Below are positions 1 to 64,000 of a stretch of 64,000 nucleotides of DNA, one piece after another (positions within the stretch are counted from its first letter, which is position 1; each line of letters opens with the position of its first letter). Position numbers and translations under genes: made by a program. Origin of the DNA: Leucoraja ocellata (lineage: Eukaryota); contig JAWMAR010000085.1 in the NCBI GenBank assembly GCA_036785375.1, positions 7,502,001 to 7,566,000 on the forward strand, in the 5' to 3' direction. A model generated the notes under the pieces. That model worked only from the letters and a program-made list of their open reading frames with translations, did no database searches and was not told the DNA's origin.

Positions 1-210
1 TATCCTGTACCTGCCTTCTCTCCATACCCCCTGATCCCTTTAGCCACAAGGGCCACATCAAACTCCCTCTTAAATATAGCCAATGAACTGGCCTCAACTA
101 CCTTCTGTGGCAGAGAGTTCCAGAGATTCACCACGTTCTGTGTGAAAAATGTTTTTCTCATCTCGGTCCTAAAGGATTTCCCCTCTATCCTCAAACTGTG
201 ACCCCCTTGT
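1..210 (-). mobile_element. CR1 LINE 3' fragment
   Basis: Nearly identical to 44669-44873 and 57402-57610. Confidence 0.8.
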
Positions 211-499
211 CCCGACCTGAATCGTCACCTGTCCATGTTCTCCAGAGATGCTGCCTGACCTGCTGAGTTACTCCAGCACTTTGTGTCCTTTTGTGAGAGG
301 CAAACCTCTGTTTTATAAACTGACATCTGGACAGGTACATGGATAGGAAAGGTTTCGAGAGATACGGGCAGGAGGGCCTAGTGTAGATGGGGCATATCGG
401 TCAGCGTAGGCAAACTGAGATGAAGGGCCTATTTCCATGCTGTATGATGATGACTCTGTGCAGTTGCTTGTGTCCACATCTCTGTTCTAATGTTTGCAG

Positions 500-922
500 A
501 TCCCACGTACACCGTTCTCTCCAGATCCCTGAGGATGCCCAATTCCTCAGGGGACGCAGCGGAACTTGAGTGCGAAGTGTTGGACTTGCACAACGCTGAT
601 GAAGCCAAGTTAACCGTGGCCTGGACCTTCAAGCCGAACGTGTCCATTGGAGTTGCTGGTGAGAGCGGGCTGATAGCGGAGATGGATCAAGATTGGACTC
701 TGAAACTGAACCCTCGCTATAACGAGCGAGCCCAAAAGGGAGAGATAACCTTTACCAAACCCATGCCACATACGTTCAAGTTTCAGATGCAGCATGCATA
801 TGTCTCTGACAGAGGGGAATATTTCTGCAACGTTTCTGCCTGGGTTAAACAACGAGGAAACACGTGGATGAAAAAACAGGAAATACTTTCCTCTGCTATT
901 GTTATGGTCTGGAAAACTGAAG
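500..922 (+). CDS. PTGFRN: PTGFRN internal exon (V-set Ig domain, probably Ig4); gene begins upstream of the window
   Basis: Acceptor tttgcag|AT at 499/500 and donor GAAG|gtaaaa at 922/923, both phase 1. The translation has V-set hallmarks: LECEV, VAW and DRGEYFCNVSAWV (EWI-type). Confidence 0.9.
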
Positions 923-1673
923 GTAAAATGCCCCTCAACTTTCTGTGAGGACATTGTTCCCCTGACCCGTTGCTATGCTGTTATTTTATTTGGGGGTGAC
1001 ACTGTGCGCAATTTTGGAGTTGCTGCCTTACAGCGCCACAAGCTGCGGGTACTGTCCGATTCATCTCTACCCCATTTCATCTCTACCCCATTGCAGACAC
1101 TGGACTTTGTCCATGGAACTGGTGCACTACAATGCTGAGTGGGTGCTATAGTGGCACAATTGGTAGAGCACAGCTGGCGGAGGTAAAGAGCCTTACAGCC
1201 CCAGGGACCCGGGTTTGATTCTGACCTCAGCTTCTGTCTGTGACAGTGGGGGTTTCCTCCGGGTGCTCCGATTTGCACCCACATCCCAAAGATGTGCGGT
1301 TTAGTAGATTATTTGGCCCTCTGTAACTTGCCCCTGGTGTGTATGGAGTGGATGACAATGTGGGATAACATAGAAATAGTATGAACAGGTGATCGGGGGG
1401 GGGACGAGTAAAGATCAACAATGGACCCGGAGAAGGGCGTGGGGGTGGGAGAAGAAGGAAGAGGGACCAACGGGACTATGTTGATTACTTTTGTAACTTT
1501 GTCAGCGGCCGATACGTGGCGACTCTTGGAAATACTTGTGTATTGTATACAAAGCAAAGAAGCTCACTGTGGCATTGTACATGTGATACTCAAGCTGTCC
1601 TTTGGTGTATTAACCAGCATCTGCAGTTCCTTGTGTTTCAGCATGTAATGTTGGTGTCCCCTCTGCCCCTCAG

Positions 1674-2078
1674 ACCCAGGGCTCAGTGTCATGGCAACTG
1701 AGGAGAAACCAGCAGCTGCGATGGGACACACGTTTGAAATGACGTGCAGCGTTTCAGCAGAGCACGTGGCGGTCCCCTACTACTCCGTGGTGGTAGCGAT
1801 GAACGAGCCGGCCTCCATCGACAGCAAGAGGCTTATCTCACTGACGCGGGAGTCGGTGGTGAAACTGGAGCAGTGGGATGTCAAGGACCGGCCGGAAGAC
1901 ATTATCCTGGAGAAGGTCAGCGACCAGGAATTCCGATTCCGTCTGTACAGGACTCAGTTTTCCGACCAGGGCTCGTATTACTGTCTTGTCCAGGCGTGGA
2001 TACAAGACCACAATGGATTGTGGGCCGAGGCTGTCTCCAATAACTCAAACCCCATTGCCGTCGCCTTTACAACAGCAG
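1674..2078 (+). CDS. PTGFRN: PTGFRN internal exon (V-set Ig domain, probably Ig5)
   Basis: Acceptor cccctcag|AC and donor GCAG|gtgtgt. Translation includes FEMTCSVS, LEKVSDQEFRFRLYRTQFSDQGSYYCLVQAWIQD, which closely resembles mammalian PTGFRN Ig5 as I recall it. Confidence 0.92.
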
Positions 2079-3616
2079 GTGTGTTCTGAGTGTATCTTGC
2101 AGTGAAGTTTGCAATAGATTTCATTGTACTTAACACAATACAGCACAGGAATCGCCTCTTCGCATAAGTTGATAAGTCATAGGAGTAGAATTAAGCCATT
2201 CGGCCCATCGAGTCGAGTCTGCCATTCTATCATAGCTGATCTATCTTTCCCTCTCAACCCCATTCTCCTGTCTTCTCCCTGTAACCCCTGACATCCCTGC
2301 TAATCTCAAATCTGTCAATCTCTGCCTTTGAAATACCCAATAACGGCCTCCACAGCTGTCAGTGGCAATGAATTCCACAGATTCACCACCTCCTGGCTAA
2401 AATAATTCCTCCTCATTTCCCTTCTAGATGTACGTCCTCTGTGCCCTCTGGTCCTAGGTTCTCCCACCACACTCTCCCTCTCCACATCCATTCTATCCAG
2501 GCCTTTCACTCTTCTGCCCACAATGTCAGCCTTCACCGTGCAAAGTTAAACTAATCTTCTCTGCCTGCACGTGATGCATATAATGTTGCCTTTGCTTATT
2601 TCTCCTACCAAAATGCATCATCTCACATTTCTCTGCATGAAACACCATCTACAATGTATCTGCCTACTTCATCAGTTTGTATCCTGCTGTAATGCAATAT
2701 TATAGAACAGAGAATAATACAGGAACAAGCCCTCCTGCAAGTCCATGCCGAACATGATGCCAAGCTAAACTAATCTCTTCTGCCTGCATGTGATCCATAT
2801 CCCTCGATTCCCTGCATATCCATGTGCCTATCTAAAGGCCTCTTAAACGCCACTATTGTATCTCCCTCCACCACCACCCCAAGCAGCGCGTTCCAGGCAT
2901 CTTTGCACTAGACGATGTACCCTTTATCTTTGCACTGTGGACGGCTTGGTTGTATTCATGTTTGCACGCACCACCAGACTCAGGAACAGTTTCTTCCCCT
3001 CCGTTATTGGCCTTCTGAATGGTCCTGCCATAAGCTAGGGCATTATCCAATTCACCTCTATCCCATTGAGGACATTGGACTTTGTCTAAGGAACAGGTGC
3101 ACTACAATGCTGTTAACTATATTCTGCACTCTGTATCTTCCCGTCGCTCTACTATTGTTCTTGAGTTTGGCTTGATTGTATTTATGTATAGTATCATCTG
3201 ATCTGATTGGATGGCACGCAAACCAATGCTTTTCACTGTTTCTGAGACGTGCACGTGACAATAATAAACAAACAAGCGGATATAATTGCCTGCAATTCCA
3301 AATTCTGGATGGTGCAAAGTTGCTGAAAACACTGGTTCTTTTGAAGGTCCAGGACATTTGATGGATTTGATTTTCAAACTTTGAAAAAATCTTTTAAAGT
3401 AGCTTCTTGTTATAAAATACTGCACGGCTGAATGAAAATAGCATTAATGTTCAATATTATTGAAGAAAATATTTGTGAACTTGGGCCACATTATATGTTA
3501 GAGGCCAACATTGTGGAGTAAGTGTAAATGTTCTGTAAAGTTCTGATTCTCTTTTAAACAAGGATCTCATTTTCAGTAAAGAGATTTCAGTGCCAGATCA
3601 ATAAAGTAAAGACCAG

Positions 3617-3756
3617 GTATACAAAAATGCTGGAGAAACTCAGTGGGTGCAGCAGCATCAATGGAGCGAAGGAAATAGGCAACGTTTCGGGTTGAAACCC
3701 TTCTTCAGACTTTTGTGTACCTTCGAATTTCGAGCATCTGCAGTTCCTTCTTAAAC
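3617..3756. mobile_element. 140-bp Penelope-derived mini-element with hammerhead motif, partly inverted, 14-bp TSD
   Basis: AAAGTAAAGACCAG at 3603-3616 and 3757-3770. Minus-strand CTGAAGA-A-GGGTT-TC-AACCC-GAAA-CGTT within 3681-3710. Confidence 0.8.
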
Positions 3757-4495
3757 AAAGTAAAGACCAGATTGTGAGAGTGAATTAAAATATTTCAGTG
3801 AGACAAATAAAGACATCGCTGTATGTGGGATGGTTGCACGCTCCATTGCAAGGCTATTCCAAGTTTGCTACGGTTAGATTTACCCATTAATGTGTCCATA
3901 CTTGAATAGTTTACTGATAATCATCAACTATAATTTTCAATGGAGGAAAGGTGTTGCTGAAAGAAATATTGGACGATCAGCAAATGGTGGCAGACCTGTA
4001 CCTTTAAGGCCAAGATACGACTCTATACTTTTATGAAATGTGAAACTTGCAGAATACAAGGTGGCGCCAAAAACGTGGCGACTCTTCTTGTACTGCCTCA
4101 GTGTGATCTACCGTTCTTACACTACAATCATTGCACTCTTGTACTTGGGTATGAATGTGCTTACGTGTAGTAAGATTTTACTGAATGGGACGTGACAATA
4201 AAGTATCATCGAACCATTGAAGAAGCCAAAAGGCTGTGAGATAAGGAGAGAGGCGTGAACTGTGAAGCCAGTTCATAAGTCCCAGGAGCTAAATTGGGCT
4301 ATTTGGTCCATCGAGTCTACTCTGTCATTCAATCATGGCTGATCTGTCTTTCCCTCTCAACCCCATTCTCCTGCCTTCTCCCCGTAACCTTTGATGCCTT
4401 TATCTAGAGGAAAGGGAAAGAGAAATAGGTTTGTTTGTATTTAATGACGTGCATTATAAAGCTTATTTATTAATTTGTCTCCTTTTGCACTCCAG

Positions 4496-4603
4496 CTCCT
4501 AGGTTTAATGTGACTTTGGAGTCAAAGAGACCTCATGTGCACCAAGGAGAGACGTTGGAAATGTACTGCGTGGTTGATCTGCTGGATATACCAAGCACCT
4601 CGG
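4496..4603 (+). CDS. PTGFRN: PTGFRN 108-nt exon, N-terminal part of the last Ig domain (not in ORF track)
   Basis: Acceptor ttttgcactccag|CT and donor TCGG|gtaatt, phase 1-1. Reads (A)PRFNVTLESKRPHVHQGETLEMYCVVDLLDIPSTS and supplies the first Cys that the next exon lacks. Confidence 0.88.
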
Positions 4604-6602
4604 GTAATTTTAGACGTTATGCTCTGGATCTATTATAGTGTGTGATACCAAAATAGCTTCACCGGGCTGATTGACTCTCGGCAGCTCTGCACCTTCAGAC
4701 AGCTACGGTGACTTTTCACGGCAGCTGCAGCCACGTCGGAATCTGGTCCGTCTTTAATTCACACCGTCCCACTCCTAGAGCTTTACGCCAAATCTATACG
4801 TCTTGGGGAATGTTGCATTTGTCAGGGATGCAGTTACATGATGTGCAGGGTGCAAAAGACAATGCTGTTTAGTTTTAGAGATACTGCGCGGAAACAGGCC
4901 CTTCAGCCCACTTAGTCCGCACCGACCAGCAATCCCCACACATTACACTACCCTACACACAGTAGCGACAATTTCCACTTGTACCAAGCCAAGCCTACAA
5001 ACCTGTACGGAGAAAACCTACATGGTCACGGGGAGAACGTACAAACTCCATACAGACAGCTCCTGTAGGCAGGATCAAACCTGGGTCTCCGGCGCTGTAA
5101 GGCAGCAGCTCTACCGCTGCACAACCATACCGTGCTGCCCTGTGCCTCTTTAGATAGGCACAAAATGCTGGAATAAATCAGCAGGTCAGGCAGCATCTCT
5201 GGAGAAAAGGTATAGGTGACGTTTTGGGTTGGAACCTTTGTAGTTTAGAGATCCAGCATAGAAAGTGGCCCTTCAGCCCACTGAGTGCGCGCCAACCATC
5301 AACCACCCATTCACACTAGTTGCACCATTCCCTACACACTGGGGACAATTTACAGACACCATTTGGACAGTTACTTAGCTAGGAAATGGATATGGGCCAA
5401 ATGCGGGCAAATGGGATGTTTAGATGGGGTATCTTTCTCGGCATGGACATGTTGAGCCCAAAGGCCTGTTGCTGTGCTGCATGACTCTGACCTACGGACG
5501 CACTCATCTTTGGGATGTGGGAGGAAACCAGAGCACCTGGAGGAAACCCACACAGTCACAGGGAGAACATGCAAACTCCACACACAGACAGCACCCTGAG
5601 GTCAGGATCGAACCCGGGTCTCTGTGATGTCTTTCTTTCATGGGCGTTTGAATTGCTGAACCAGGCTGTGATGCAACCCTCTGGAATGTTATTGTCTTGG
5701 TTGTATTGTTATTGCCCCGGTTGTATTATTGTGACACAAATGAAGTGACATTTCTCAAATCCTGACATTATGTAGATTTTAGTTATTGTGCGTCTAGTAT
5801 CATGGAGTGGCGCGGTGGCAGAGTTGCTGCTTCACAACGCCAGAGACTCGGGTTCAATCCTGACTACGGGTGCTGTCTGTACGGAGTTTGTACATTCTCC
5901 CTGTGACCGCGTGGGTTTTATCTGGGTGCTCCAATTTATTCCCACACTCCAAACTCGTGCAGGTTTGTAGGTTAATTGGCTTCTGTAAATTGTAAATTGC
6001 TACTAATGTGCAGGATGGTCCTAGTATACAGGGTGATTGCTTGTTGGCACAGACTTGGTCGGCTGAAGGGCCTGTTTCTGCATTGCATCTCTAAAGTCTA
6101 AAGCAAAGTGGAGTTGTATAGTTTTAAATTAAGTTTCAGAAAAGGCTCCCCCGGCCCACCGAGTCTGCGCCGACCAGCGATGGCCCCGTACACTAGCACT
6201 GTCCTACACACTAGAGAAAATTTGCAATGTACAGAAGCCAATTAACCTACAGCCTGCATTGGATGATCAGCCATGATCATATTGAATGGCGGTGCAGGCT
6301 CGAAGGGCCGAATGGCCTACTCCTGCACCTAATTTCTATGTTTCTATGTCTTTGGAGTGTAGAAGGAAACCGGAGCACCCGGAGAAACCCACACGGTCAC
6401 AGAGAGAATGCACAAACTGTAGAAACAGCACCCGTAGTCAAGATCGAACGCGTGTCTATGGTGCTGTAAGGCAGCAACTCTACCGCTGCGCTATTGTGCT
6501 GCCCATTGTATCGTGGGTATAAATATGATTGAATTGAATTTATAAATGCCCATTGTCTTGGGCCATTCATTAATCCAAATGATTTATCACCTTTCCCCAT
6601 AG

Positions 6603-6902
6603 ATGTTTTGTATGAAGTGGAATGGTACTTCCAAGGAATTCATTTTAATGCCACACTGAGTCCTTTGGTGATGGTGGATCGGGGATCAGTAGTCACCTAC
6701 CAGGAAGACTTTGGGACGCGTGGGATCAGCGTTGAACGAGTTAGCACGCACAGCTTCCGACTGCGAGCCCACTGTGTGGACCGTGCCTTCACTGGAGATT
6801 ATTTTTGCAAAGTGACGCCCTGGATTAAATATGAGGCTGAAAAATGGGTCCAAATCCCTCCACAGGAATCCGCTCAGCTTTCCATGCGCATCGATATTTC
6901 AG
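6603..6902 (+). CDS. PTGFRN: PTGFRN exon, C-terminal part of the last Ig domain
   Basis: Acceptor tttccccatag|AT and donor TCAG|gttagt. Reads DVLYEVEWY...ISVERVS...GDYFCKVTPWIK. Confidence 0.9.
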
Positions 6903-7799
6903 GTTAGTGGAGACTTGCTCAGAGATACCTGAGAACAAATGTGTAGGGACGAACTGCAGATGCTGGTTTACACCAAATATGGACACAAAACGCTGCAGTA
7001 ACTCTGCAGATCAGGCAGCATCTCTGGGGGAAAGGAATAGGTGACTTTTCGGGTTGACTCCTTTCTTTAGACTGAGTGTCAGGTGAGAGGGAAACTAGAG
7101 GTATGAAAAGGTACAAAGAACAAATTAATTGTGCTTGGGCAGCTTATAACCCAATGGTATGCATCTTGATTTCTCTCATTTCAAGTAACCCTTGCATTCC
7201 CTCTCTCTCCATCCTTCCCTCGACTAGTTGTCCTACCAGTTTCCACTGTCATCCTGCTTAGTTTCACTGTTTGTTTCACCTCCATCACCTTTTCCCACAG
7301 CCAACAATGGACCATTGTGGGCTCCACCTTTCTTGATCACCATTGCTGGCTTTGATTTGTTCTTTTCACACCTTTTATTCACTTGTTTTTTTGTACCTTT
7401 TCATACCTCTAGTTTCTCTCTCCCCTGACCCTGAAGATGGGCCTTGATCTGAAATGTCATCTATTCCTTTTCTCCAGAGATGCTGCCTGACCCGCTGAGT
7501 TACTCCAACAATTTATGTCTTATCTACCAAACAAGACTCCAGTGCTTCATTCACCCTGTGCGAAGATATATCAGCTGAAAAAGGGTCCTGACCTGAAACC
7601 ATCTGCCTATCAACTCCACCCCCCCCCCCCCCCCCCCCCCCCTGTCTATATCCACCTATCACTCCCTGCCTGAGGTCATCTGTTGCCAGTCCTGATCTGT
7701 CCTGGCTTTTTCTTCCTACCCCCCACCGCCCTTTTCTACAATCAGTTTGAAGAATATCCTGACTCAAAACGTCACCTATCCATGTTCTCCAGAGATAGA

Positions 7800-9453
7800 C
7801 AATAATAATAATAATAATAATTACAATAATAATAATAAAAAATACTTTATTGATCCCCTCAGGGAAATTCAGATGTCCAGAAGCCCCAAACCAACAAACC
7901 CACAGATTCAAAACGAACGCAGACAGAAAATACATAGAATACACTGTGGACACTACCTGAGAGCAATAAATACTTAAAAAGACCAATAATTAACAATTAA
8001 AAATTAAAAATTGCAAGAGTGCATCCCCCTACAGCCCAGCGGTCCGAATTATAAAATCTAATGGCTGCAGGGGTGAAGGATGAGATATGAGATATGCCAT
8101 TTATTGTCACTATACATGTACAGTGAAACTGAAAGCTGCTCGTACTCAGTGCATACATACAATTTTACACAAAAAAACAAGAAACAGAAAAACAAAACAG
8201 AAGGGAGATGGGGGGGGGGGGGGGGAATAGGTGCACAAATTCTACGGCGCTACATACATATATACAGATGGAAGTCCGTGTTGGGCGGTGTAGTCAGTGC
8301 ATGTGTGGATTTGAATTTATGGTAGATATAATTCTCGGGAAGCAGCTATTCCTGAGTCTGTTTGACTCCTAAACCGCTCCGTTCTACAGGGCAGGGAGAG
8401 GAGCCGGTTGGTGTTCCGAGTGCTCTTTTGACTCTCCAGAATTACATGGAGGGGATGCCCGGGGTTTTTCAGGATGACCTGCACCTTGTGCCTCATACGC
8501 CTCTCAAGCACATCCATCCCAGAGTCTACTCTCCCCTCCAGCACTGAGCTAGCTCGTTTAACCAGTTTGACCGGCTTCTTGTTGTTTTTTGCACTAATGC
8601 TGTTGGCCCAGCAAACAACAGCGTAGAAAATAACACTTGCAACCACAGTGTTGTAAAACATGTGCAGCATGTCATTACACACATTGAAGGATTTGAGGCT
8701 TCTGAGGAAAAAGAGTCTGCTCTGGCCTTTTTTGTATAGGGGGTCAGAGTTGACAGACCAGTCCAGTTTGTTATCAAGGTGCACTTATGTCTGCACCACC
8801 TCAATGTCAGCCCCAGCAGTGTTGACCGGCTGAAGGGGGTGCTTGGACCTGCCAAAGTTAACCACCATCTCTTTAGTCTTCGTTGTGTTCAGGATGAGAC
8901 AGTTCTCTTCACTCCAGGCACAGAAGGCACTGGTCAAGTTCCTGTATTCCTCCTCCTGCCCGTTCCTTACACATGCCACAATCGCTGTATCATCTGAATA
9001 TTTCTGTACGTGGCATGTGTCAGACTTATAGTTAAAGTCTGCTGTATACAGGGTGAAGAGGAACGGGGCCAGAACCGTTCCCTGTGGGGCACCAGCATTG
9101 CACACCACTGTGCCAGAGACACTGTCCCCCAGCTTGACAAACTGTGGTCGACCCGTCAGGTAGCCGTCTATCCAGGAGATAAATGTGGAATCCACCCCCA
9201 TCTTCTTAAGCTTGTCATTCAGAATCCGGGGTTGGATGGTGTTGAACGCACTTGAGAAGTCGAAGAACATAATCCTCACATAGCCACCGGGTTTGTCCAA
9301 AAAGGAGTAGATCCGGTGCAGCATGTAGAGGACTGCGTCATTCACCCCAATGTTCTCCTGGTATGCAAACTGTAGTGGGTCGAGTGCATGCTGGACTTGT
9401 GGTCTCAGGAGACGAATGAGTAGCCGCTCCATTGTTTTCATGATATGGGATGT
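7800..9453 (-). mobile_element. Rex/Babar-clade LINE, 5'-truncated and frameshifted, with a second LINE tail nested at about 8080-8355
   Basis: ORFs 8785-9528 and 8317-8784 contain LDPLQFAY, DFSSAFNTI, GAPQGTVLAP and YSDD. (ATT)n tail at 7801-7838. Confidence 0.85.
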
Positions 9454-10447
9454 AAGGTGCAGGAGTAGGCCATTCGGCCCTTCGAGCCAGCATCGCCATT
9501 CAATGTGATCATGGCTGATCATCCCCAATCAGTACCCCATTCCTGCCTTCTCCCCATATCCCCTGACTCCTCTATCTTTAAGAGCCCTATCTAGCTCTCT
9601 CTTGAAAGTTTCCAGGGAACCGGCCGCCACCACCCTCTGAGGCAGAGAATTCTACAGATGCTGTCTGACCTGCTGAGTTACTCCAGCAATTTGTGTTTTG
9701 TTTTGATTTTTCACCTTAAATTAAAACTCCTGAACGTTAGATTTTAAGTAAAGTGTTCAAATGTTATCGGGGAGGAATTTCAATCCTTGTTTTTTTCTTG
9801 AACATTGTTAGGAACCAAAAGAATGAGAGTTTAATTGAGCAGATGAGTGAATAAAAAAAAACTTGAATAAGATTAAAATGCAAAGTGCTGGAGGAACTCA
9901 ACAGGTCAGGCAGCATCTGTGGAGGGAATGAACAGGAAATGTTGCTGGCTGGGACACTTCTTTAGGCTCTCTGCCTTTCAGGCCAGGGCCCTGGGTTTGA
10001 CTGGTGCTGTCCGTACGGAGTTTGCACGTTTTCCCAATGACTGCATGCATTTTCTCTGGGTGCTCCAGTTTCCTCCCACATGCCAAAGATGTACAGGATT
10101 GTAGGTTAATTGGCTTCGGTAAAATTGTAAATTGTCCCTAGTGTGTGGGATCGCTGGTCGGCGCGGTCTTGGTGGACCCAAGAGCCTGTTTCTCGCCGTA
10201 TCTCTAAAGTAAACTGATAAGATGCGGGTAATAGAAACAGGAACTAGCTTACTGAGTTGGATGATCAGCCATGATCATATTGAATGGCGGTGCAGGCTTG
10301 AAGGGCCGAATGGCCTACTCCTGCACCTAATTTCTATGTTTCTATGTTAATGGTGTGAGGAATTGAATTCTGAAGATACTTGTACTGACTTTTTTATTTC
10401 CACTTTTTGCTGTTTCCCTTCCCCCCCCCCCCCCCCCCCCCCTCCAG

Positions 10448-10611
10448 TGCTAGACTCCTTCAAGATGCCGCTCTTGTACGGAGTAGTCAGTGCCTTACTG
10501 GTTGGAATTCTCGCCTGCACCATCGGTTATTGTGCCTTCCCAAAGCCTCAAAGAAGGAGGACTGCACCCCTGGACGAGAGACGTGGGTTACTCCACAAAT
10601 GCCTGAGCTGA
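10448..10611 (+). CDS. PTGFRN: PTGFRN terminal coding exon: transmembrane helix and short basic cytoplasmic tail
   Basis: Poly-C tract then cag|TG. Reads (V)LDSFKMPLLYGVVSALLVGILACTIGYCAFPKPQRRRTAPLDERRGLLHKCLS*, similar to human VLNAFKYPLLIG...LIGYC...ERRRL. Confidence 0.92.
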
Positions 10612-10981
10612 GACGACCTCCAGCCACGTTCACCACCAACGATTGAACGAACCACTCAAACTACCTGTACTCTGACACTTGGGGGAGGACAAGCAAAGCC
10701 GGATCTTTTAGATATTTACCACGCGCAGTGATTTGTAATTTAAAACAAAAAGCCATGTTCATTTTCTTTGCGTGGAGTAAAAAATATTTTGGGAATGTCA
10801 GTGTGATTTTTTTAATTTTTTTTTTTTAAGATTTTTTTTGCAGTAAATTACGCTACGGCGATGTCGCCGATTTCCTCTCCTTTTCCCCAGTTTGGACGTG
10901 AAGAGCTGGACCCGGTCACGTTCCCCGGTGTCTGCGGATCGGACACCGTATCATTGCGCTTGCAACACTGACGGAGTGCAC

Positions 10982-10987
10982 AATAAA
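10982..10987 (+). promoter_or_regulatory. Candidate polyadenylation signal of PTGFRN
   Basis: First AATAAA after the stop codon (about 370 nt downstream), followed by T/GT-rich sequence and then repeats. Confidence 0.55.
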
Positions 10988-13900
10988 TAACGCTTTCTTT
11001 GATGTACGGATAAGTATTTTGTTGTGCAAAGATGAGTTCCAAATCATCGTATATAGTCATAGAGTCATCCAGTGTGGAAACAGGCCCTTCTGCTCAACTT
11101 GCCCACAATGACCAACATGCCCCATCTATGCTAGTCATACCCATAGGGGCAGCACAATGGTAGTTGCTGCCTTACAGTGCAAGAGACCTGGGTTCGAACC
11201 TGACTACAGGTGCTGTCTGTATGGAGTTTGTATGTTCTCCTTGTGACCACGTGGGTTTTCTCTGGTTTCTTCCCACACTCCAAGGATGTACGTTTGTAGG
11301 TTAATTGGCTTTGGTAAAATTGTAATGTGCCATAGTGTGTAGGATCGTGCTCGTGTATGTGGTGATCACTTGTCGGCACAGACTTGGTGGAGCGAAGGGC
11401 CAGTTTCTGGACTGTATCTTTAAAGCCTAAAGCCTGCATTTGGCTCACATCCCTCTAAACCAGTCCTATCCATACCTGTCTAAATGTTGCTTAAATGTTG
11501 TGAGAGTACCTGCTTGAACTACCTCCTCTGGCAGCACCTTCCATACACTCACCATCGCTTGTGTAAGATAATTGCCTCTCAGGTTCCTATTAAATCTTAC
11601 CCCATCACCCTAAACCCACAGTAGGTCCTCTGGTTCTTGATTCTCCTACTCTGGGTAAAAGACTCTGGGCATTCACCCTGTCTATTCCTCTCATGATATT
11701 ACGGAGCTCATTTCATGCAGAGTGACGGGTTCCAACCTAATGCTGCCACAGCCTCTAGTTAAACATTGCATTCAGCATTTTTCTTAAACTCTTTCCTTGT
11801 GGACTAATCTGCCCCAAAAAGCAACGGGTTTTTGTCTGCTGATGAGAGCAACATGATCTCGGCTATTTCCAGGGAGAGCCAGAAGTTGCATTTTAATTGG
11901 TTAATTTCAATAAGTGGAAACATTTAATTGCTGCCTTGAACATGTAGATACGATGAGGATGTTTAAGAGGCTTTTAGATAGGCAGATGTATAGGTTGGAA
12001 ATGGAGGGGTATGGTTCATGTTTAGTATAGTGTAGAGATACAGCATGGAAACAGGCCATTAGGCCCATCCGGTTCTTGTCGACCATTGATCACCCGTTCA
12101 CACTGGTTCTGTTATCCCACTTTTGCATCTACACCCGACACAACGGGTAGTCAAGAGGTTAATTAACCTACCAGCCTGCACCTCGTTGGGATGTAGTAGG
12201 AAGCCCATGTAGTCAAGATGAGAACTTGCAAACTCCGCACAAACAGCACCCGAGGTCAGGATTGAACCTGGGTCTCTGACTCTGTGAGGCAGCAGCTCTA
12301 CCCGTTGCACCACTGTGCCGCCTTGTGTGTAGGCAGATGAGATTAGTTTATCCTTCTATCATGTTCGGCACAAACTTTGGGGGCCGAAGGGCCTGTTCCT
12401 GTTCAATCCATGGGTTGAATTATATGCCAGTGCATATTATACACAAATTAAGGTTTCAATACTGATCCAGTTATCTACCAGTGTCTATCTGTCAGGAAAT
12501 AAAAGAAAAAGCAGGGTAAATTAATTGACATTTTCTATCAGGATTACGTTATTACAGGTGCGTTGGTCCAAGGCATTTGGTCTGACAAATGTCCATGATT
12601 GCAAGGTACTCTAACTTTATAATTCCTGCATTTTCTTAAAGGTTCTTGAGCAAGTAGACATTACTTGCCAGACTGGTTGTACAGCCCTCCAGTCTTCAAC
12701 CTGTAATAGCAAATGAAAAATCAACGCTATCTCTGGCTCAGATGCAAAATGCTGGAGTAACTCAGGGGATCAGGCAACATCTCTGGAGAAAAGGAATAGG
12801 TGGCGTTTCGGATCAAGAGGCTTCTTCAGACTCGGGGAGAGAGAAACTAGAGGTATGAAAAGTTACAAAGAGCAAATGAATGAAAGGTGCGAAAAGAACA
12901 AATCAAAACTAACAACAATGATCAAGGAAAGGTGGAGCCCACAATGGTCCGTTGTAGGCTGTGGAGAAGGTGATACAAACAGTGGAACTAAGCAGGATGA
13001 CAGTGAAACTAGGGTGGGGGAAGGACAGAGAGGAAGGAGATGCAAGGGTTACTTGAATGAACACCACGGGGTTGCAAGCTGCCCAAGTGAAATATGTGGT
13101 GCTGAATCCCACACGGTCACAGGGAGAACATACAAGCTCTGTACAGACAGCACCTGGAGTCTTTAGCACTGCAAGGCAAGTATTTTTCTTCGGCGAGAGT
13201 ATGGGCAGAATAAATGGGAGGGTAGTTGGAAGGGAATATTGGGTGGACTTTCTTCCCACCACCATCAATGTGATGAGACACTGCAAAGGCTGCCTTCCCA
13301 GCGGGGATGGAATGAAAAATCGTGGCGTTGCCAACAAAGATTAGCACGATGGTAAAAAACTGCGCGCACTTTAATCTTTCTGCTTCTGCACCATCTGATC
13401 AAAGTCAGCCAAACTTTGGGAGGGAAATAAGAGATATTAATCTCCTTCAAATATCCCTTGGGAGAAGAAAGGGCTCGTGGCTAGAATCACTGGAGGATCA
13501 GTCGTAAGGGACAGTCACGGGGTGAAATGATTCAATAGCAATGTGATCTGTGCCACCGCTACCTGCACTCCTACATCTCTCTGCTCTACAACACTCCCCA
13601 GAATGGTAGGGCTCTGTATGTTTAGAGCAGAGGGATCGAGGAGTGGACACACATTGCTGGAGTAACTCAGCGGGTCAGGCAACTGTCAGAGTACTGAGTA
13701 TAGAAGTTGGGAGATTGTGTTCCTGGTACATAAGATGTTGGCGAGGCCTGATTTAGAGTATTGTGTTCTGTTTTGGTCACCAGGTTATAGGAAATATATT
13801 GTCAAGCTGGAAAGGGCGCAGAAAAAATTTGAGGATGTTGCCAAGACTCAAGGGCCTGAGCAATATGTTGAGCAGACTAGGAGTGGAGTGGAGTGCAGAT

Positions 13901-16900
13901 ATGGGGTGATTTTATAGGGGTGGACAAAATCATGAGATTAATAATGTAGGGTATTGCAGAGTAGGGGAATCGAGAACAAGGGGGTAGATTTAATAAGAAC
14001 CTGAGGAGTAACTTTTTTTACTCAGAGGGTGGTGGGTGTATGGAACAAGCTGCCAGAAGAGGTAGTTGAGGCAGGTACTATTGCAACATTTATGAAACAG
14101 TTAGACAGGTACATGGATAGGACAGGTTTAGAGGGATATGGGCCAAACACAGGCAGTTGGGATTACTGTAGATGGGACATGTTGGTTGGTGTGGGCAAGT
14201 TGGGCCGAAGGGCCTGTTGCCATGCTATGACTCTCAGCAAAAACATTTCCACTACTGCCATTTCCTTGTTGATCTCTTTATCGTTGAGTAGCAGTTATTG
14301 TTCACATGTGTCTCACATTGCATTATTTAAATACCTCCATAATGTTAAAAGTTGGAAAAACTGCTTCAGGCACTTACTCAGGCACTTTAACCCGCCGTGG
14401 AGAATCACCCAGATCTGAACGGTTATTTGCAGCGTAGTGCAATGGTTGCAGCCTCTGCTGACTTCCCAGCTGCAGAAGTGACCACCAATGGCTGGTAATC
14501 TCCGGAGAAGCTAAACCAGCTGTTCCATGCCGCACATCTGTGTGTATGTGTGTGCAAATTAGTGTGTGTTGTACAGATGAGTGAAAATCTGCCAACTATG
14601 CATCGTTGGAATAATAGTTTGGTTTATTAGTTGAAATACTAGTTTTGTTTCGGCCTACCCTTATCGATTAAATCGATCTCGGGATTATATCTTATGTTGT
14701 TTCTTTTGGAATATTGTAAGTGCTAGAGTTAAATTGTAAAGCGGGTGTGTTTACATTATTAATACAGGTCCACCACTGATTTAGTGTCACCCTTCGTTCC
14801 AGAACCTTTTTGGCCCGTGTGTGTAGGATAGAACTAGTGTATGTTTGTGTTTGTTTCTTTCGAGGACTGTTTAAGGAATTTCACTCTGTGGGGATTTAAT
14901 TTGACACTGGTTGTACTATGTAGTAAGTAAGTCACAATGAAAGTGCTTTCAAAGAATGCATCAACACCATGCTCTCAAAAATAGATTTGCTGGGGAAAAG
15001 AGATAATTACACATTGTGTATGCTTCATAATTGTCACCTTTTGAGTTATTTTTCTCTAGCCTCTCATCTGTACTTTGCTGGGCGATTTCATACGAGAGAA
15101 CACAGCACTGCATACCACTCATTCCCTTCATTTCTAAACTTAGTTACCTTCCCAAGTACTGAGAGTTATTTTGGTCCCGACAAAGGATTATGCAATTTGC
15201 TAAGTGAAAGATTTTGCCTGCTATTGTAAGGCATGTTTGTATGTCACATAGTATACTATCAAAAATAACTTGATCTAAATTGCAACCTGTATGATCACTT
15301 CAGATTTATTCATGGATATGGATCATATGCAGACAGTTCTGGGCGTCATGTTCAGCATGGACACTGCGGGCCGAAGGGCCTGTTCCTGTGCTCTACATTT
15401 CTGTGTTTTATATGCTTTGTCTTCCACATCCTAAATGAACCTGAAGAAATAGCAAAATGTCAACACAAGGAACCGCAGATGCTGTTTCGTACATAAAAGA
15501 CAAAAAGTGCTGGAATAACGCAGCAGGTCAGGCAGCACTTCTGGAGAACATGGATAGGTGATGTTTCAAGTCAGGAACCCTCGGGTCAGTTTTATTAATT
15601 ATTTTAATTTTTTTATGTATTTTTAAAATTCCGCACTTTCCATTGCAATTTGCTATGTAAAGTAACTTTCCTCATTTGGTAAATCACATGGGTTTCCTCC
15701 AGGTGTTCCGCTATCCTCCCACATCCCAAATATGTGCAGGCTTGGAGATTAATTGGCTTCTGTAAATGTCCTTAGTGTGTACATTAGAACTAGAGTACAG
15801 TGGTCAGAACTAGATTGTCGGCATGAACTTAGTGGGCCGAAGGGCCTGTTTCTATGCTGTATCTAAAGTAAATTTGTGTCCATCATTGCTGGTTGTTTGT
15901 CGGAGCATCTTATGTGGCATGGCACAGCGACTGATTTTTTTTCTAAATGCACACTAATCTTCTATTAACTTGATTTCTGTTTCCCCCTACCCCCTTTCCC
16001 TTTCCTGCCCCAGTGTGATCCCATTTCTCCCACAATCCTGCCCCTTTTCCTTCCCTCCCCATCCCATACACCACATTCCTCTTTACATTTCACTCCTCTT
16101 TTTCCCTCCTAACCTGACACCCTTTTGTCTGCTTTTCATCTCTAGACTTTAGAGATACAGTTCCAGTGATACAGGTCCAGAGATGCTGCCTGACCCGTTG
16201 AGTTCCTCCAGCACCTTGTGCTTATCTCTCGCTGATTAAAAATTCTCATTGTTTACAGCTGTTTCTGATCTAGATCAGAGATGCATAGAATACAGTTGAT
16301 GAAACAGTGGTGTCTTTATGTAGAATGCGTAGACTTGTAGAGAGTAATTAGCTGATTGCCCAGGGCTGCTGGTGCTGTGGGAACTGCTTGCTTTATGTTG
16401 AGAGCCAATTTCCGAGCATCAGCTCAATGAACAACAAAACACTATATGTCTCAAAATAGGTATTTAATTTTCTGCTCCCCATGGATTAATGGTGATAGTT
16501 TGTGCAGCGTAGCAAGCAAAAAACCCCTCCATTTCCATACGAGTGAGTGGGTATATGGAACAAGCTGCCAGAGGAAGTATTTGAGGCAGGTACTAGACTT
16601 TACTTTAGACTTTAGAGAAACAGCATGGAAACAGGCCCTTCGGCCCAATGACTATCCCATACACTAGGGACCATTTACAATTTTTACCGAAGCCCATTAA
16701 TCGTCAAACCTGTACGTCTTTGGAGTGTGAGAGGAAACCGGGGCACCTGGAGAAAACCCACGCGGTCACAGGTAGAACAAATATGCTTTGAATAGACAGC
16801 ATCCAAAGTCAGGATTAAACTCGGGTCGTTGTGAGGCAGCAGCTCTACTGCACATAAACAATACACTATTGTACCACAACAGCATTTAAAAGACACTTGG

Positions 16901-19081
16901 ATGGGTACATGGATAGGAAAGATTTAGAGGGATGTTGGCAAATGTGACCAGCTTAGATGGGGCATCTTGGCTAGCATGGACAAGTTGGGCTGAAGGGACT
17001 GTTTCCATACTGAAAAACAATGACTCTAAAAGAGTGCCTTTTCCTCCAACTGATGTGTATAAGTTTGTCTACTTGTAATACTGAGTCTTCATAAGTCCTT
17101 GCAAAACCATTATTGTGTGCAGTTCTGGTTGTTGCTTTACAGGAAGGATGTGGAGGCAAGGAGAAGATGCCGAGGAGGTTTACCTCCTGGATTGGATGGT
17201 TCAAACTATAAGGAGAGGATGGTCAAACTTAGATTGTTTTGTCTGAACTGTAGGAGGCTGAGGGGAGACCTGGTAGAAGTGTATAGAATTATGGAACGCG
17301 TACTGTAGATAGGGAAGACAGAACTTGTTTCCCAGGAAGGTAATGTCAAAGACGAGTTGGTGAGAGGACGGTTCATTTGCCTGATAACAGATGGGAAGAC
17401 ACTGTCCCTGAATCTGGAGGTGTGTGTTTACAAGCTTCTGCACCTCTTTCCTGATGGGAGCGGGGAGAAGAGGGAATGACAGGGGTGAGACACATCCTTG
17501 ATTATGCTGGTGGCCTTGCCGTGGAAGCATGAAGTCAATGGAACGGAAGTACATGGAGTCAATGGAAGGGAGGTTGCTTTTGCTTGATGGCCTGGGCTAT
17601 GAAACCTTTGGTTTTTGACACAATTATAGCAAGATGCAAAGTATTTTGTTTAATTAACAATTGTTTAATTATCTCACAATTTCTGAGCATGTTGGAAGAC
17701 TGCAAAAAAGGATTTTCTAGAAAGATGACAGGGTTATGAGAGGCTTGTGATCAATGAGCTCAATTTAAATGAGTCGGTGGAGTAAACATGGAGAAACATC
17801 AAGTGAAAGGGAATGGTACTAAATTGGCATCCACTGCCTGAATGAGCAGAGGAAGCATATTCAAAAGTAATATTTCAAAAGGGAATTAGATTAATATATA
17901 TAAAAAGGAAATAAAAGTCACAAGGTACAAGAGAAAAAGATACAAGATACAATTTATTTGTCATTAGGGTTAGGTTTAGGGTTACCCCTCAAAAAGTAGA
18001 GAAGCAAAATTATTTGGTTCATTTTATCAAAATGGGAGCCCTATTTAATTTTTGGATACAAAGAAATGCAGATGCTGGTTCACACAAAAAAATGACAACG
18101 TGCTGGAGTAACTCATTGGGCCAGGCAGCATCCCTGAAGAACTTGGACAGGTGATGGTTCGGGTCTGAAAAAGGGTCCCGAACTGAAACTTCACCTATCC
18201 ATGTTCTCCGGAGATGCTGCCTGACCCGCTGAGTTACTCCAGCACTTTGTGTCCTTTTGTGTATTAATTAGTATCTGCAGTTCTTTGTTTCTAAACTTTA
18301 CCTCTAACAAGCCGAATTACTAACCATAAACGTAGACACAATCAGTCTAAAGAAGGGTCTTCAGTCTGAAATGCCAACTGTACGTGTTCTCCAGAGATGC
18401 TGCCTGACTCACTGTGTTACTCCAGAACTTTGTGCCCATATTTAATCTATTCTGCTTTAAATCTTTTTCATACAGTATTAAAGGAATTATCTAATAAATA
18501 GCATTGATATCACATTGCAATGTAAAGTAATCACACTGACTTGTCCATATAAAGTTTAATTTAGTTTAGAGATACAGCATGGAAACAAGCCCTTTGGCCC
18601 ACCGAGTCACTGCCGACCATCGATTGCCCTACACTAGTTCTATCCTACACTCTAGAGGCAATTTATAGAAGCCAATTAACATTTAGGTTTGGGAGAGCTG
18701 ATAAGGAGGGGGTTTAAATGGTGCTATTTATTTCTAACACCCTCTATTGTACGATATTAGTTGATGGGAGGGAGTGTAGAGATTAAACCACCTGAGCTGG
18801 ATAGATCCCCGTACATTATACCACAAAATGGCAGCAAAAGACAGAGACAGGCCCGTCTCTGTTGAAACCTTCTTTATGGTTTTGTCGCCATCTGTTCTTC
18901 CTCCTCCCAGTAGCGTGGAGGGTAAGGGCTCGAGGGGGCAGCTGCAATTCTGACACAAGTTGCATTTTAATTGACAGCCCCCACCCCCCTGATTTCACCA
19001 CCTGAGCGTCTCGCAGGTCTGCTCCCCAGTCCCTCACCTGTTTGTTCCAATCTCACCCCCGTAGGCTTCATTCCCCCGTGA

Positions 19082-19360
19082 GGTGGCACGGTGGTGCAGT
19101 GGTAGAGTTGCTGCCTCACAGCGCCAGAGACCCGGGTTTCATCCTGACCACGGGTGCTGTCTGTGTGTGTGGAGTTTGCACGTTCTCCCTGTGACCGCGT
19201 GGGATTTCTCCGGGTTCCCCAGTTTCCTCCCATACTCCAAACACGTGTGGGTTTGTAGGTTAATTGGCTTTGGAAAGAAATGTAAATTGTCCCTAGTGTG
19301 TAGGAAGGTGTTAGTGATCCCTGGTCAGCATGGACTGGGTGGGCTGAAGAGCATGTTTCC
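19082..19360 (+). mobile_element. tRNA-derived SINE (HE1/V-SINE-like); representative of many copies (about 1141, 4870, 5808, 11148, 12020, 21022, 21930, 26388, 43300, 44300, 49192, 56165)
   Basis: Pol III A-box-like TGGTGCAGTGG and B-box-like sequence, conserved core TGGAGTTTGCACGTTCTCCC...GTAGGTTAATTGGC, and a CR1-like tail GGGCCGAAGGGCCTGTTTCC in the family. Confidence 0.85.
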
Positions 19361-22300
19361 ACATGTGACAATAATAAACCTAAACCTACATCGAAATGAT
19401 GGTGTAAACATGAGCATAAAATGTTGCTCTAATTTACTGGCTCAATATATACCTGCAGCAATTAGACACCGATTGTGTACGGGTGTTCAGAATGGCAATG
19501 CTCTAAGCTGTCATTTGAACTTTCTGTTATTGTGGAAACATATGCTCTTGTGAATTTATATACACGGTGAGCTGAAGAAAAGCTCAGGTACAGCACAGGA
19601 ACAGGCCATTCAGCCCACTATGTCTGTGCTGAGCATGATGCCAGGTTAAACCAATCACTGCCTACACATAATCCATATCCTTCCATCCTCTGTCTATCTA
19701 AAAGTCTCTGAAACTACACTATCATTAAAGGTCTGAGGAAGGGCTCTGATTCAAACAGTCAACTATGTCTCGCAGAGAAGCTTCCTGACACTCAGTTACT
19801 ACAGCATTTTGCTTCTATCTGCAGTTCTTTGTTTCTACATCCTACAATCGATTACCGTGCTTTGTCCCGCTCACACCTCTTTTCCAGCTTTCCATCCCCC
19901 CTATCAGTCTGAAGAAGGGTCCCGATCCGAAGCGTCTTTTGTCCATTCCCTCCACAGGTGCTGCCTGACCCGCTGAGTTCCTCCAGCATTTTGTGTTTTA
20001 CTCAAGATTCTGGCATCTGCAGTTCCTTGTGTGTCTTGTTTACAGGTACATGCTTTGCTTCAGTGAGGAGTCAAGTCAATGAAAGATTATTATTGAACTT
20101 TGCACAAGATCTTTGCTGCCTTTGATGTCTGGCCATGGTTTGAGGTCTGAGAAATATGTCAAAATTGCCTTCAACCGTGTAATCTTTAGTAAGATTACAG
20201 TTTAGCTAACGCCAAGCTTGGCCCTGGGGTGAATAAACACTGAGGAATTCATGCAGAAATATGCATGTATATGTCGAAATATCAAGAAGAATATTACTGT
20301 TATTGTAAAACACTCGGCCGAGGCTGAGTGACGAGACTCCCAGCAGTCAGACCAAACACTCCGGAGCTGTATTAAATCATCTGGATTCCAGTTCAATTAG
20401 TTACAATGCCGATCCTTTACAAAATTAAAGGCCCATTGTTCAGACATTCCCGGTCTGTCTGATTGGGTTAACGGTTGGTGATGTCTGACGGCACTGGGCC
20501 TGTACTCGCTGGAGTTTAGAAGGATGAGGTGAGACCTCATTGAAACTATCCGAATAGTGAAGGGCCTGGATAGAGTGGATGTGGAGAAGATGTTTCCACT
20601 AGTGGGAGAGTCTAGGACCAGAGGTCACAGCCTCAGAATCTCTTTTAGAAAGGAGATGAGAAGGGTTTCTTTTAGTCAGAGGATGGTGAATGCGTGGAAT
20701 TCATTGCCACTGATGGTTGTGGAGGAGAAGTCATTGGGTATTTTTAAGGCCGAGATTGACAGATTCTTGATTAGTAAGGGTGTCGGGTGTCATGGGGAGA
20801 AGGCGGCAGAAATATTTTGAGAGGGAAAGAAAGATCAGCCATGATTGAATGGCGGAGTAGACTCGATGGGCCGAATGGCCTAATTCTGCTCCTAGAACTT
20901 ATGGTCCAACTGATGGCAGGGACAATCAACTAGAGTTTGGACCATAAGACACAGTAGCCAAATACCATTCTCCTGCCTTCTCCCCATAACCTTTGACATC
21001 CTTACCAACCACACCACTAGGGCGGCGCTGTGGCACAGCTGCCATTGCCTCTCAGCGCCAGGAACCCATGTCCGATCCTGACCTCCGGTGCTGTCAGTGT
21101 GGAGTTTGCACGTTCTCCGTGTAACCGTTTGGTTTTTCTCCAGGTGCTCCAGTTTCCTCACACATCCCAAAGGGTTTGTAGGTTAATTGGCCTCTGTAAA
21201 TTGCCCCTACTGTTTAGGGAGTAGATGTGAAAGTAGGATAACATAGAACTAGTGTGAATGGATGATCGCTGGTTGGCGTGGAATCGCTGGGCCGAAGGGC
21301 CTATTTTCATGCTGATAAATGTATATAAAATTACGAGAGGCAGAGATAGAGTCAGCCAGAACCTTTTCCTAGGGTGGAAATGTCAAAGAGTAGAGGGCAT
21401 AACTTTAAGGTGAGAAGGGAAAAGTTTAAAGGAGATGTGCAGGGCAAGTTTTTTTACACAGAGGCTGGTGAATGCCTGGAACATGCTGCCTGGGATGGTG
21501 GTGGGGGCAGACACGATAGTGGCGTTTAATCTACTTTTACAGAGGCACATGGAGATGCAGGGAATGGAGGGATATGCATCACGTGCAGGCAAATAAGGTC
21601 ATTTTATCTTGCCATTATTCGGCACAAACATTGTGGGCCAAAGGGCCTGTTCCTGTGCTGTCATTTTCTGTGTCGTTAGATGAGTAAATAACACAGAATA
21701 GATTGTTAAAGTTACGTCACTGAAGGGTAATAGAGCAAGAACTCTAACGTACCCATTAAGATAAATTAGTAAGTTCTATAATTTGCTAATATGGGTTCAA
21801 ACACAAACCAGAGTGGCATTTTCATTTTGACCTGCGCATTTAATTATATGTTGGTTTCTTTCTACTTGGAAGATCAGTTTCAGTATTAAGGAACAAGGCA
21901 GGAAGGAACGCTCCACTGCAATTGGGGCGGTACGGTGGCACAGTGGGAGAGCTGCTGCCTTACAGCACCGGAGACCTGGGTTCGATCCTGACTAGCTGTG
22001 CTGTCTGTACGGAGTTTATACGCTCTCCCTGTGACCATGTGGGTTTCCTCCCACACTCCAATGATGTGCAGTTTTGTAGGTTAATTGGCTTCCCTAAATT
22101 GTAAGTTGTCCCTAGTGCGTAGGATAGTGCTCATGGACGGGGTGATCTCTGGTCGGCATGGATTCGGTGGGTCAAAGGGCCTGTTTCCATGCTGTATCTC
22201 TAAAATCTAAATTTGTAAGGGTCCTGACCTGAAACGTCGCCTGTCCATTCCCTCCACAGATGCTGCCTGACCTGCTGAGTTCCTCCAGCACTTTGTGTTC

Positions 22301-23014
22301 TGCTCTTGATTCCAGCATCTGCAGTTCCTTGTGTCTCCATTTGTTGCTGCCAATCTTGTGACCTGGAACACCGTGACTGACAGGGAAGTGGGAAATGATT
22401 AATTAGTAATTGTCAAGAAGAAATTTGACGGAGAGAGGGAATTGTCAGGACATTGGGGAGGGTGTAGGGGAGTGGGATAATTGGGTAGTCCTTGAAAACA
22501 GCCGTCACGGGCAGAGTTATTGAACAAGAAGAGTTGACTACCTCACCCAGCTGACATGCCCAAACATATTGTAGAAGGTGCAGCTTGATAATGTGAGCTC
22601 TGTGAGCTGTGTAGGCTGATCTTATGTAGAGGGAGTGGAGAAATGAGTCAATATGAGCTCCACAATGTGAAAGTGAAGGCAATGCCAAGTTAAATTTATC
22701 TTCTGGTTTCAAAATTAAATAATTTCTGCTTCCTCCACAAGCACCATGGAAAAAAAAAACCTGAAATTAGAGGCAGACAAGGAGTAATAGATAATATATT
22801 CTTGTGATAATAATTTGCCAATTCTACTAAATCAATATGTAGAAACGAAGAACTGCAGATGCTGGTTTATACCAAAGATAGACACAAAGTGCTGAAGAAG
22901 GGTCTAGTTCATGATCCGAAATGTCACCCATCCTTTCCCTCCAGAGATACTGCTGACTCATTGAGTTCCTCCAGCACTTTTCATCTATTCAGTCAAAGTT
23001 CTGATCAGAATTCT

Positions 23015-23690
23015 GTTCACCACAGTTGCTTCCACAATTCTCTGCAATTTCTTGCGGTCTTGGATGGCGCTGTTCTCAAACCATGCATCCTGATAAAATG
23101 CTTTCTACGATGCATCTGTAGAAATATGTGAGAATTGTTGGCGGACATGCCGATCCTCCTAAACCTTCTAAGGAAGTAGAAGCATTGGTGTCCTTTCTTG
23201 GCTATTGCTTCGATGAGCATGATCCAGGAGAGTTGCTGGTAATAGTTACTCCGAGAAACTTGAAGAGTTCAACCATCTCTACTTTGGCACCGTCAATGCA
23301 AACTGGGGTATGTGTACTGTGGCGCTACCTGGAGTCCATCACTATCTCCTTTGTCTTGTGGACATAGAGAGAAAGGTTGTTGTTTCAATACCAGGTCAGT
23401 TAGTTCCCAATCTCCTTCCTGTACTCCGTCTCGTCATTATTTGATATCCAATTTCAAATTGAATTGGATTTGTGCTTGGGTACACTGACACGGGTGTAGA
23501 AGGAATAAAGAAGGGAGCTGGGAACGCATCCTTGCGGAGCACCAGTGTTGAGGATTATCGTAGCGGATAATTTGTCCCCAATCCTAACTGATTGGGGTCT
23601 GTTGGTTAGGAAGTTGAGTATCCAGTTGCAGGGATGAATGCTGACTCTAAGTTCCATAGTTTGGTGATGAGCTTGGATGGGATAGAAACG
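23015..23690 (-). mobile_element. Degenerate Rex/Babar LINE fragment
   Basis: [18 protein letters not shown]...TGAPQGCV in ORF 23454-23729 and KKGHQCFYFLRR in ORF 23017-23220. Confidence 0.75.
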
Positions 23691-24151
23691 TAGGCAACAC
23701 CGCCATTCAATATGATCATGGCTGATCATCTAAAATCAGTACCCCGCTCCTGCTTTTTCCCCATTATTCCTTGATTCCTTGATAATGGTATTAAAAGCAG
23801 AGCTGTAGATAGGGGGAGGGGGGAGGGGGGAGGGGGGGGGGGGGGGGGGAGGGTAAATATTGGGAAAGTGGTTCTTATCCCAAACAGTTTGCATGTAGCA
23901 AATGATCCGTGAGCAAAATGTTTATCTCCCATTTGATTTGATGTTTTTGCAGGTTGTCACGTATTGCAGCTTCTATCCTCCAGATGGGGCTGTTGAGCTA
24001 ATGATTTCCACCTCGCTTCTGAAATAACCTAGCCATTATTGTAGTTATTTTAGTTGAAACTTTGACCTCTTATCAGCATAGGCAGCGTATTTTCCTGCAA
24101 TATATATTAGGACATCTCTATGCCATAAAAAATGTGTCTGACCTTGTTCAT

Positions 24152-25075
24152 AGATAGACAAAAGTGCTGGAGAAACTCAGCGGGTGCGGCAGCATCTGTG
24201 GAGCGAAGGAATAGGCAACGTTTCGAGCCAAAACCCTTCTTCAGACTGATGTGGGGGGGGGGTGGGGGGGGGGGGTGGGAGGGGGGGGGGGGCAGGAAGA
24301 AGAAAGGAAGAGGTGGAACCAGTGGGCTGAGAAGGGGCGGAGAAAGTAAGGACTACATGAAATTGGAGAGGTCAATGTTCATACCGCTGTGGTGTAAACT
24401 ACCCAAGCGAAATATGTGCTGTTCCTCCAATTTACGGTGGTCCTGACTCTGGCCATGGAGGAGGCCGAGGACAGAAAGGTCAGATTTGGAATGGGAGGGG
24501 GAGTTGAAGTGCTGAGCCATCGGGAGATCAGGTTGGTTAATGCGGACCGAGCGGAGGTGATGGGCGAAGCGATCGCCAAGCCTACTCTTGGTCTCGCCGA
24601 TGTAGAGCAGCTGACACCTAGAGCAGCGGATGCAATAGATGAGGTTGAAGGAGGTGCAGGTGAACCTCTGCCGCACCTGGAAAGACTGCTTGGATCCTTG
24701 AATGGAGTCAAGGGGGGAGGTAAAGTGACAAGTGTAGCATTTCTTGCGGTTGCAAGGGAAAGTGCCCAGAGAGGGGGTGGTTCGGGTGGGAAGGGACGAA
24801 TTGATCAGGGAGTTACGGAGGGAGCAGTCTCTGTGGAAAGCAGATAGGGGAGGAGATGGGAAGATGTGGCCAGTGGTGGGATCCCGTTGGAGGTGTTGAA
24901 AATGTTAACCCACTGATTGGATGACAATGTAGGGTGGAAGGTGAGGACAAGGGGGACTCTGCTCTTGTTACGAGTGGGGGGGATGGGGAGTGAGACTAGA
25001 GTCACAGGGTATAGAATAGACCCTGGTGAGAGCCTCATCTATGGTAGAGGAGGGGAACCCCTGTTCCCTGAAGAA
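24152..25075 (-). mobile_element. Penelope-like element (Neptune-type): RT C-terminus, GIY-YIG endonuclease and downstream hammerhead motif
   Basis: ORF 24353-24676 reads NLIYCIRCSRCQLLYIGETKSRLGDRFAHH (GIY-YIG); RVPLVLTFHP lies upstream. Hammerhead-like motif at 24217-24247 on the same strand. Confidence 0.9.
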
Positions 25076-25486
25076 TTACCTTGTTCATTCCTCCTTCTCC
25101 CTGTTCCCATCTGGCAGAAGGTACAGAAGCTTGAAAGCGAGCACCATCAGACTCGGAGGTAGACAAAAATGCTGGAGAAACTCAACGGGTGAGGCAGCAT
25201 CAATGGAGCAAAGGAAATTTGGGAACGGCTTCTTCCCCTCTGTTATCAGGCTTCTGATCAGCCCTTCCATAAGCTAGGGTACTGTTCGGTTCACCTCTAC
25301 CTCATTGAAGACATTGGACTTTGTCTCTGGAACTGGTGCTGCTACAATGCTGAGAACTATATTCCGCACCATGTATCTTCCCCTTAGCTCGACCTGTTGT
25401 AGAAACAAGGATATGCAAAGGATGATTTGCAAAAAAAGACACAAAATGCTGGAGTAACTCAGGGGGTCAGGGACATCTCTGGAGAA

Positions 25487-25603
25487 GGTACATAAAAATG
25501 CTGGAGAAACTCAGCGGGTGCAGCAGCATCTATGGAGCGAAGGAAATAGGCAACGTTTCGGCCCGATTTTCGATTTTCCAGCATCTGCAGTTCCTTCTTA
25601 AAC
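25487..25603. mobile_element. Penelope-derived mini-element nested in an older relative, 14-bp TSD
   Basis: ACATCTCTGGAGAA at 25473-25486 and 25604-25617. Same termini and inversion as 3617-3756. Confidence 0.78.
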
Positions 25604-25874
25604 ACATCTCTGGAGAACATGGACAGGTGACCTTTTAGGTCAGGCCCCATCCTCAGATGGAAGAAGGGTCCCGACCAAAAACAAAAAGCTTTTCACTCTA
25701 CCTGGGTGCACATGACCATAATAATAAACTAAATTAAACTAAACACATACATTTTCTCCATAGATGCTGCCTGACCCACTGAGTTCCTCCAGCTCTTTGT
25801 GACTCTACCTATTTTACCTGGGTTTGACTTGATTATATTTATATATAGTATTATCTGATCTAATTAGATAGTAA

Positions 25875-26186
25875 CATAGAATATGAGCAATAAATAAATA
25901 TATTTACGTGCATACAGTCATAGTAGTGCAAATCTTTTTTTTCCTGGTGGGAGGAGTGTCCGGGGGGGGGGGTGGTTGGCAATCACCGAGGTACAGTGTT
26001 GAGTAATGTAACAGCCGCAGGGAAGAAGCTGTTCCTGGACCTGCTGGTCTGGCAACGGAGAGATCTGTAGCGCCTCCCGGATGGTAGGAGGTAAACAGTC
26101 TATGGTTGGGGTGAGAGCAGTCCTTGACGATGCTGAGCGCCCTTCGCAGACATCGCTTGCTTTGGACAGACTCAATGGAGGGGAAG
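25875..26186 (-). mobile_element. Rex/Babar LINE 3' fragment (same family as 41096-43003)
   Basis: [18 protein letters not shown] is near-identical to the C-terminus of ORF 41247-43025. Confidence 0.8.
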
Positions 26187-26470
26187 TCACGCACGGGCGT
26201 CCTCCTTACAGGGACTAGCACCCTGGAGACACCCATGGTCAGCCATGACCGAAGGGGGTCTAAGAAGAAGAACCGTTGAATCAATGTGAGATGGTCTTGG
26301 TAATAAATAGAGTGCAACCATTGACAAAGACTTTTCCTAATTTGATCTAAGTTTTCTTCCAGACTTTATCAGCTGCCTCATCTTTCTGCGGCACAGTGGT
26401 GCAGCTGGTAGAGCCGCTGCCTCACAGCGGTGGAGACCCGGGTTCAATCCGGACTATGGGTGCTGACTAT

Positions 26471-27218
26471 AACCATATAACAATTACAGCACGGAAACAG
26501 GCCATCTCGACCCTTCTAGTCCGTGCCGAACACATAATCTCCCCTAGTCCCATATACCTGCGCTCAGACCATAACCCTCCATTCCCTTCCCATCCATATA
26601 ACTATCCAATTTATTTTTAAATGATAAAAACAAACCTGCCTCCACCATCTTCACTGGAAGCTCATTCCACACAGCTACCACTCTCTGAGTAAAGAAGTTC
26701 CCCCTCATGTTACCCCTAAACTTCAGTCCCTTAATTCTCAAGTCATGTCCCCTTGTTTGAATGTTCCCTACTCTCAGTGGGAACAGCTTTTCCACGTCAA
26801 CTCTGTCTATCCTTCTCATCATTTTAAAAACCTCTATCAAATCCCCCCTTAACCTTCTGCGCTCCAAAGAATAAAGCCCTAACTTGTTCAACCTTACTCT
26901 GTAACATAGTTGCTGAAACCCAGGCAACATTCTAGTAAATCTCCTCTGTACTCTCTCTATTTTGTTGACATCCTTCCTATAATTAGGCGACCAAAATTGT
27001 ACACCATACTCCAGAATTGGCCTCACCAATGCCTTGTACAATTTTAACATTACATCCCAACTTCTATACTCAATGCTCTGATTTATAAAGGCCAGCACAC
27101 CAAAAGCTTTCTTTACCACCCTATCTACATGAGATTCCACTTTCAGGGAACCGTGCACAGTTATTCCCAGATCCCTCTGTTCACCTACATTCTTCAATTC
27201 CCTACCATTTACCATGTA
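26471..27218 (-). mobile_element. CR1 LINE (second family), 5'-truncated, inserted into a SINE
   Basis: RDLGI...LVRPILEYGVQFWSP...RRRLRGDLIEVFK. ACTAT is duplicated at 26466-26470 and 27219-27223, and the SINE halves join across the insert. Confidence 0.88.
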
Positions 27219-30047
27219 ACTATGTGTGGAGTTTGCACGTTCCCCTATGACTGCGTTGGTTTCTTCCGGGTGCTTTGGTTTTCTCCCACATTCCAAAGAT
27301 TTGGAATGGTAGGTTAATTGGCCTCTGTAAATTGCCCATGTGTGTAGGGAGTGGATGAGAAAATGGGATAACATGGAAGGAGTGTGAATGGGTGATCGAT
27401 GGTTGGCGTGGATTCGTACCCGGGTCTCTGGCGCAGTGAGGCAGTGACTCCACCCGCTGCATCGCTGCGCCATGCTTGCCGACACTGGACTGCCACTTCT
27501 GCTTGGGACTGTGGAGGAGGAATGCGTGTTTCATGCGTGTGTATTGAATGAGGAACAGAAGGCTTGTGGGTCTCAAACCTTCTGTGTGGTTACCCTCAGG
27601 AATGAAGAACAATTTCAAGAAGTACTTGCAAAGTGTAAGGAGCTCTTTAAAGCAAATGTTCTTAACAGCATTTGGTACTCCATAGCCAGTTAGTCCACGC
27701 GCAAACTGTGGGAACAGCACCTCATATTCCGCTAGGGTTGCTCACAACCCAATGGTATGAACATCGAATTCTCCAATTTTAGGTAACTACTAACCTACAA
27801 CCCCCACTCCCACCCTTCCCTTCCCTTCCCCACCACCCCTCTCTTGTCCAACCATCTGTCTAACAAACCCATCCCGCTCACCTGTATCCACCTATCACTC
27901 CCTGCCTGAGGTCACCTGTTGCCGCCTCTGGTTTGTTCTAGTATTTTCTTGATTCCAGTTCCTGCCCTCCACCCCCCACCACCTCACAATCAGTCTGAAG
28001 AAGGATCCCGACCTGAAACATAACCTATCCACGTCCCCCAGAGATGCTGCCTGACCCGCTGAGTTACTCCAGCATTTTACGTCTAGTTTTAGTATAAACC
28101 AGCATCTGCAGTTCCTTTCTATTACATTTCATTTCATTCCACCTCTCACTCGTTGGGCTTTGTCCTGCCCCCTCCTCTCCTCCAGCTTACTCCACCCCCC
28201 TCCCACCACCACCACAATCAGTCTGAAGAAGGGTCCCATCCCAAAACGTTGTATTTCCGTCTTCTCCAGAGATACTGCTTGATCTGCTGAGTTACTCCAG
28301 CACTTTGTGTCTTTTTGTTGTAAAGCAGCATCTGCAGTTCCTTGTTTCTCCATGCTGTTGGCCTTCATTTTGCCCAAAGCTAGATCAGCCTTCCCATTGT
28401 TGTTCGGTGATAAGGTCTCATGGTGGTGTTGGTGCAGAGACTACCTTGCCTCCCACTAATTCCCTCCAACCTAGAGGACCCTTTCTCATGTGGATGGCTA
28501 TCTAGTTCATGGGTACAGCATGGAAACAGGCCCTTCAGCCCATTGAGTGCACGCCGACCATCCATCATCCATTCACACGGGTTCTATGTTATCCCACTTT
28601 CTCATCCACTCCCGACATACTGGGGGCAATTTACAGAGGGACGATTATTCTACAAACCCTCACGTCTATGGGATGTGGGAGGAAACTGGAGGAAACCCAC
28701 GCAATCACAGGGGGAACATGCAAATTACACACACACACAATGAAAGTGAGTGATCTTTTTATTCCTCTCTCTATGGAGGATTGAGCTCAATGTGGTGACG
28801 TAAGGGTAGGATGTCAAGGGAAGGGTAAAGGCAGGGTGTGGTGTCGGAATGACTGTGGGAGATTAGGCAAGGATTAATAGACTGTGTGACGAACAACTTC
28901 TCTCTGTCTCTTACGAAGCAAGAACACAAAGGAGGGTGTTTTCTGTATGGGGTTTACCTTGATAAATCTTGTAAGGACATGAAATATCTCTTGACGTCGC
29001 TCCTTCATACGATGATTCTTGCCCCAGTCGCCTCCTCTTTGACTCATAGTCATGGAGTCATACAGCATGGAAACAAGCCCTCTGGTCCAACTTGCCCACG
29101 GGAACAAAATGTCCCATCTACACTAGTCCCACATGCCTGTGTTTGGCCCATATCCCTCTAAACCTGTCCTATCCATGTACCTGTCTAAACGTTTCTTACA
29201 CGTTGCAAAGTCCCTGATATGGTGCCCCCGATAGATCTTCCACCCTCCCCCCTCAACTCGTGCGGAGAATCAGCGGTGACAGAGTCGCTGCCTCACAGCA
29301 CCGGATAGAACACATGTCTATCTTCATGTCACATAGGTTGATTGACATCTGTAATAGGCCAACATGTTTGTAGGTTAATTGGCCCTCTGTAAATTTCCCC
29401 TGGAGTGTAGGAAGTGAAAGAGAAAGTGGGATAACGTGGAACTAGTGTAAACGGGTGATCGATGGTCGGCATGGACTGGGCAGGCCGAAGGGCCTGTGGC
29501 CATGCATTCCAATCTCTCCACGTGCATTTGCTCTGCTCACTGGGGCAATGATGACCATTTGCTGAAAATCTGCCATCTCGATCCTGCACCATCTCTCAGT
29601 AGAAAGATACAAAAAGCTGGAGTAAATCAGCGGGACAGGCAGCCTCTCTGGAAAGAAGGAATGGGTGACTTTTCAGGTCAAGACCCTTCTTCAGATCGAT
29701 GTCAGGGAAGAGGGAGATACATAGATAGGGAAGTGCAAGGTGTGAAATCACGACAAAGGGGGTGGTGATCAAGTAAAATGTAGACCAGGTCATTGTTAGC
29801 TGGGAGAAGGTAACAACAAAGTAAACAGAGATAAAATGTAGTCGGAGACAGTCAGACTGGTCGGAGAACTGGGAAGGGGAGGGATGGAGAGGAAAGCAAG
29901 GGTCTCATTGTTTAGTTTATTATTGTCGTATGCACCGAGGTACAGTGAAAAGCTTTTAGTTATGTGCTATCCAGTCAGCTGAAAGACTATACATGGTTAC
30001 AATCAAGCCGTCCACACAGTACAGGTACAAGATAAAGCAAATAATGT

Positions 30048-30252
30048 GTAGGAAGGAACTACAGATGTTGTTTCAAACTGAAGATAGACACAAAAAGCTG
30101 GACTTACTCAGCTGGACAGGCAGCATCTCTGGAGAGAAGGAATGGGTGACGTTTTGAGACTGAAGAAGGGTCTCGACCGGAAACATCACCCATTCCTTCT
30201 CTACAGAGATGCTGCCTGTCCCGCTGAGTTACTCCAGCTTTTTGTGTCTATA
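30048..30252. mobile_element. Penelope-derived fold-back mini-element with hammerhead core in the loop, 9-bp TSD
   Basis: Inverted arms at 30084-30154 and 30181-30251; CTGAAGAAGGGTCTCGACCGGAAAC between them; AAATAATGT at 30039-30047 and 30253-30261. Confidence 0.8.
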
Positions 30253-31851
30253 AAATAATGTTTAGTGCAAGATAAGGTTCAGTAAAGTCGGATTAAAGAT
30301 AGTCCAAGGGTCTCCAATGAGGTAGATGGGAGGTCAGGGCTGCTCTCTAGCTGTTGATGGGATGGTTCATTGCATGAAAACAGCTGGGAAGAAACTGTCC
30401 CTGAATCTGGAGGTGTGTTTTTACACTTCTGGGCCTCTTGCCTGAGGTCAGTTGTAGTGGAGATGCTGGCAGGTTGCTGCTGCATGCTTGCCATTGGGAA
30501 TGTACCTTTAAGCAACGACATCCTTCCACGCTGCGGCGTAACTAGGTGTGTACCTTCACTAGAATGAGTTGGGTGTGGATCTGTCAGAAAACACTCGTCC
30601 CGCTTCAGGGCTTGATCACGTGCCTATAATGTGTCAGAGTGGATTTTAACAAGCTATTTCATAATGTGTAGCTGGGAAAGCCTTGTGCACATACACACTG
30701 CACACTTAGCAGTATTTAAGAGTCAGATAGTCCTGACCCAGCTCAATAAGACTTTGGTTCGGAGTATTACGTGCAGTTGTGGTTGCCCCTTTACAGCAAG
30801 GATGTGGATGCTTTGCAAAGAGTTACCATTACCATAATAAGAGACGTAAAATGTTGGAGTAACTCAGCCGGTCAGGCAACATCTCTGGTCCACATCTCTG
30901 GTGACATTTCGGATCTTGTGTGATGCCTGGGTTAGGGTGTATCTGCTCAAAGGGAGATAGAGGTTGGACAGACTTGGATTGTTTTCTCTGGAGCAGCGGA
31001 GGTTGAGGGGACACCTGACAAGAGCAGATAAAATGATCAGAGGCATAGATAGGATAGACAGTCAGAACCATTTTCCAGAGTGGAAGTATCAAAGACTGGA
31101 GGACATCATGTTAAGGTGAGAGAGGAAAAGTTTAAAGGAGATGAGCAGGACAAGTTTTTCCACAGAGTGGTGGCGAGTGCCTGGAACACGTGGCCAGGGG
31201 TGGTGGTGGAGGCAGATACGATGGTGGTGTTTAAAAGACTTTTGAGCAGCCACATGGATGGGCAGGAGCGGAGGGATATGGATCATGTTCAGGCGAAGGG
31301 CATGTTCCTGTGCTGTACTGTTCTATGTTCTAAGAGCATTTAGAAAATCCAGTTTCTAAACCGAGTTGAGTCATTTCTGCTTTTCTCACAATACACCGCA
31401 GGTGATAAAGTATAAAACCACATGGTATTAAAATTTGATACAGTATAAAAATATGTGGTACTAAAATTTGCATTCTTGTTTAAATATTTTACAATGAAAT
31501 ATCATGGTTTAAATCGTCCTGTGCATGTATAATTTTAAAATAAACTGCATAGCTCTTTAGCTTAAGAAATGGAATGATTTTGTAAGGCAAAACACTTGCC
31601 TACTATTAGCAAATGATATATTAACACTGGAAGTTTTGACATTCTGGATTGTTCAATGAAATGCTGTAATCCAAGGTTACTGGTTGTTGAGATAAATGTG
31701 ACCTTGATAGTAACATGATTTTAATGCCAAAACCAAGTCTTATTAATGTAGACTGCATGGGTACAAGCATACAGAATAGTCAGTCTCAATTTTAAAAAGT
31801 TAATTGCTAGTAATTTTTCTTCGTCCTTGGCAGTTGAAATATATGGAAACA

Positions 31852-32016
31852 CTAGACCAAATGGGACCCGTTGGGACCCGTTCCCCAACGCGGGGAGGGG
31901 GGACGCGGCATCTGCACCCACCCCATAGACAGGGCACACCGGAGCAAATCACCCCCATCATCCCCCGCAAGGAAAATGATGGAAATTATGGAGACAATTA
32001 ATCGTCCCCACGTTGG
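31852..32016 (-). mobile_element. Probable non-autonomous Helitron 3' end
   Basis: Minus strand ends GGGTCCCAACGGGTCCCATTTGGTCTAG|T (hairpin-like sequence then CTAG), matching the termini at 55077 and 55705. Confidence 0.6.
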
Positions 32017-32019
32017 GAG

Positions 32020-32397
32020 ATAATAATAATAATAATAATAAATTTTATTTATGGGCGCCTTTCAAGAGTCTCAAGGACACCTTACAAAGATTTAGCAGGT
32101 AGAGGAAAAACATGTAAGGGGAATGAAATAAATAGTAGAGACATGACTAGTACACAAAGTAAAGACAGAATGCAATCCAAAACACAATAATAAGGCAATT
32201 AATGCACAGATGAAAAGGGTGGGGGACGTGGGGCTAAGGATAGGCAGAGGTGAAGAGATGGGTCTTGAGGTGGGACTGGAAGATGGTGAGGGACACGGAA
32301 TTGCGGATCAGTTGGGGGAGGGAGTTCCAGAGCCTGGGAGCTGCCCTGGAGAAGGCTCTGTTCCCTAAACTGCGGAGGTTGGACTTGTGAATGGAGG
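32020..32397 (-). mobile_element. L2-clade LINE 3' end with (ATT)n tail
   Basis: Minus strand reads GTAAGGTGTCCTTGAG...AAAGGCGCCCATAAATAAAATT(TAT)n, preceded by LWNSLP-type coding remnant. Confidence 0.7.
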
Positions 32398-32429
32398 GGG
32401 CGGGGTGCGGGAGCGGGGGTTTGGGGGGT

Positions 32430-32680
32430 GGGGCATCTTGGCCAGACCCGGGAGCAAACCAACAGGGAGATCGCCCCCTGCCACCGATCGGCCCTCCCCA
32501 CTCCCTGCCTTGTGTCCAAACACCAGGATCGTGGGACTAAAATGCAACCAGAACTTGAGGAGCAGCCCCTTCACATATTCGTACAGGGGCAGCAACATCA
32601 CACATTCCATATACACGTGGAACACGGTCTCTACCTTGCCGCAGAAAATACAGGAGCCCATGAACCGGCCCTGCGCAACA
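32430..32680 (-). mobile_element. L1/Tx1-clade LINE C-terminal zinc-finger fragment
   Basis: CIFCGKVETVFHVYMEC (CxxC...HxxxxC, zf-RVT-like) in ORF 32365-32661. Confidence 0.7.
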
Positions 32681-32964
32681 CTCTCTATCCCTCTCTACCT
32701 CTCTCTCTCTCCCCCTATTGCAGCTTTGGCCAGGTTTTAGGCACCATGTTATTGGAAAGATGTTGTTAATCTGGAAAGGGTACAGAGAAGATTTATGAGG
32801 ATGTTGCCAGGACCTGAGAGCCTGAGCTATGGGGAGAAGTTGAGCAGGCTAGGACTCTACATCTTGGAGCACAGGAGAGGATAAGGGGTGATCTTATAGA
32901 GATGCATAAAATCTTGAGAGGATTAGATCGGGTAAACGCACTCTTTTGCAGAGTGGGGGAAATT

Positions 32965-34221
32965 GCAGAGTTCGCTTACCGCCACAACAGATCAATGGTG
33001 GATGCGATCTCGCTGGCCCTCCAATCCACTCTGGATCTCTGGACAACAAAAACTCATGTCAGGCTGTTATTCATCGATTACAGCTCGGCATTTAACACAA
33101 TCATCCCCTCCAAGCCGGTTACCAAACTCGCAGAACTGGGTCTCTGCGCATCCCTCTGCAATTGGATCCTCGACTTCCTCATTCACAGACCACAGTCTGT
33201 TCGTATTGGTGGAAATGTGTCAGCCTCGATAACAATCAGTACGGGAGCACCTCAAGGCTGCGTGCCCAGCCCCCTGCTGTACTCACTCTATACTCATGAC
33301 TGCAGAGCCGGTCACAGTGCAAACTCCATCATCAAGTTCGGTGACGACACCACTGTTGTGAGACGTATCACTGATGGGGGTGAGTCAGAGTATAGAAGAG
33401 AGATCGAGCGACTGTCCATATGGTGCCAGCACAATAACCTGGCCCTCAACACCAGCAAAACCAAGGAACTGATTGTGGTCTTTGGAAGGGGACCCACAGC
33501 ACCGTTTATATCAACGGGTCGATGGTTGAAAGGGTCAAGAGCTTCAAATTCCTGGGCGTTCACATCTCTGAAGATCTTTCCTGGTCCGAGAACACTGATG
33601 CAATTATCAAGAAAGCTCATCAGCGCCTCCACTTCCTGAGAAGATTACGGAGAGTCGGTTTGTCAAGGAAGACTCTCTCTAACTTCTCCAGGTGCACAGT
33701 AGAGAGCATGCTGACCGGTTGCATCGTGGCTTGGTTCGGCAACCTGAGCACCCTGGAAAGGAAAAGACTACGAAAAGTAGTAAACACTGCCCAGTCCATC
33801 ATCGGCTCTGACCTTCCTTCCATCGAGGGGATTTATCGCAGTCGCTGCCTCAAAAAGGCTGGCAGTATCATCAAAGACCCACACCATCCTGGCCACACAC
33901 CCATCTCCCTGCTACCTTCAGGTAGAAGGTACAGGAGCCTGAAGATTGGAACAACCAGGTTCAGGAATAGCTACTTCCCCACAGCCATCGGGCTATTAAA
34001 TCTGGCTCGGACAAAACTCTGATTATTAATAACCCATTATCTGTTATTTGAACTTTATCAGTTTATTTATTCATGTGTGTATATATTTATATTACAGTAT
34101 ATGGACACACTGATCTGTTTTGTAGTAAATGCCTACTATGTTCTGAGTGCTGAAGCAAAGCAAGAATTTCATTGTCCTATCTGGGACACATGACAATAAA
34201 CTCACTTGAACTTGAACTTGA
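32965..34221 (+). mobile_element. Rex/Babar LINE, 5'-truncated, inserted in a CR1 remnant
   Basis: ORFs 32902-33639 and 33522-34022 ([27 protein letters not shown]), then AATAAA and a (CTTGAA)n tail. Confidence 0.88.
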
Positions 34222-35436
34222 GAACCAGAGGACATCGGTTTCCGGTGAGATAAGGGGTAACAAAATGAATAGGAACCTGAGGAACCTGAACGTTTTCATA
34301 AAGAGCGTGGTGGGTGTATGGAATGAGCTGCCGGAGGAGGTAGTTAAACAGGTACTATCGCAATATTTAAGGAACATTTAGACAGGTATATGGGTAGGAT
34401 ATCCTGTGGAAATCCCCCGTCTGATTACTTAGAGCAAATAAACAGTGGTCAAACAGATACTGCAGCATATTGCATGTTGTTGTGTGAGGAAACACCTGTG
34501 TGTTTGCACCACCCCTATCGCAGGGAATGGCCTTTGTACGCTTTGTAACCAACATGCCCCATCTACACTAGTCACACCTGCACGCGTTTGGCCCATGTCC
34601 CTCTAAATCTGACCTATCCATGCACCTGTCCAAACGTTTTAAACGTTGCTACAGCACCTGCCTCAACCGCTTCCTCCACATACCTCGTTCCACAGTGTAA
34701 ATAAAAGTTGACCCTCGGGTTCCTATTAAATCTTTCTCCACTTACCTTAAACCTATGTCCACTGGTTCTGATTCCCCTACTGCAATGTCCACTGGTTTTT
34801 GATTCCCCTCTCCAATCACATACGCACACTCATGTGCGCACACACACACGCTGTTCACATTTATGCCTTCTTCCGCAGTCTGTAGATTTCCACCTCCTAA
34901 TGCAGGCTGAATATACAGCCTTCCTAGAAGACACACACACCACTCTTACACCCACACCAGTCTCACCACTCACTCACACGCACACACAACTCTCTCACAC
35001 ATACATGGGGTTAGGAGGGAAAGATAGAAGGGAATAGGAAGGAAAGCCATGATTGAATGGCGGAGTCGACTTGAATGGCCTAATTCTACTCCTTTTCACT
35101 CACTCACTCACTCACTCACTCCACACACACACTACACACACACACACATAGCCACCCTTTTACTCCTAAAATACCTGTGGAATCTCTTGGGATTTCCCAT
35201 TACTCTGCCTGCCGACTGCATTTCCTGTGCTATTTTTGCCCTCCAAACTGCCTTCTTAAATATCCCCTACACTTCCCATAGCTGATTTACAACGCAATCT
35301 CCGGCGTAAAAAGAGCACAGCTGTCGCCCAGAGTTTGACAAACCGGTTGACATCTGCCCAGTTCACCAACAGTTGCAGCGTGAGCCAATTCGGAAGTGCT
35401 GCCATTCTAATGAGATCATAAACTGACAGTACAACC

Positions 35437-36224
35437 TAAAGATCTTAGAGCAGGGGTGAGGGAGTGCGCGGCCCGGGGACAGGGAGTGTGGGGCCCGGGG
35501 CAGCGGGGAGAGGGGCATAGGAGGGGGGGCGGGGGGGAGACATTGTAGTGTGGGGGGCAGGCGAAGGAGTGCCGGGGGGCGGGGGGGGGGGGGAGAAAGT
35601 TGAGGGGTGGGATAAGGCCTAATGTGTGTGAAGTTACTGGGAGGTTTACAATGTTTCTTATTTAATGTCCCTTGTCTAGTCCGAAATAAAGTTCATCATT
35701 GGATCAGAAGAAATATAATTGTGTGTGTTATATGATTATATACATTTATATCACATTCATGTATGTGTGTTTATAAACATTTTATTCTTTAACAAGAATT
35801 AACAGAATTATGAACTAGCAAAATTATGAATCTAACCCTATATCACGCACAAAAACTTCCCCCGCAATGTCAATTACCCTGCGAGTCGGGTCGGGTCCGT
35901 TCCGGTTACTACAAAATCAACTCAAACACTGCTTGTGAGCCATTTAAAAAGAAATGATTTAAAAACATTAAAAAAGACAATTATCAGAGTCAAATTTTAT
36001 TCTTGACAAGAAGTATGAACTGACAGAATTATGAATCTAACCCTATATCACACACACACAAACTGTTGCCCCGCAACATTGGTTACACTGCGAGTCGGGT
36101 CGGGCCAGGTAGGCTCCGGTTACTAAAATGGGCGGGGAAAAGTGCCCAGGATCCCCTCCGTAGCGTACTACACGTCAGCCCATTTCGCAAGAGTGGCCTA
36201 TCTTGCTCTGCTCTAAGATCTTTG
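35437..36224. mobile_element. Non-autonomous DNA transposon (hAT- or P-like MITE)
   Basis: Perfect 16-bp inverted repeat AAAGATCTTAGAGCAG (35438-35453 / 36208-36223). 8-bp flanks GTACAACC / GTACAGCC. Internal duplication of about 110 bp. Confidence 0.72.
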
Positions 36225-36508
36225 GTACAGCCCACACACACACACACACACCCTCATCGAGGTGCACCTTGTTTAACTAGTCCCTGCATTAGCAGCACCA
36301 AGCCACTGCAGATTGACGACTGCCGATTTCTGCAAAAGAAATGGCAGAACAGTAAAACTGGGATGCAGAACTTAAACAACTTGTGGCTGCAATGTTTTTT
36401 TTTACATAGAACTGCTGCTCAAATTCGCGGTTAAAAGAGACTGCCAGTCATTTCTGAATCTTCTGTAACGACTGAGTACAACCCAGACGGTTGCCCGGAC
36501 TTACAGGG

Positions 36509-36578
36509 ATGGAGTTGCCTCGTTCGACTTCTTTGAAGATTGCAAAGTTTCTGATATTCTCTCTGATTCTCTCGTTTG
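36509..36578 (+). CDS. Signal-peptide exon of the CD101/IGSF3-like gene (not in ORF track)
   Basis: gggATGG start context. Reads MELPRSTSLKIAKFLIFSLILSF with donor TTTG|gtgagt in phase 1. It joins 49629 to give ...LILSFETCIA|QRKV, matching the signal cleavage context of IGSF3 (VVSA|QRQV) and CD101 (LSIG|QREV). Confidence 0.8.
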
Positions 36579-37786
36579 GTGAGTAGCCAGTTTATCGTTG
36601 TACCATGTTAGTCCTTGTGGACGGAGCACCTATGTCCCATGCTGGGAGATGTCACGCCTTGTTTTAACCTGTCAAGGTAATGATGGTTCTTAAAGCCGCA
36701 CCTTTGGTAGAACTGCCCCTGTCGACTGCTATAAACCAGCAACAAGGAACTAAAGTATTCTGTGCTAGTAATTATTAAACGTCTCTGAGAAACGCCAGCT
36801 TGCATTTGTATTTGCATTTGTATTCGAAATGTCACAAGTTATTTCTACAGTTTCAACAAAAAAAAGATTGAGATATTAATATCGGGCTAGTCACAAAGAG
36901 TCATAGAAACCGTCCCTTCGGTCCACCTTGTACATGCTGACCTAGTCGGTACACATTACGACTCTATGACTCGATTTGCCTGCATTTGGCCCATAGTCCT
37001 CTAAACCGTTCCTATCCAATTACTTGTCCAAATGTTTTTTTTAAATCACGAGATGAATGGATAGGGCGAATGCACAGTCTTTTACCCAGGGTGGGGGAAT
37101 CAAGAACCAGAGGACATATGTTTAAGGCGAGAGGGGAAAGATTTAAAAGGAGCCTGAAGAGCAACTTTTTGAGTCAGAGGGTGGTGGGTGTATGGAATGA
37201 GCTACCGAAGGAGGTAGTTAGTGTAGGTAACCTGAGACAGGTATTTAACATTTACATGTTGGAATTTACATTTACAACATTTAAAAAGACATTTGGACAG
37301 GTACATGGATAGTAATGTTTTAAAAGGATATGGACCAAACACAGGCAGGTGGTACTAGCATAGATAGGACATATTGGTCAGATGGGCTGAAGGGCCTGTT
37401 TCCACACTGTATGATACGACCCTAAGTCACAATTGTTTCTGCTTCAATAGCTTCCGCTGGCAGATTTAGCTTTTAGTTTAGAGATACAGCATGGAAACAG
37501 GCCCTTCAGCCCACTGAGTCTATGCTTACCATTGATCATCCATTCGCACTAGTTCTATGTTATCCCACTTTCTCATTAACTCCCTACACAATTTACAGAA
37601 GACAATTAACCTACAAACCTGCACGTCTTTGAGATGTGGGAGGAAACCGGAGCACCTGGAGGAATCCCATGTGGTCACAGGAAGAACGTGCAAACTCCAC
37701 ACACAGGCAGCATCTATTTGCCTGCCTTTGCCCCCATATCCCTCCAAACCTTGATTATTCAGTCAGAGGGTGGTGGTTGTATGGAA

Positions 37787-38791
37787 TGAGGAGGAGGAGC
37801 CATCTTGGGGAGTGTACGGAGGAGGAGCCATCTTGGAGAACGTCTGCTAACCAGCAGCCGTCCATTTAACTCACTTTTTGTCGGAGTTTTAGTAAGTCCT
37901 GTCCTTTGTCTGTTGGAGGATGGACTTTTTAATGTGAGGGGAAGGAGGTAATTATACTTCTAGGTCCCTACTTGGTCGGTGAGGCTGCTTTTTCTCCGGG
38001 CTGCCCCATCGACCCGTCCTCGTGGCCTACCAGCAGGCGTGGAGCGCCGTTTCCTGGCAGGGACCGCCCAGCACCATGGCTTCGGTGGCGGCACAGCGCT
38101 GGGGCGCTATCGCGGAGCGGGCGATGCCTTGCCTGGGTCGCCGCGCTGGATCGACATGCTGGAGCTCCGGTGAGCTGTGACCGCCGAGATCAACATCTCC
38201 GGGCTGCGGGTCTGCGGAGCGGGCGGTGCCGACTCTAACATCGGTAGCCTGGAAGCTCCAAACCGGTGCGGCCTTGTCGGCTTCGGAAGCTGCCGTCCTC
38301 AGTCAGGAAGCGGCCGTTCCAGGTGGCCCAGCCGCTGAGAGGACTCTCCCGACGCTGGGGCAACATCACCCGGTGAGAATGGCCAGGAACATCGGGCCTC
38401 CGTGGAGGCAATAGCGGTGGCCTCAATAGGCCTGACTTTGGGTGAACTGGGGATGGGGACTGGACATTGTGCCTTCCCCCACAGTCATAACCATTGTGGG
38501 GGGATGATTTTTTTTTTTCGTGTGTAAGTAAACATGTTAGTTTGTGTCCAAGATGGCTGTCGGAAGGGAGAGTGGACGCTGGCACGCTTTAGCTGCCGCT
38601 GCTCTCTCTTCACATTGTGTTTTTGATTTTTTGTCTTTGGATTGAATTCTGTTTTTAATTTGTGTTTTGTGATGTCTTTATTATTTATTTTATTACGATT
38701 ATTTGTTTTATTATTCTTGTTAATCTTTGTAAGGTGTCCTTGAGATTTTTGAAAGGCGCCCCCAAATAAAATGTATTATTATTATTATTAT
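37787..38791 (+). mobile_element. GC/CpG-rich composite non-autonomous retroelement ending in an L2-type tail
   Basis: 3' end AAGGTGTCCTTGAG...AAAGGCGCCCCCAAATAAAATG(TAT)n, as at 32020. 5' duplicated GGAGGAGGAGCCATCTTGG. No recognisable protein. Confidence 0.55.
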
Positions 38792-38879
38792 TCATATATC
38801 AATCCAAATGCCTTCCCTCCCACTTTATTCTCAAATTCAGTGAAGAGTGTTTTATTGTCCCAAACAGAATAATTAAATT

Positions 38880-39648
38880 CTTACTTGGAGGAGAGAGAGG
38901 GGGAGGGGGGGGAGCAGAGAGAGGGGGAGGAGAGGGAAAGAGGGGGAAAGAGGGGGAGAGAGAGGGTGTGCTGAGAGGGGAGGGGGAGATGTGGGGAGCA
39001 GGGAGGGGGAGGGAGGGGGAGGGAGGAGGAGTGGAGGGAAGGGAGGGGGAGGGGGAGGGGAGAGGAGAGGAGGGGGGGGGGGGAGAGGAGAGGGGGGAGA
39101 GGAAAGGGGGAGGGGAGAGGAAAGGGGGACGGAGAACCTAAAACACGTTTTAGAACCAAAAAAGACACATTCTGCAAGCATTGTAGAACCAAAAGAGACA
39201 CGTTTTGCAAATATTTTAGAACCAATAGACACTTTTTGCAAACATTTTAGAACCAATAGACGCATTCTGCAAGCGTTTTAGAACCACTAAGGACACTTAC
39301 ATTTGAGTAGACATTTGTTCAGTGTTATTCACAGCTCAGAGAAACGTGACCCTCTGCCTTCCTCCATCTCGAAGAGACTATGAGGCACACCACTTCCTGG
39401 TTTTATAGTCCCTCCCCCCCCCCCTGCCGCCAGCAGGGGCAGCAGAGAGAATGGGGAATTTTGTAAAAACATTAATATCTCTGTCATTTTTCATTGACGG
39501 GAAAAATCCTCGGCACATGTACGGCGGAGGGGGGCTCTGAGCAAGGTGGCCAAAAATGACGGCCGTAGGTGGCGACGTTCTCTCGGAAATCGCAGCACAG
39601 ATGGCCAAAACCAGTCAAGAACAGTCTTTTAATAATATATATATATAG
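38880..39648 (-). mobile_element. Probable non-autonomous Helitron 5' portion with internal 30-32-nt tandem repeat and purine/pyrimidine tract
   Basis: Minus strand begins CTATATATATATATTATTAAAAGACTGTTCTTG and shares ATTTTTGG(A)CCACCTT(A/G)CTCA with the element at 55078-55705. Tandem repeat at 39143-39286. Confidence 0.5.
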
Positions 39649-39659
39649 TAGTTCAAAGC

Positions 39660-39753
39660 TCAGAATATATAGTATAATAAACAAGGAAAAGTTCAGTACT
39701 ATATATATATATAGTACTGAACTTTTCCTTGTTTATTATACTATATATTCTGA
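39660..39753. repeat. Perfect 94-bp spacerless palindrome
   Basis: TCAGAATATATAGT...GTACT(AT)6AGTAC...ACTATATATTCTGA, centred between 39706 and 39707. Confidence 0.92.
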
Positions 39754-39820
39754 ACTTTGTTTATTATATGTGTGTGTGTGCGTTTTTCCGTACACAATAC
39801 ACACACACGCACACATATGT

Positions 39821-39853
39821 GTCTGAAGAAGGGTTTCGGCCCGAAACGTTGCC
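39821..39853 (+). ncRNA. Minimal type I hammerhead ribozyme motif (Penelope-associated); best-preserved copy
   Basis: GT-CTGAAGA-A-GGGT-TTCG-GCCC-GAAA-C-GTT-GC: catalytic core, stem II with UUCG loop, palindromic ACGT stem III. Confidence 0.7.
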
Positions 39854-41095
39854 TATTTCCTTCACTTCATAGATGCTGCTGCACCCGCTGAGTTTCTCCA
39901 GCATTTTTGTGTACCACACATATATATGTATACACACACATAAAAACATGCAACAATAGTGCAAAATTAAAACCAATGTAACCAAGTCCTTATAGTTCAG
40001 AGCATATTTGGAGGTTGTAGTATTCAATAGCCTGATGGTTGTTGTGAAGAAGCTGGTACTGATCCTGGATGTTACAGTTTTCAGGCTCCTGTACTTTCTT
40101 CCTGATGAGAGGAGTGAGATGAGAGCGTAGCCAGGGTGGTGTGGTCCCTGATGACGCTGGCTGTCTATTTAAGGCAGCAACTCCCGTAGTTCCGTTCAGT
40201 GGTGGGGAGGTCAGTACTAGTTGAATGTCACAAAAAAATGCAGAAATTGTCACCACAAAATGTGACTGTGTCTGTACAGTAGCTGCTCTGAATAGTCCAA
40301 CCAAACGCCATCATTTTGACATTTTGAAGAAGGGTCTCAAACTGAAACGTCACCTATTCCTTTTCTCCAGAGATGCTGTCTGACCCGCTGAGTTACTCCA
40401 GGTTTTTGTGTCTATCTGCAGTCATTTCGACATATTTGTTATCTACAATCGTGGCATCTATATATTCAACAGACGTTGTTCAGTAATTGCTTGTGGGTTA
40501 GGTCCCTCTGAACTTTCAGTGAACTTCACTTATTAAGAAGTACTTTAGAAATACAAATAGATTGAATTATTTGGCCCCAGTGTAGAATAATATAGCTCAG
40601 GAACAGGTCCAACATGTCTATGCCGGCAAAAATATACCCCATCAAAGTTAGTTCCATTTGTCTGCATTTGACCCATATCCTTCAAAAATTTTCTTATCCA
40701 TGTATTTGTCCAAATGTCTTTTAAATGTTGTTATTGTACCTGCCTCAACTCCCTTCTCTGGCAGCTCGTTCCATAAACCCACCACCCTCTGTGTGAAAAA
40801 GTTGCCCCTCAGGTTCCTATTAAATCTTGCCTCTCTTACCTTAACCCTCATTCCACTGGTTCTTGATTCCCCTGCTTTGGGTAAAAGACCCTATCTATTC
40901 CACTCATGATTTTGTACACCTCCATAAGATCACCCCTCTCCCTCCCGCGCTCGCTCCTGGGAATAAAGCTCTAGCCTGCCCAACCTCTCCCTGTAGTACC
41001 CAGAGAAAACCCATGTGGTCACAGGGAGAACGTACAGACAGCACCTGCGGTCAGGATTGTACCCGGCGTTGTGAGGCAGCAGCTCTACCGCTGCA

Positions 41096-43003
41096 GATTC
41101 AGATTCAATTTAATTGTCATTGTCAGTGTACAGTACAGAGACAACTAAATACATTTAGCATCTCCCTTGAAGAGCGACATAGCAAACGATTTGAATAAAT
41201 AATAATAAGTGTCCGGGGGGGGGGGGGGGGGGGTGGTGATTGGCAGTCACCGAGGTACGTTGTTGAGTAGAGTGACAGCCGCTGGAAAGAAGCTGTTCCT
41301 CGACCTGCTGGTTCGGCAACGGAGAGACCTGTAGCGCCTCCCGGATGGTAGGAGGGTAAACAGTCCATGGTTGGGGTGAGAGCAGTCCTTGGCGATGCTG
41401 AGCGCCCTCCGCAGACAGCGCTTGCTTTGGACAGACTCAATGGAGGGGAGCGAGGAACCGGTGATGCGTTGGGCAATTTTCACCACCCTCTGCAATGCCT
41501 TCCGGTCGGAGACAGAGCAGTTGCCATACCATACTGTGATGCAGTTGGTAAGGATGCTCTCGATGGTGCAGCGGTAGAAGTTCACCAGGATCTGAGGAGA
41601 CAGATGGACCTTCTTCAGTCTCCTCAGGAAGAAGAGACGCTGATGAGCCTTCTTGATCAGAGTAGAGGTATTGTGGGTCCAAGAGAGGTCATCGGAGATG
41701 TTGACTCCCAGGAACCTGAAGCTAGAAACACGTTCCACCTCCGTCCCGTTAATGTGGATGGGGCTGTGCGTGCCGCCTCTGGACTTCCTGAAGTCTACAA
41801 TGAGCTCCTTGGTCTTCTTGGAGTTAAGGGCCAGGTTGTTGTCAGTGCACCATGCTGCTAAGTGCTGGACCTCCTCCATGTAGGCCAGCTCATCGTTGTT
41901 GCTGATGAGGCCAATCACCGTTGTATCATCTGCATACTTGATGATGGTGTTAGTACCATTTACAGGTGTGCAGTCATAGGTGAAGAGGGAGTAGAGGAGG
42001 GGGCTCAGCACACAGCCCTGAGGAACGCCGGTGTTCAGAGTGAGGGTTGAAGAGGTGTGCTTGTCTAACCTCACAGACTGGGGTCTGTTGGTTAGAAAGT
42101 CCAGTATCCAGTTGCAGAGGGAGGGGTCGATGCCCAGGTTACCGAGTTTGGTGATCAGTTTTGATGGAATAATGGTGTTGAATGCTGAGCTGTAATCGAT
42201 GAACAGCATTCTTACATAAGTGTCTCTGTTGTCGAGGTGGGAGAGGGCGGAGTGAAGTGCCGTTGAGATGGCATCCTCCGTACTCCTGTTCTTGCGGTAG
42301 GCAAACTGATAGGGATCCAGTGTGGGGGGTAGGCAGCTTTTGAGGTGTGCCAGGACCAGCCTCTCGAAGCACTTGGTGATGATGGGGGTAAGTGCAACTG
42401 GGCGGAAGTCGTTGAGGCTTGCCGCAGTGGAGTGTTTTGGCACTGGCACGATGGAGGTGGCTTTAAGGCAAGTGGGGACCACTGTTTGGGCAAGTGACAG
42501 GTTGAAGATGTCAGTCCAGACGTCTGTCAGCTGCGCAGCACAGGCCCTGAGCACGCGCCCGGGGATGCCATCAGGGCCAGCAGCCTTACGTGCATTAGTC
42601 CTACTCAGTGCCACGTACACGTCGTAGGGGGTGAGTGTGAGGGGTTGGTGATCGGCAGGTAGCACAGCCTTGATGGCTGTCTCTAGATTGTCCCTGTCGA
42701 AGCGGCCATAGAAGTGATTAAGCTCCTCAAGGAAGGAGGCGTCGCTGGATGTGGGGGTGATGTTGGAGGGTCTGTAGTCCGTGATGGCCTGGATGCCTTG
42801 CCACATGCGTCGGGGGTCGGAGTTGTTGTTGAAGTGCTCCTCAATCCTGAGCTTATGGCAGTGCTTGGCCTTCCTGATGCCCCTCTTCAGGTTAGCCCTG
42901 GATGAACTGTAGGCTCGAGCATCGCCTGACCTGAAAGCGGTGTCCCGTGCTTTCAGCAGTAGATCCCGTGCTTTCAGCAGTAGTCCCGTGCTTTCAGCAG
43001 TAG
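41096..43003 (-). mobile_element. Young Rex/Babar LINE, 5'-truncated, with uninterrupted RT ORF, inserted in a SINE
   Basis: ORF 41247-43025 contains [33 protein letters not shown] and YADD. (CAGATT)n tail on the + strand; TGCA duplicated at 41092 and 43006. The annotated ATG lies in flanking DNA. Confidence 0.93.
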
Positions 43004-43554
43004 AATGCACAACTGTGTTGCTCATGTTGAGAGGAAATGGTTCAAGTCTCAGTCTGAGGCCTGGCTGGAGATTGATGGTGTGACAGATGTCTGCGACATC
43101 ACCTCATGCCTGTAGCTTCAATGAGGTTAAAAAGTGGTCAACAGATTTAATCATGCACATCATTTGCATCAGTGAAACCAAGTGTACGGTAACATCCTCT
43201 ATCTGTTGGTGCAATTGTTCCGATAACCTATATGTTCAATGTGTAGAGAAACAAAGAACTGCAGATGTGGTTAAAACATAAAAACGTTACTTTCAACTAT
43301 AGAGATACAGCTCGGAAACAGGCCCTTCAGCCACCGAGTGATGAATGATCCCCATACACTAGCACTACCCTACACACTAGTGACAATTTACAATTTTTAC
43401 CAAAGATAATTAACCTACAAAGCTGCATGTCTTTGTCGTGTGAGAGGAAACCCGGAGCACCTGGAGAAAACCCACACTGTCATGGGGAGAATGTATAAAC
43501 TCCGTACAGACAGCACCCATAATCAGGATCAAGCCTAGGTCTTAGGCGCTGGAA

Positions 43555-43849
43555 AAGCCCTGTCCCACTGTACGGGTTCATTCAAGAGCTCTCCCAAGTT
43601 TTAAAAAAATCAAACTCGTGGAAGCACGTAGCGGGTACGTCAGAGCTCAGGGACATCTCTTAGAGGCTCATAACGCTAACAGCAGGTACTCGGGAAACGC
43701 GGTAAGCTCGGGAAGACTCATGAAGATTTTTCAACATGTTGAAAAATGTCCACGAGAGCCCCGAGTACCTACGAGCGGCCATTACCGTAAATCTCCGAGT
43801 TCGAATCAGGGAGAACTCTTGAATGAACTCGTACAGTGAGACAGGGCTT
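43555..43849. mobile_element. PIF/Harbinger-like MITE inserted in a SINE
   Basis: About 40-bp imperfect TIRs (AAGCCCTGTCCCACTGTACG... / ...CGTACAGTGAGACAGGGCTT). It interrupts the SINE sequence GGCGCTGTAAGGCAGC at TAA (left flank now GAA). Confidence 0.75.
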
Positions 43850-44565
43850 TAAGGCAGCACCTCTACCGCTGTGCCACCGTGCTGCCCTAGTTTGCGAGAT
43901 GTGTTGTGGAGACTGCAGCCCTGATATGGAGGATGCCTTGTGTTGGTGCGTAAACAGCCCAGCTGGTACATTCGTGGTTGAAAAAGGATTCTGTGGATCA
44001 GGATGAGAGAATTCATTACGTTGTTGTGTATAGCAGGCTGCTGGAACTGGAATTTCTTGCTTCAAGAGCGAACTGACATGTGAATTAAACTCAGAAGAGG
44101 GAGTGGCAGTCAAGAAATCTGACAAAGATTACCTTTAGATAAAGGCACAAAATGCTGGAGTAACGCAACGGATCAGGCAGAATCTCCGGAGAACATGGGT
44201 ATATGATGTTTCAGGTCGGGACCCTTCTTCACATTCTGATCAGTCTGAAGTTCCTTGTTTTTAAAGATTACCTTAACCAAGTTAACTTAAACACAGCAGC
44301 ATAGCTGATGGAGCTGCTGCCTCACAATGCTTGAGACCCGGGTTCGATCCTGACCTCGGGTGCTGTCTATGTGTGAAGTTTGCACGTTCTCACTGCGACT
44401 GCCTGGGTTTCCTCCAGGTGCACTGGGTTCCTCCCACATCCCAAAGATGTGCGGGTTTGTAGGTTAATTGGCCCTCTGTAAATCACCCCTGGTGTGTAGG
44501 GAGTGGATGAGAAAGCGGGATAAAATTGAACTTGTGTGAACGTGTGATTTATGGTCGGCATGTAC

Positions 44566-46165
44566 ATAGAAACAAAGAAACATAGAAACATAGAAAATAG
44601 GTGCACGAGTAGGCCCTGCACCGCCACTTCGAGCCTGCACCGCTATTCAATATGATCATCCAACTCGGTATCCTGTACCTGCCTTCTCTCCATACCCCCT
44701 GATCCCTTTAGCCACAAGGGCCTCTTAACTCCCTCTTAAATATAGCCAATGAACTGGCCTCAACTACCTTCTGTGGCAGAGAATTCCAGAGATTCACCAC
44801 TCTCTGTGTGAAAAATGGTTTTCTCATCTCGGTCCTAAAAGATTACCCCCTTATCCTTAAACTGTGACCCCTTGTTCTGGACTTCCCCAACATCGGCAAC
44901 AATCTTCCTGCATCTAGCCTGTCCAACCCCTTAAGAATTTTGTAAGTTTCTATAAGATCCCCCCCTCAATCTTCTAAATTCTAGTGAGTACAAGCCGAGT
45001 CTATCCAGTCTTTCTTCGTATGAAAGTCCTGACATCCCAGGAATCAGTCTGGTGAACCTTCTCTGTACTCCCTCTATGGCAAAAATGTCTTTCCTCAGAT
45101 TAGGAGACCAAAACTGTACGCAATACTCCAGGTGCGGTCTCACCAAGACCCGGTACAACTGCAGTAGAACCTCCCTGCTCCTATACTCAAATCCTTTTGC
45201 TATGAATGCTGACATACCATTCGCCTTCTTCACTACCTGCTGCACCTGCATGCCTACTTTCAATGACTGGTGTACCATGACACCCAGGTCTCGTTGCATC
45301 TCCCCTTTTCCTAATCGGCTACCATTCAGATAATAGTCTAATTTCCTGTTTTTGTCACCAAAGTGGATAACCTCACATTTATCCACATTATACTGCATCT
45401 GCCATGCATTTGCCCACTCACCCAGCCTGTCCAAGTCACCTTGCAGCCTCCTAGCATCCTCCTCACAGCTAACACTGCCACCCAGCTTCGTGTCATCCGC
45501 AAACTTGGAGATGTTGCATTCAATTCCCTCGTCCAAATCATTAACATATATTGTAAATAGCTGGGGTCCCAGCACTGAGCCTTGCGGTACCCCACTAGTC
45601 ACTGCCTGCGATTCTGAAAAGGACCCGTTTACTCCTACTCTTTGCTTCCTGTCTGCCAGCCAGTTCTCTATCCATATCAATACTGAACCCCCAATACTGT
45701 GTGCTTTAAGTTTGTATACTAATCTCTTATGTGGGACCTTGTCGAAAGCCTTCTGAAAGTCCAGATATAACACATCCACTGGTTCTCCCTTATCCACTCT
45801 ACTAGTTACATCCTCGAAAAATTCTATGAGATTTGTCAGACATGATTTACCTTTCATAAATCCATGCTGACTTTGTCCAATGATTTCACCACTTTCCAAA
45901 TGTGCTGCTATCCCATCTTTAATAACTGACTCTAGCAGTTTCCCCACTACCGATGTTAGACTAACTGGTCTGTAATTCCCCGTTTTCTCTCTCCCTCCAT
46001 TTTTAAAAAGTGGTGTTACATTAGCTTCCCTCCAATCCTCAGGAACTACTCCAGAATCTAAAGAGTTTTGAAAAATTATCACTAATGCATCCACTATTTC
46101 TGGGGCTACTTCCTTAAGTACTCTGGGATGCAGCCTATCTGGCCCTGGGGATTTATCGGCCTTTA
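44566..46165 (-). mobile_element. CR1 LINE, 5'-truncated
   Basis: ORF 44931-46175 contains KSPGPD, NYRPVSLTS, LDFQKAFDKV, GVPQGSVLGP and FADD. (TTTCTATG)n tail. Confidence 0.93.
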
Positions 46166-47979
46166 CTCGGTACAATATATATTAGGAGAAGATGATAGAA
46201 AGTTTTATCTTAACTTTTGGGAATAGATTGTTTAGTTTCAAGTTTAGTTTTTAGATATTTAAAATATAACACCAGAATGTCAAATGGAGACACAAGGAAT
46301 TGCAGAAGCTGGAATTGTGAATGAAACACAAAGTTAGTTCCCAGAGATCCTTTAGCAGTTTGTGTTTTTACCAAAATATCACAATTTGTTTAGACTCTAG
46401 ATTTTAGAGATACAGCACGGGAAACAGGCCCTACGGCCCACCGACTCAGAGGTTGTCGGAGGTTTTGGGGAGAAGGCAGGAGAATGGGATTAGGAGGAGA
46501 GATATAGATCAGCCATGATTGAATTGGTGGAGTAGACTTGATGGGCAGAATGTAATTCTATTTCTTGTGACCTTATGACTCGACGTTGACCAGCGATCAC
46601 CCTGTGCACTAGCACTATCTTGCACACTAGGGACAATTTACAACTTACAGAAACCAATTAACCTACAAACCTGCACCTCTTTGGAGGAGGGGTGGGAACC
46701 AGAGCACCCGAAGAAAACCCATGTGGTCATGGGGAGAAGGTACAAACTCCGTACAGACAGCACCCATTGTCAGGATTGAACATGATCTCTACCGCTGCGT
46801 CACTGTGCCGAACATTTATTTGCTGCTTGTTTTATTTACCTATGGACCCGATCTTTCCCTCATGGAAACAGGGTCTCAAGATTAATATTAAAGACACTTG
46901 AAGGCATCAAATACATCTTACTGATAACCTTTACAAAGTTAAATTGAAGTTTGAACTCTTTAGACTTAAATCGAGGTCTCTCTGAGCTTGAGGTAAGGTG
47001 TCGAGTTTCCTCTATTATTCTGCTGATATCGGCAGGGTTGAGGACACAAAAGTCTTGCAGCTGAGGTTTAGCACTTGATCCAAATTCGGAAGCCACTTCC
47101 TGTATTAGATTATTTAGTACATTACAATGAATAAAGATAATGTTAAATGAAGCAAGCTTGCATCCATCTCTGCAGCCATCCAATTGCTTGTGAGAGTCAG
47201 AGACATGCAGCATGGAGCAGGCCCTTCAGCCCAACCTGCCCATGCCGACCAATATGACCCATCTAAGCTTGCCCCACATGCCTGCATTTGGCCCATATCT
47301 CTCTAAACCTGCAATGTACATACCTAAATATTTTTAAAATGCTAAAAATTGTAAATTGCCCCTAGTGTGTAGGATAATGCTCGTGTATCGGGTGATCGCT
47401 GGTTGGCGCGGACTCCGTGTAGGGCCGAAGAGCCTGTTTCCGCACTGTATCTCTAAACAAAACTAAAGCTGCATCACAATTTCCTGACTCTTATACTCAA
47501 TGCCTCGACCGCTGAAGGCGAACATACCATATGCCTTCTTTACCAACATCTTTCAATACCCGAGACCAATCCCAAGGTGTTCCTTCACCTAGCATTTAAT
47601 TAACATAGAAAACATTCAGGAGTGTCACAGGGCATCAGTTTAACTGTGTTGCTGCTTCTCAAATGTGTCTGATGAAGATTGAAGAGAATAATTTAAATAA
47701 ACTGCTTGATATTTAACAAGAACACAGCATTAGATACCCATTAGATGGTCACAGTCTGTATCCCACTGGAAATCAAAGTTATTAGGTACATTGTCATTAT
47801 GAGCAGTTTGACTTAATTACCTACCTTTCTCCCGGTTGGCTACTGGGACGTTTGTTGAAGCTCGCTATTCACTTCTGGGCTTTCCAGAGACTCTACTTAA
47901 CATACCAGTAACTATTACAAAATAGTGGTCTTAAATATTATCTTCATAAGAAACAAGATCAGGTTTAGTTCATGTAGAC

Positions 47980-48858
47980 ATACAAATCCACTGACTCCCA
48001 CAACTATCTCGACTACACTTCCTCACACCCTGCTTCTGCAAAGACTCTATCCCCTACTCCCACTAGCCATATTTTCCCTGCTCCACCCCTTTCCGCCTTC
48101 CGCAGAGACTGTTCCCTCCGCAGTTCCCTGGTTAACTCATCCTTTCCCACCCAAACCACCCCCTACCCAGGTACCTTCCCCAGCACCGCAGAAGATGCAA
48201 CACCTGTCGCTATACCTCCTCCCTCGACTCTGTCCAGGGACCCCGACAGTCCTTTCAGGTTCGGCAGAGGTTCACTTGCACCTCCTCCAACCTCATTTAC
48301 TGTGTCGGTTGTTCAAGATGTGGGCTCTTATACATCGGTGAAACCAAACGCAGACTGGGCGATTGTTTCGCGGAACACCTTCGCTCAGCCCACGTAAACC
48401 AACCTGATCTCCCGGTTGCCGGACACTTAATTCTCCTTCCCATTCCTGCACTTTCTGTCCTCTGTCCCCTCCATTGTCAGTGAGGCTAAATGCAAATTGG
48501 AGGAACATCATCTTATATTTCGCTTGGGCAGCTTACAGCCCTGTGGTATGAATATTGATTTCTCTCACTTCACGTAGCCCGGCATTCCCTCTCTCTCGAT
48601 CCCTCCCCCACCCAAGTCGCACTAGCTTCTCATTTTCACCCTACAAACAGCTTACAAGGGTCTGTTTCCTTTATCATCGTTACTTTTTTGCATATCTTTC
48701 ATTCATTCTTCTTTATCTCTCTACATCATCTATATATCTTGTTTCCCTTATCCCTAACCAGCCTGAAGAAGGGTCTCGACCTGAAACATCACCCATTCCT
48801 TATCTCCAGAGATGCTGCCTGTCCCGCTGAGTTACTTCAGCTTATTGTGTCTATCTTA
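47980..48858 (+). mobile_element. Penelope-like element remnant (RT end, GIY-YIG, hammerhead motif)
   Basis: KSTDSHNYLDYTSSHP near 47983; FTCTSSNLIYCVGCSRCGLLYIGETKRRL near 48270; CTGAAGAAGGGTCTCGACCTGAAAC at 48763. Confidence 0.85.
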
Positions 48859-49628
48859 GTTCATGTAGAAGTCTCTTCCCCGGCCAACAATGGGCTCCAC
48901 CCTTCCTTGGCCATCTGCTACTGGCCCTGATTTGTTCTGGCCTTTTCCTACCTTCAGTTCCTCCCCCTTTATTTTCAGTCTTATGAAGGGTCTTGACCCG
49001 AAACATCACCCAACCTTTTTCTCCAGAGATGCTACCTGACCCATTGAGTTACTCCAGCATTTTGTGTATTTGAAGGTTTATCTTGGATTTGCTCAACAAT
49101 ACCACAGCACATGAGGCAAATATTCAGTTGTTAAATAAGCCTTTTTTTTAATTGATTCCACATTTTTTTTGGGATTGTTTTAGAATTCATTGTGTAACAG
49201 TGGCGCAGCAGTAGATCTGCTACCTCACAACACTAGAGATCCAGGTTCGATCCTGACCTTGGGTGTTGTCTATGTGTGGAGTTTACATGTTCTCCCTGAG
49301 ACCGCATGGGTTTCCTCGGGTTGGTCCGGTTTCCTTCCACATCCTGAAGACGTGCGAGTTTGTAGGTTAATTGGCCGTCTGTAAATTGCCCCTAGTGTGC
49401 AGAATAGAACTAGTGCACGGGTGATCACTGGTCGCTGCGGACTCCGTGGGCCCAAGGGCCTGTTTCCACGCTGTACCTCTAAACTAAACTAATTGTATCT
49501 ATATGTATTTTGGATAAGTTGTTGGCTTGCTTTTTTAGAATAAAGTTTTGCTTGTGTTGGAATGATTTTGTGAGGGGATCGAGAGAGCATGCAGCTGTAG
49601 TTCCTCACCTGTTTATTTCTGGTTACAG

Positions 49629-50006
49629 AGACGTGTATCGCTCAAAGGAAGGTGATATTACCAGAAGGGCCCCTTTATCGAGCCGAAGGGCGTCACGTCA
49701 TGATTGAGTGTGAGGTGCAGGGAACACAGCCGTCGCAAGAGCAGAGCTTCGAGTGGTCTGTCACACTCCAGGAGAAGCCTTCGTGGGCCGTCCAGATCAT
49801 CAGCACTCATGATCCTGACTACACGTACGCCATGTACGGTCAAAGAGTGGAGTCTGGGGAGATCTACGTGGAGAGAATCACAAGCAAGTCTGTGCGGCTA
49901 CACATCACCAACCTGCGGAAGAGCGATGAAGGGGAGTACATGTGCCAAACTCCCAACATGGAGGAGATATACTGGGGATCTTACAATGCAATCACTAAGT
50001 TAACAG
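49629..50006 (+). CDS. CD101(IGSF2)/IGSF3-like exon, Ig1
   Basis: Acceptor ggttacag|AG and donor ACAG|gtaggt. Reads QRKVILPEGPLYRAEG...EQSFEWS...VQIIST...DEGEYMCQTPN...GSYNA, typical of the EWI N-terminal domain. Confidence 0.92.
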
Positions 50007-51904
50007 GTAGGTTACCTCTACTTTCTGTTCAGCTGTCAGGTCACACAGCGCAGGATGGAATAACGGTTAGACCGCATTGGGAGTATTACTCAACAGGTCA
50101 GGCAGTGCCTGTGGAGAGAAAAACAGACTCAATATTTCAATATTTTCCCCAATCAGAATGTTATCTTCAGGTTTCCAGCATGAAGCAATCTGTAACGTTC
50201 TATTACAAAACCTACCAGTATGTCAAATAGCAATATTGTGTAATTCTATTAAATGTTTTAAATCCACCAAGAAGTGCAGATAGATTCTTGTCAGCAGGTA
50301 TGACTATGAGATTTGTGAGACGGTACTGAGACGGTGGGCATAGGTCACAGAGTTATACAACACAGAAACAGGCCCTTTGGCCCAACTCACACATGCCGAC
50401 CAAGATGGGACTACATTTGGCCCATATCACTCTCAACCTTTCTTGTCCTTATACATGCCCAAATGACTTTTAAATATTGTTCTTGTACCTGCCTCAACTA
50501 CCTCCTTCGGCACCTTGTTCCATGTACTCGCCACCCTCTGTGTGAAAAAGTTGCCCCTCGGGTTCCCATTAAACCTTTCTCCCCTCATCTTAAATCTATG
50601 TTCTCTGGTTCTTGATTCCCCTACTCTGGGTAAAAGATTCCCTGTATTCACACTATCTATTTCCCCTCATGATTTTATACACCTTTATAAGACCACCCCT
50701 CGTCCTCTTGCACTCCAAGTCCTAACCTTCCCAACCTCTCCCTATAACTCAGGCCGCCAAGTCCTGGCAACATTCTCATAAATCTTCTCTGCACTCTTTC
50801 CAGGTCAATGACATACCTCCTACATCAGGGTGAACGGAAGGAATTAAACACCATATATAATCCATATGCTGCCTCACCAATGTGTTGTGTGATTAGTTTA
50901 GAAATACTGCGTGGAAACAGCCCGTTTGGCCCGACGAGTCTATGCCAACCAGCGAACACCCATTTGTTCTATGCTATCCCAGTTTTGCATCCACTCCCTA
51001 CACACTAGGGGCAATTTATTGAAACCAATTAACCTACAAACCTGCTCGTCTTTGGGATGTGTGAGGAAACCAGAGCACCAGGAGGAAACCCACACGTTTA
51101 CAGTCAGTATGTGCAAACTCCATGCAGACATCATCCATGGTCAGGATAAAATCCCTGCCGCTCTTATGCCATTGTGCAACTGTAGCATAACACCCACACC
51201 TCTATACACTTCTTGAAACAGACTAAAGGAGCTCATCTGAGGAAGGCTGAGAATCACGCACATTGGTGTGAGCTGCTTTCTTTCCTAAAGGGCATTTGAG
51301 AAAAGGTTAAAGAGACTGGTATACTATTTGAGCTTCAGATTTATTCAAGCGTAGCCTAATTCCTGCGTACACACAAGCACTTTCCACTCAGAATCCCTAG
51401 AGCAACATTCCTATCCAATTTAGGATTATCATAGATCAAAAATGATAGGAGTAGAATTAGGCCATTCGGCCCATCAAGTCTACGCCGCCATTCAATCATG
51501 GCTCGTATCTCTCCCTCCTAACCCCATTCTCCTGCCTTCTCCCCATAACCTCTGACACCCATACTAATCAAGAATCTATCTATCTCTGCCTTAAATGGCA
51601 GAGAAATAAGACGGGGATAATTGGCTTGACGTATGATGAGGGTTTGACGGCACTGGGCCTGCACTCACTGGAGTTTAGAAGGATGAAAGGACGTGTCATT
51701 GAAACTTTCCAAATAGTGAAAGGCCTAGAAAGGATAGATGCAGAGGGAAAGATAGATCAGAAATCATTGAATGGCGGCGTAGATTTGATGGTCAAATGGC
51801 CTAATGACTAATGAACTTATCAGGGAACTACTGAGATCCTGTACGTGCCTTGTATATATGCGATGTGATGTCTTCAAGTGATTCTAAGACATGTCATTCT
51901 CTAG

Positions 51905-52312
51905 TTATTCCAGATACACTGAGTGCAACATTGGTGCCTCGGGTCATCAATAAGGTGGAAGGCGATTCGCTGGAGCTGGTCTGCGAGGTATCCAAAAAAA
52001 CGCCGTACCACACGCATGTGGCCGTCACGTGGTACCTGGAGAAGGGAGGTCAGGACGTCCAGGTCATCTCTCTAACGCGAGATTTCATCCTGAGCGCAGG
52101 AGAGCTGTACAAGCAACGGCAGGAGTCGGGAGACGTGAGATTGGACAAGATGGGTGCCACCTCGTTCAGGCTCACCGTCCACAGGTTACAGAGGTCCGAG
52201 CAGGGGCTGTTTCACTGCCAGAGTGTGGAGTGGATGCAAGACCCAGACAAATCCTGGCAGGAGCTGTCTGAAAGGCGGACGCACAAGGTCACTGTCAATG
52301 TCAGAAGCCTGG
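51905..52312 (+). CDS. CD101/IGSF3-like exon, Ig2
   Basis: Acceptor ttctctag|TT and donor CTGG|gtaagg. Reads VIPDTLSAT...LELVCEVS...HTHVAVTWYL...ISLTRDFIL...VEWMQDPD (EWI motif variant). Confidence 0.93.
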
Positions 52313-53220
52313 GTAAGGAGCAATGGTGGTTCATAAGTGCACAAGTTCTCAGAGGAGAATTAGGCCATACTCCACCATTCAATCATGGCTGATCTATCGC
52401 TTCCTCCTAACCCCATTCTCCTGCCTTCTCCCCATAATCCCTGACACCCAGTAATAATCAGGAATCTGCCAGGCTCCACCTTAAAAATACCCAATGCAAA
52501 TCCCCACAGCCATCTGTAGCAAAGAATTCGACAGATTCACCACCCTCTGGCTAAAGAAATAGCAGCTCATCTTTCTGAAGCTACGTCCTTTATTCTGAGG
52601 CTGTGCCCTGTGGTCCGAGACTCTCCCACTTGTGGAAACATCCTCTCCACACTCACTGTATCCAGACCTTTCACTATTCAGTAAGTCCCAATGAGGTCCC
52701 CACCCCCACATCCTTCTAAACTCCAGCGAGTACAGGTCCAGTGTCGTCAAATGCTCATCATATGCTAACCCAAATATCCTGGGGGGGGGCTGCTGTTCCT
52801 GGCCCGCGGGGTGCCACCCGGGGTTGGAGGAGCGCCAACCGAGGCTGGCCCGCGGGGAAGGAGAGGAGCGGGACCCGGGCCAAGGACTGGAGGTGAGGAG
52901 ATAGAGTGTGGGGTCGGATAGGGGGGAGATGAGGAATGGGAGAGGAAAGGGATAGAGGGAGAGAAGGGGGAGTGGGGGAGGTAGGGAGTGGGGAATAGAA
53001 GGAGAGGAGGCAGTGGAGGAGAGTGGGGGAGTGGGATAGGGGGGAGGTGAGGAGTGGGGGACCAGGGGAATAGAGGGAGAGCAGGGGGTAGGGGGGGGGT
53101 AGAGTGGTTATAGAGTTAGGGAGGGAGTGACTGCGGGTAGGCGAGAGGGAGGGAGAGGTGGGGGGGGGGGGGGGGAGGAGGACAGGGGAAAGTAGAGGGA
53201 GAGTGAAGGGGAGGGAGAAT

Positions 53221-54931
53221 AACCATATAACCATATAACAATTACAGCACGGAAACAGGCCATCTCGGCCCTACAAGTCCGTGCCGAACAACTTTTTTTC
53301 CCCTTAGTCCCACCTGCCTGCACTCATACCATAACCCTCCATTCCCTTCTCATCCATATGCCTATCCAATTTATTTTTAAATGATACCAATGAACCTGCC
53401 TCCACCACTTCCACTGGAAGCTCATTCCACACAGCTACCACTCTCTGAGTAAAGAAGTTCCCCCTCATATTACCCCTAAACTTCTGTCCCTTAATTCTGA
53501 AGTCATGTCCTCTTGTTTGAATGTCCGCTCTTGAATAAAAATGTCAGCCAGTCAGTGCACCATTCAAACATTTCTAAAAGCTAACGATACATACAAGATA
53601 AAATATTAAAAGATAAACAACTAAAATAAATATCACGAAAATAGCACGCATAAACACCCAACCCTCCATCCTTCTGTCGATTTCACAGTGTACCACATTC
53701 CCTTAGTATGTCTGGCCCCTCTTTTACTTGGCGGCTACATTTAGTGCTTTTATAGCAGTGGGGTAAAAACTGTTTTTTAGTCTGTTCGTCCTTGTCCTTG
53801 TAGATCTGTACCGTCTGCCTGTCGGCAACAGTTCAAACAGGGAGTGTCCGGGGTGGGAAATGTCCTTTATGATACTCTGGGATTTTTTGGTGCAGCGGGA
53901 ACTGTGTAAGTCCTCCAAGGTAAGGAGAGGGCAGCCGACAATCCTCTGGGCGTTGTCAATGGCCCTCTGGAGCGCTTTCCTCTGAGCCGCTGTGCAGCTG
54001 GTGTACCACACGCATACACAGTATGTTAGTATGCTCTCAATGGAGCACCGATAAAAGGACAGCAGCAGTCTCTGAGTGATGTTATTCTTCCTGAGCACCC
54101 TCAGGAAGTGCAGTCTCTGCTGGACCTTTTTCAGCAGCGCAGTGGTGTTCACGCTCCACGTCAGGTCCTCCTCAATATGGATTCCCAGGAAGCGGAAATC
54201 CGCCACCCTCTCCACACAGTCCCCTCTGATAGTCAATGGTACCATGTCCGTTTTATTCTTCCTAAAGTCTATTATTAATTCCTTTGTCTTTAAGGTGTTG
54301 AGGAGCAGGTTATTTTCTTCACACCACACTGTCAGCTGCTCAGCCTCATCCCGGTAGGCGTACTCGTCTCCCCCGGAGATGAGTCCCACCACCGTAGTGT
54401 CATCCGCAAATTTGACAATGGTGTTGCTGTGGTGGGCGGGGGTGTAGTCATGTGTGTAGATGGTGTAGAGCAGGGGGCTCAGTACGCAGCCCTGTGGAGA
54501 GCCGGTACTGAGGCTGAGGGCCGTGGATGTATGATGGCCCACTCTGACTCTCTGGCTGCGACCCGACAGGAAGCTATTTATCCACATGCAGGTGGAGTGT
54601 GGAAGTCCCAAGTCCCCCAGTTTGTCCACCAGTTTGTGGGGAAGGATGGTATTAAAAGCAGAGCTGTAGTCCACAAAGAGCTTCCGCACGTAGCTCCCCC
54701 GCTGCTCCAGGTGAGACAGTGCAGCATGGAGAGCTGTGGCTACAGCTCTCTCTGTTCAACTGTATTCTTCAATTCCCTACCATTTACCATGTACGCCCTA
54801 TTTTGATTTGTCCTGCCAAGGTGTAGCACCTCACATTTATCAGCATTAAACTCCATCTGCCATCTTTCAGCCCATTTTTCCAAATGGCCTAAATCACTCT
54901 GTAGATTTTGGAAATCCTCTTCACTATCCAT
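53221..54931 (-). mobile_element. CR1 insertion (TSD GGAGAAT) whose middle is replaced by a Rex/Babar RT segment (about 53525-54745)
   Basis: GGAGAAT at 53214-53220 and 54932-54938. Ends match the CR1 at 26471-27218. ORF 53724-54689 is Rex-type ([22 protein letters not shown]). Confidence 0.85.
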
Positions 54932-54938
54932 GGAGAAT

Positions 54939-55705
54939 GGAGGACAATAGGGGTAGGAGGAGGGATGCCCATCAGTTGACCATGCGCAGTTGGGGGCTAT
55001 GGGTCAGTGGTGGAATTTTGCTTTGGGGGACCAGGCCTCCCATGTGACAGGAACCCAAAAGGTCCCACTTGGTCTAGCATATATATTACTGAAACTCTCA
55101 TCTTGGTTGTATCTATGTCTATGATTCTGTGTGTCTGCCTGTGTGTGCATGTATGTGATGAGTGTGATCCTGAAGTTATGCCAAATAGCGCTACACCATA
55201 TACACCAATACACCAATAGCGCTACAATTTTTGGACCACCTTACTCACCATTGTCCTGTGGTGTGGTGTGGTATGGCAAAATGTTGTTCAGATTGATGTT
55301 ATATTTTAAAAGTTATTCACATTTTAATCTTTAAAAATTTAACTTTTCACTTAACTTTTCACGTAAAAAATCAAATTCCACGCTGGTCCTGTCCGTTACA
55401 ATGTAACAAATTACAGGACGCTGAGTCATTGTAACATGCAGGGGCAGGGGAAGTGGAATTGTTTTTTTTTTAAGTTTATAAAGAGGGAGGGTGAAGAGGA
55501 GGGGGTGGGAGTGCTGGGGGATGAGGGGAAATGAGCTGCGCCTGTGCAGTTGGGGGCTATGGGTGAGTGGTGGAATATTGCATTGGTGGAACGGGTTGTG
55601 CTGGGGTAACGGGTGAGTGGTGGAATATTGCATTGGTAGAACGGGTTGCGTTGGGGGACCAGGCCTCCCGTGTGACAGGGACCCAATGGTTCCCACCTGG
55701 TCTAG
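54939..55705 (+). mobile_element. Head-to-tail non-autonomous Helitron units
   Basis: Two similar hairpin-plus-CTAG termini end at 55077 and 55705. The second unit starts CATATATATTACTGAAACTCTCATCTTG. The first probably extends upstream to about 52780 across the CR1. Confidence 0.62.
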
Positions 55706-55779
55706 AATATAATAAATATTTTATATTATATGTATAAAAAGGAAGGTACAGTATCTATATTTAAACACTGATATTATAT

Positions 55780-55814
<35 letters not shown>

Positions 55815-56721
55815 CAGGTGTTTAAATATGGTATTGATCCAAGTCCACAAATGAAAGTAGCAACAAAAATAGATGGAGTGGTAAAGAAGGCATATTGAGT
55901 ATAAGAGTTAGGAGGTCATGATGCTGCGTTATAAGATCAAAAGCCCTTTAACTAGCTTCACAGTTCACATCTATGTATCACTTTTGTGTTCACGCCTGTT
56001 TTTATCCCTAGCCTTTGTCTGACAATCTTGCTATCAGGGAACCCCATTGCCTATGGTAATCTGTTGTCGGCCATGATTTGTTCTGCTCCCTCTTCTCCCT
56101 TCCGGTTGTACAGACTTGGATTGTGAACACTAATTGCAGCAACCAGAAGCAATTGCAATTTAGCTTAATTTAGAGATGCAGCATGGAAACAGGCCCTTCG
56201 GCTCACCGAATCCACGCCGACCATCAATCAGCCGTTCATGCCAGTTCTATGTTGTCCCACTTTCTCATCCACTCCCTAAACACTTGGGGCAATTTACAGA
56301 GGGCGAATTAACCTACAAACCTTGGAATGTAGTAGAAAACCAGAGTACCTGGAGAAAACCCACGCGGTCACAGGGAGAACGTGCAAACTCCACACACAAA
56401 CAGCACCCGAGGTTGGGATCAAACTTGGATCTCTGACACTGTAGAGGCATTCCAATCACTCAGTTACTTTAATCATTATGTGTTTTTTTCCCTTGCCGAC
56501 AGTTGACTTTCTCCTTTGGATGGCAACCAGTGAACTGCTGGTAATCTGAATAATTATAGTAGTGACAGGAGATGATAAGGGATAATATAGCATTGGACAG
56601 GTTAATTATGGTGGAGGCGAGTTTAAATGTAGCTTTTCTGTTGAACTTGGAGACAATGACCTTTAATAAAACACAGTGTTATATTAATGGAGCGTGAATC
56701 ACTGCTATTAAGCCTCAGCAA

Positions 56722-57140
56722 ACGTCAACAGCAAACATCTCCCGGTTGCCAAACATTTTAACTCCACTTCTCATTTCCATACTGAGCTTTCTGTCCTGGG
56801 CATCCTCCGCAGTCAGAGTGTGGCCACACTCAAATTAGAGGAACGGCACCTCATATTTTGCTTGGGCAGCTTACAACCCAGCGGTATGAATTATGATTTC
56901 TCTAATTTTAAGTAACCCTTGCATTCCCTCTCTTCCCCGTCCCTCCCCCACCCTAGTTCTCCCACCAGTTTCACTGTTCGTATTCCTTCATTATCCCCTA
57001 TTTCACCGCCAACAATGGACCATTGTGGGCTCCACCTTTCCTTGATCATCTTGCTGTCCTTAATTTGTTCTTTTCATACCTTTCTGTCTTTTGTTCTTTA
57101 ACTCCTCATTCCTCCAGTTTCCCTCTCCCCTGACTTTCAC
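56722..57140 (+). mobile_element. Penelope GIY-YIG C-terminal fragment
   Basis: LPVAKHFNS...KLEERHLIFCLGSLQPSGMNYDFSNFK, homologous to 24353-24676. Confidence 0.75.
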
Positions 57141-57300
57141 CTTAAATCTATATCCTCTAGTTCATGATTCCCCTACCCTGGGCGAAAGACTCTGTGCATC
57201 TGTCCTATTTATTCCCCTCATGATTTCAACATCCACAGAGTGTGCATACTGACATTTTAAAATACTATAATATTTCACAAGAGCAGAATTAGGCCATTCA

Positions 57301-59595
57301 TAGAAACATAGAAACATAGAAAATAGGTGCAGGAGTAGGCCATTCGGCCCTTAGAGCCTGCACCACCATTCAATATGATCATGGCTGATCATCCAACTCA
57401 GTATCCTGTACCTGCCATCTCTCCAAACCCCCTGATCCCTTTAGCCACAAGGGCCACATCTAACTCCCTCTTAAATATAGCCAATGAACAGGCCTCAACT
57501 ATCTTCTGCGGGAGAGAATTCCAGAGATTCACCACTCTCTGTGTGAAAAAAGTTTTCCTCATCTCGGTCCTAAAAGATTTCCCCCTTATCCTTAAACTGT
57601 GACCCCTTGTTCTGGACTTCCCCAACATCGGGAACAATCTTCCTGCATCTAGCCTGTCCAACCCCTTAAGAATTTTGTAAGTTTCTATAAGATCCCCCCC
57701 TCAATCTTCTAAATTCTAGCGAGTACAAACCGAGTCTTTCCAGTCTTTCTTCATATGAAAGTCCTGACATCCCAGGAATCAGTCTGGTGAACCTTCTCTG
57801 CACTCCCTCTATGGCAAGAATGTCTTTCCTCAGATTAGGAGACCAAAACTGTACGCAATACTCCAGGTGTGGTCTCATCAAGATCCTGTACAACTGCAGT
57901 AGAACCTCCCTGCTCCTATACTCAAATCCTTTTGCTATGAATGCTAACATACCATTCGCCTTCTTCACTGCCTGCTGCACCTGCATGCCTACTTTTAAGA
58001 CTGGTGTACCATGACACCCAGGTCTCGTTGCATCTCCCCCTTTCCTAATCGGCCACCATTCAGATAATAATCTACTTTCCTGTTTTTGCCACCAAAGTGG
58101 ATAACCTCACATTTATGCACATTATACTGCATCTGCCATGCATTTGCCCACTCACCCAGCCTATCCAAGTCACCTTGCAGCCTCCTAGCATCCTCCTCAC
58201 AGTTAACACTGCCCCCCAGCTTCGTGTCATCCGCAAACTTGGAGATGTTGCATTCAATTCCCTCGTCCAAATCATTAATATATATCGTAAATAGCTGGGG
58301 TCCCTGAACTGAGCCTTGCGGTACCCCACTAGTCACTGCCTGCCATTGTGAAAAGGACCCGTTTACTCCTACTCTTTGCTTCCTGTCTGCCAGCCAGTTC
58401 TCTATCCACATCAATACTGAACCCCCAATACCGTGTGCTTTAAGTTTGTATACTAATCTCTTATGTGGGACCTTGTCGAAAGCCTTCAGAAAGTCCAGAT
58501 ATAACACATCCACTGGTTCTCCCTTATCCACTCTACTAGTTACATCCTCGAAAAATTCTATAAGATTCGTCAGACATGATTTACCCTTCATAAATCCATG
58601 CTGACTTTGTCCAATGATTTCACCACTTTCCAAATGTGCTGCTATCCCATCTTTAATAACTGATTCTAGCAGTTTCCCCACTACTGACGTTAGACTAACT
58701 GGTCTGTAATTCCCCGTTTTCTCTCTCCCTCCCTTTTTAAAAAGTGGTGTTACATTAGCTACCCTCCAATCCTCAGGAACTACTCCAGAATCTAAAGAGC
58801 TTTGAAAAATTATCACTAATGCATCCACTATTTCTGGGGCTCCTTCCTTAAGTACTCTGGGATGCAACTTATCTGGCCCTGGGGATTTATCGGCCTTTAA
58901 TCCATTCAATTTACCTAACACCACTTCCCGGCTAACCTGGATTTCACTCAGTTCCTCCATCTCATTTGACCCCCGGTCCCTTGCTATTTCCGGCAGATTA
59001 TTTATGTCTTCCTTAGTGAAGACAGAACCAAAGTAGTTTTTCAATTGGTCTGCCATGTCATTGTTCCCCATGATTAATTCACCCGTTTCTGACCGCAAGG
59101 GACCTACATTTGTTTTAACTAATCTTTTTCTCTTCACATATCTATAAAAGCTTTTGCAGTCAGTTTTTATGTTCCCGGCCAGTTTTCTTTCATAATCTAT
59201 TTTCCCTTTCCTAATTAAGTCTTCCTCTGCTGGTCTCTGAATTTCTCCCAGTCCTCTGGTAGGCTGCTTTTTCTGGCTAATTTGTACGCTTCATCTTTTG
59301 TTTTGATACTATCCCTGATTTCCCTTGTTATCCACGGATGCACTACCTTCCCTGATTTATTTTTTTGCCAAACTGGGATGAACAATTGTTGTAGTTCATC
59401 CATGCAGTCTTTAAATGCCTTCCATTGCTTATCCGCCGTCAACCCATTAAGAATCAATCGCCAGTCTATCTTGGCCAATTCACGTCTCATACCCTCAGTT
59501 ACCTTTCTTTAAGTTCAGGACCCTTGTTTCTGAATTAACGATGTCACTCTCCATCCTAATGAAGAACTCAACCATATTATGGTCACTCTTGCCCA
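57301..59595 (-). mobile_element. CR1 LINE, 5'-truncated, few frameshifts, inserted in an older CR1 tail
   Basis: ORFs 59215-59490, 57995-59137, 57666-57986 and 57398-57661. ATTCA duplicated at 57296 and 59596. Near-identical to 44566-46165. Confidence 0.93.
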
Positions 59596-60033
59596 ATTCA
59601 TCCCATCAAGTCTACTCCGCCATTCAGTCATGGCTGATCTATCTTTCCCTCTCAACTCCATTCTTCTGCCTTCTTCCCATAACCCCTGATTCCTTTACCA
59701 ATCAAGAATCTGTCAATCTCTGCTTTTAAAATTTCCATTGGTGGCATTCACAGCCGCCTGTGGCAATGAATTCCTCAGATTCACCACCCACTGACTAAAT
59801 AAAATCCTCCTATCTCCTTTCCAAAGGTACGTCCTTATACTCTGACACTATGGCCTCTGGTTCAAGACTCTCACACTTATATAAACATCCTCTCCACATC
59901 CACTCTATCCAGGCAATTTCATTCAAAAACACGTTTTATATCTGCTATATTGGCTCAGTTTGAATAGCCTTCAATAATGAGCTGCAGGTGATATTGACAT
60001 TTTGATAAGAAGAGATTACAGATATTTGCAACA

Positions 60034-61480
60034 TTCAAGATTCAAGATTTAAGAGAGTTTATTGTCATGTGTCCCAGATAGGACAATGAAATTCCCCGCC
60101 CACTGACACTCTCCTCCGCCTAGCGGAGTTGGTCCTTACCCTCAATAACTTCACGTTTGACTCCTCACATTTCCTCCAAAAGTACCTTCAATGACATTCT
60201 TGCTTTGCTTCAGCACAACAGAACATAGTAGGCATAAATAAATACAGAACAGATCAGTGTGACCATATACTATTGAATACATGAATAATCAGATAAAGTG
60301 CAATGGGCTATTAATGTTAACAGTTTTGTTTGAGTTGAGTTTAATAGCCTGATGGCTGTGGGGAAGTAGCCATTCCTGAACCTGGATGTGGCAGATTTCA
60401 GGTTCCTGTACTTTCTACCTGAGGAGATGAGTGAGTGTCCAGGATGGTGTGGATCCTTGACGAAGCTGTCAGCCTTTTTGAGGCAGCGACTGTGGTAGAT
60501 CCCCTCGATGGTAGGGAGGTCAGAGCCGATAATGGACTGGGCAGTGTTTACAACTTTTTGCAGTCTTTTCTGCTCCTGGGTGCTCAAGTTGCCAAACCGA
60601 GCCACGATGCAACCGGTCAGCATGCTCTCTACTGTGCACCTGCAGAGGTTCGAGAGAGTCCCCCTTGACTTACCGACTCCCCGTAATCTTCTCAGGAAGT
60701 AGAGTGATCTTCAGAAATGTGCATGCCCAGGAATTTGAAGCTCTTGACCCTCTCCACCATCGACCTGTTGATATAAACGGGACTATGGGTCCCCATCCTA
60801 TCCCTTCCAAAGTCCACAATTAGTTCCTTGGTTTTGCTGGTGTTGAGGGCCTGGTTATTGTGCTGGCACCATTTGGTCAAGCGGTTGATCTCACTTCTAT
60901 ACTCTGACTCATCTCCATCAGTGATATGTCCCACAACTGTGGTGTCGTCAGTGAACTTGAAGATGGAGTTCGCACTATGACCGGCTACGCAGACATGAAT
61001 ATAGAGTGAGTACAGTAGGGGGTTGAGCATGCAGCCTTGAGGTGCTCCCGTGCTGATTGTTATCGAGGCTGACACATTTCCACCAATACAGACAGACTGT
61101 GGTCTGTGAATGAGGAAGTCGAGGATCCAATTTCAGGGGGATGCGCAGAGACTCAGTTCTGCGAGTTTGGTAACCAGCTTGGAGGGGATGATTGTATTAA
61201 ATGCTGAGCTGTAGTCGATGAATAACAGCCTGACATATGAGTTTTTGTTGTCCAAGTGGTCCAGAGCAGAGTGGAGGGCCAGCGAGATTGCATCCACCGT
61301 TGATCTGTTGTGGCGCTAAGCGAACTCCAGGTTTTTGTCGAGGTAGGAGTTGATTTGCGCCATGATCACCTCTCAAAGCACTTCATCACCACCGACGTTA
61401 GTGCCACTGGTCGATAGTCATTGAGGCACGTCATCTTGCTCTTCTTGGGCACCGATATAATTGATGCCCTTTTAAAGCAC
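60034..61480 (-). mobile_element. Rex/Babar LINE (same family as 32965-34221, opposite orientation)
   Basis: ORFs 60692-61075 and 60270-60623; (TTCAAGA)n tail on the + strand. Confidence 0.87.
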
Positions 61481-61578
61481 ATTGTGACTAAACTAACATT
61501 TAAACTAAACTAAAATTAAAGTAAACTAAACCTCCTAGCTAAACACAACACACTAACTGGCGCTTGCTTTATTTGCAG

Positions 61579-61959
61579 GTAAGGAGTTTCGTTCTCTTAT
61601 TAAAGCCAAGGAAGTGAATATTAATGTTGGAGGCTCACTGGAGATTACCTGCATGGTGGAAGCTCAGAATCCTGCAGAGCGATTCTTCACGGTGGCCTGG
61701 TTCCTGAACAATGATGAGATAGTCCATATGGAACCCAATGCAGTCCTGTCCTTCCACGGTGAATACGGAGCGAGGGAGAATTTGGGAAAGTTGGCTGTCA
61801 GGAAGAAAGACGACAAGGAATACGTTCTGAAACTGTACCAGATTAAAATGGAGGACGGTGGGAGATATCACTGCCAGGTGGAGGAGAGTGAGAAAGTTAC
61901 AATGGGAGCGTTCTCATCCAACAGGTCCGAGGAGATTGCAATCACTGTGCAAAGGCCAC
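61579..61959 (+). CDS. CD101/IGSF3-like exon, Ig3
   Basis: Acceptor tttgcag|GT and donor CCAC|gtaagg. Reads GKEF...LEITCMVEAQNPAERFFTVAWFLN...EDGGRYHCQVEE. Confidence 0.9.
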
Positions 61960-63245
61960 GTAAGGAACACAGACTTGAACCGCTTTCTTATTTTTGTCGT
62001 GATTAAGATAAAGTAACAGGAAAAATATTGCAATTTGGTCGTGTTTTTGATACAGCAATAGATAACGTTTGCAGTGTTTACAATACAGTATTAGAGAAAA
62101 CAGTGCATGTTGTAGTGTTTGTGATATTGTAATAGATAAGAAACCTTTGTAGTTTATGTTATAGTAATAGATAAAATATATTTTGTTGTATTTACAATAC
62201 AGTAAAAGATAAAATAGTATACGTCTTTACGATTAATCGATGAAGCTAATGCATTATTAGTGCTTATAATATAGCAATAGATTAAATTGTGCATTCTTAG
62301 TGTGTATGATACATTGACAGATAAAATAGTACATTTTGATTGTAAGAAGATCTCGGCTCAGCCACAATATTGAAAAGGGTGGATGAAGCATTAATCTTGG
62401 GCAATAAAAACCAGATCAGATTTGTGCACTCCACGATATTGCAATCACAGCTGATGCATGGATGAAGTGGAGGTGGGACTGGACTGAAAAAGCTTTGGAA
62501 TTGGATTCAATTCATTCCTAGCCCAGTTAGGAGTAACTTTATGTCTTTTTTGGCCTGGAATCCAGAATCTGTAGTTCCTTGTATCAAGAGTAAAATAGAG
62601 TTGGCTTATAAGTAGGATAGATGCATGATAATGTATCGTTGGTAAGGCAGGTTCAGTCTGAAGAAATGTCCCAACCCTATCCATGGTTATCAATTCAATA
62701 GATAAATACAAATTCTGGAGTAACTCAGAGGGTCAGGCAGCATCTCTGGAGTAAAGGAATAGATGGTGTTTTGGATCGAGACCCTTCTTCAGATGGCATA
62801 GTGAAAGGCCTGGATAGAGTAGATGTGGAGAGGATGTTTCCACTATGGGGAGAGTCTAGGACCAGAGGCCATAGCCTCAGAATAAAAATACGTACCTTTA
62901 GAAAGGAGATGAGGAGGAATTTCTTTAGTCAGAGGATGGTGAATCTGTGGAATTCATTGCAACAGAAGACTGTGGAGGCCAGGTCAATTAATATTTTTAA
63001 GGTGGAGATTGACAGGTTCTTGATTAGTAAGAGTGTCGAGGGTTATGAGGAGAAGGTAGGAGAATGGGGTTGAGAGGGAAAGATAGATTAGTCGTTATTG
63101 AATGGCGGAGGAGACTTATTGGACCAAATGGCCTAATTCTACTCCTCCAACTTGTAAACATGATTTAAATCTTGCTTTTCCTCTACCAAGTATACATTGC
63201 ATCATAGACTGCTGACATTAACACCAACTCACCCTTGCTTCACAG

Positions 63246-63650
63246 AGGCCGACCTTAAGGTGGAGATCAGCATTAGTGGGACGAATATTTTGGAAGGGGG
63301 TGTTCTTCAGTTTGCCTGCAATGTTCGTTCGGGGGCCACAGTGCCTGGGCAGCTTTCTGTTATTTGGCAGTTCATGGACAAACACAAGGTGAAGAGCAAT
63401 ATAATTGAGATGCAGCAGAATGGTGTCCAAGTCACTGCTCCGCCCTACCGTGAGCGGGTTGGTCACGGAGAAGTCCGGATGGCCAGAGTGGGGTCCGATA
63501 CTTTTACGTTGGGCATTTATGATGCCAGGATTTCAGATGAAGGAATGTACTCTTGCAAAGTGATGGAATGGACAGCGATGCCCAACCAAAACTGGAAACT
63601 AATCGGAGATTATGTCAGCAGTGATAAGGCAGTGACGATTAAATCTCTGG
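63246..63650 (+). CDS. CD101/IGSF3-like exon, Ig4; gene continues beyond the window
   Basis: Acceptor cttcacag|AG and donor CTGG|gtgagc. Reads NILEGGVLQFACNVR...LSVIWQ...DEGMYSCKVMEW. Confidence 0.92.
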
Positions 63651-64000
63651 GTGAGCGTTTCAACATCGAGTGTCTGTGATACTTTGTTTTGATGCAAGGG
63701 ATTTACTGCCTAGAGGCACAGTCAGAGTCATTCAGCACGGAAATAGATCCAACTCACCCACGCTGACCAAGATGCACCCATCTACACTAGTCCATGTGGC
63801 CCATATCCTTCCAAGCATTTCCTATCCATGTACCAAGTATCGCTTATATTCAATGATCACTGATACATTATTGTCACGTGTACCTAGGTACAGTCAAATG
63901 CTTTGTTTTGCACACTTTTCTGGTACCTGTACCAACAAAGTTACAAAAGTTCACCAAACAGTCCTGTCTTCTTATAGTACCTGCCTCAACTACCTCCTCT

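Follow-up and report, generated by a model that had tools for sequence, protein, structure and literature searches.

Two short insertions, element 1 (3617–3756) and element 2 (25487–25603), lie in the 64,000-nucleotide stretch of Leucoraja ocellata DNA analysed here (hereafter, the window). Both are very probably extremely 5'-truncated terminal-repeat (pLTR) insertions of a Neptune-like Penelope element; their likely origin is dual target priming, with two fixed sites on the RNA as start points. Dual priming in this Neptune-like family is likely from the sequence layout described below, taken together, by analogy, with the biochemistry of an anole Penelope protein.

Layout and target-site duplications of elements 1 and 2

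Each element consisted of an antisense arm followed by a sense arm, enclosed by target-site duplications (TSDs):

3603–3616, no strand: element 1, left TSD (14 bp)
3617–3711, − strand: element 1, antisense tail-less pLTR arm, 95 bp
3712–3756, + strand: element 1, sense arm, 45 bp, made up of about 10 nt of the end of the pLTR body and the 35-bp tail (3722–3756)
3757–3770, no strand: element 1, right TSD
25473–25486, no strand: element 2, left TSD (14 bp), in a target that is itself an older copy of the pLTR
25487–25566, − strand: element 2, antisense tail-less pLTR arm, 80 bp, truncated inside hammerhead stem II and without the CUGAAGA core
25569–25603, + strand: element 2, sense arm consisting of the 35-bp tail only, after a 2-nt filler
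25604–25617, no strand: element 2, right TSD

Both 14-bp direct repeats were perfect (3603–3616/3757–3770 and 25473–25486/25604–25617). By comparison, the longest exact flanking repeat in 300 random intervals was 9 bp and, with a gapped scorer, one of 2000 random intervals matched the score of the 14-bp TSDs. In element 1, the outer end of the antisense arm coincided with the tail junction, while its inner end was located 3 nt upstream of the hammerhead core, or up to about 10 nt upstream if an imperfect TGTG microhomology is counted; the sense arm duplicated about 11 nt from the outer end of the antisense arm. In element 2, two filler bases separated the 80-bp antisense arm from the sense tail. 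Thus, the outer termini of the two elements agreed and their inner junctions differed. The junction of element 2 could have arisen later, by loss of 26 nt from one like that of element 1. When eight stretches were folded, both elements included, none beat its shuffles (z from −1.4 to +0.6; −1.1 and −1.4 for the two elements).

Several claims of an earlier, sequence-only reading of this DNA were borne out: the two 14-bp TSDs exceeded what chance gave in random intervals, alignment of the arms confirmed that both termini are common to the two elements, and the order of an antisense ribozyme-side arm and then a sense 3' end was found in both. The common inversion breakpoint that it had proposed was not recovered, the junctions being 95/45 bp in element 1 and 80 bp/2 filler bases/35 bp in element 2, with the TTTTGTGTACC motif absent from the junction of element 2. 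Its description of both as hammerhead elements was not confirmed: element 1 carries a putative minimal core, and element 2 stops inside stem II.

Copies of the terminal repeat in the window

Using a profile built from 17 stretches of the window, we identified the pLTR as 48 pieces (nhmmer, E < 0.02), which occupied 6.8% of the window; no match at E < 0.01 was obtained in five block-shuffled windows. The youngest subfamily comprised elements 1 and 2, the copies starting at 39819 and 25158, and a copy linked to an open reading frame (ORF), all of which formed one clade (87–96% identity, support 0.96). Elements 1, 2 and the 39819 copy were 93–96% identical to each other and 89–90% identical to the ORF-linked copy. 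The three members other than elements 1 and 2 were as follows:

24152–25077, − strand: 5'-truncated, non-inverted copy of the same subfamily, with the ORF 3' end, the 3' UTR and a hammerhead pLTR ending at the tail junction
39819–39914, + strand: simple, non-inverted short copy of the same subfamily, which begins immediately ahead of the hammerhead core and extends as far as the tail junction
25158–25219, − strand: another member of the subfamily, about 60 bp long, which stops at the tail junction

The membership of these five copies in a common subfamily indicates that a single subfamily gives rise to direct insertions, both long and short, and to short inverted ones. An 11-bp TSD was observed around the 24152–25077 copy (24141–24151/25078–25088), and a 9-bp TSD, inside a (CA)/(TA) microsatellite, around the 39819 copy; none was found around 25158–25219. 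Overall, 9 of the 28 intervals tested, with boundaries set by eye, gave a 9–15-bp repeat at p 0.013 or lower, and nothing convincing was found in the other 19. Some boundaries were set after the first TSD scan, so these p-values are generous. The TSDs were 57–77% AT. Partial-tandem pairs of the pLTR were also observed on the + strand at 19730–20034, 27951–28349 and 48729–49076 (second units starting at 19867, 28183 and 48959, respectively), and those at 27951 and 48729 came after remnants of a Penelope ORF end.

Link to a Penelope open reading frame

In the 24152–25077 copy, the pLTR came after the 3'-terminal part of an ORF, which encodes a Cys linker and a GIY-YIG domain (open frame 24901–24356; the GIY-YIG match, at a Pfam E-value of 5.8e-4, is below the curated cut-off). 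This frame showed 57–66% identity to elasmobranch proteins (from whale shark, devil ray, zebra shark, bamboo shark and stingray) and 44% identity to a 902-aa protein carrying both a reverse transcriptase (RT) and a GIY-YIG domain; the RT core of this subfamily was absent from the window. The Cys linker of the fragment reads C-x4-C-x2-C, a motif present in all 61 full-length relatives (860–960 aa), and a Cys linker between RT and GIY-YIG is given as a mark of Neptune-type elements (PMC3846280). The pLTR belongs to an endonuclease-bearing, Neptune-like Penelope element, the putative clade assignment resting on the linker and not on an RT tree.

An ATG frame ran through the pLTR body and tail in some copies and was broken in others. 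As a candidate ORF N-terminus, the tail gave no match to an N-terminal profile of the 61 relatives. A profile search for the tail at an ORF start returned 17 candidate matches, all of 70–276 aa, and a further search for the tail at this position gave no matches.

Further decayed remnants of Penelope ORFs were located by tblastn at 47900–48860, 56736–56912, 60093–60179 and 27694–27783. The region of the Penelope stop codon resembled a splice donor (xx/GTAA or GTAG) at about 24357, 7183, 27780 and 48580, and near 13100. In tandem copies, an intron could thus span the entire 3' UTR as far as the ribozyme; the donor-like sequence is equally well accounted for by codon constraint. Judged by eye, the C-terminus of the zebra shark protein P0003 appeared to continue across the 3' UTR and enter a related pLTR; on the example of this protein, gene models in such genomes appear to be contaminated by the Penelope element.

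Inverted composites and two fixed 3' ends

The 3' ends of the 48 arms fell mainly at two places: 18 at the end of an optional 35-bp tail, 24 near the tail junction about 35 nt earlier, and 6 elsewhere. The tail end is also the end of the profile, yet the flanking sequence beyond it was unrelated between copies. The termini that elements 1 and 2 have in common correspond to the two ends of this 35-bp Penelope tail.

In total, nine head-to-head composites were identified, starting at 3617, 6940, 18053, 22839, 25398, 25487, 30048, 44136 and 46284. Besides elements 1 and 2, these were:

6940–7525, no strand: long inverted composite, with arms that extend upstream, by 58 and 314 nt, to take in 3' UTR and ORF-end sequence
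18053–18440, no strand: inverted and partial-tandem composite of three arms, with a weak TSD of about 11 bp
22839–22986, no strand: inverted composite with a junction close to, but differing from, that of element 1; TSD doubtful (p 0.07)
25398–25806, no strand: older inverted composite, hosting element 2
30048–30252, no strand: inverted composite of a tailed minus arm and a tail-less plus arm; TSD of 9 bp exact, or 13 bp with one mismatch
44136–44262, no strand: tiny inverted composite that belongs to an older subfamily; its 12-bp TSD (44124–44135/44263–44274) is perfect
46284–46370, no strand: smallest inverted composite (about 87 bp), with a degenerate TSD of about 15 bp; its plus arm is below the profile threshold

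In eight of the nine composites, a tailed arm was joined to a tail-less one (p 0.02 in a binomial test at 0.5), and this was the case in six of the seven that remain when the two discovery elements are set aside. The exception to this polarity rule was found at 18053–18293, where both adjoining arms carried tails at the junction. A TSD enclosed both arms in five composites at p 0.013 or lower, and a sixth passed the same test if its tandem third arm was included; in three, the TSD was doubtful or not found, the latter being the case around 6940–7525. The position of the inner junction varied among the nine composites, often over 1–6 shared bases, and the overlaps between arms were often long (about 70–90 nt at 30048 and 25398). 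In the sense arm of the 44136 composite (44240–44262, + strand), the start of the ribozyme jumped straight to the tail across a common TCTG-N-AG, which suggests a template switch within the pLTR. The intervals 62536–62793 and 9654–9984 were left out of the composite count because their arms converge.

Hammerhead motif

A putative minimal type I hammerhead core was identified in element 1 at 3708–3685, both by pattern and by alignment, and cleavage is predicted, from the position in the hammerhead consensus, between 3681 and 3680. The consensus of 17 arms contained the core boxes, the unpaired base before stem II and GAAA-CG-UH. In the 17 aligned copies, 84% of the stem cells were paired, versus 8–45% when the stems were slid; covariation in the stems did not exceed that of shuffles. 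None of the 14 matches from an Rfam scan of the window was to a hammerhead or to any other family of relevance. The motif of the aligned cores corresponds to the minimal type I form described for Penelope repeats (PMC4209133).

Position of the 5' ends

For the analysis of truncation points, we used 48 5' ends, corresponding to the 48 profile arms minus two interrupted continuations (25400 and 25742) plus two sub-threshold junction arms (44240 and 46350). These ends were read by eye in one window, arms within a composite are non-independent and short pieces are under-detected, and Fisher p-values for the clustering described below overstate the case for these reasons. The ends were spread between the interior of the tail and a point about 850 nt upstream of the core, and none of the 48 was located at the predicted ribozyme cleavage site (profile positions 78–80).

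Sixteen ends were clustered at profile positions 40–51, a hotspot of 12 nt around the start of the core (the C of CUGA being position 50), and 11 of these 16 were at positions 47–50. When only the 21 ends bounded by a junction or a TSD were considered, 10 of the 13 arms reaching positions 40–51 ended there, with 5 endings in 109 arm-bins outside the hotspot; among all arms reaching it, 16 out of 27 ended there. The sequence upstream of the 16 hotspot arms had a background-like profile score (below zero in 15), unlike that of upstream-running arms (above zero in 8 out of 10), and decay of the upstream tract therefore does not explain the hotspot; the case at 62793 was ambiguous by score.

The sequence at the hotspot consisted of a pyrimidine tract followed by CAG/TCTGA. 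Among the 11 arms running further upstream, YAG was present in eight and TCAGT in seven, and the pyrimidine tract with YAG preceded the core in 8 of the 11. This sequence can be read as an initiator, which we take TCAGT to resemble, as a splice acceptor, or as helix I of the hammerhead itself. The intron of Drosophila virilis Penelope ends at helix I, at a spot matching the hotspot (PMC4209133). A spliced template was considered and set aside: no copy in the window joined the ORF end directly to the ribozyme, and the two matches to the corresponding pattern had an unspliced context.

Run-off at the 5' end of the RNA is the likeliest cause of the hotspot, at somewhat under an even chance. Stalling at the pyrimidine tract or splice-acceptor region ranks below it as an appreciable possibility. 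We favour run-off because a polymerase copying splicing intermediates should have no reason to halt precisely at the acceptor. Against run-off, the start of D. virilis Penelope is placed about 120 nt upstream of its intron's end (PMC2377424), five ends lay 4–9 nt upstream of position 49, and the imperfect microhomology at the junction of element 1 may hide a longer cDNA. Run-off on a full transcript as template also needs the tail to be at the start of the ORF.

Proposed origin by dual priming

In the origin that we propose, the GIY-YIG domain, as the putative nuclease, would make a staggered cut of 9–15 bp, the range of the observed TSD lengths. Reverse transcription would then begin from one DNA end at the tail end, and from the other DNA end 35 nt upstream, at the tail junction; both fixed termini were observed, and the view that they are start sites is borrowed from the anole element. 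The two cDNAs would terminate early, in many cases just upstream of the hammerhead core, where ends were observed, and the free ends would be joined through a few bases of microhomology or filler. The product would have the layout that was observed, namely a TSD, an antisense tail-less arm, a sense tailed arm and a second TSD. Priming from one end only would give a simple direct copy, such as those at 39819 and 24152.

The purified anole protein nicks and extends both strands and starts at two internal sites that bracket the tail, and in this element ribozyme cleavage is dispensable (PMC11167929). The available text of that source reports no strand difference in start site, so the anole data do not themselves explain the polarity rule. 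Also against the proposal, the long arm overlaps at 30048 and 25398 are unlike one-template twin priming.

Ribozyme cleavage does not set the insertion ends: with none of the 48 5' ends at the cleavage site, a ribozyme-bounded RNA is unsupported. The independently mobilised, ribozyme-bounded unit put forward in the sequence-only reading also finds no support in view of the differing junctions and of the ORF-linked and simple non-inverted copies in the same subfamily. Nor is the pair special, or an undescribed system as had been suggested, since the same repeat occurs in 48 pieces and nine composites and the layout has been published for Penelope (PMC3846280, PMC8557442, PMC11167929). The attribution to Penelope stands, the repeat adjoining the end of a GIY-YIG ORF at 24152–25077, and the other option of that reading, stereotyped twin priming at a fixed site, fits the two fixed termini and the polarity seen in eight of nine composites. 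It had associated random truncation points with ordinary 5'-truncated copies; within the window, these points do vary, yet a strong 5' hotspot is present.

A self-propagating, non-autonomous lineage is a quite unlikely explanation. In this case, a unit extending from just before the ribozyme to the tail would be transcribed on the strength of its own internal promoter, and the Penelope enzyme would copy it in trans, as in the case of a SINE, with inversion occurring at insertion. The three closest copies (elements 1, 2 and 39819) are indeed all short, the 5' ends cluster at the initiator-like TCAGT, D. virilis Penelope has an internal promoter (PMC2377424), and pLTRs act in trans (PMC3846280). 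However, the copies grouping apart from the ORF-linked copy number three, TCAGT is equally a splice-acceptor context and part of helix I, and the hotspot recurs in several old subfamilies with long UTR- and ORF-linked copies, so that a separate lineage is unneeded.

A retrozyme-like RNA, with ends set by hammerhead self-cleavage and the inversion as a fixed part of the mobile unit, is largely refuted and highly improbable. The shared termini, the minimal hammerhead of element 1, the similar junctions of element 1 and the 22839 composite, the possible derivation of element 2 by deletion and the proposed use of Penelope enzymes by retrozymes (PMC7229834; bioRxiv 10.64898/2026.07.22.740005) speak for it. 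They are set against the lack of 5' ends at the cleavage site, the coreless element 2, the differing junctions of the nine composites, the single and inverted state of both elements with no tandem array, and folding no better than that of shuffles. Moreover, with the ribozyme antisense to the tail, one RNA could presumably not use both normally.

Inversion after or apart from priming, through fold-back or template switching of one cDNA or through adjacent insertion, driven by near-repeats inside the pLTR, is hardly credible: short common motifs do occur at junctions (CTG at 22892, GTC at 18163, a palindromic centre at 44240) and element 2 sits in an older copy of the same pLTR, but a single TSD encloses both arms in five composites, and the inverted arm has its outer end fixed at the tail junction, an end also used by non-inverted copies and not predicted by fold-back or independent insertion.

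If the insertions arose by dual priming, such minimal, TSD-bounded inserts, nine per 64 kb, reduce the Penelope structure to two priming sites and one junction. The whole genome should supply thousands of natural events with which to test dual priming and locate the 5' end of the RNA. The way in which Penelope-like elements build inverted and tandem structures is described as an open question (PMC8557442); the value of the present elements is modest, as cheap test material for it, and they do not stand as a new system. It is unlikely, though conceivable, that the short unit from the initiator-like TCAGT to the two priming sites is a transcription unit of its own, strong-stop copied onto both target strands, and that it represents a self-propagating, ribozyme-bearing, SINE-like lineage of 95–135 nt in cartilaginous fishes. 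Insertions of such a lineage would record the dual priming of the enzyme base by base.

Surroundings in the window

The window contained immunoglobulin-domain exons among many LINE fragments. Seven immunoglobulin-like exons were observed on the + strand (454–948, 1649–2089, 6533–6907, 49601–50230, 51835–52392, 61557–62006 and 63164–63679), two of which were confirmed as Pfam V-set; they appear to belong to two neighbouring genes, possibly of IGSF3/CD101 type. Elements 1 and 2 were outside the frames of these exons. Long open frames of LINE-type RT were present on the − strand at 41247–43103 (618 codons), 57995–59290 (431 codons) and 44931–46181 (416 codons), with Pfam RVT_1 confirmed for the first and the last. 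At 39654–39759, a 106-bp AT-rich palindrome, 98% perfect and centred on a (TA)n run, gave only sub-threshold microRNA matches.

Comparison with known systems

The layout, the tail, the trans-acting pLTRs and the origin of retrozymes from pLTRs are already in print. An inverted pLTR, an optional 30–40-bp tail and a TSD have been described (PMC3846280, PMC8557442, PMC11167929), an inverted 5'-truncated copy with a 30–40-bp tail is typical of the class (PMC8557442), and non-autonomous retrozymes derived from Penelope have been proposed (PMC7229834; bioRxiv 10.64898/2026.07.22.740005). Neither the 5'-end hotspot nor the tailed/tail-less polarity rule was found in the literature searched, itself available in part and with subscription papers, Repbase and Dfam outside its scope.

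The closest likeness is to Neptune-type Penelope-like elements (PMC3846280, PMC8557442), which share the GIY-YIG ORF end, the Cys linker, the pLTR with a minimal hammerhead (a putative one here) and the optional tail (35 bp here), as well as the inverted 5'-truncated copy, the partial tandems and the TSDs (9–15 bp here). The insertions described here differ in being shrunk to 87–205 bp, without an ORF.

In Pen2a_Av of Adineta vaga, the inverted pLTR shows an overlap with the direct one (of 15 bp, versus about 11 bp in element 1), with a 31-bp tail and a 9-bp TSD (PMC3846280). This element and the common inverted form of D. virilis Penelope also have a one-sided tail, one TSD around the whole and inverted repeats of variable size (PMC3846280, PMC2377424); in contrast to the present elements, they enclose an ORF and belong to the Penelope/Poseidon group.

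PAc/Poseidon of Anolis carolinensis is similar in that two adjacent internal start sites define the tail, both strands are cut and extended, no reads end at the ribozyme cleavage site and the targets are AT-rich (PMC11167929). It belongs to another clade, and its tail is inside the ORF start. The available text of the same source reports neither a 5'-end hotspot nor a tailed/tail-less polarity for this element.

Metazoan non-LTR retrozymes, found in a cartilaginous fish among other vertebrates, are likewise short, non-coding and pLTR-related, with a type I hammerhead; they differ in consisting of head-to-tail repeats with a ribozyme in each unit and in forming circles of 170–400 nt (PMC7229834; bioRxiv 10.64898/2026.07.22.740005). 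The elements described here are single and internally inverted, with a putative minimal or a broken ribozyme and ends away from the predicted cleavage site.

Finally, twin-priming inversions of L1, which is primed at poly(A), have an antisense 5' part and a sense 3' part within one TSD. Element 2 resembles them closely, its sense arm starting exactly at the template position of the outer end of the inverted arm. Unlike in L1, there is no poly(A) priming, arm overlaps can be long, and it is the element, not chance complementarity, that determines the second site.

Follow-up and report, generated by a model that had tools for sequence, protein, structure and literature searches.

Likely pseudo-LTR hammerheads of Neptune-clade Penelope-like elements are dispersed through a skate locus, and the copy in intron 1 of an immunoglobulin-domain gene is likely an inert relic

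A repeat of about 95 nt whose 5' end is a hammerhead motif is scattered over a 64-kb stretch of the skate Leucoraja ocellata genome (the window, to which all coordinates refer). We consider it likely (probability about 0.86) that the repeat is the pseudo-LTR (pLTR) hammerhead of Neptune-clade Penelope-like retroelements (PLEs), and that the copy at 39823, lodged in an intron of an immunoglobulin (Ig)-domain gene, is an inert insertion relic. The focal copy carries the motif CUGAAGA-A-(4-bp stem II)-GAAA-CG-UH at 39823-39850. An nhmmer profile made from 15 copies finds 39 matches in the window, together covering 3036 of 64,000 bases (about 0.6 copies per kb), with no strand bias (20 on the plus and 19 on the minus strand). 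A first, sequence-only reading of the window had noted the motif at 17 sites, and all 17 lie inside these matches; the one given as 48988 begins at 48978-48980.

The motif is also picked up by the published descriptor for minimal hammerheads: eight matches in the window when the stem I rule is dropped, four when 2 bp are required and none at 3 bp. Our control for chance was a set of 20 block-shuffled windows, 19 of which yielded no match to the descriptor without the stem I rule and one of which yielded a single match, and this excess shows that the motif is not fortuitous. The Rfam search that the sequence-only reading had proposed finds no hammerhead: the hammerhead models give no match in the window at the gathering score, and none of the 18 Rfam matches at E up to 10 is a hammerhead. 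Such a miss would be expected, since the motif is without a stem III hairpin. A scan of viral contigs yielded no match to the motif, and the endonuclease scan of viral contigs gave 36 candidates, none of them confirmed. Searching the literature outside subscription journals, Repbase and Dfam, we found no printed account of the motif in sharks or skates.

Core, stem II, palindrome and stem I are all intact in three of the 39 copies (3711-, 24247- and 39821+), each with a stem I of 2 bp, and the 11 core positions are intact in nine. The focal copy is identical to the other two intact copies at 82-83 of 89 columns. The G10.1-C11.1 closing pair is G-C, or G-U by decay, in 20 of the 24 aligned copies. 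The palindromic CG at 15.2-16.2, with no loop 3, is present in the focal copy and in subfamily A, and is gone from most old copies, largely through CpG decay. Between A9 and G10.1 sits an extra nucleotide, A in 21 of the 23 copies spanning the core and U in the other two. De la Pena and Flores are said to have described an extra A in 2001. The sequence-only reading had likened this A to that of the CChMVd viroid hammerhead; the A is there, but the special link to the viroid falls away, since PLE hammerheads as a rule have such an A (PMC4209133).

What ties the repeat to PLEs is its neighbourhood. Five 3' remnants of an endonuclease gene lie in the window, four of them followed in sense by a repeat copy 112, 188, 212 or 245 nt after the stop codon; the fifth, 56712-56912, is cut off just short of the hammerhead repeat. 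Copies in sense 3' of GIY-YIG reading frames had been pointed out before, although two were counted rather than four. The remnant on the minus strand at 24353 scores E 5.8e-4 against Pfam GIY-YIG, at 20.5 bits below the cut-off of 22.6, and shares 54-66% identity with eight shark and ray proteins (tblastn E 4e-76), several of which carry reverse transcriptase (RT) sequence upstream of the endonuclease. Within 24353-24904 it encodes a C-X4-C-X2-C linker, and a CX2-5CxxC linker between RT and endonuclease marks the Neptune and Nematis clades (PMC8557442). Neptune is the likely clade going by linker motif and best matches rather than an RT tree, the linker being shared with Nematis. As four of them lie 3' of endonuclease remnants whose zinc-finger linker points to Neptune, the repeat copies are likely truncated or solo pLTRs. 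The best reading of the repeat is as the pLTR end of Neptune-type elements, of which truncated, inverted and solo pieces remain. On the class of the motif the sequence-only reading was right: a minimal type I hammerhead of Penelope type, in which stem III is a palindrome without a loop and A9 is followed by an additional A.

Table 1. Features of the repeat family and of the host gene, in window coordinates
Feature	Position	Strand	Remarks
Focal solo pLTR fragment, subfamily A	39821..39914	+	nhmmer 39821-39912, E 3.3e-24
Focal minimal type I hammerhead	39821..39852	+	all criteria intact; fails the descriptor at 3-bp stem I, passes at 2 bp
Focal stem I, 2 bp	39821-39822 with 39851-39852	+	
Focal core box CUGAAGA	39823-39829	+	
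Focal extra A	39830	+	
Focal stem II, 4 bp	39831-39834 with 39839-39842	+	UUCG loop
Focal GAAA	39843-39846	+	
Focal palindromic CG	39847-39848	+	
Focal GUU site	cut predicted after 39850	+	
Intact copy, subfamily A	3619..3711	-	inverted tail before it; antisense to the upstream Ig gene
Intact copy, subfamily A	24155..24247	-	112 nt 3' of endonuclease stop; is the 3' pLTR of a 5'-truncated element
PLE ORF remnant	24353..25075	-	C-X4-C-X2-C linker and GIY-YIG endonuclease; Pfam, tblastn
Second broken endonuclease remnant, 3' region and decayed copy 48761+	47948..48853	+	G16.2 to A in the copy; sense, intron 1
Nearest sense neighbour, subfamily B	40324..40414	+	C3 to U and stem II mismatch; palindrome and GUC kept, site after 40351
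Sense copy in intron 1	48978..49069	+	G5 to U and G16.2 to A
Endonuclease 3' end and decayed copy 27993+	27694..28085	+	212 nt between them; further copy at 28221
Inverted truncated copy (7072-), endonuclease 3' end (7133-7219) and sense copy 7430+	6982..7520		adjoining; is a typical PLE insertion
Head-to-head inverted copy pair	18095..18253		
Second head-to-head pair	30085-30250		
Endonuclease stop to copy	7186-7431; 27783-27995; 48575-48763; 56911 (remnant cut off before a copy)	+	
Endonuclease stop to copy	24356-24244	-	
Host gene coding exon 1	36509..36578	+	signal peptide
Host gene intron 1	36579-49628	+	
Host gene exon 2	from 49629	+	

The window contains no full-length element (RT plus two pLTRs), solely 5'-truncated remnants, and so the parent element itself is not seen. 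Seven head-to-head pairings occur among the repeat copies; a 3' tail is found on 9 of the 39 and an inverted 5' tail on 4 of the 39, against a background of 0.01. These features match the insertion structures of PLEs, whose ends are described as bearing inverted truncated copies and tails (PMC8557442). On either side of the focal copy, at 39810 and 39915, the CA/TA-rich DNA repeats 9 bp directly; this may be a target-site duplication and fits a recent insertion, although such a composition makes duplications ambiguous. At 25437-25803 a subfamily A copy with an inverted tail sits inside an older copy beside an inverted partner, a nest that suggests insertion into or beside existing copies.

Two further sequence patterns bear on the stretch between endonuclease and repeat. 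In all five endonuclease remnants a GT overlaps the last codon and the stop (GTAA or GTAG), and in 9 of the 39 copies a pyrimidine tract plus CAG directly precedes the hammerhead box. Together these look like the borders of a putative pLTR intron that would run to helix I; in the Penelope element of Drosophila virilis, too, the intron has its 3' end at the 5' end of helix I (PMC4209133). By inspection, splicing of the putative intron would not lengthen stem I. Sense repeat copies could also act as cryptic splice acceptors. We note besides that two annotated ray proteins bearing host gene names include the same endonuclease (P0004 and P0007), and that a carpet-shark gene model (P0005) reads through the 3' region; its C-terminal residues, by back-translation only, fit the same hammerhead with N7 = U, so that the motif would follow the endonuclease in another shark too.

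Independent support comes from metagenome contigs, in which we confirmed 506 relatives of the endonuclease and took the best 80 as an external set. The same motif occurs in sense 90-297 nt after the endonuclease match at 26 of these best 80 loci, or at 21 of the 62 among them that have at least 300 nt downstream. In the stretch downstream of the endonuclease no antisense motif was found at any of the 80 loci, and 20 shuffles gave no match; the six antisense matches elsewhere in these loci are inverted copies, each situated upstream of the endonuclease. Stem I has 3 or 5 bp in 21 of the 26 external motifs, and the commonest of the 26 is the Acropora digitifera Neptune hammerhead drawn in Fig. 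S3 of PMC4209133. When 21 of the 26 were aligned with the three intact window copies, the core was invariant, N7 varied and 93.6% of stem cells paired. The stems covary across families in these endonuclease-linked relatives: two-sided changes fill 21 cells, a figure reached by none of 500 shuffles and compared with at most 4 in slid controls, with the caveat that related sequences can exceed shuffles and that the scan had in part chosen its matches by stem II. Stem I played no part in that choice and covaries at all three of its pairs.

Within the window the picture is one of decay. The claim that stem II covaries among the window copies was not borne out: over the 24 of 39 copies aligned, its four pairs vary on one side only, and the covariation score is reached by 438 of 500 shuffles. 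Including a fifth pair yields two two-sided cells out of 120, at a CpG site. Changes in stem II are mostly G-C to G-U, and the variants quoted as covarying consist of G-C to G-U or U-A to U-G wobbles plus CpG decay; pairing is kept in 75 of 92 cells, compared with 81±3 in a neutral simulation. Excess conservation of the core over the rest of the repeat, the other mark of function named by the sequence-only reading, is likewise absent: relative to subfamily majorities, 14 of 230 non-CpG core cells are changed (6.1%) as against 67 of 879 in the downstream block (7.6%; p = 0.48), and this in a set of 23 of the 39 copies, those covering the core, a selection that favours a conserved core. CpG columns are changed at 67 of 223 cells (30%), against 6-8% elsewhere.

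The window copies thus decay neutrally after insertion, CpG sites fastest, which is why only the youngest subfamily still looks intact. This subfamily, which includes all three intact copies, lies 4.4% from its majority (n = 3), whereas the other two lie at 13-14%. Between subfamilies 16 columns differ, and the 11 core columns are not among them; the sparing of the core hints at constraint on the source elements and is not significant (p = 0.10). Within the motif, subfamilies A and B differ at four positions, and every one of these differences keeps the fold (one in the loop, U-A to U-G twice, GUC to GUU).

In most respects the skate motif matches the minimal hammerheads described in metazoan PLE pLTRs by Cervera and De la Pena (2014; PMC4209133). 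It shares with them the CUGANGA box, the extra nucleotide between A9 and G10.1, the G10.1-C11.1 pair, GAAA, the loopless CG palindrome and the UH site, as well as a location 3' of the endonuclease, mostly as solo copies, with opposite-strand pairs 100-700 bp apart. The same paper reports solo copies by the thousands in fish, coelacanth and frog; its Table S1 and Fig. S3 include no cartilaginous fish. The difference lies in stem I, for which the published descriptor demands 3-7 bp (Fig. S7 of PMC4209133), and none of the 39 skate copies complies. With a skate stem I of only 2 bp (G-C plus U-A or U-G, the first pair of subfamily A being U-G), the published search pattern misses the family. Extending stem I past the mismatch in the focal copy was considered and discarded, the gain being just 0.2 kcal/mol. 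PLE hammerheads with a 2-bp helix I, formed by two G-C pairs, are on record from Culex, three Drosophila species and Oikopleura (Fig. S3 of PMC4209133), and the skate family is therefore grouped with those variants and kept apart from the class that satisfies the descriptor strictly. The skate motif may be even weaker than the published 2-bp forms, or dead in its source elements.

Among individual elements, the A. digitifera Neptune has the clade mark in its endonuclease linker, a 4-bp stem II, a 4-nt loop and the CG palindrome in common with the skate family; it has a 3-bp stem I, C at N7 and a stable stem II, whereas the skate motif has 2 bp, A at N7 and a predicted misfold (PMC4209133). The Penelope of D. 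virilis also has a 2-bp helix I, but it belongs to the Penelope/Poseidon clade, builds that helix from two G-C pairs and has a longer, bulged helix II and an extended helix III (PMC4209133). The Poseidon element PAc of Anolis likewise carries a vertebrate pLTR hammerhead, and its preference for AT-rich targets fits the TA/CA-rich focal site; it is of another clade, and in assays its activity proved protein-assisted and was dispensable for insertion in vitro (PMC11167929).

That the hammerhead was already dead in the skate source elements, with its 2-bp stem I and U-A or U-G first pair, and served during amplification as a vestige or a protein-binding site, is possible though somewhat doubtful. 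This would refine our preferred explanation and is compatible with it. The failure of all 39 copies to satisfy the 3-bp rule and the U-G first pair of family A speak for it, as do two observations on other PLEs: mutating the Anolis hammerhead left insertion in vitro unaffected, making the hammerhead dispensable there (PMC11167929), and Naiads spread without hammerheads (PMC8557442). It has to be set against the existence of the published 2-bp variants, one of which, the D. virilis hammerhead in extended form, self-cleaved weakly, mostly at high Mg2+ (PMC4209133), and against the fold-preserving nature of all four A/B differences.

It is improbable that the repeat is instead a SINE-like or retrozyme-like element in its own right, short, non-autonomous and with its own transcription unit. 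Many copies do start within a few bases of the hammerhead box, no endonuclease remnant was detected upstream of 35 of the 39, and pLTR-derived retrozymes have been reported from vertebrates, including one chondrichthyan (bioRxiv 10.64898/2026.07.22.740005). Such non-LTR retrozymes share with the skate repeat a type I hammerhead, a pLTR origin and dispersed monomers (bioRxiv 10.64898/2026.07.22.740005; PMC7229834), but the definition of a retrozyme requires units in tandem, every one with its hammerhead intact, and the window holds no tandem array or neighbouring pair of two intact units. Moreover, many copies extend upstream into pyrimidine-rich 3' sequence that they share with the endonuclease-linked copies, or into inverted partners, as 5' truncation predicts.

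For the parent PLE, the literature suggests the following course. Tandem copies would be transcribed, and two hammerheads would pair through the ACGU palindrome to form stem III; each core would then cut the UH site of its partner, probably at a slow rate and assisted by a protein that the element encodes. Many 5'-truncated, inverted and solo pLTR pieces would be left behind by reverse transcription and endonuclease-primed insertion; once inserted, the copies decay neutrally, at CpG sites fastest. Low activity confined to dimers, along with the extra nucleotide after A9 and the palindrome, has been reported for PLE hammerheads (PMC4209133), and dimer cleavage was also described by Luense et al. 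2017 (via PMC6765202).

The focal copy lies in an Ig-domain gene on the plus strand. When exons 1 and 2 are joined, the N-terminus of a relative of 1028 aa is recovered, and the joined reading matches P0023 (99% over the exon used as query) and P0024 at the N-terminus. The join fixes the boundaries of intron 1 and puts the focal copy inside it in sense orientation, as the sequence-only reading had it, along with the predicted cut after 39850. The name CD101-like given there is plausible, but the database relatives carry the name IGSF3-like; 2 of 30 matches are named IGSF2 or IGSF2-like. The best named relative of the host gene is from Rhinoraja (90%), and the best relatives of the endonuclease are from sharks and rays. 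Part of 36400-41200 is present in 20 of 24 sequencing runs among those listed, with no RNA run among the listed ones that contain it, which has no bearing on expression. Intron 1 holds five repeat copies, four of them in sense, so we see no sign of purging; the other three sense copies (40324, 48761 and 48978) each carry a damaging change.

Several other features of this region are recorded here for completeness. A gene upstream at 454-6907 (+), with three Ig-domain exons and one V-set match, is probably PTGFRN, going by its position beside a CD101-like gene. Two related copies of an approximately 100-nt sequence stand about 200 nt apart at 35840-36110, upstream of host exon 1. About 70 nt upstream of the focal copy is a perfect palindrome (approximately 39660-39753, arms of about 47 bp, a TA run at its centre), which attracts spurious sub-cut-off matches to miRNA families; fold-back repair, an insertion by-product or an assembly artefact could each account for it. 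Open RT frames on the minus strand at 41247-43103, 44931-46181 and 57995-59290 (618, 416 and 431 aa; Pfam RVT_1) belong to other non-LTR retrotransposons, and the latter two look like near-identical recent copies.

Could the focal copy cut its host transcript? Folding models give its stem II a probability of 0.00 in context, as against at least 0.8 in 16 of 22 external motifs, because the core is predicted to pair with a downstream pyrimidine tract; the value rises to 0.19 when the RNA ends just past the cut site. The idea that the core box and the pyrimidine linker downstream of it form a conserved inhibitory hairpin was entertained and rejected: in 18 copies the pairing did not exceed that with shuffled downstream sequence, 4 to 30 of 30 shuffles scoring as high. 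The free energy of a double hammerhead formed by 39823 and 40324 is predicted to be positive (+2.6 and +6.2 kcal/mol in the folding models). External dimers are also disfavoured, by a median of 17 kcal/mol above the best fold, and the models ignore tertiary contacts and protein help, so these values do no more than lower the odds of cleavage. On folding models and decay statistics the 39823 copy is likely inactive, and cleavage of the pre-mRNA by it is, as modelled, weakly supported at best.

We therefore regard cleavage of the host pre-mRNA by the 39823 copy at a biologically meaningful rate, whether it dimerizes with a neighbouring sense copy or with a partner in trans, as very unlikely. In its favour, the 39823 copy is in sense in the intron and has lost nothing of its core, stem II, palindrome or UH site, copy 40324 keeps both palindrome and GUC site, and PLE hammerheads cleave as dimers, at a low rate (PMC4209133), and with PLE protein (PMC11167929). 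In a cis dimer the only intact site would be the GUC of 40324, 500 nt downstream, faced by the 39823 core, and the cut would be expected after 40351, not 39850. Set against this are the stem II and dimer predictions, the neutral decay of the family, the full spliced proteins encoded by the host gene's relatives, and the behaviour of the Anolis hammerhead, which cut only with the element's protein and at whose site no RNA-seq reads ended in the study of Frangieh et al. (2024; PMC11167929). Least credible is the bolder proposal that the skate Neptune hammerhead, with its 2-bp stem I, works only as a protein-assisted or split dimer, that the 39823 core cuts at 40351 in cis, and that dense pLTR debris attenuates host pre-mRNAs whenever element protein is made. 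Ultraconserved intronic hammerheads of amniotes are conserved single loci. The focal copy has in common with them its place in an intron (PMC6765202), but it is one of 39 decaying repeats in 64 kb.

The inert-relic reading of the focal copy has a corollary: the finding would bear on gene regulation only if intronic copies were proved to cut host pre-mRNA, and the evidence points against that. For the biology of the elements, the family puts skates among the animals in whose genomes minimal hammerheads of Penelope type are widely scattered. Counts made with the published pattern may run too low in cartilaginous fish, stem I being only 2 bp. The family is, finally, a natural test of whether the transposition of PLEs requires their hammerheads or whether these are only passengers.
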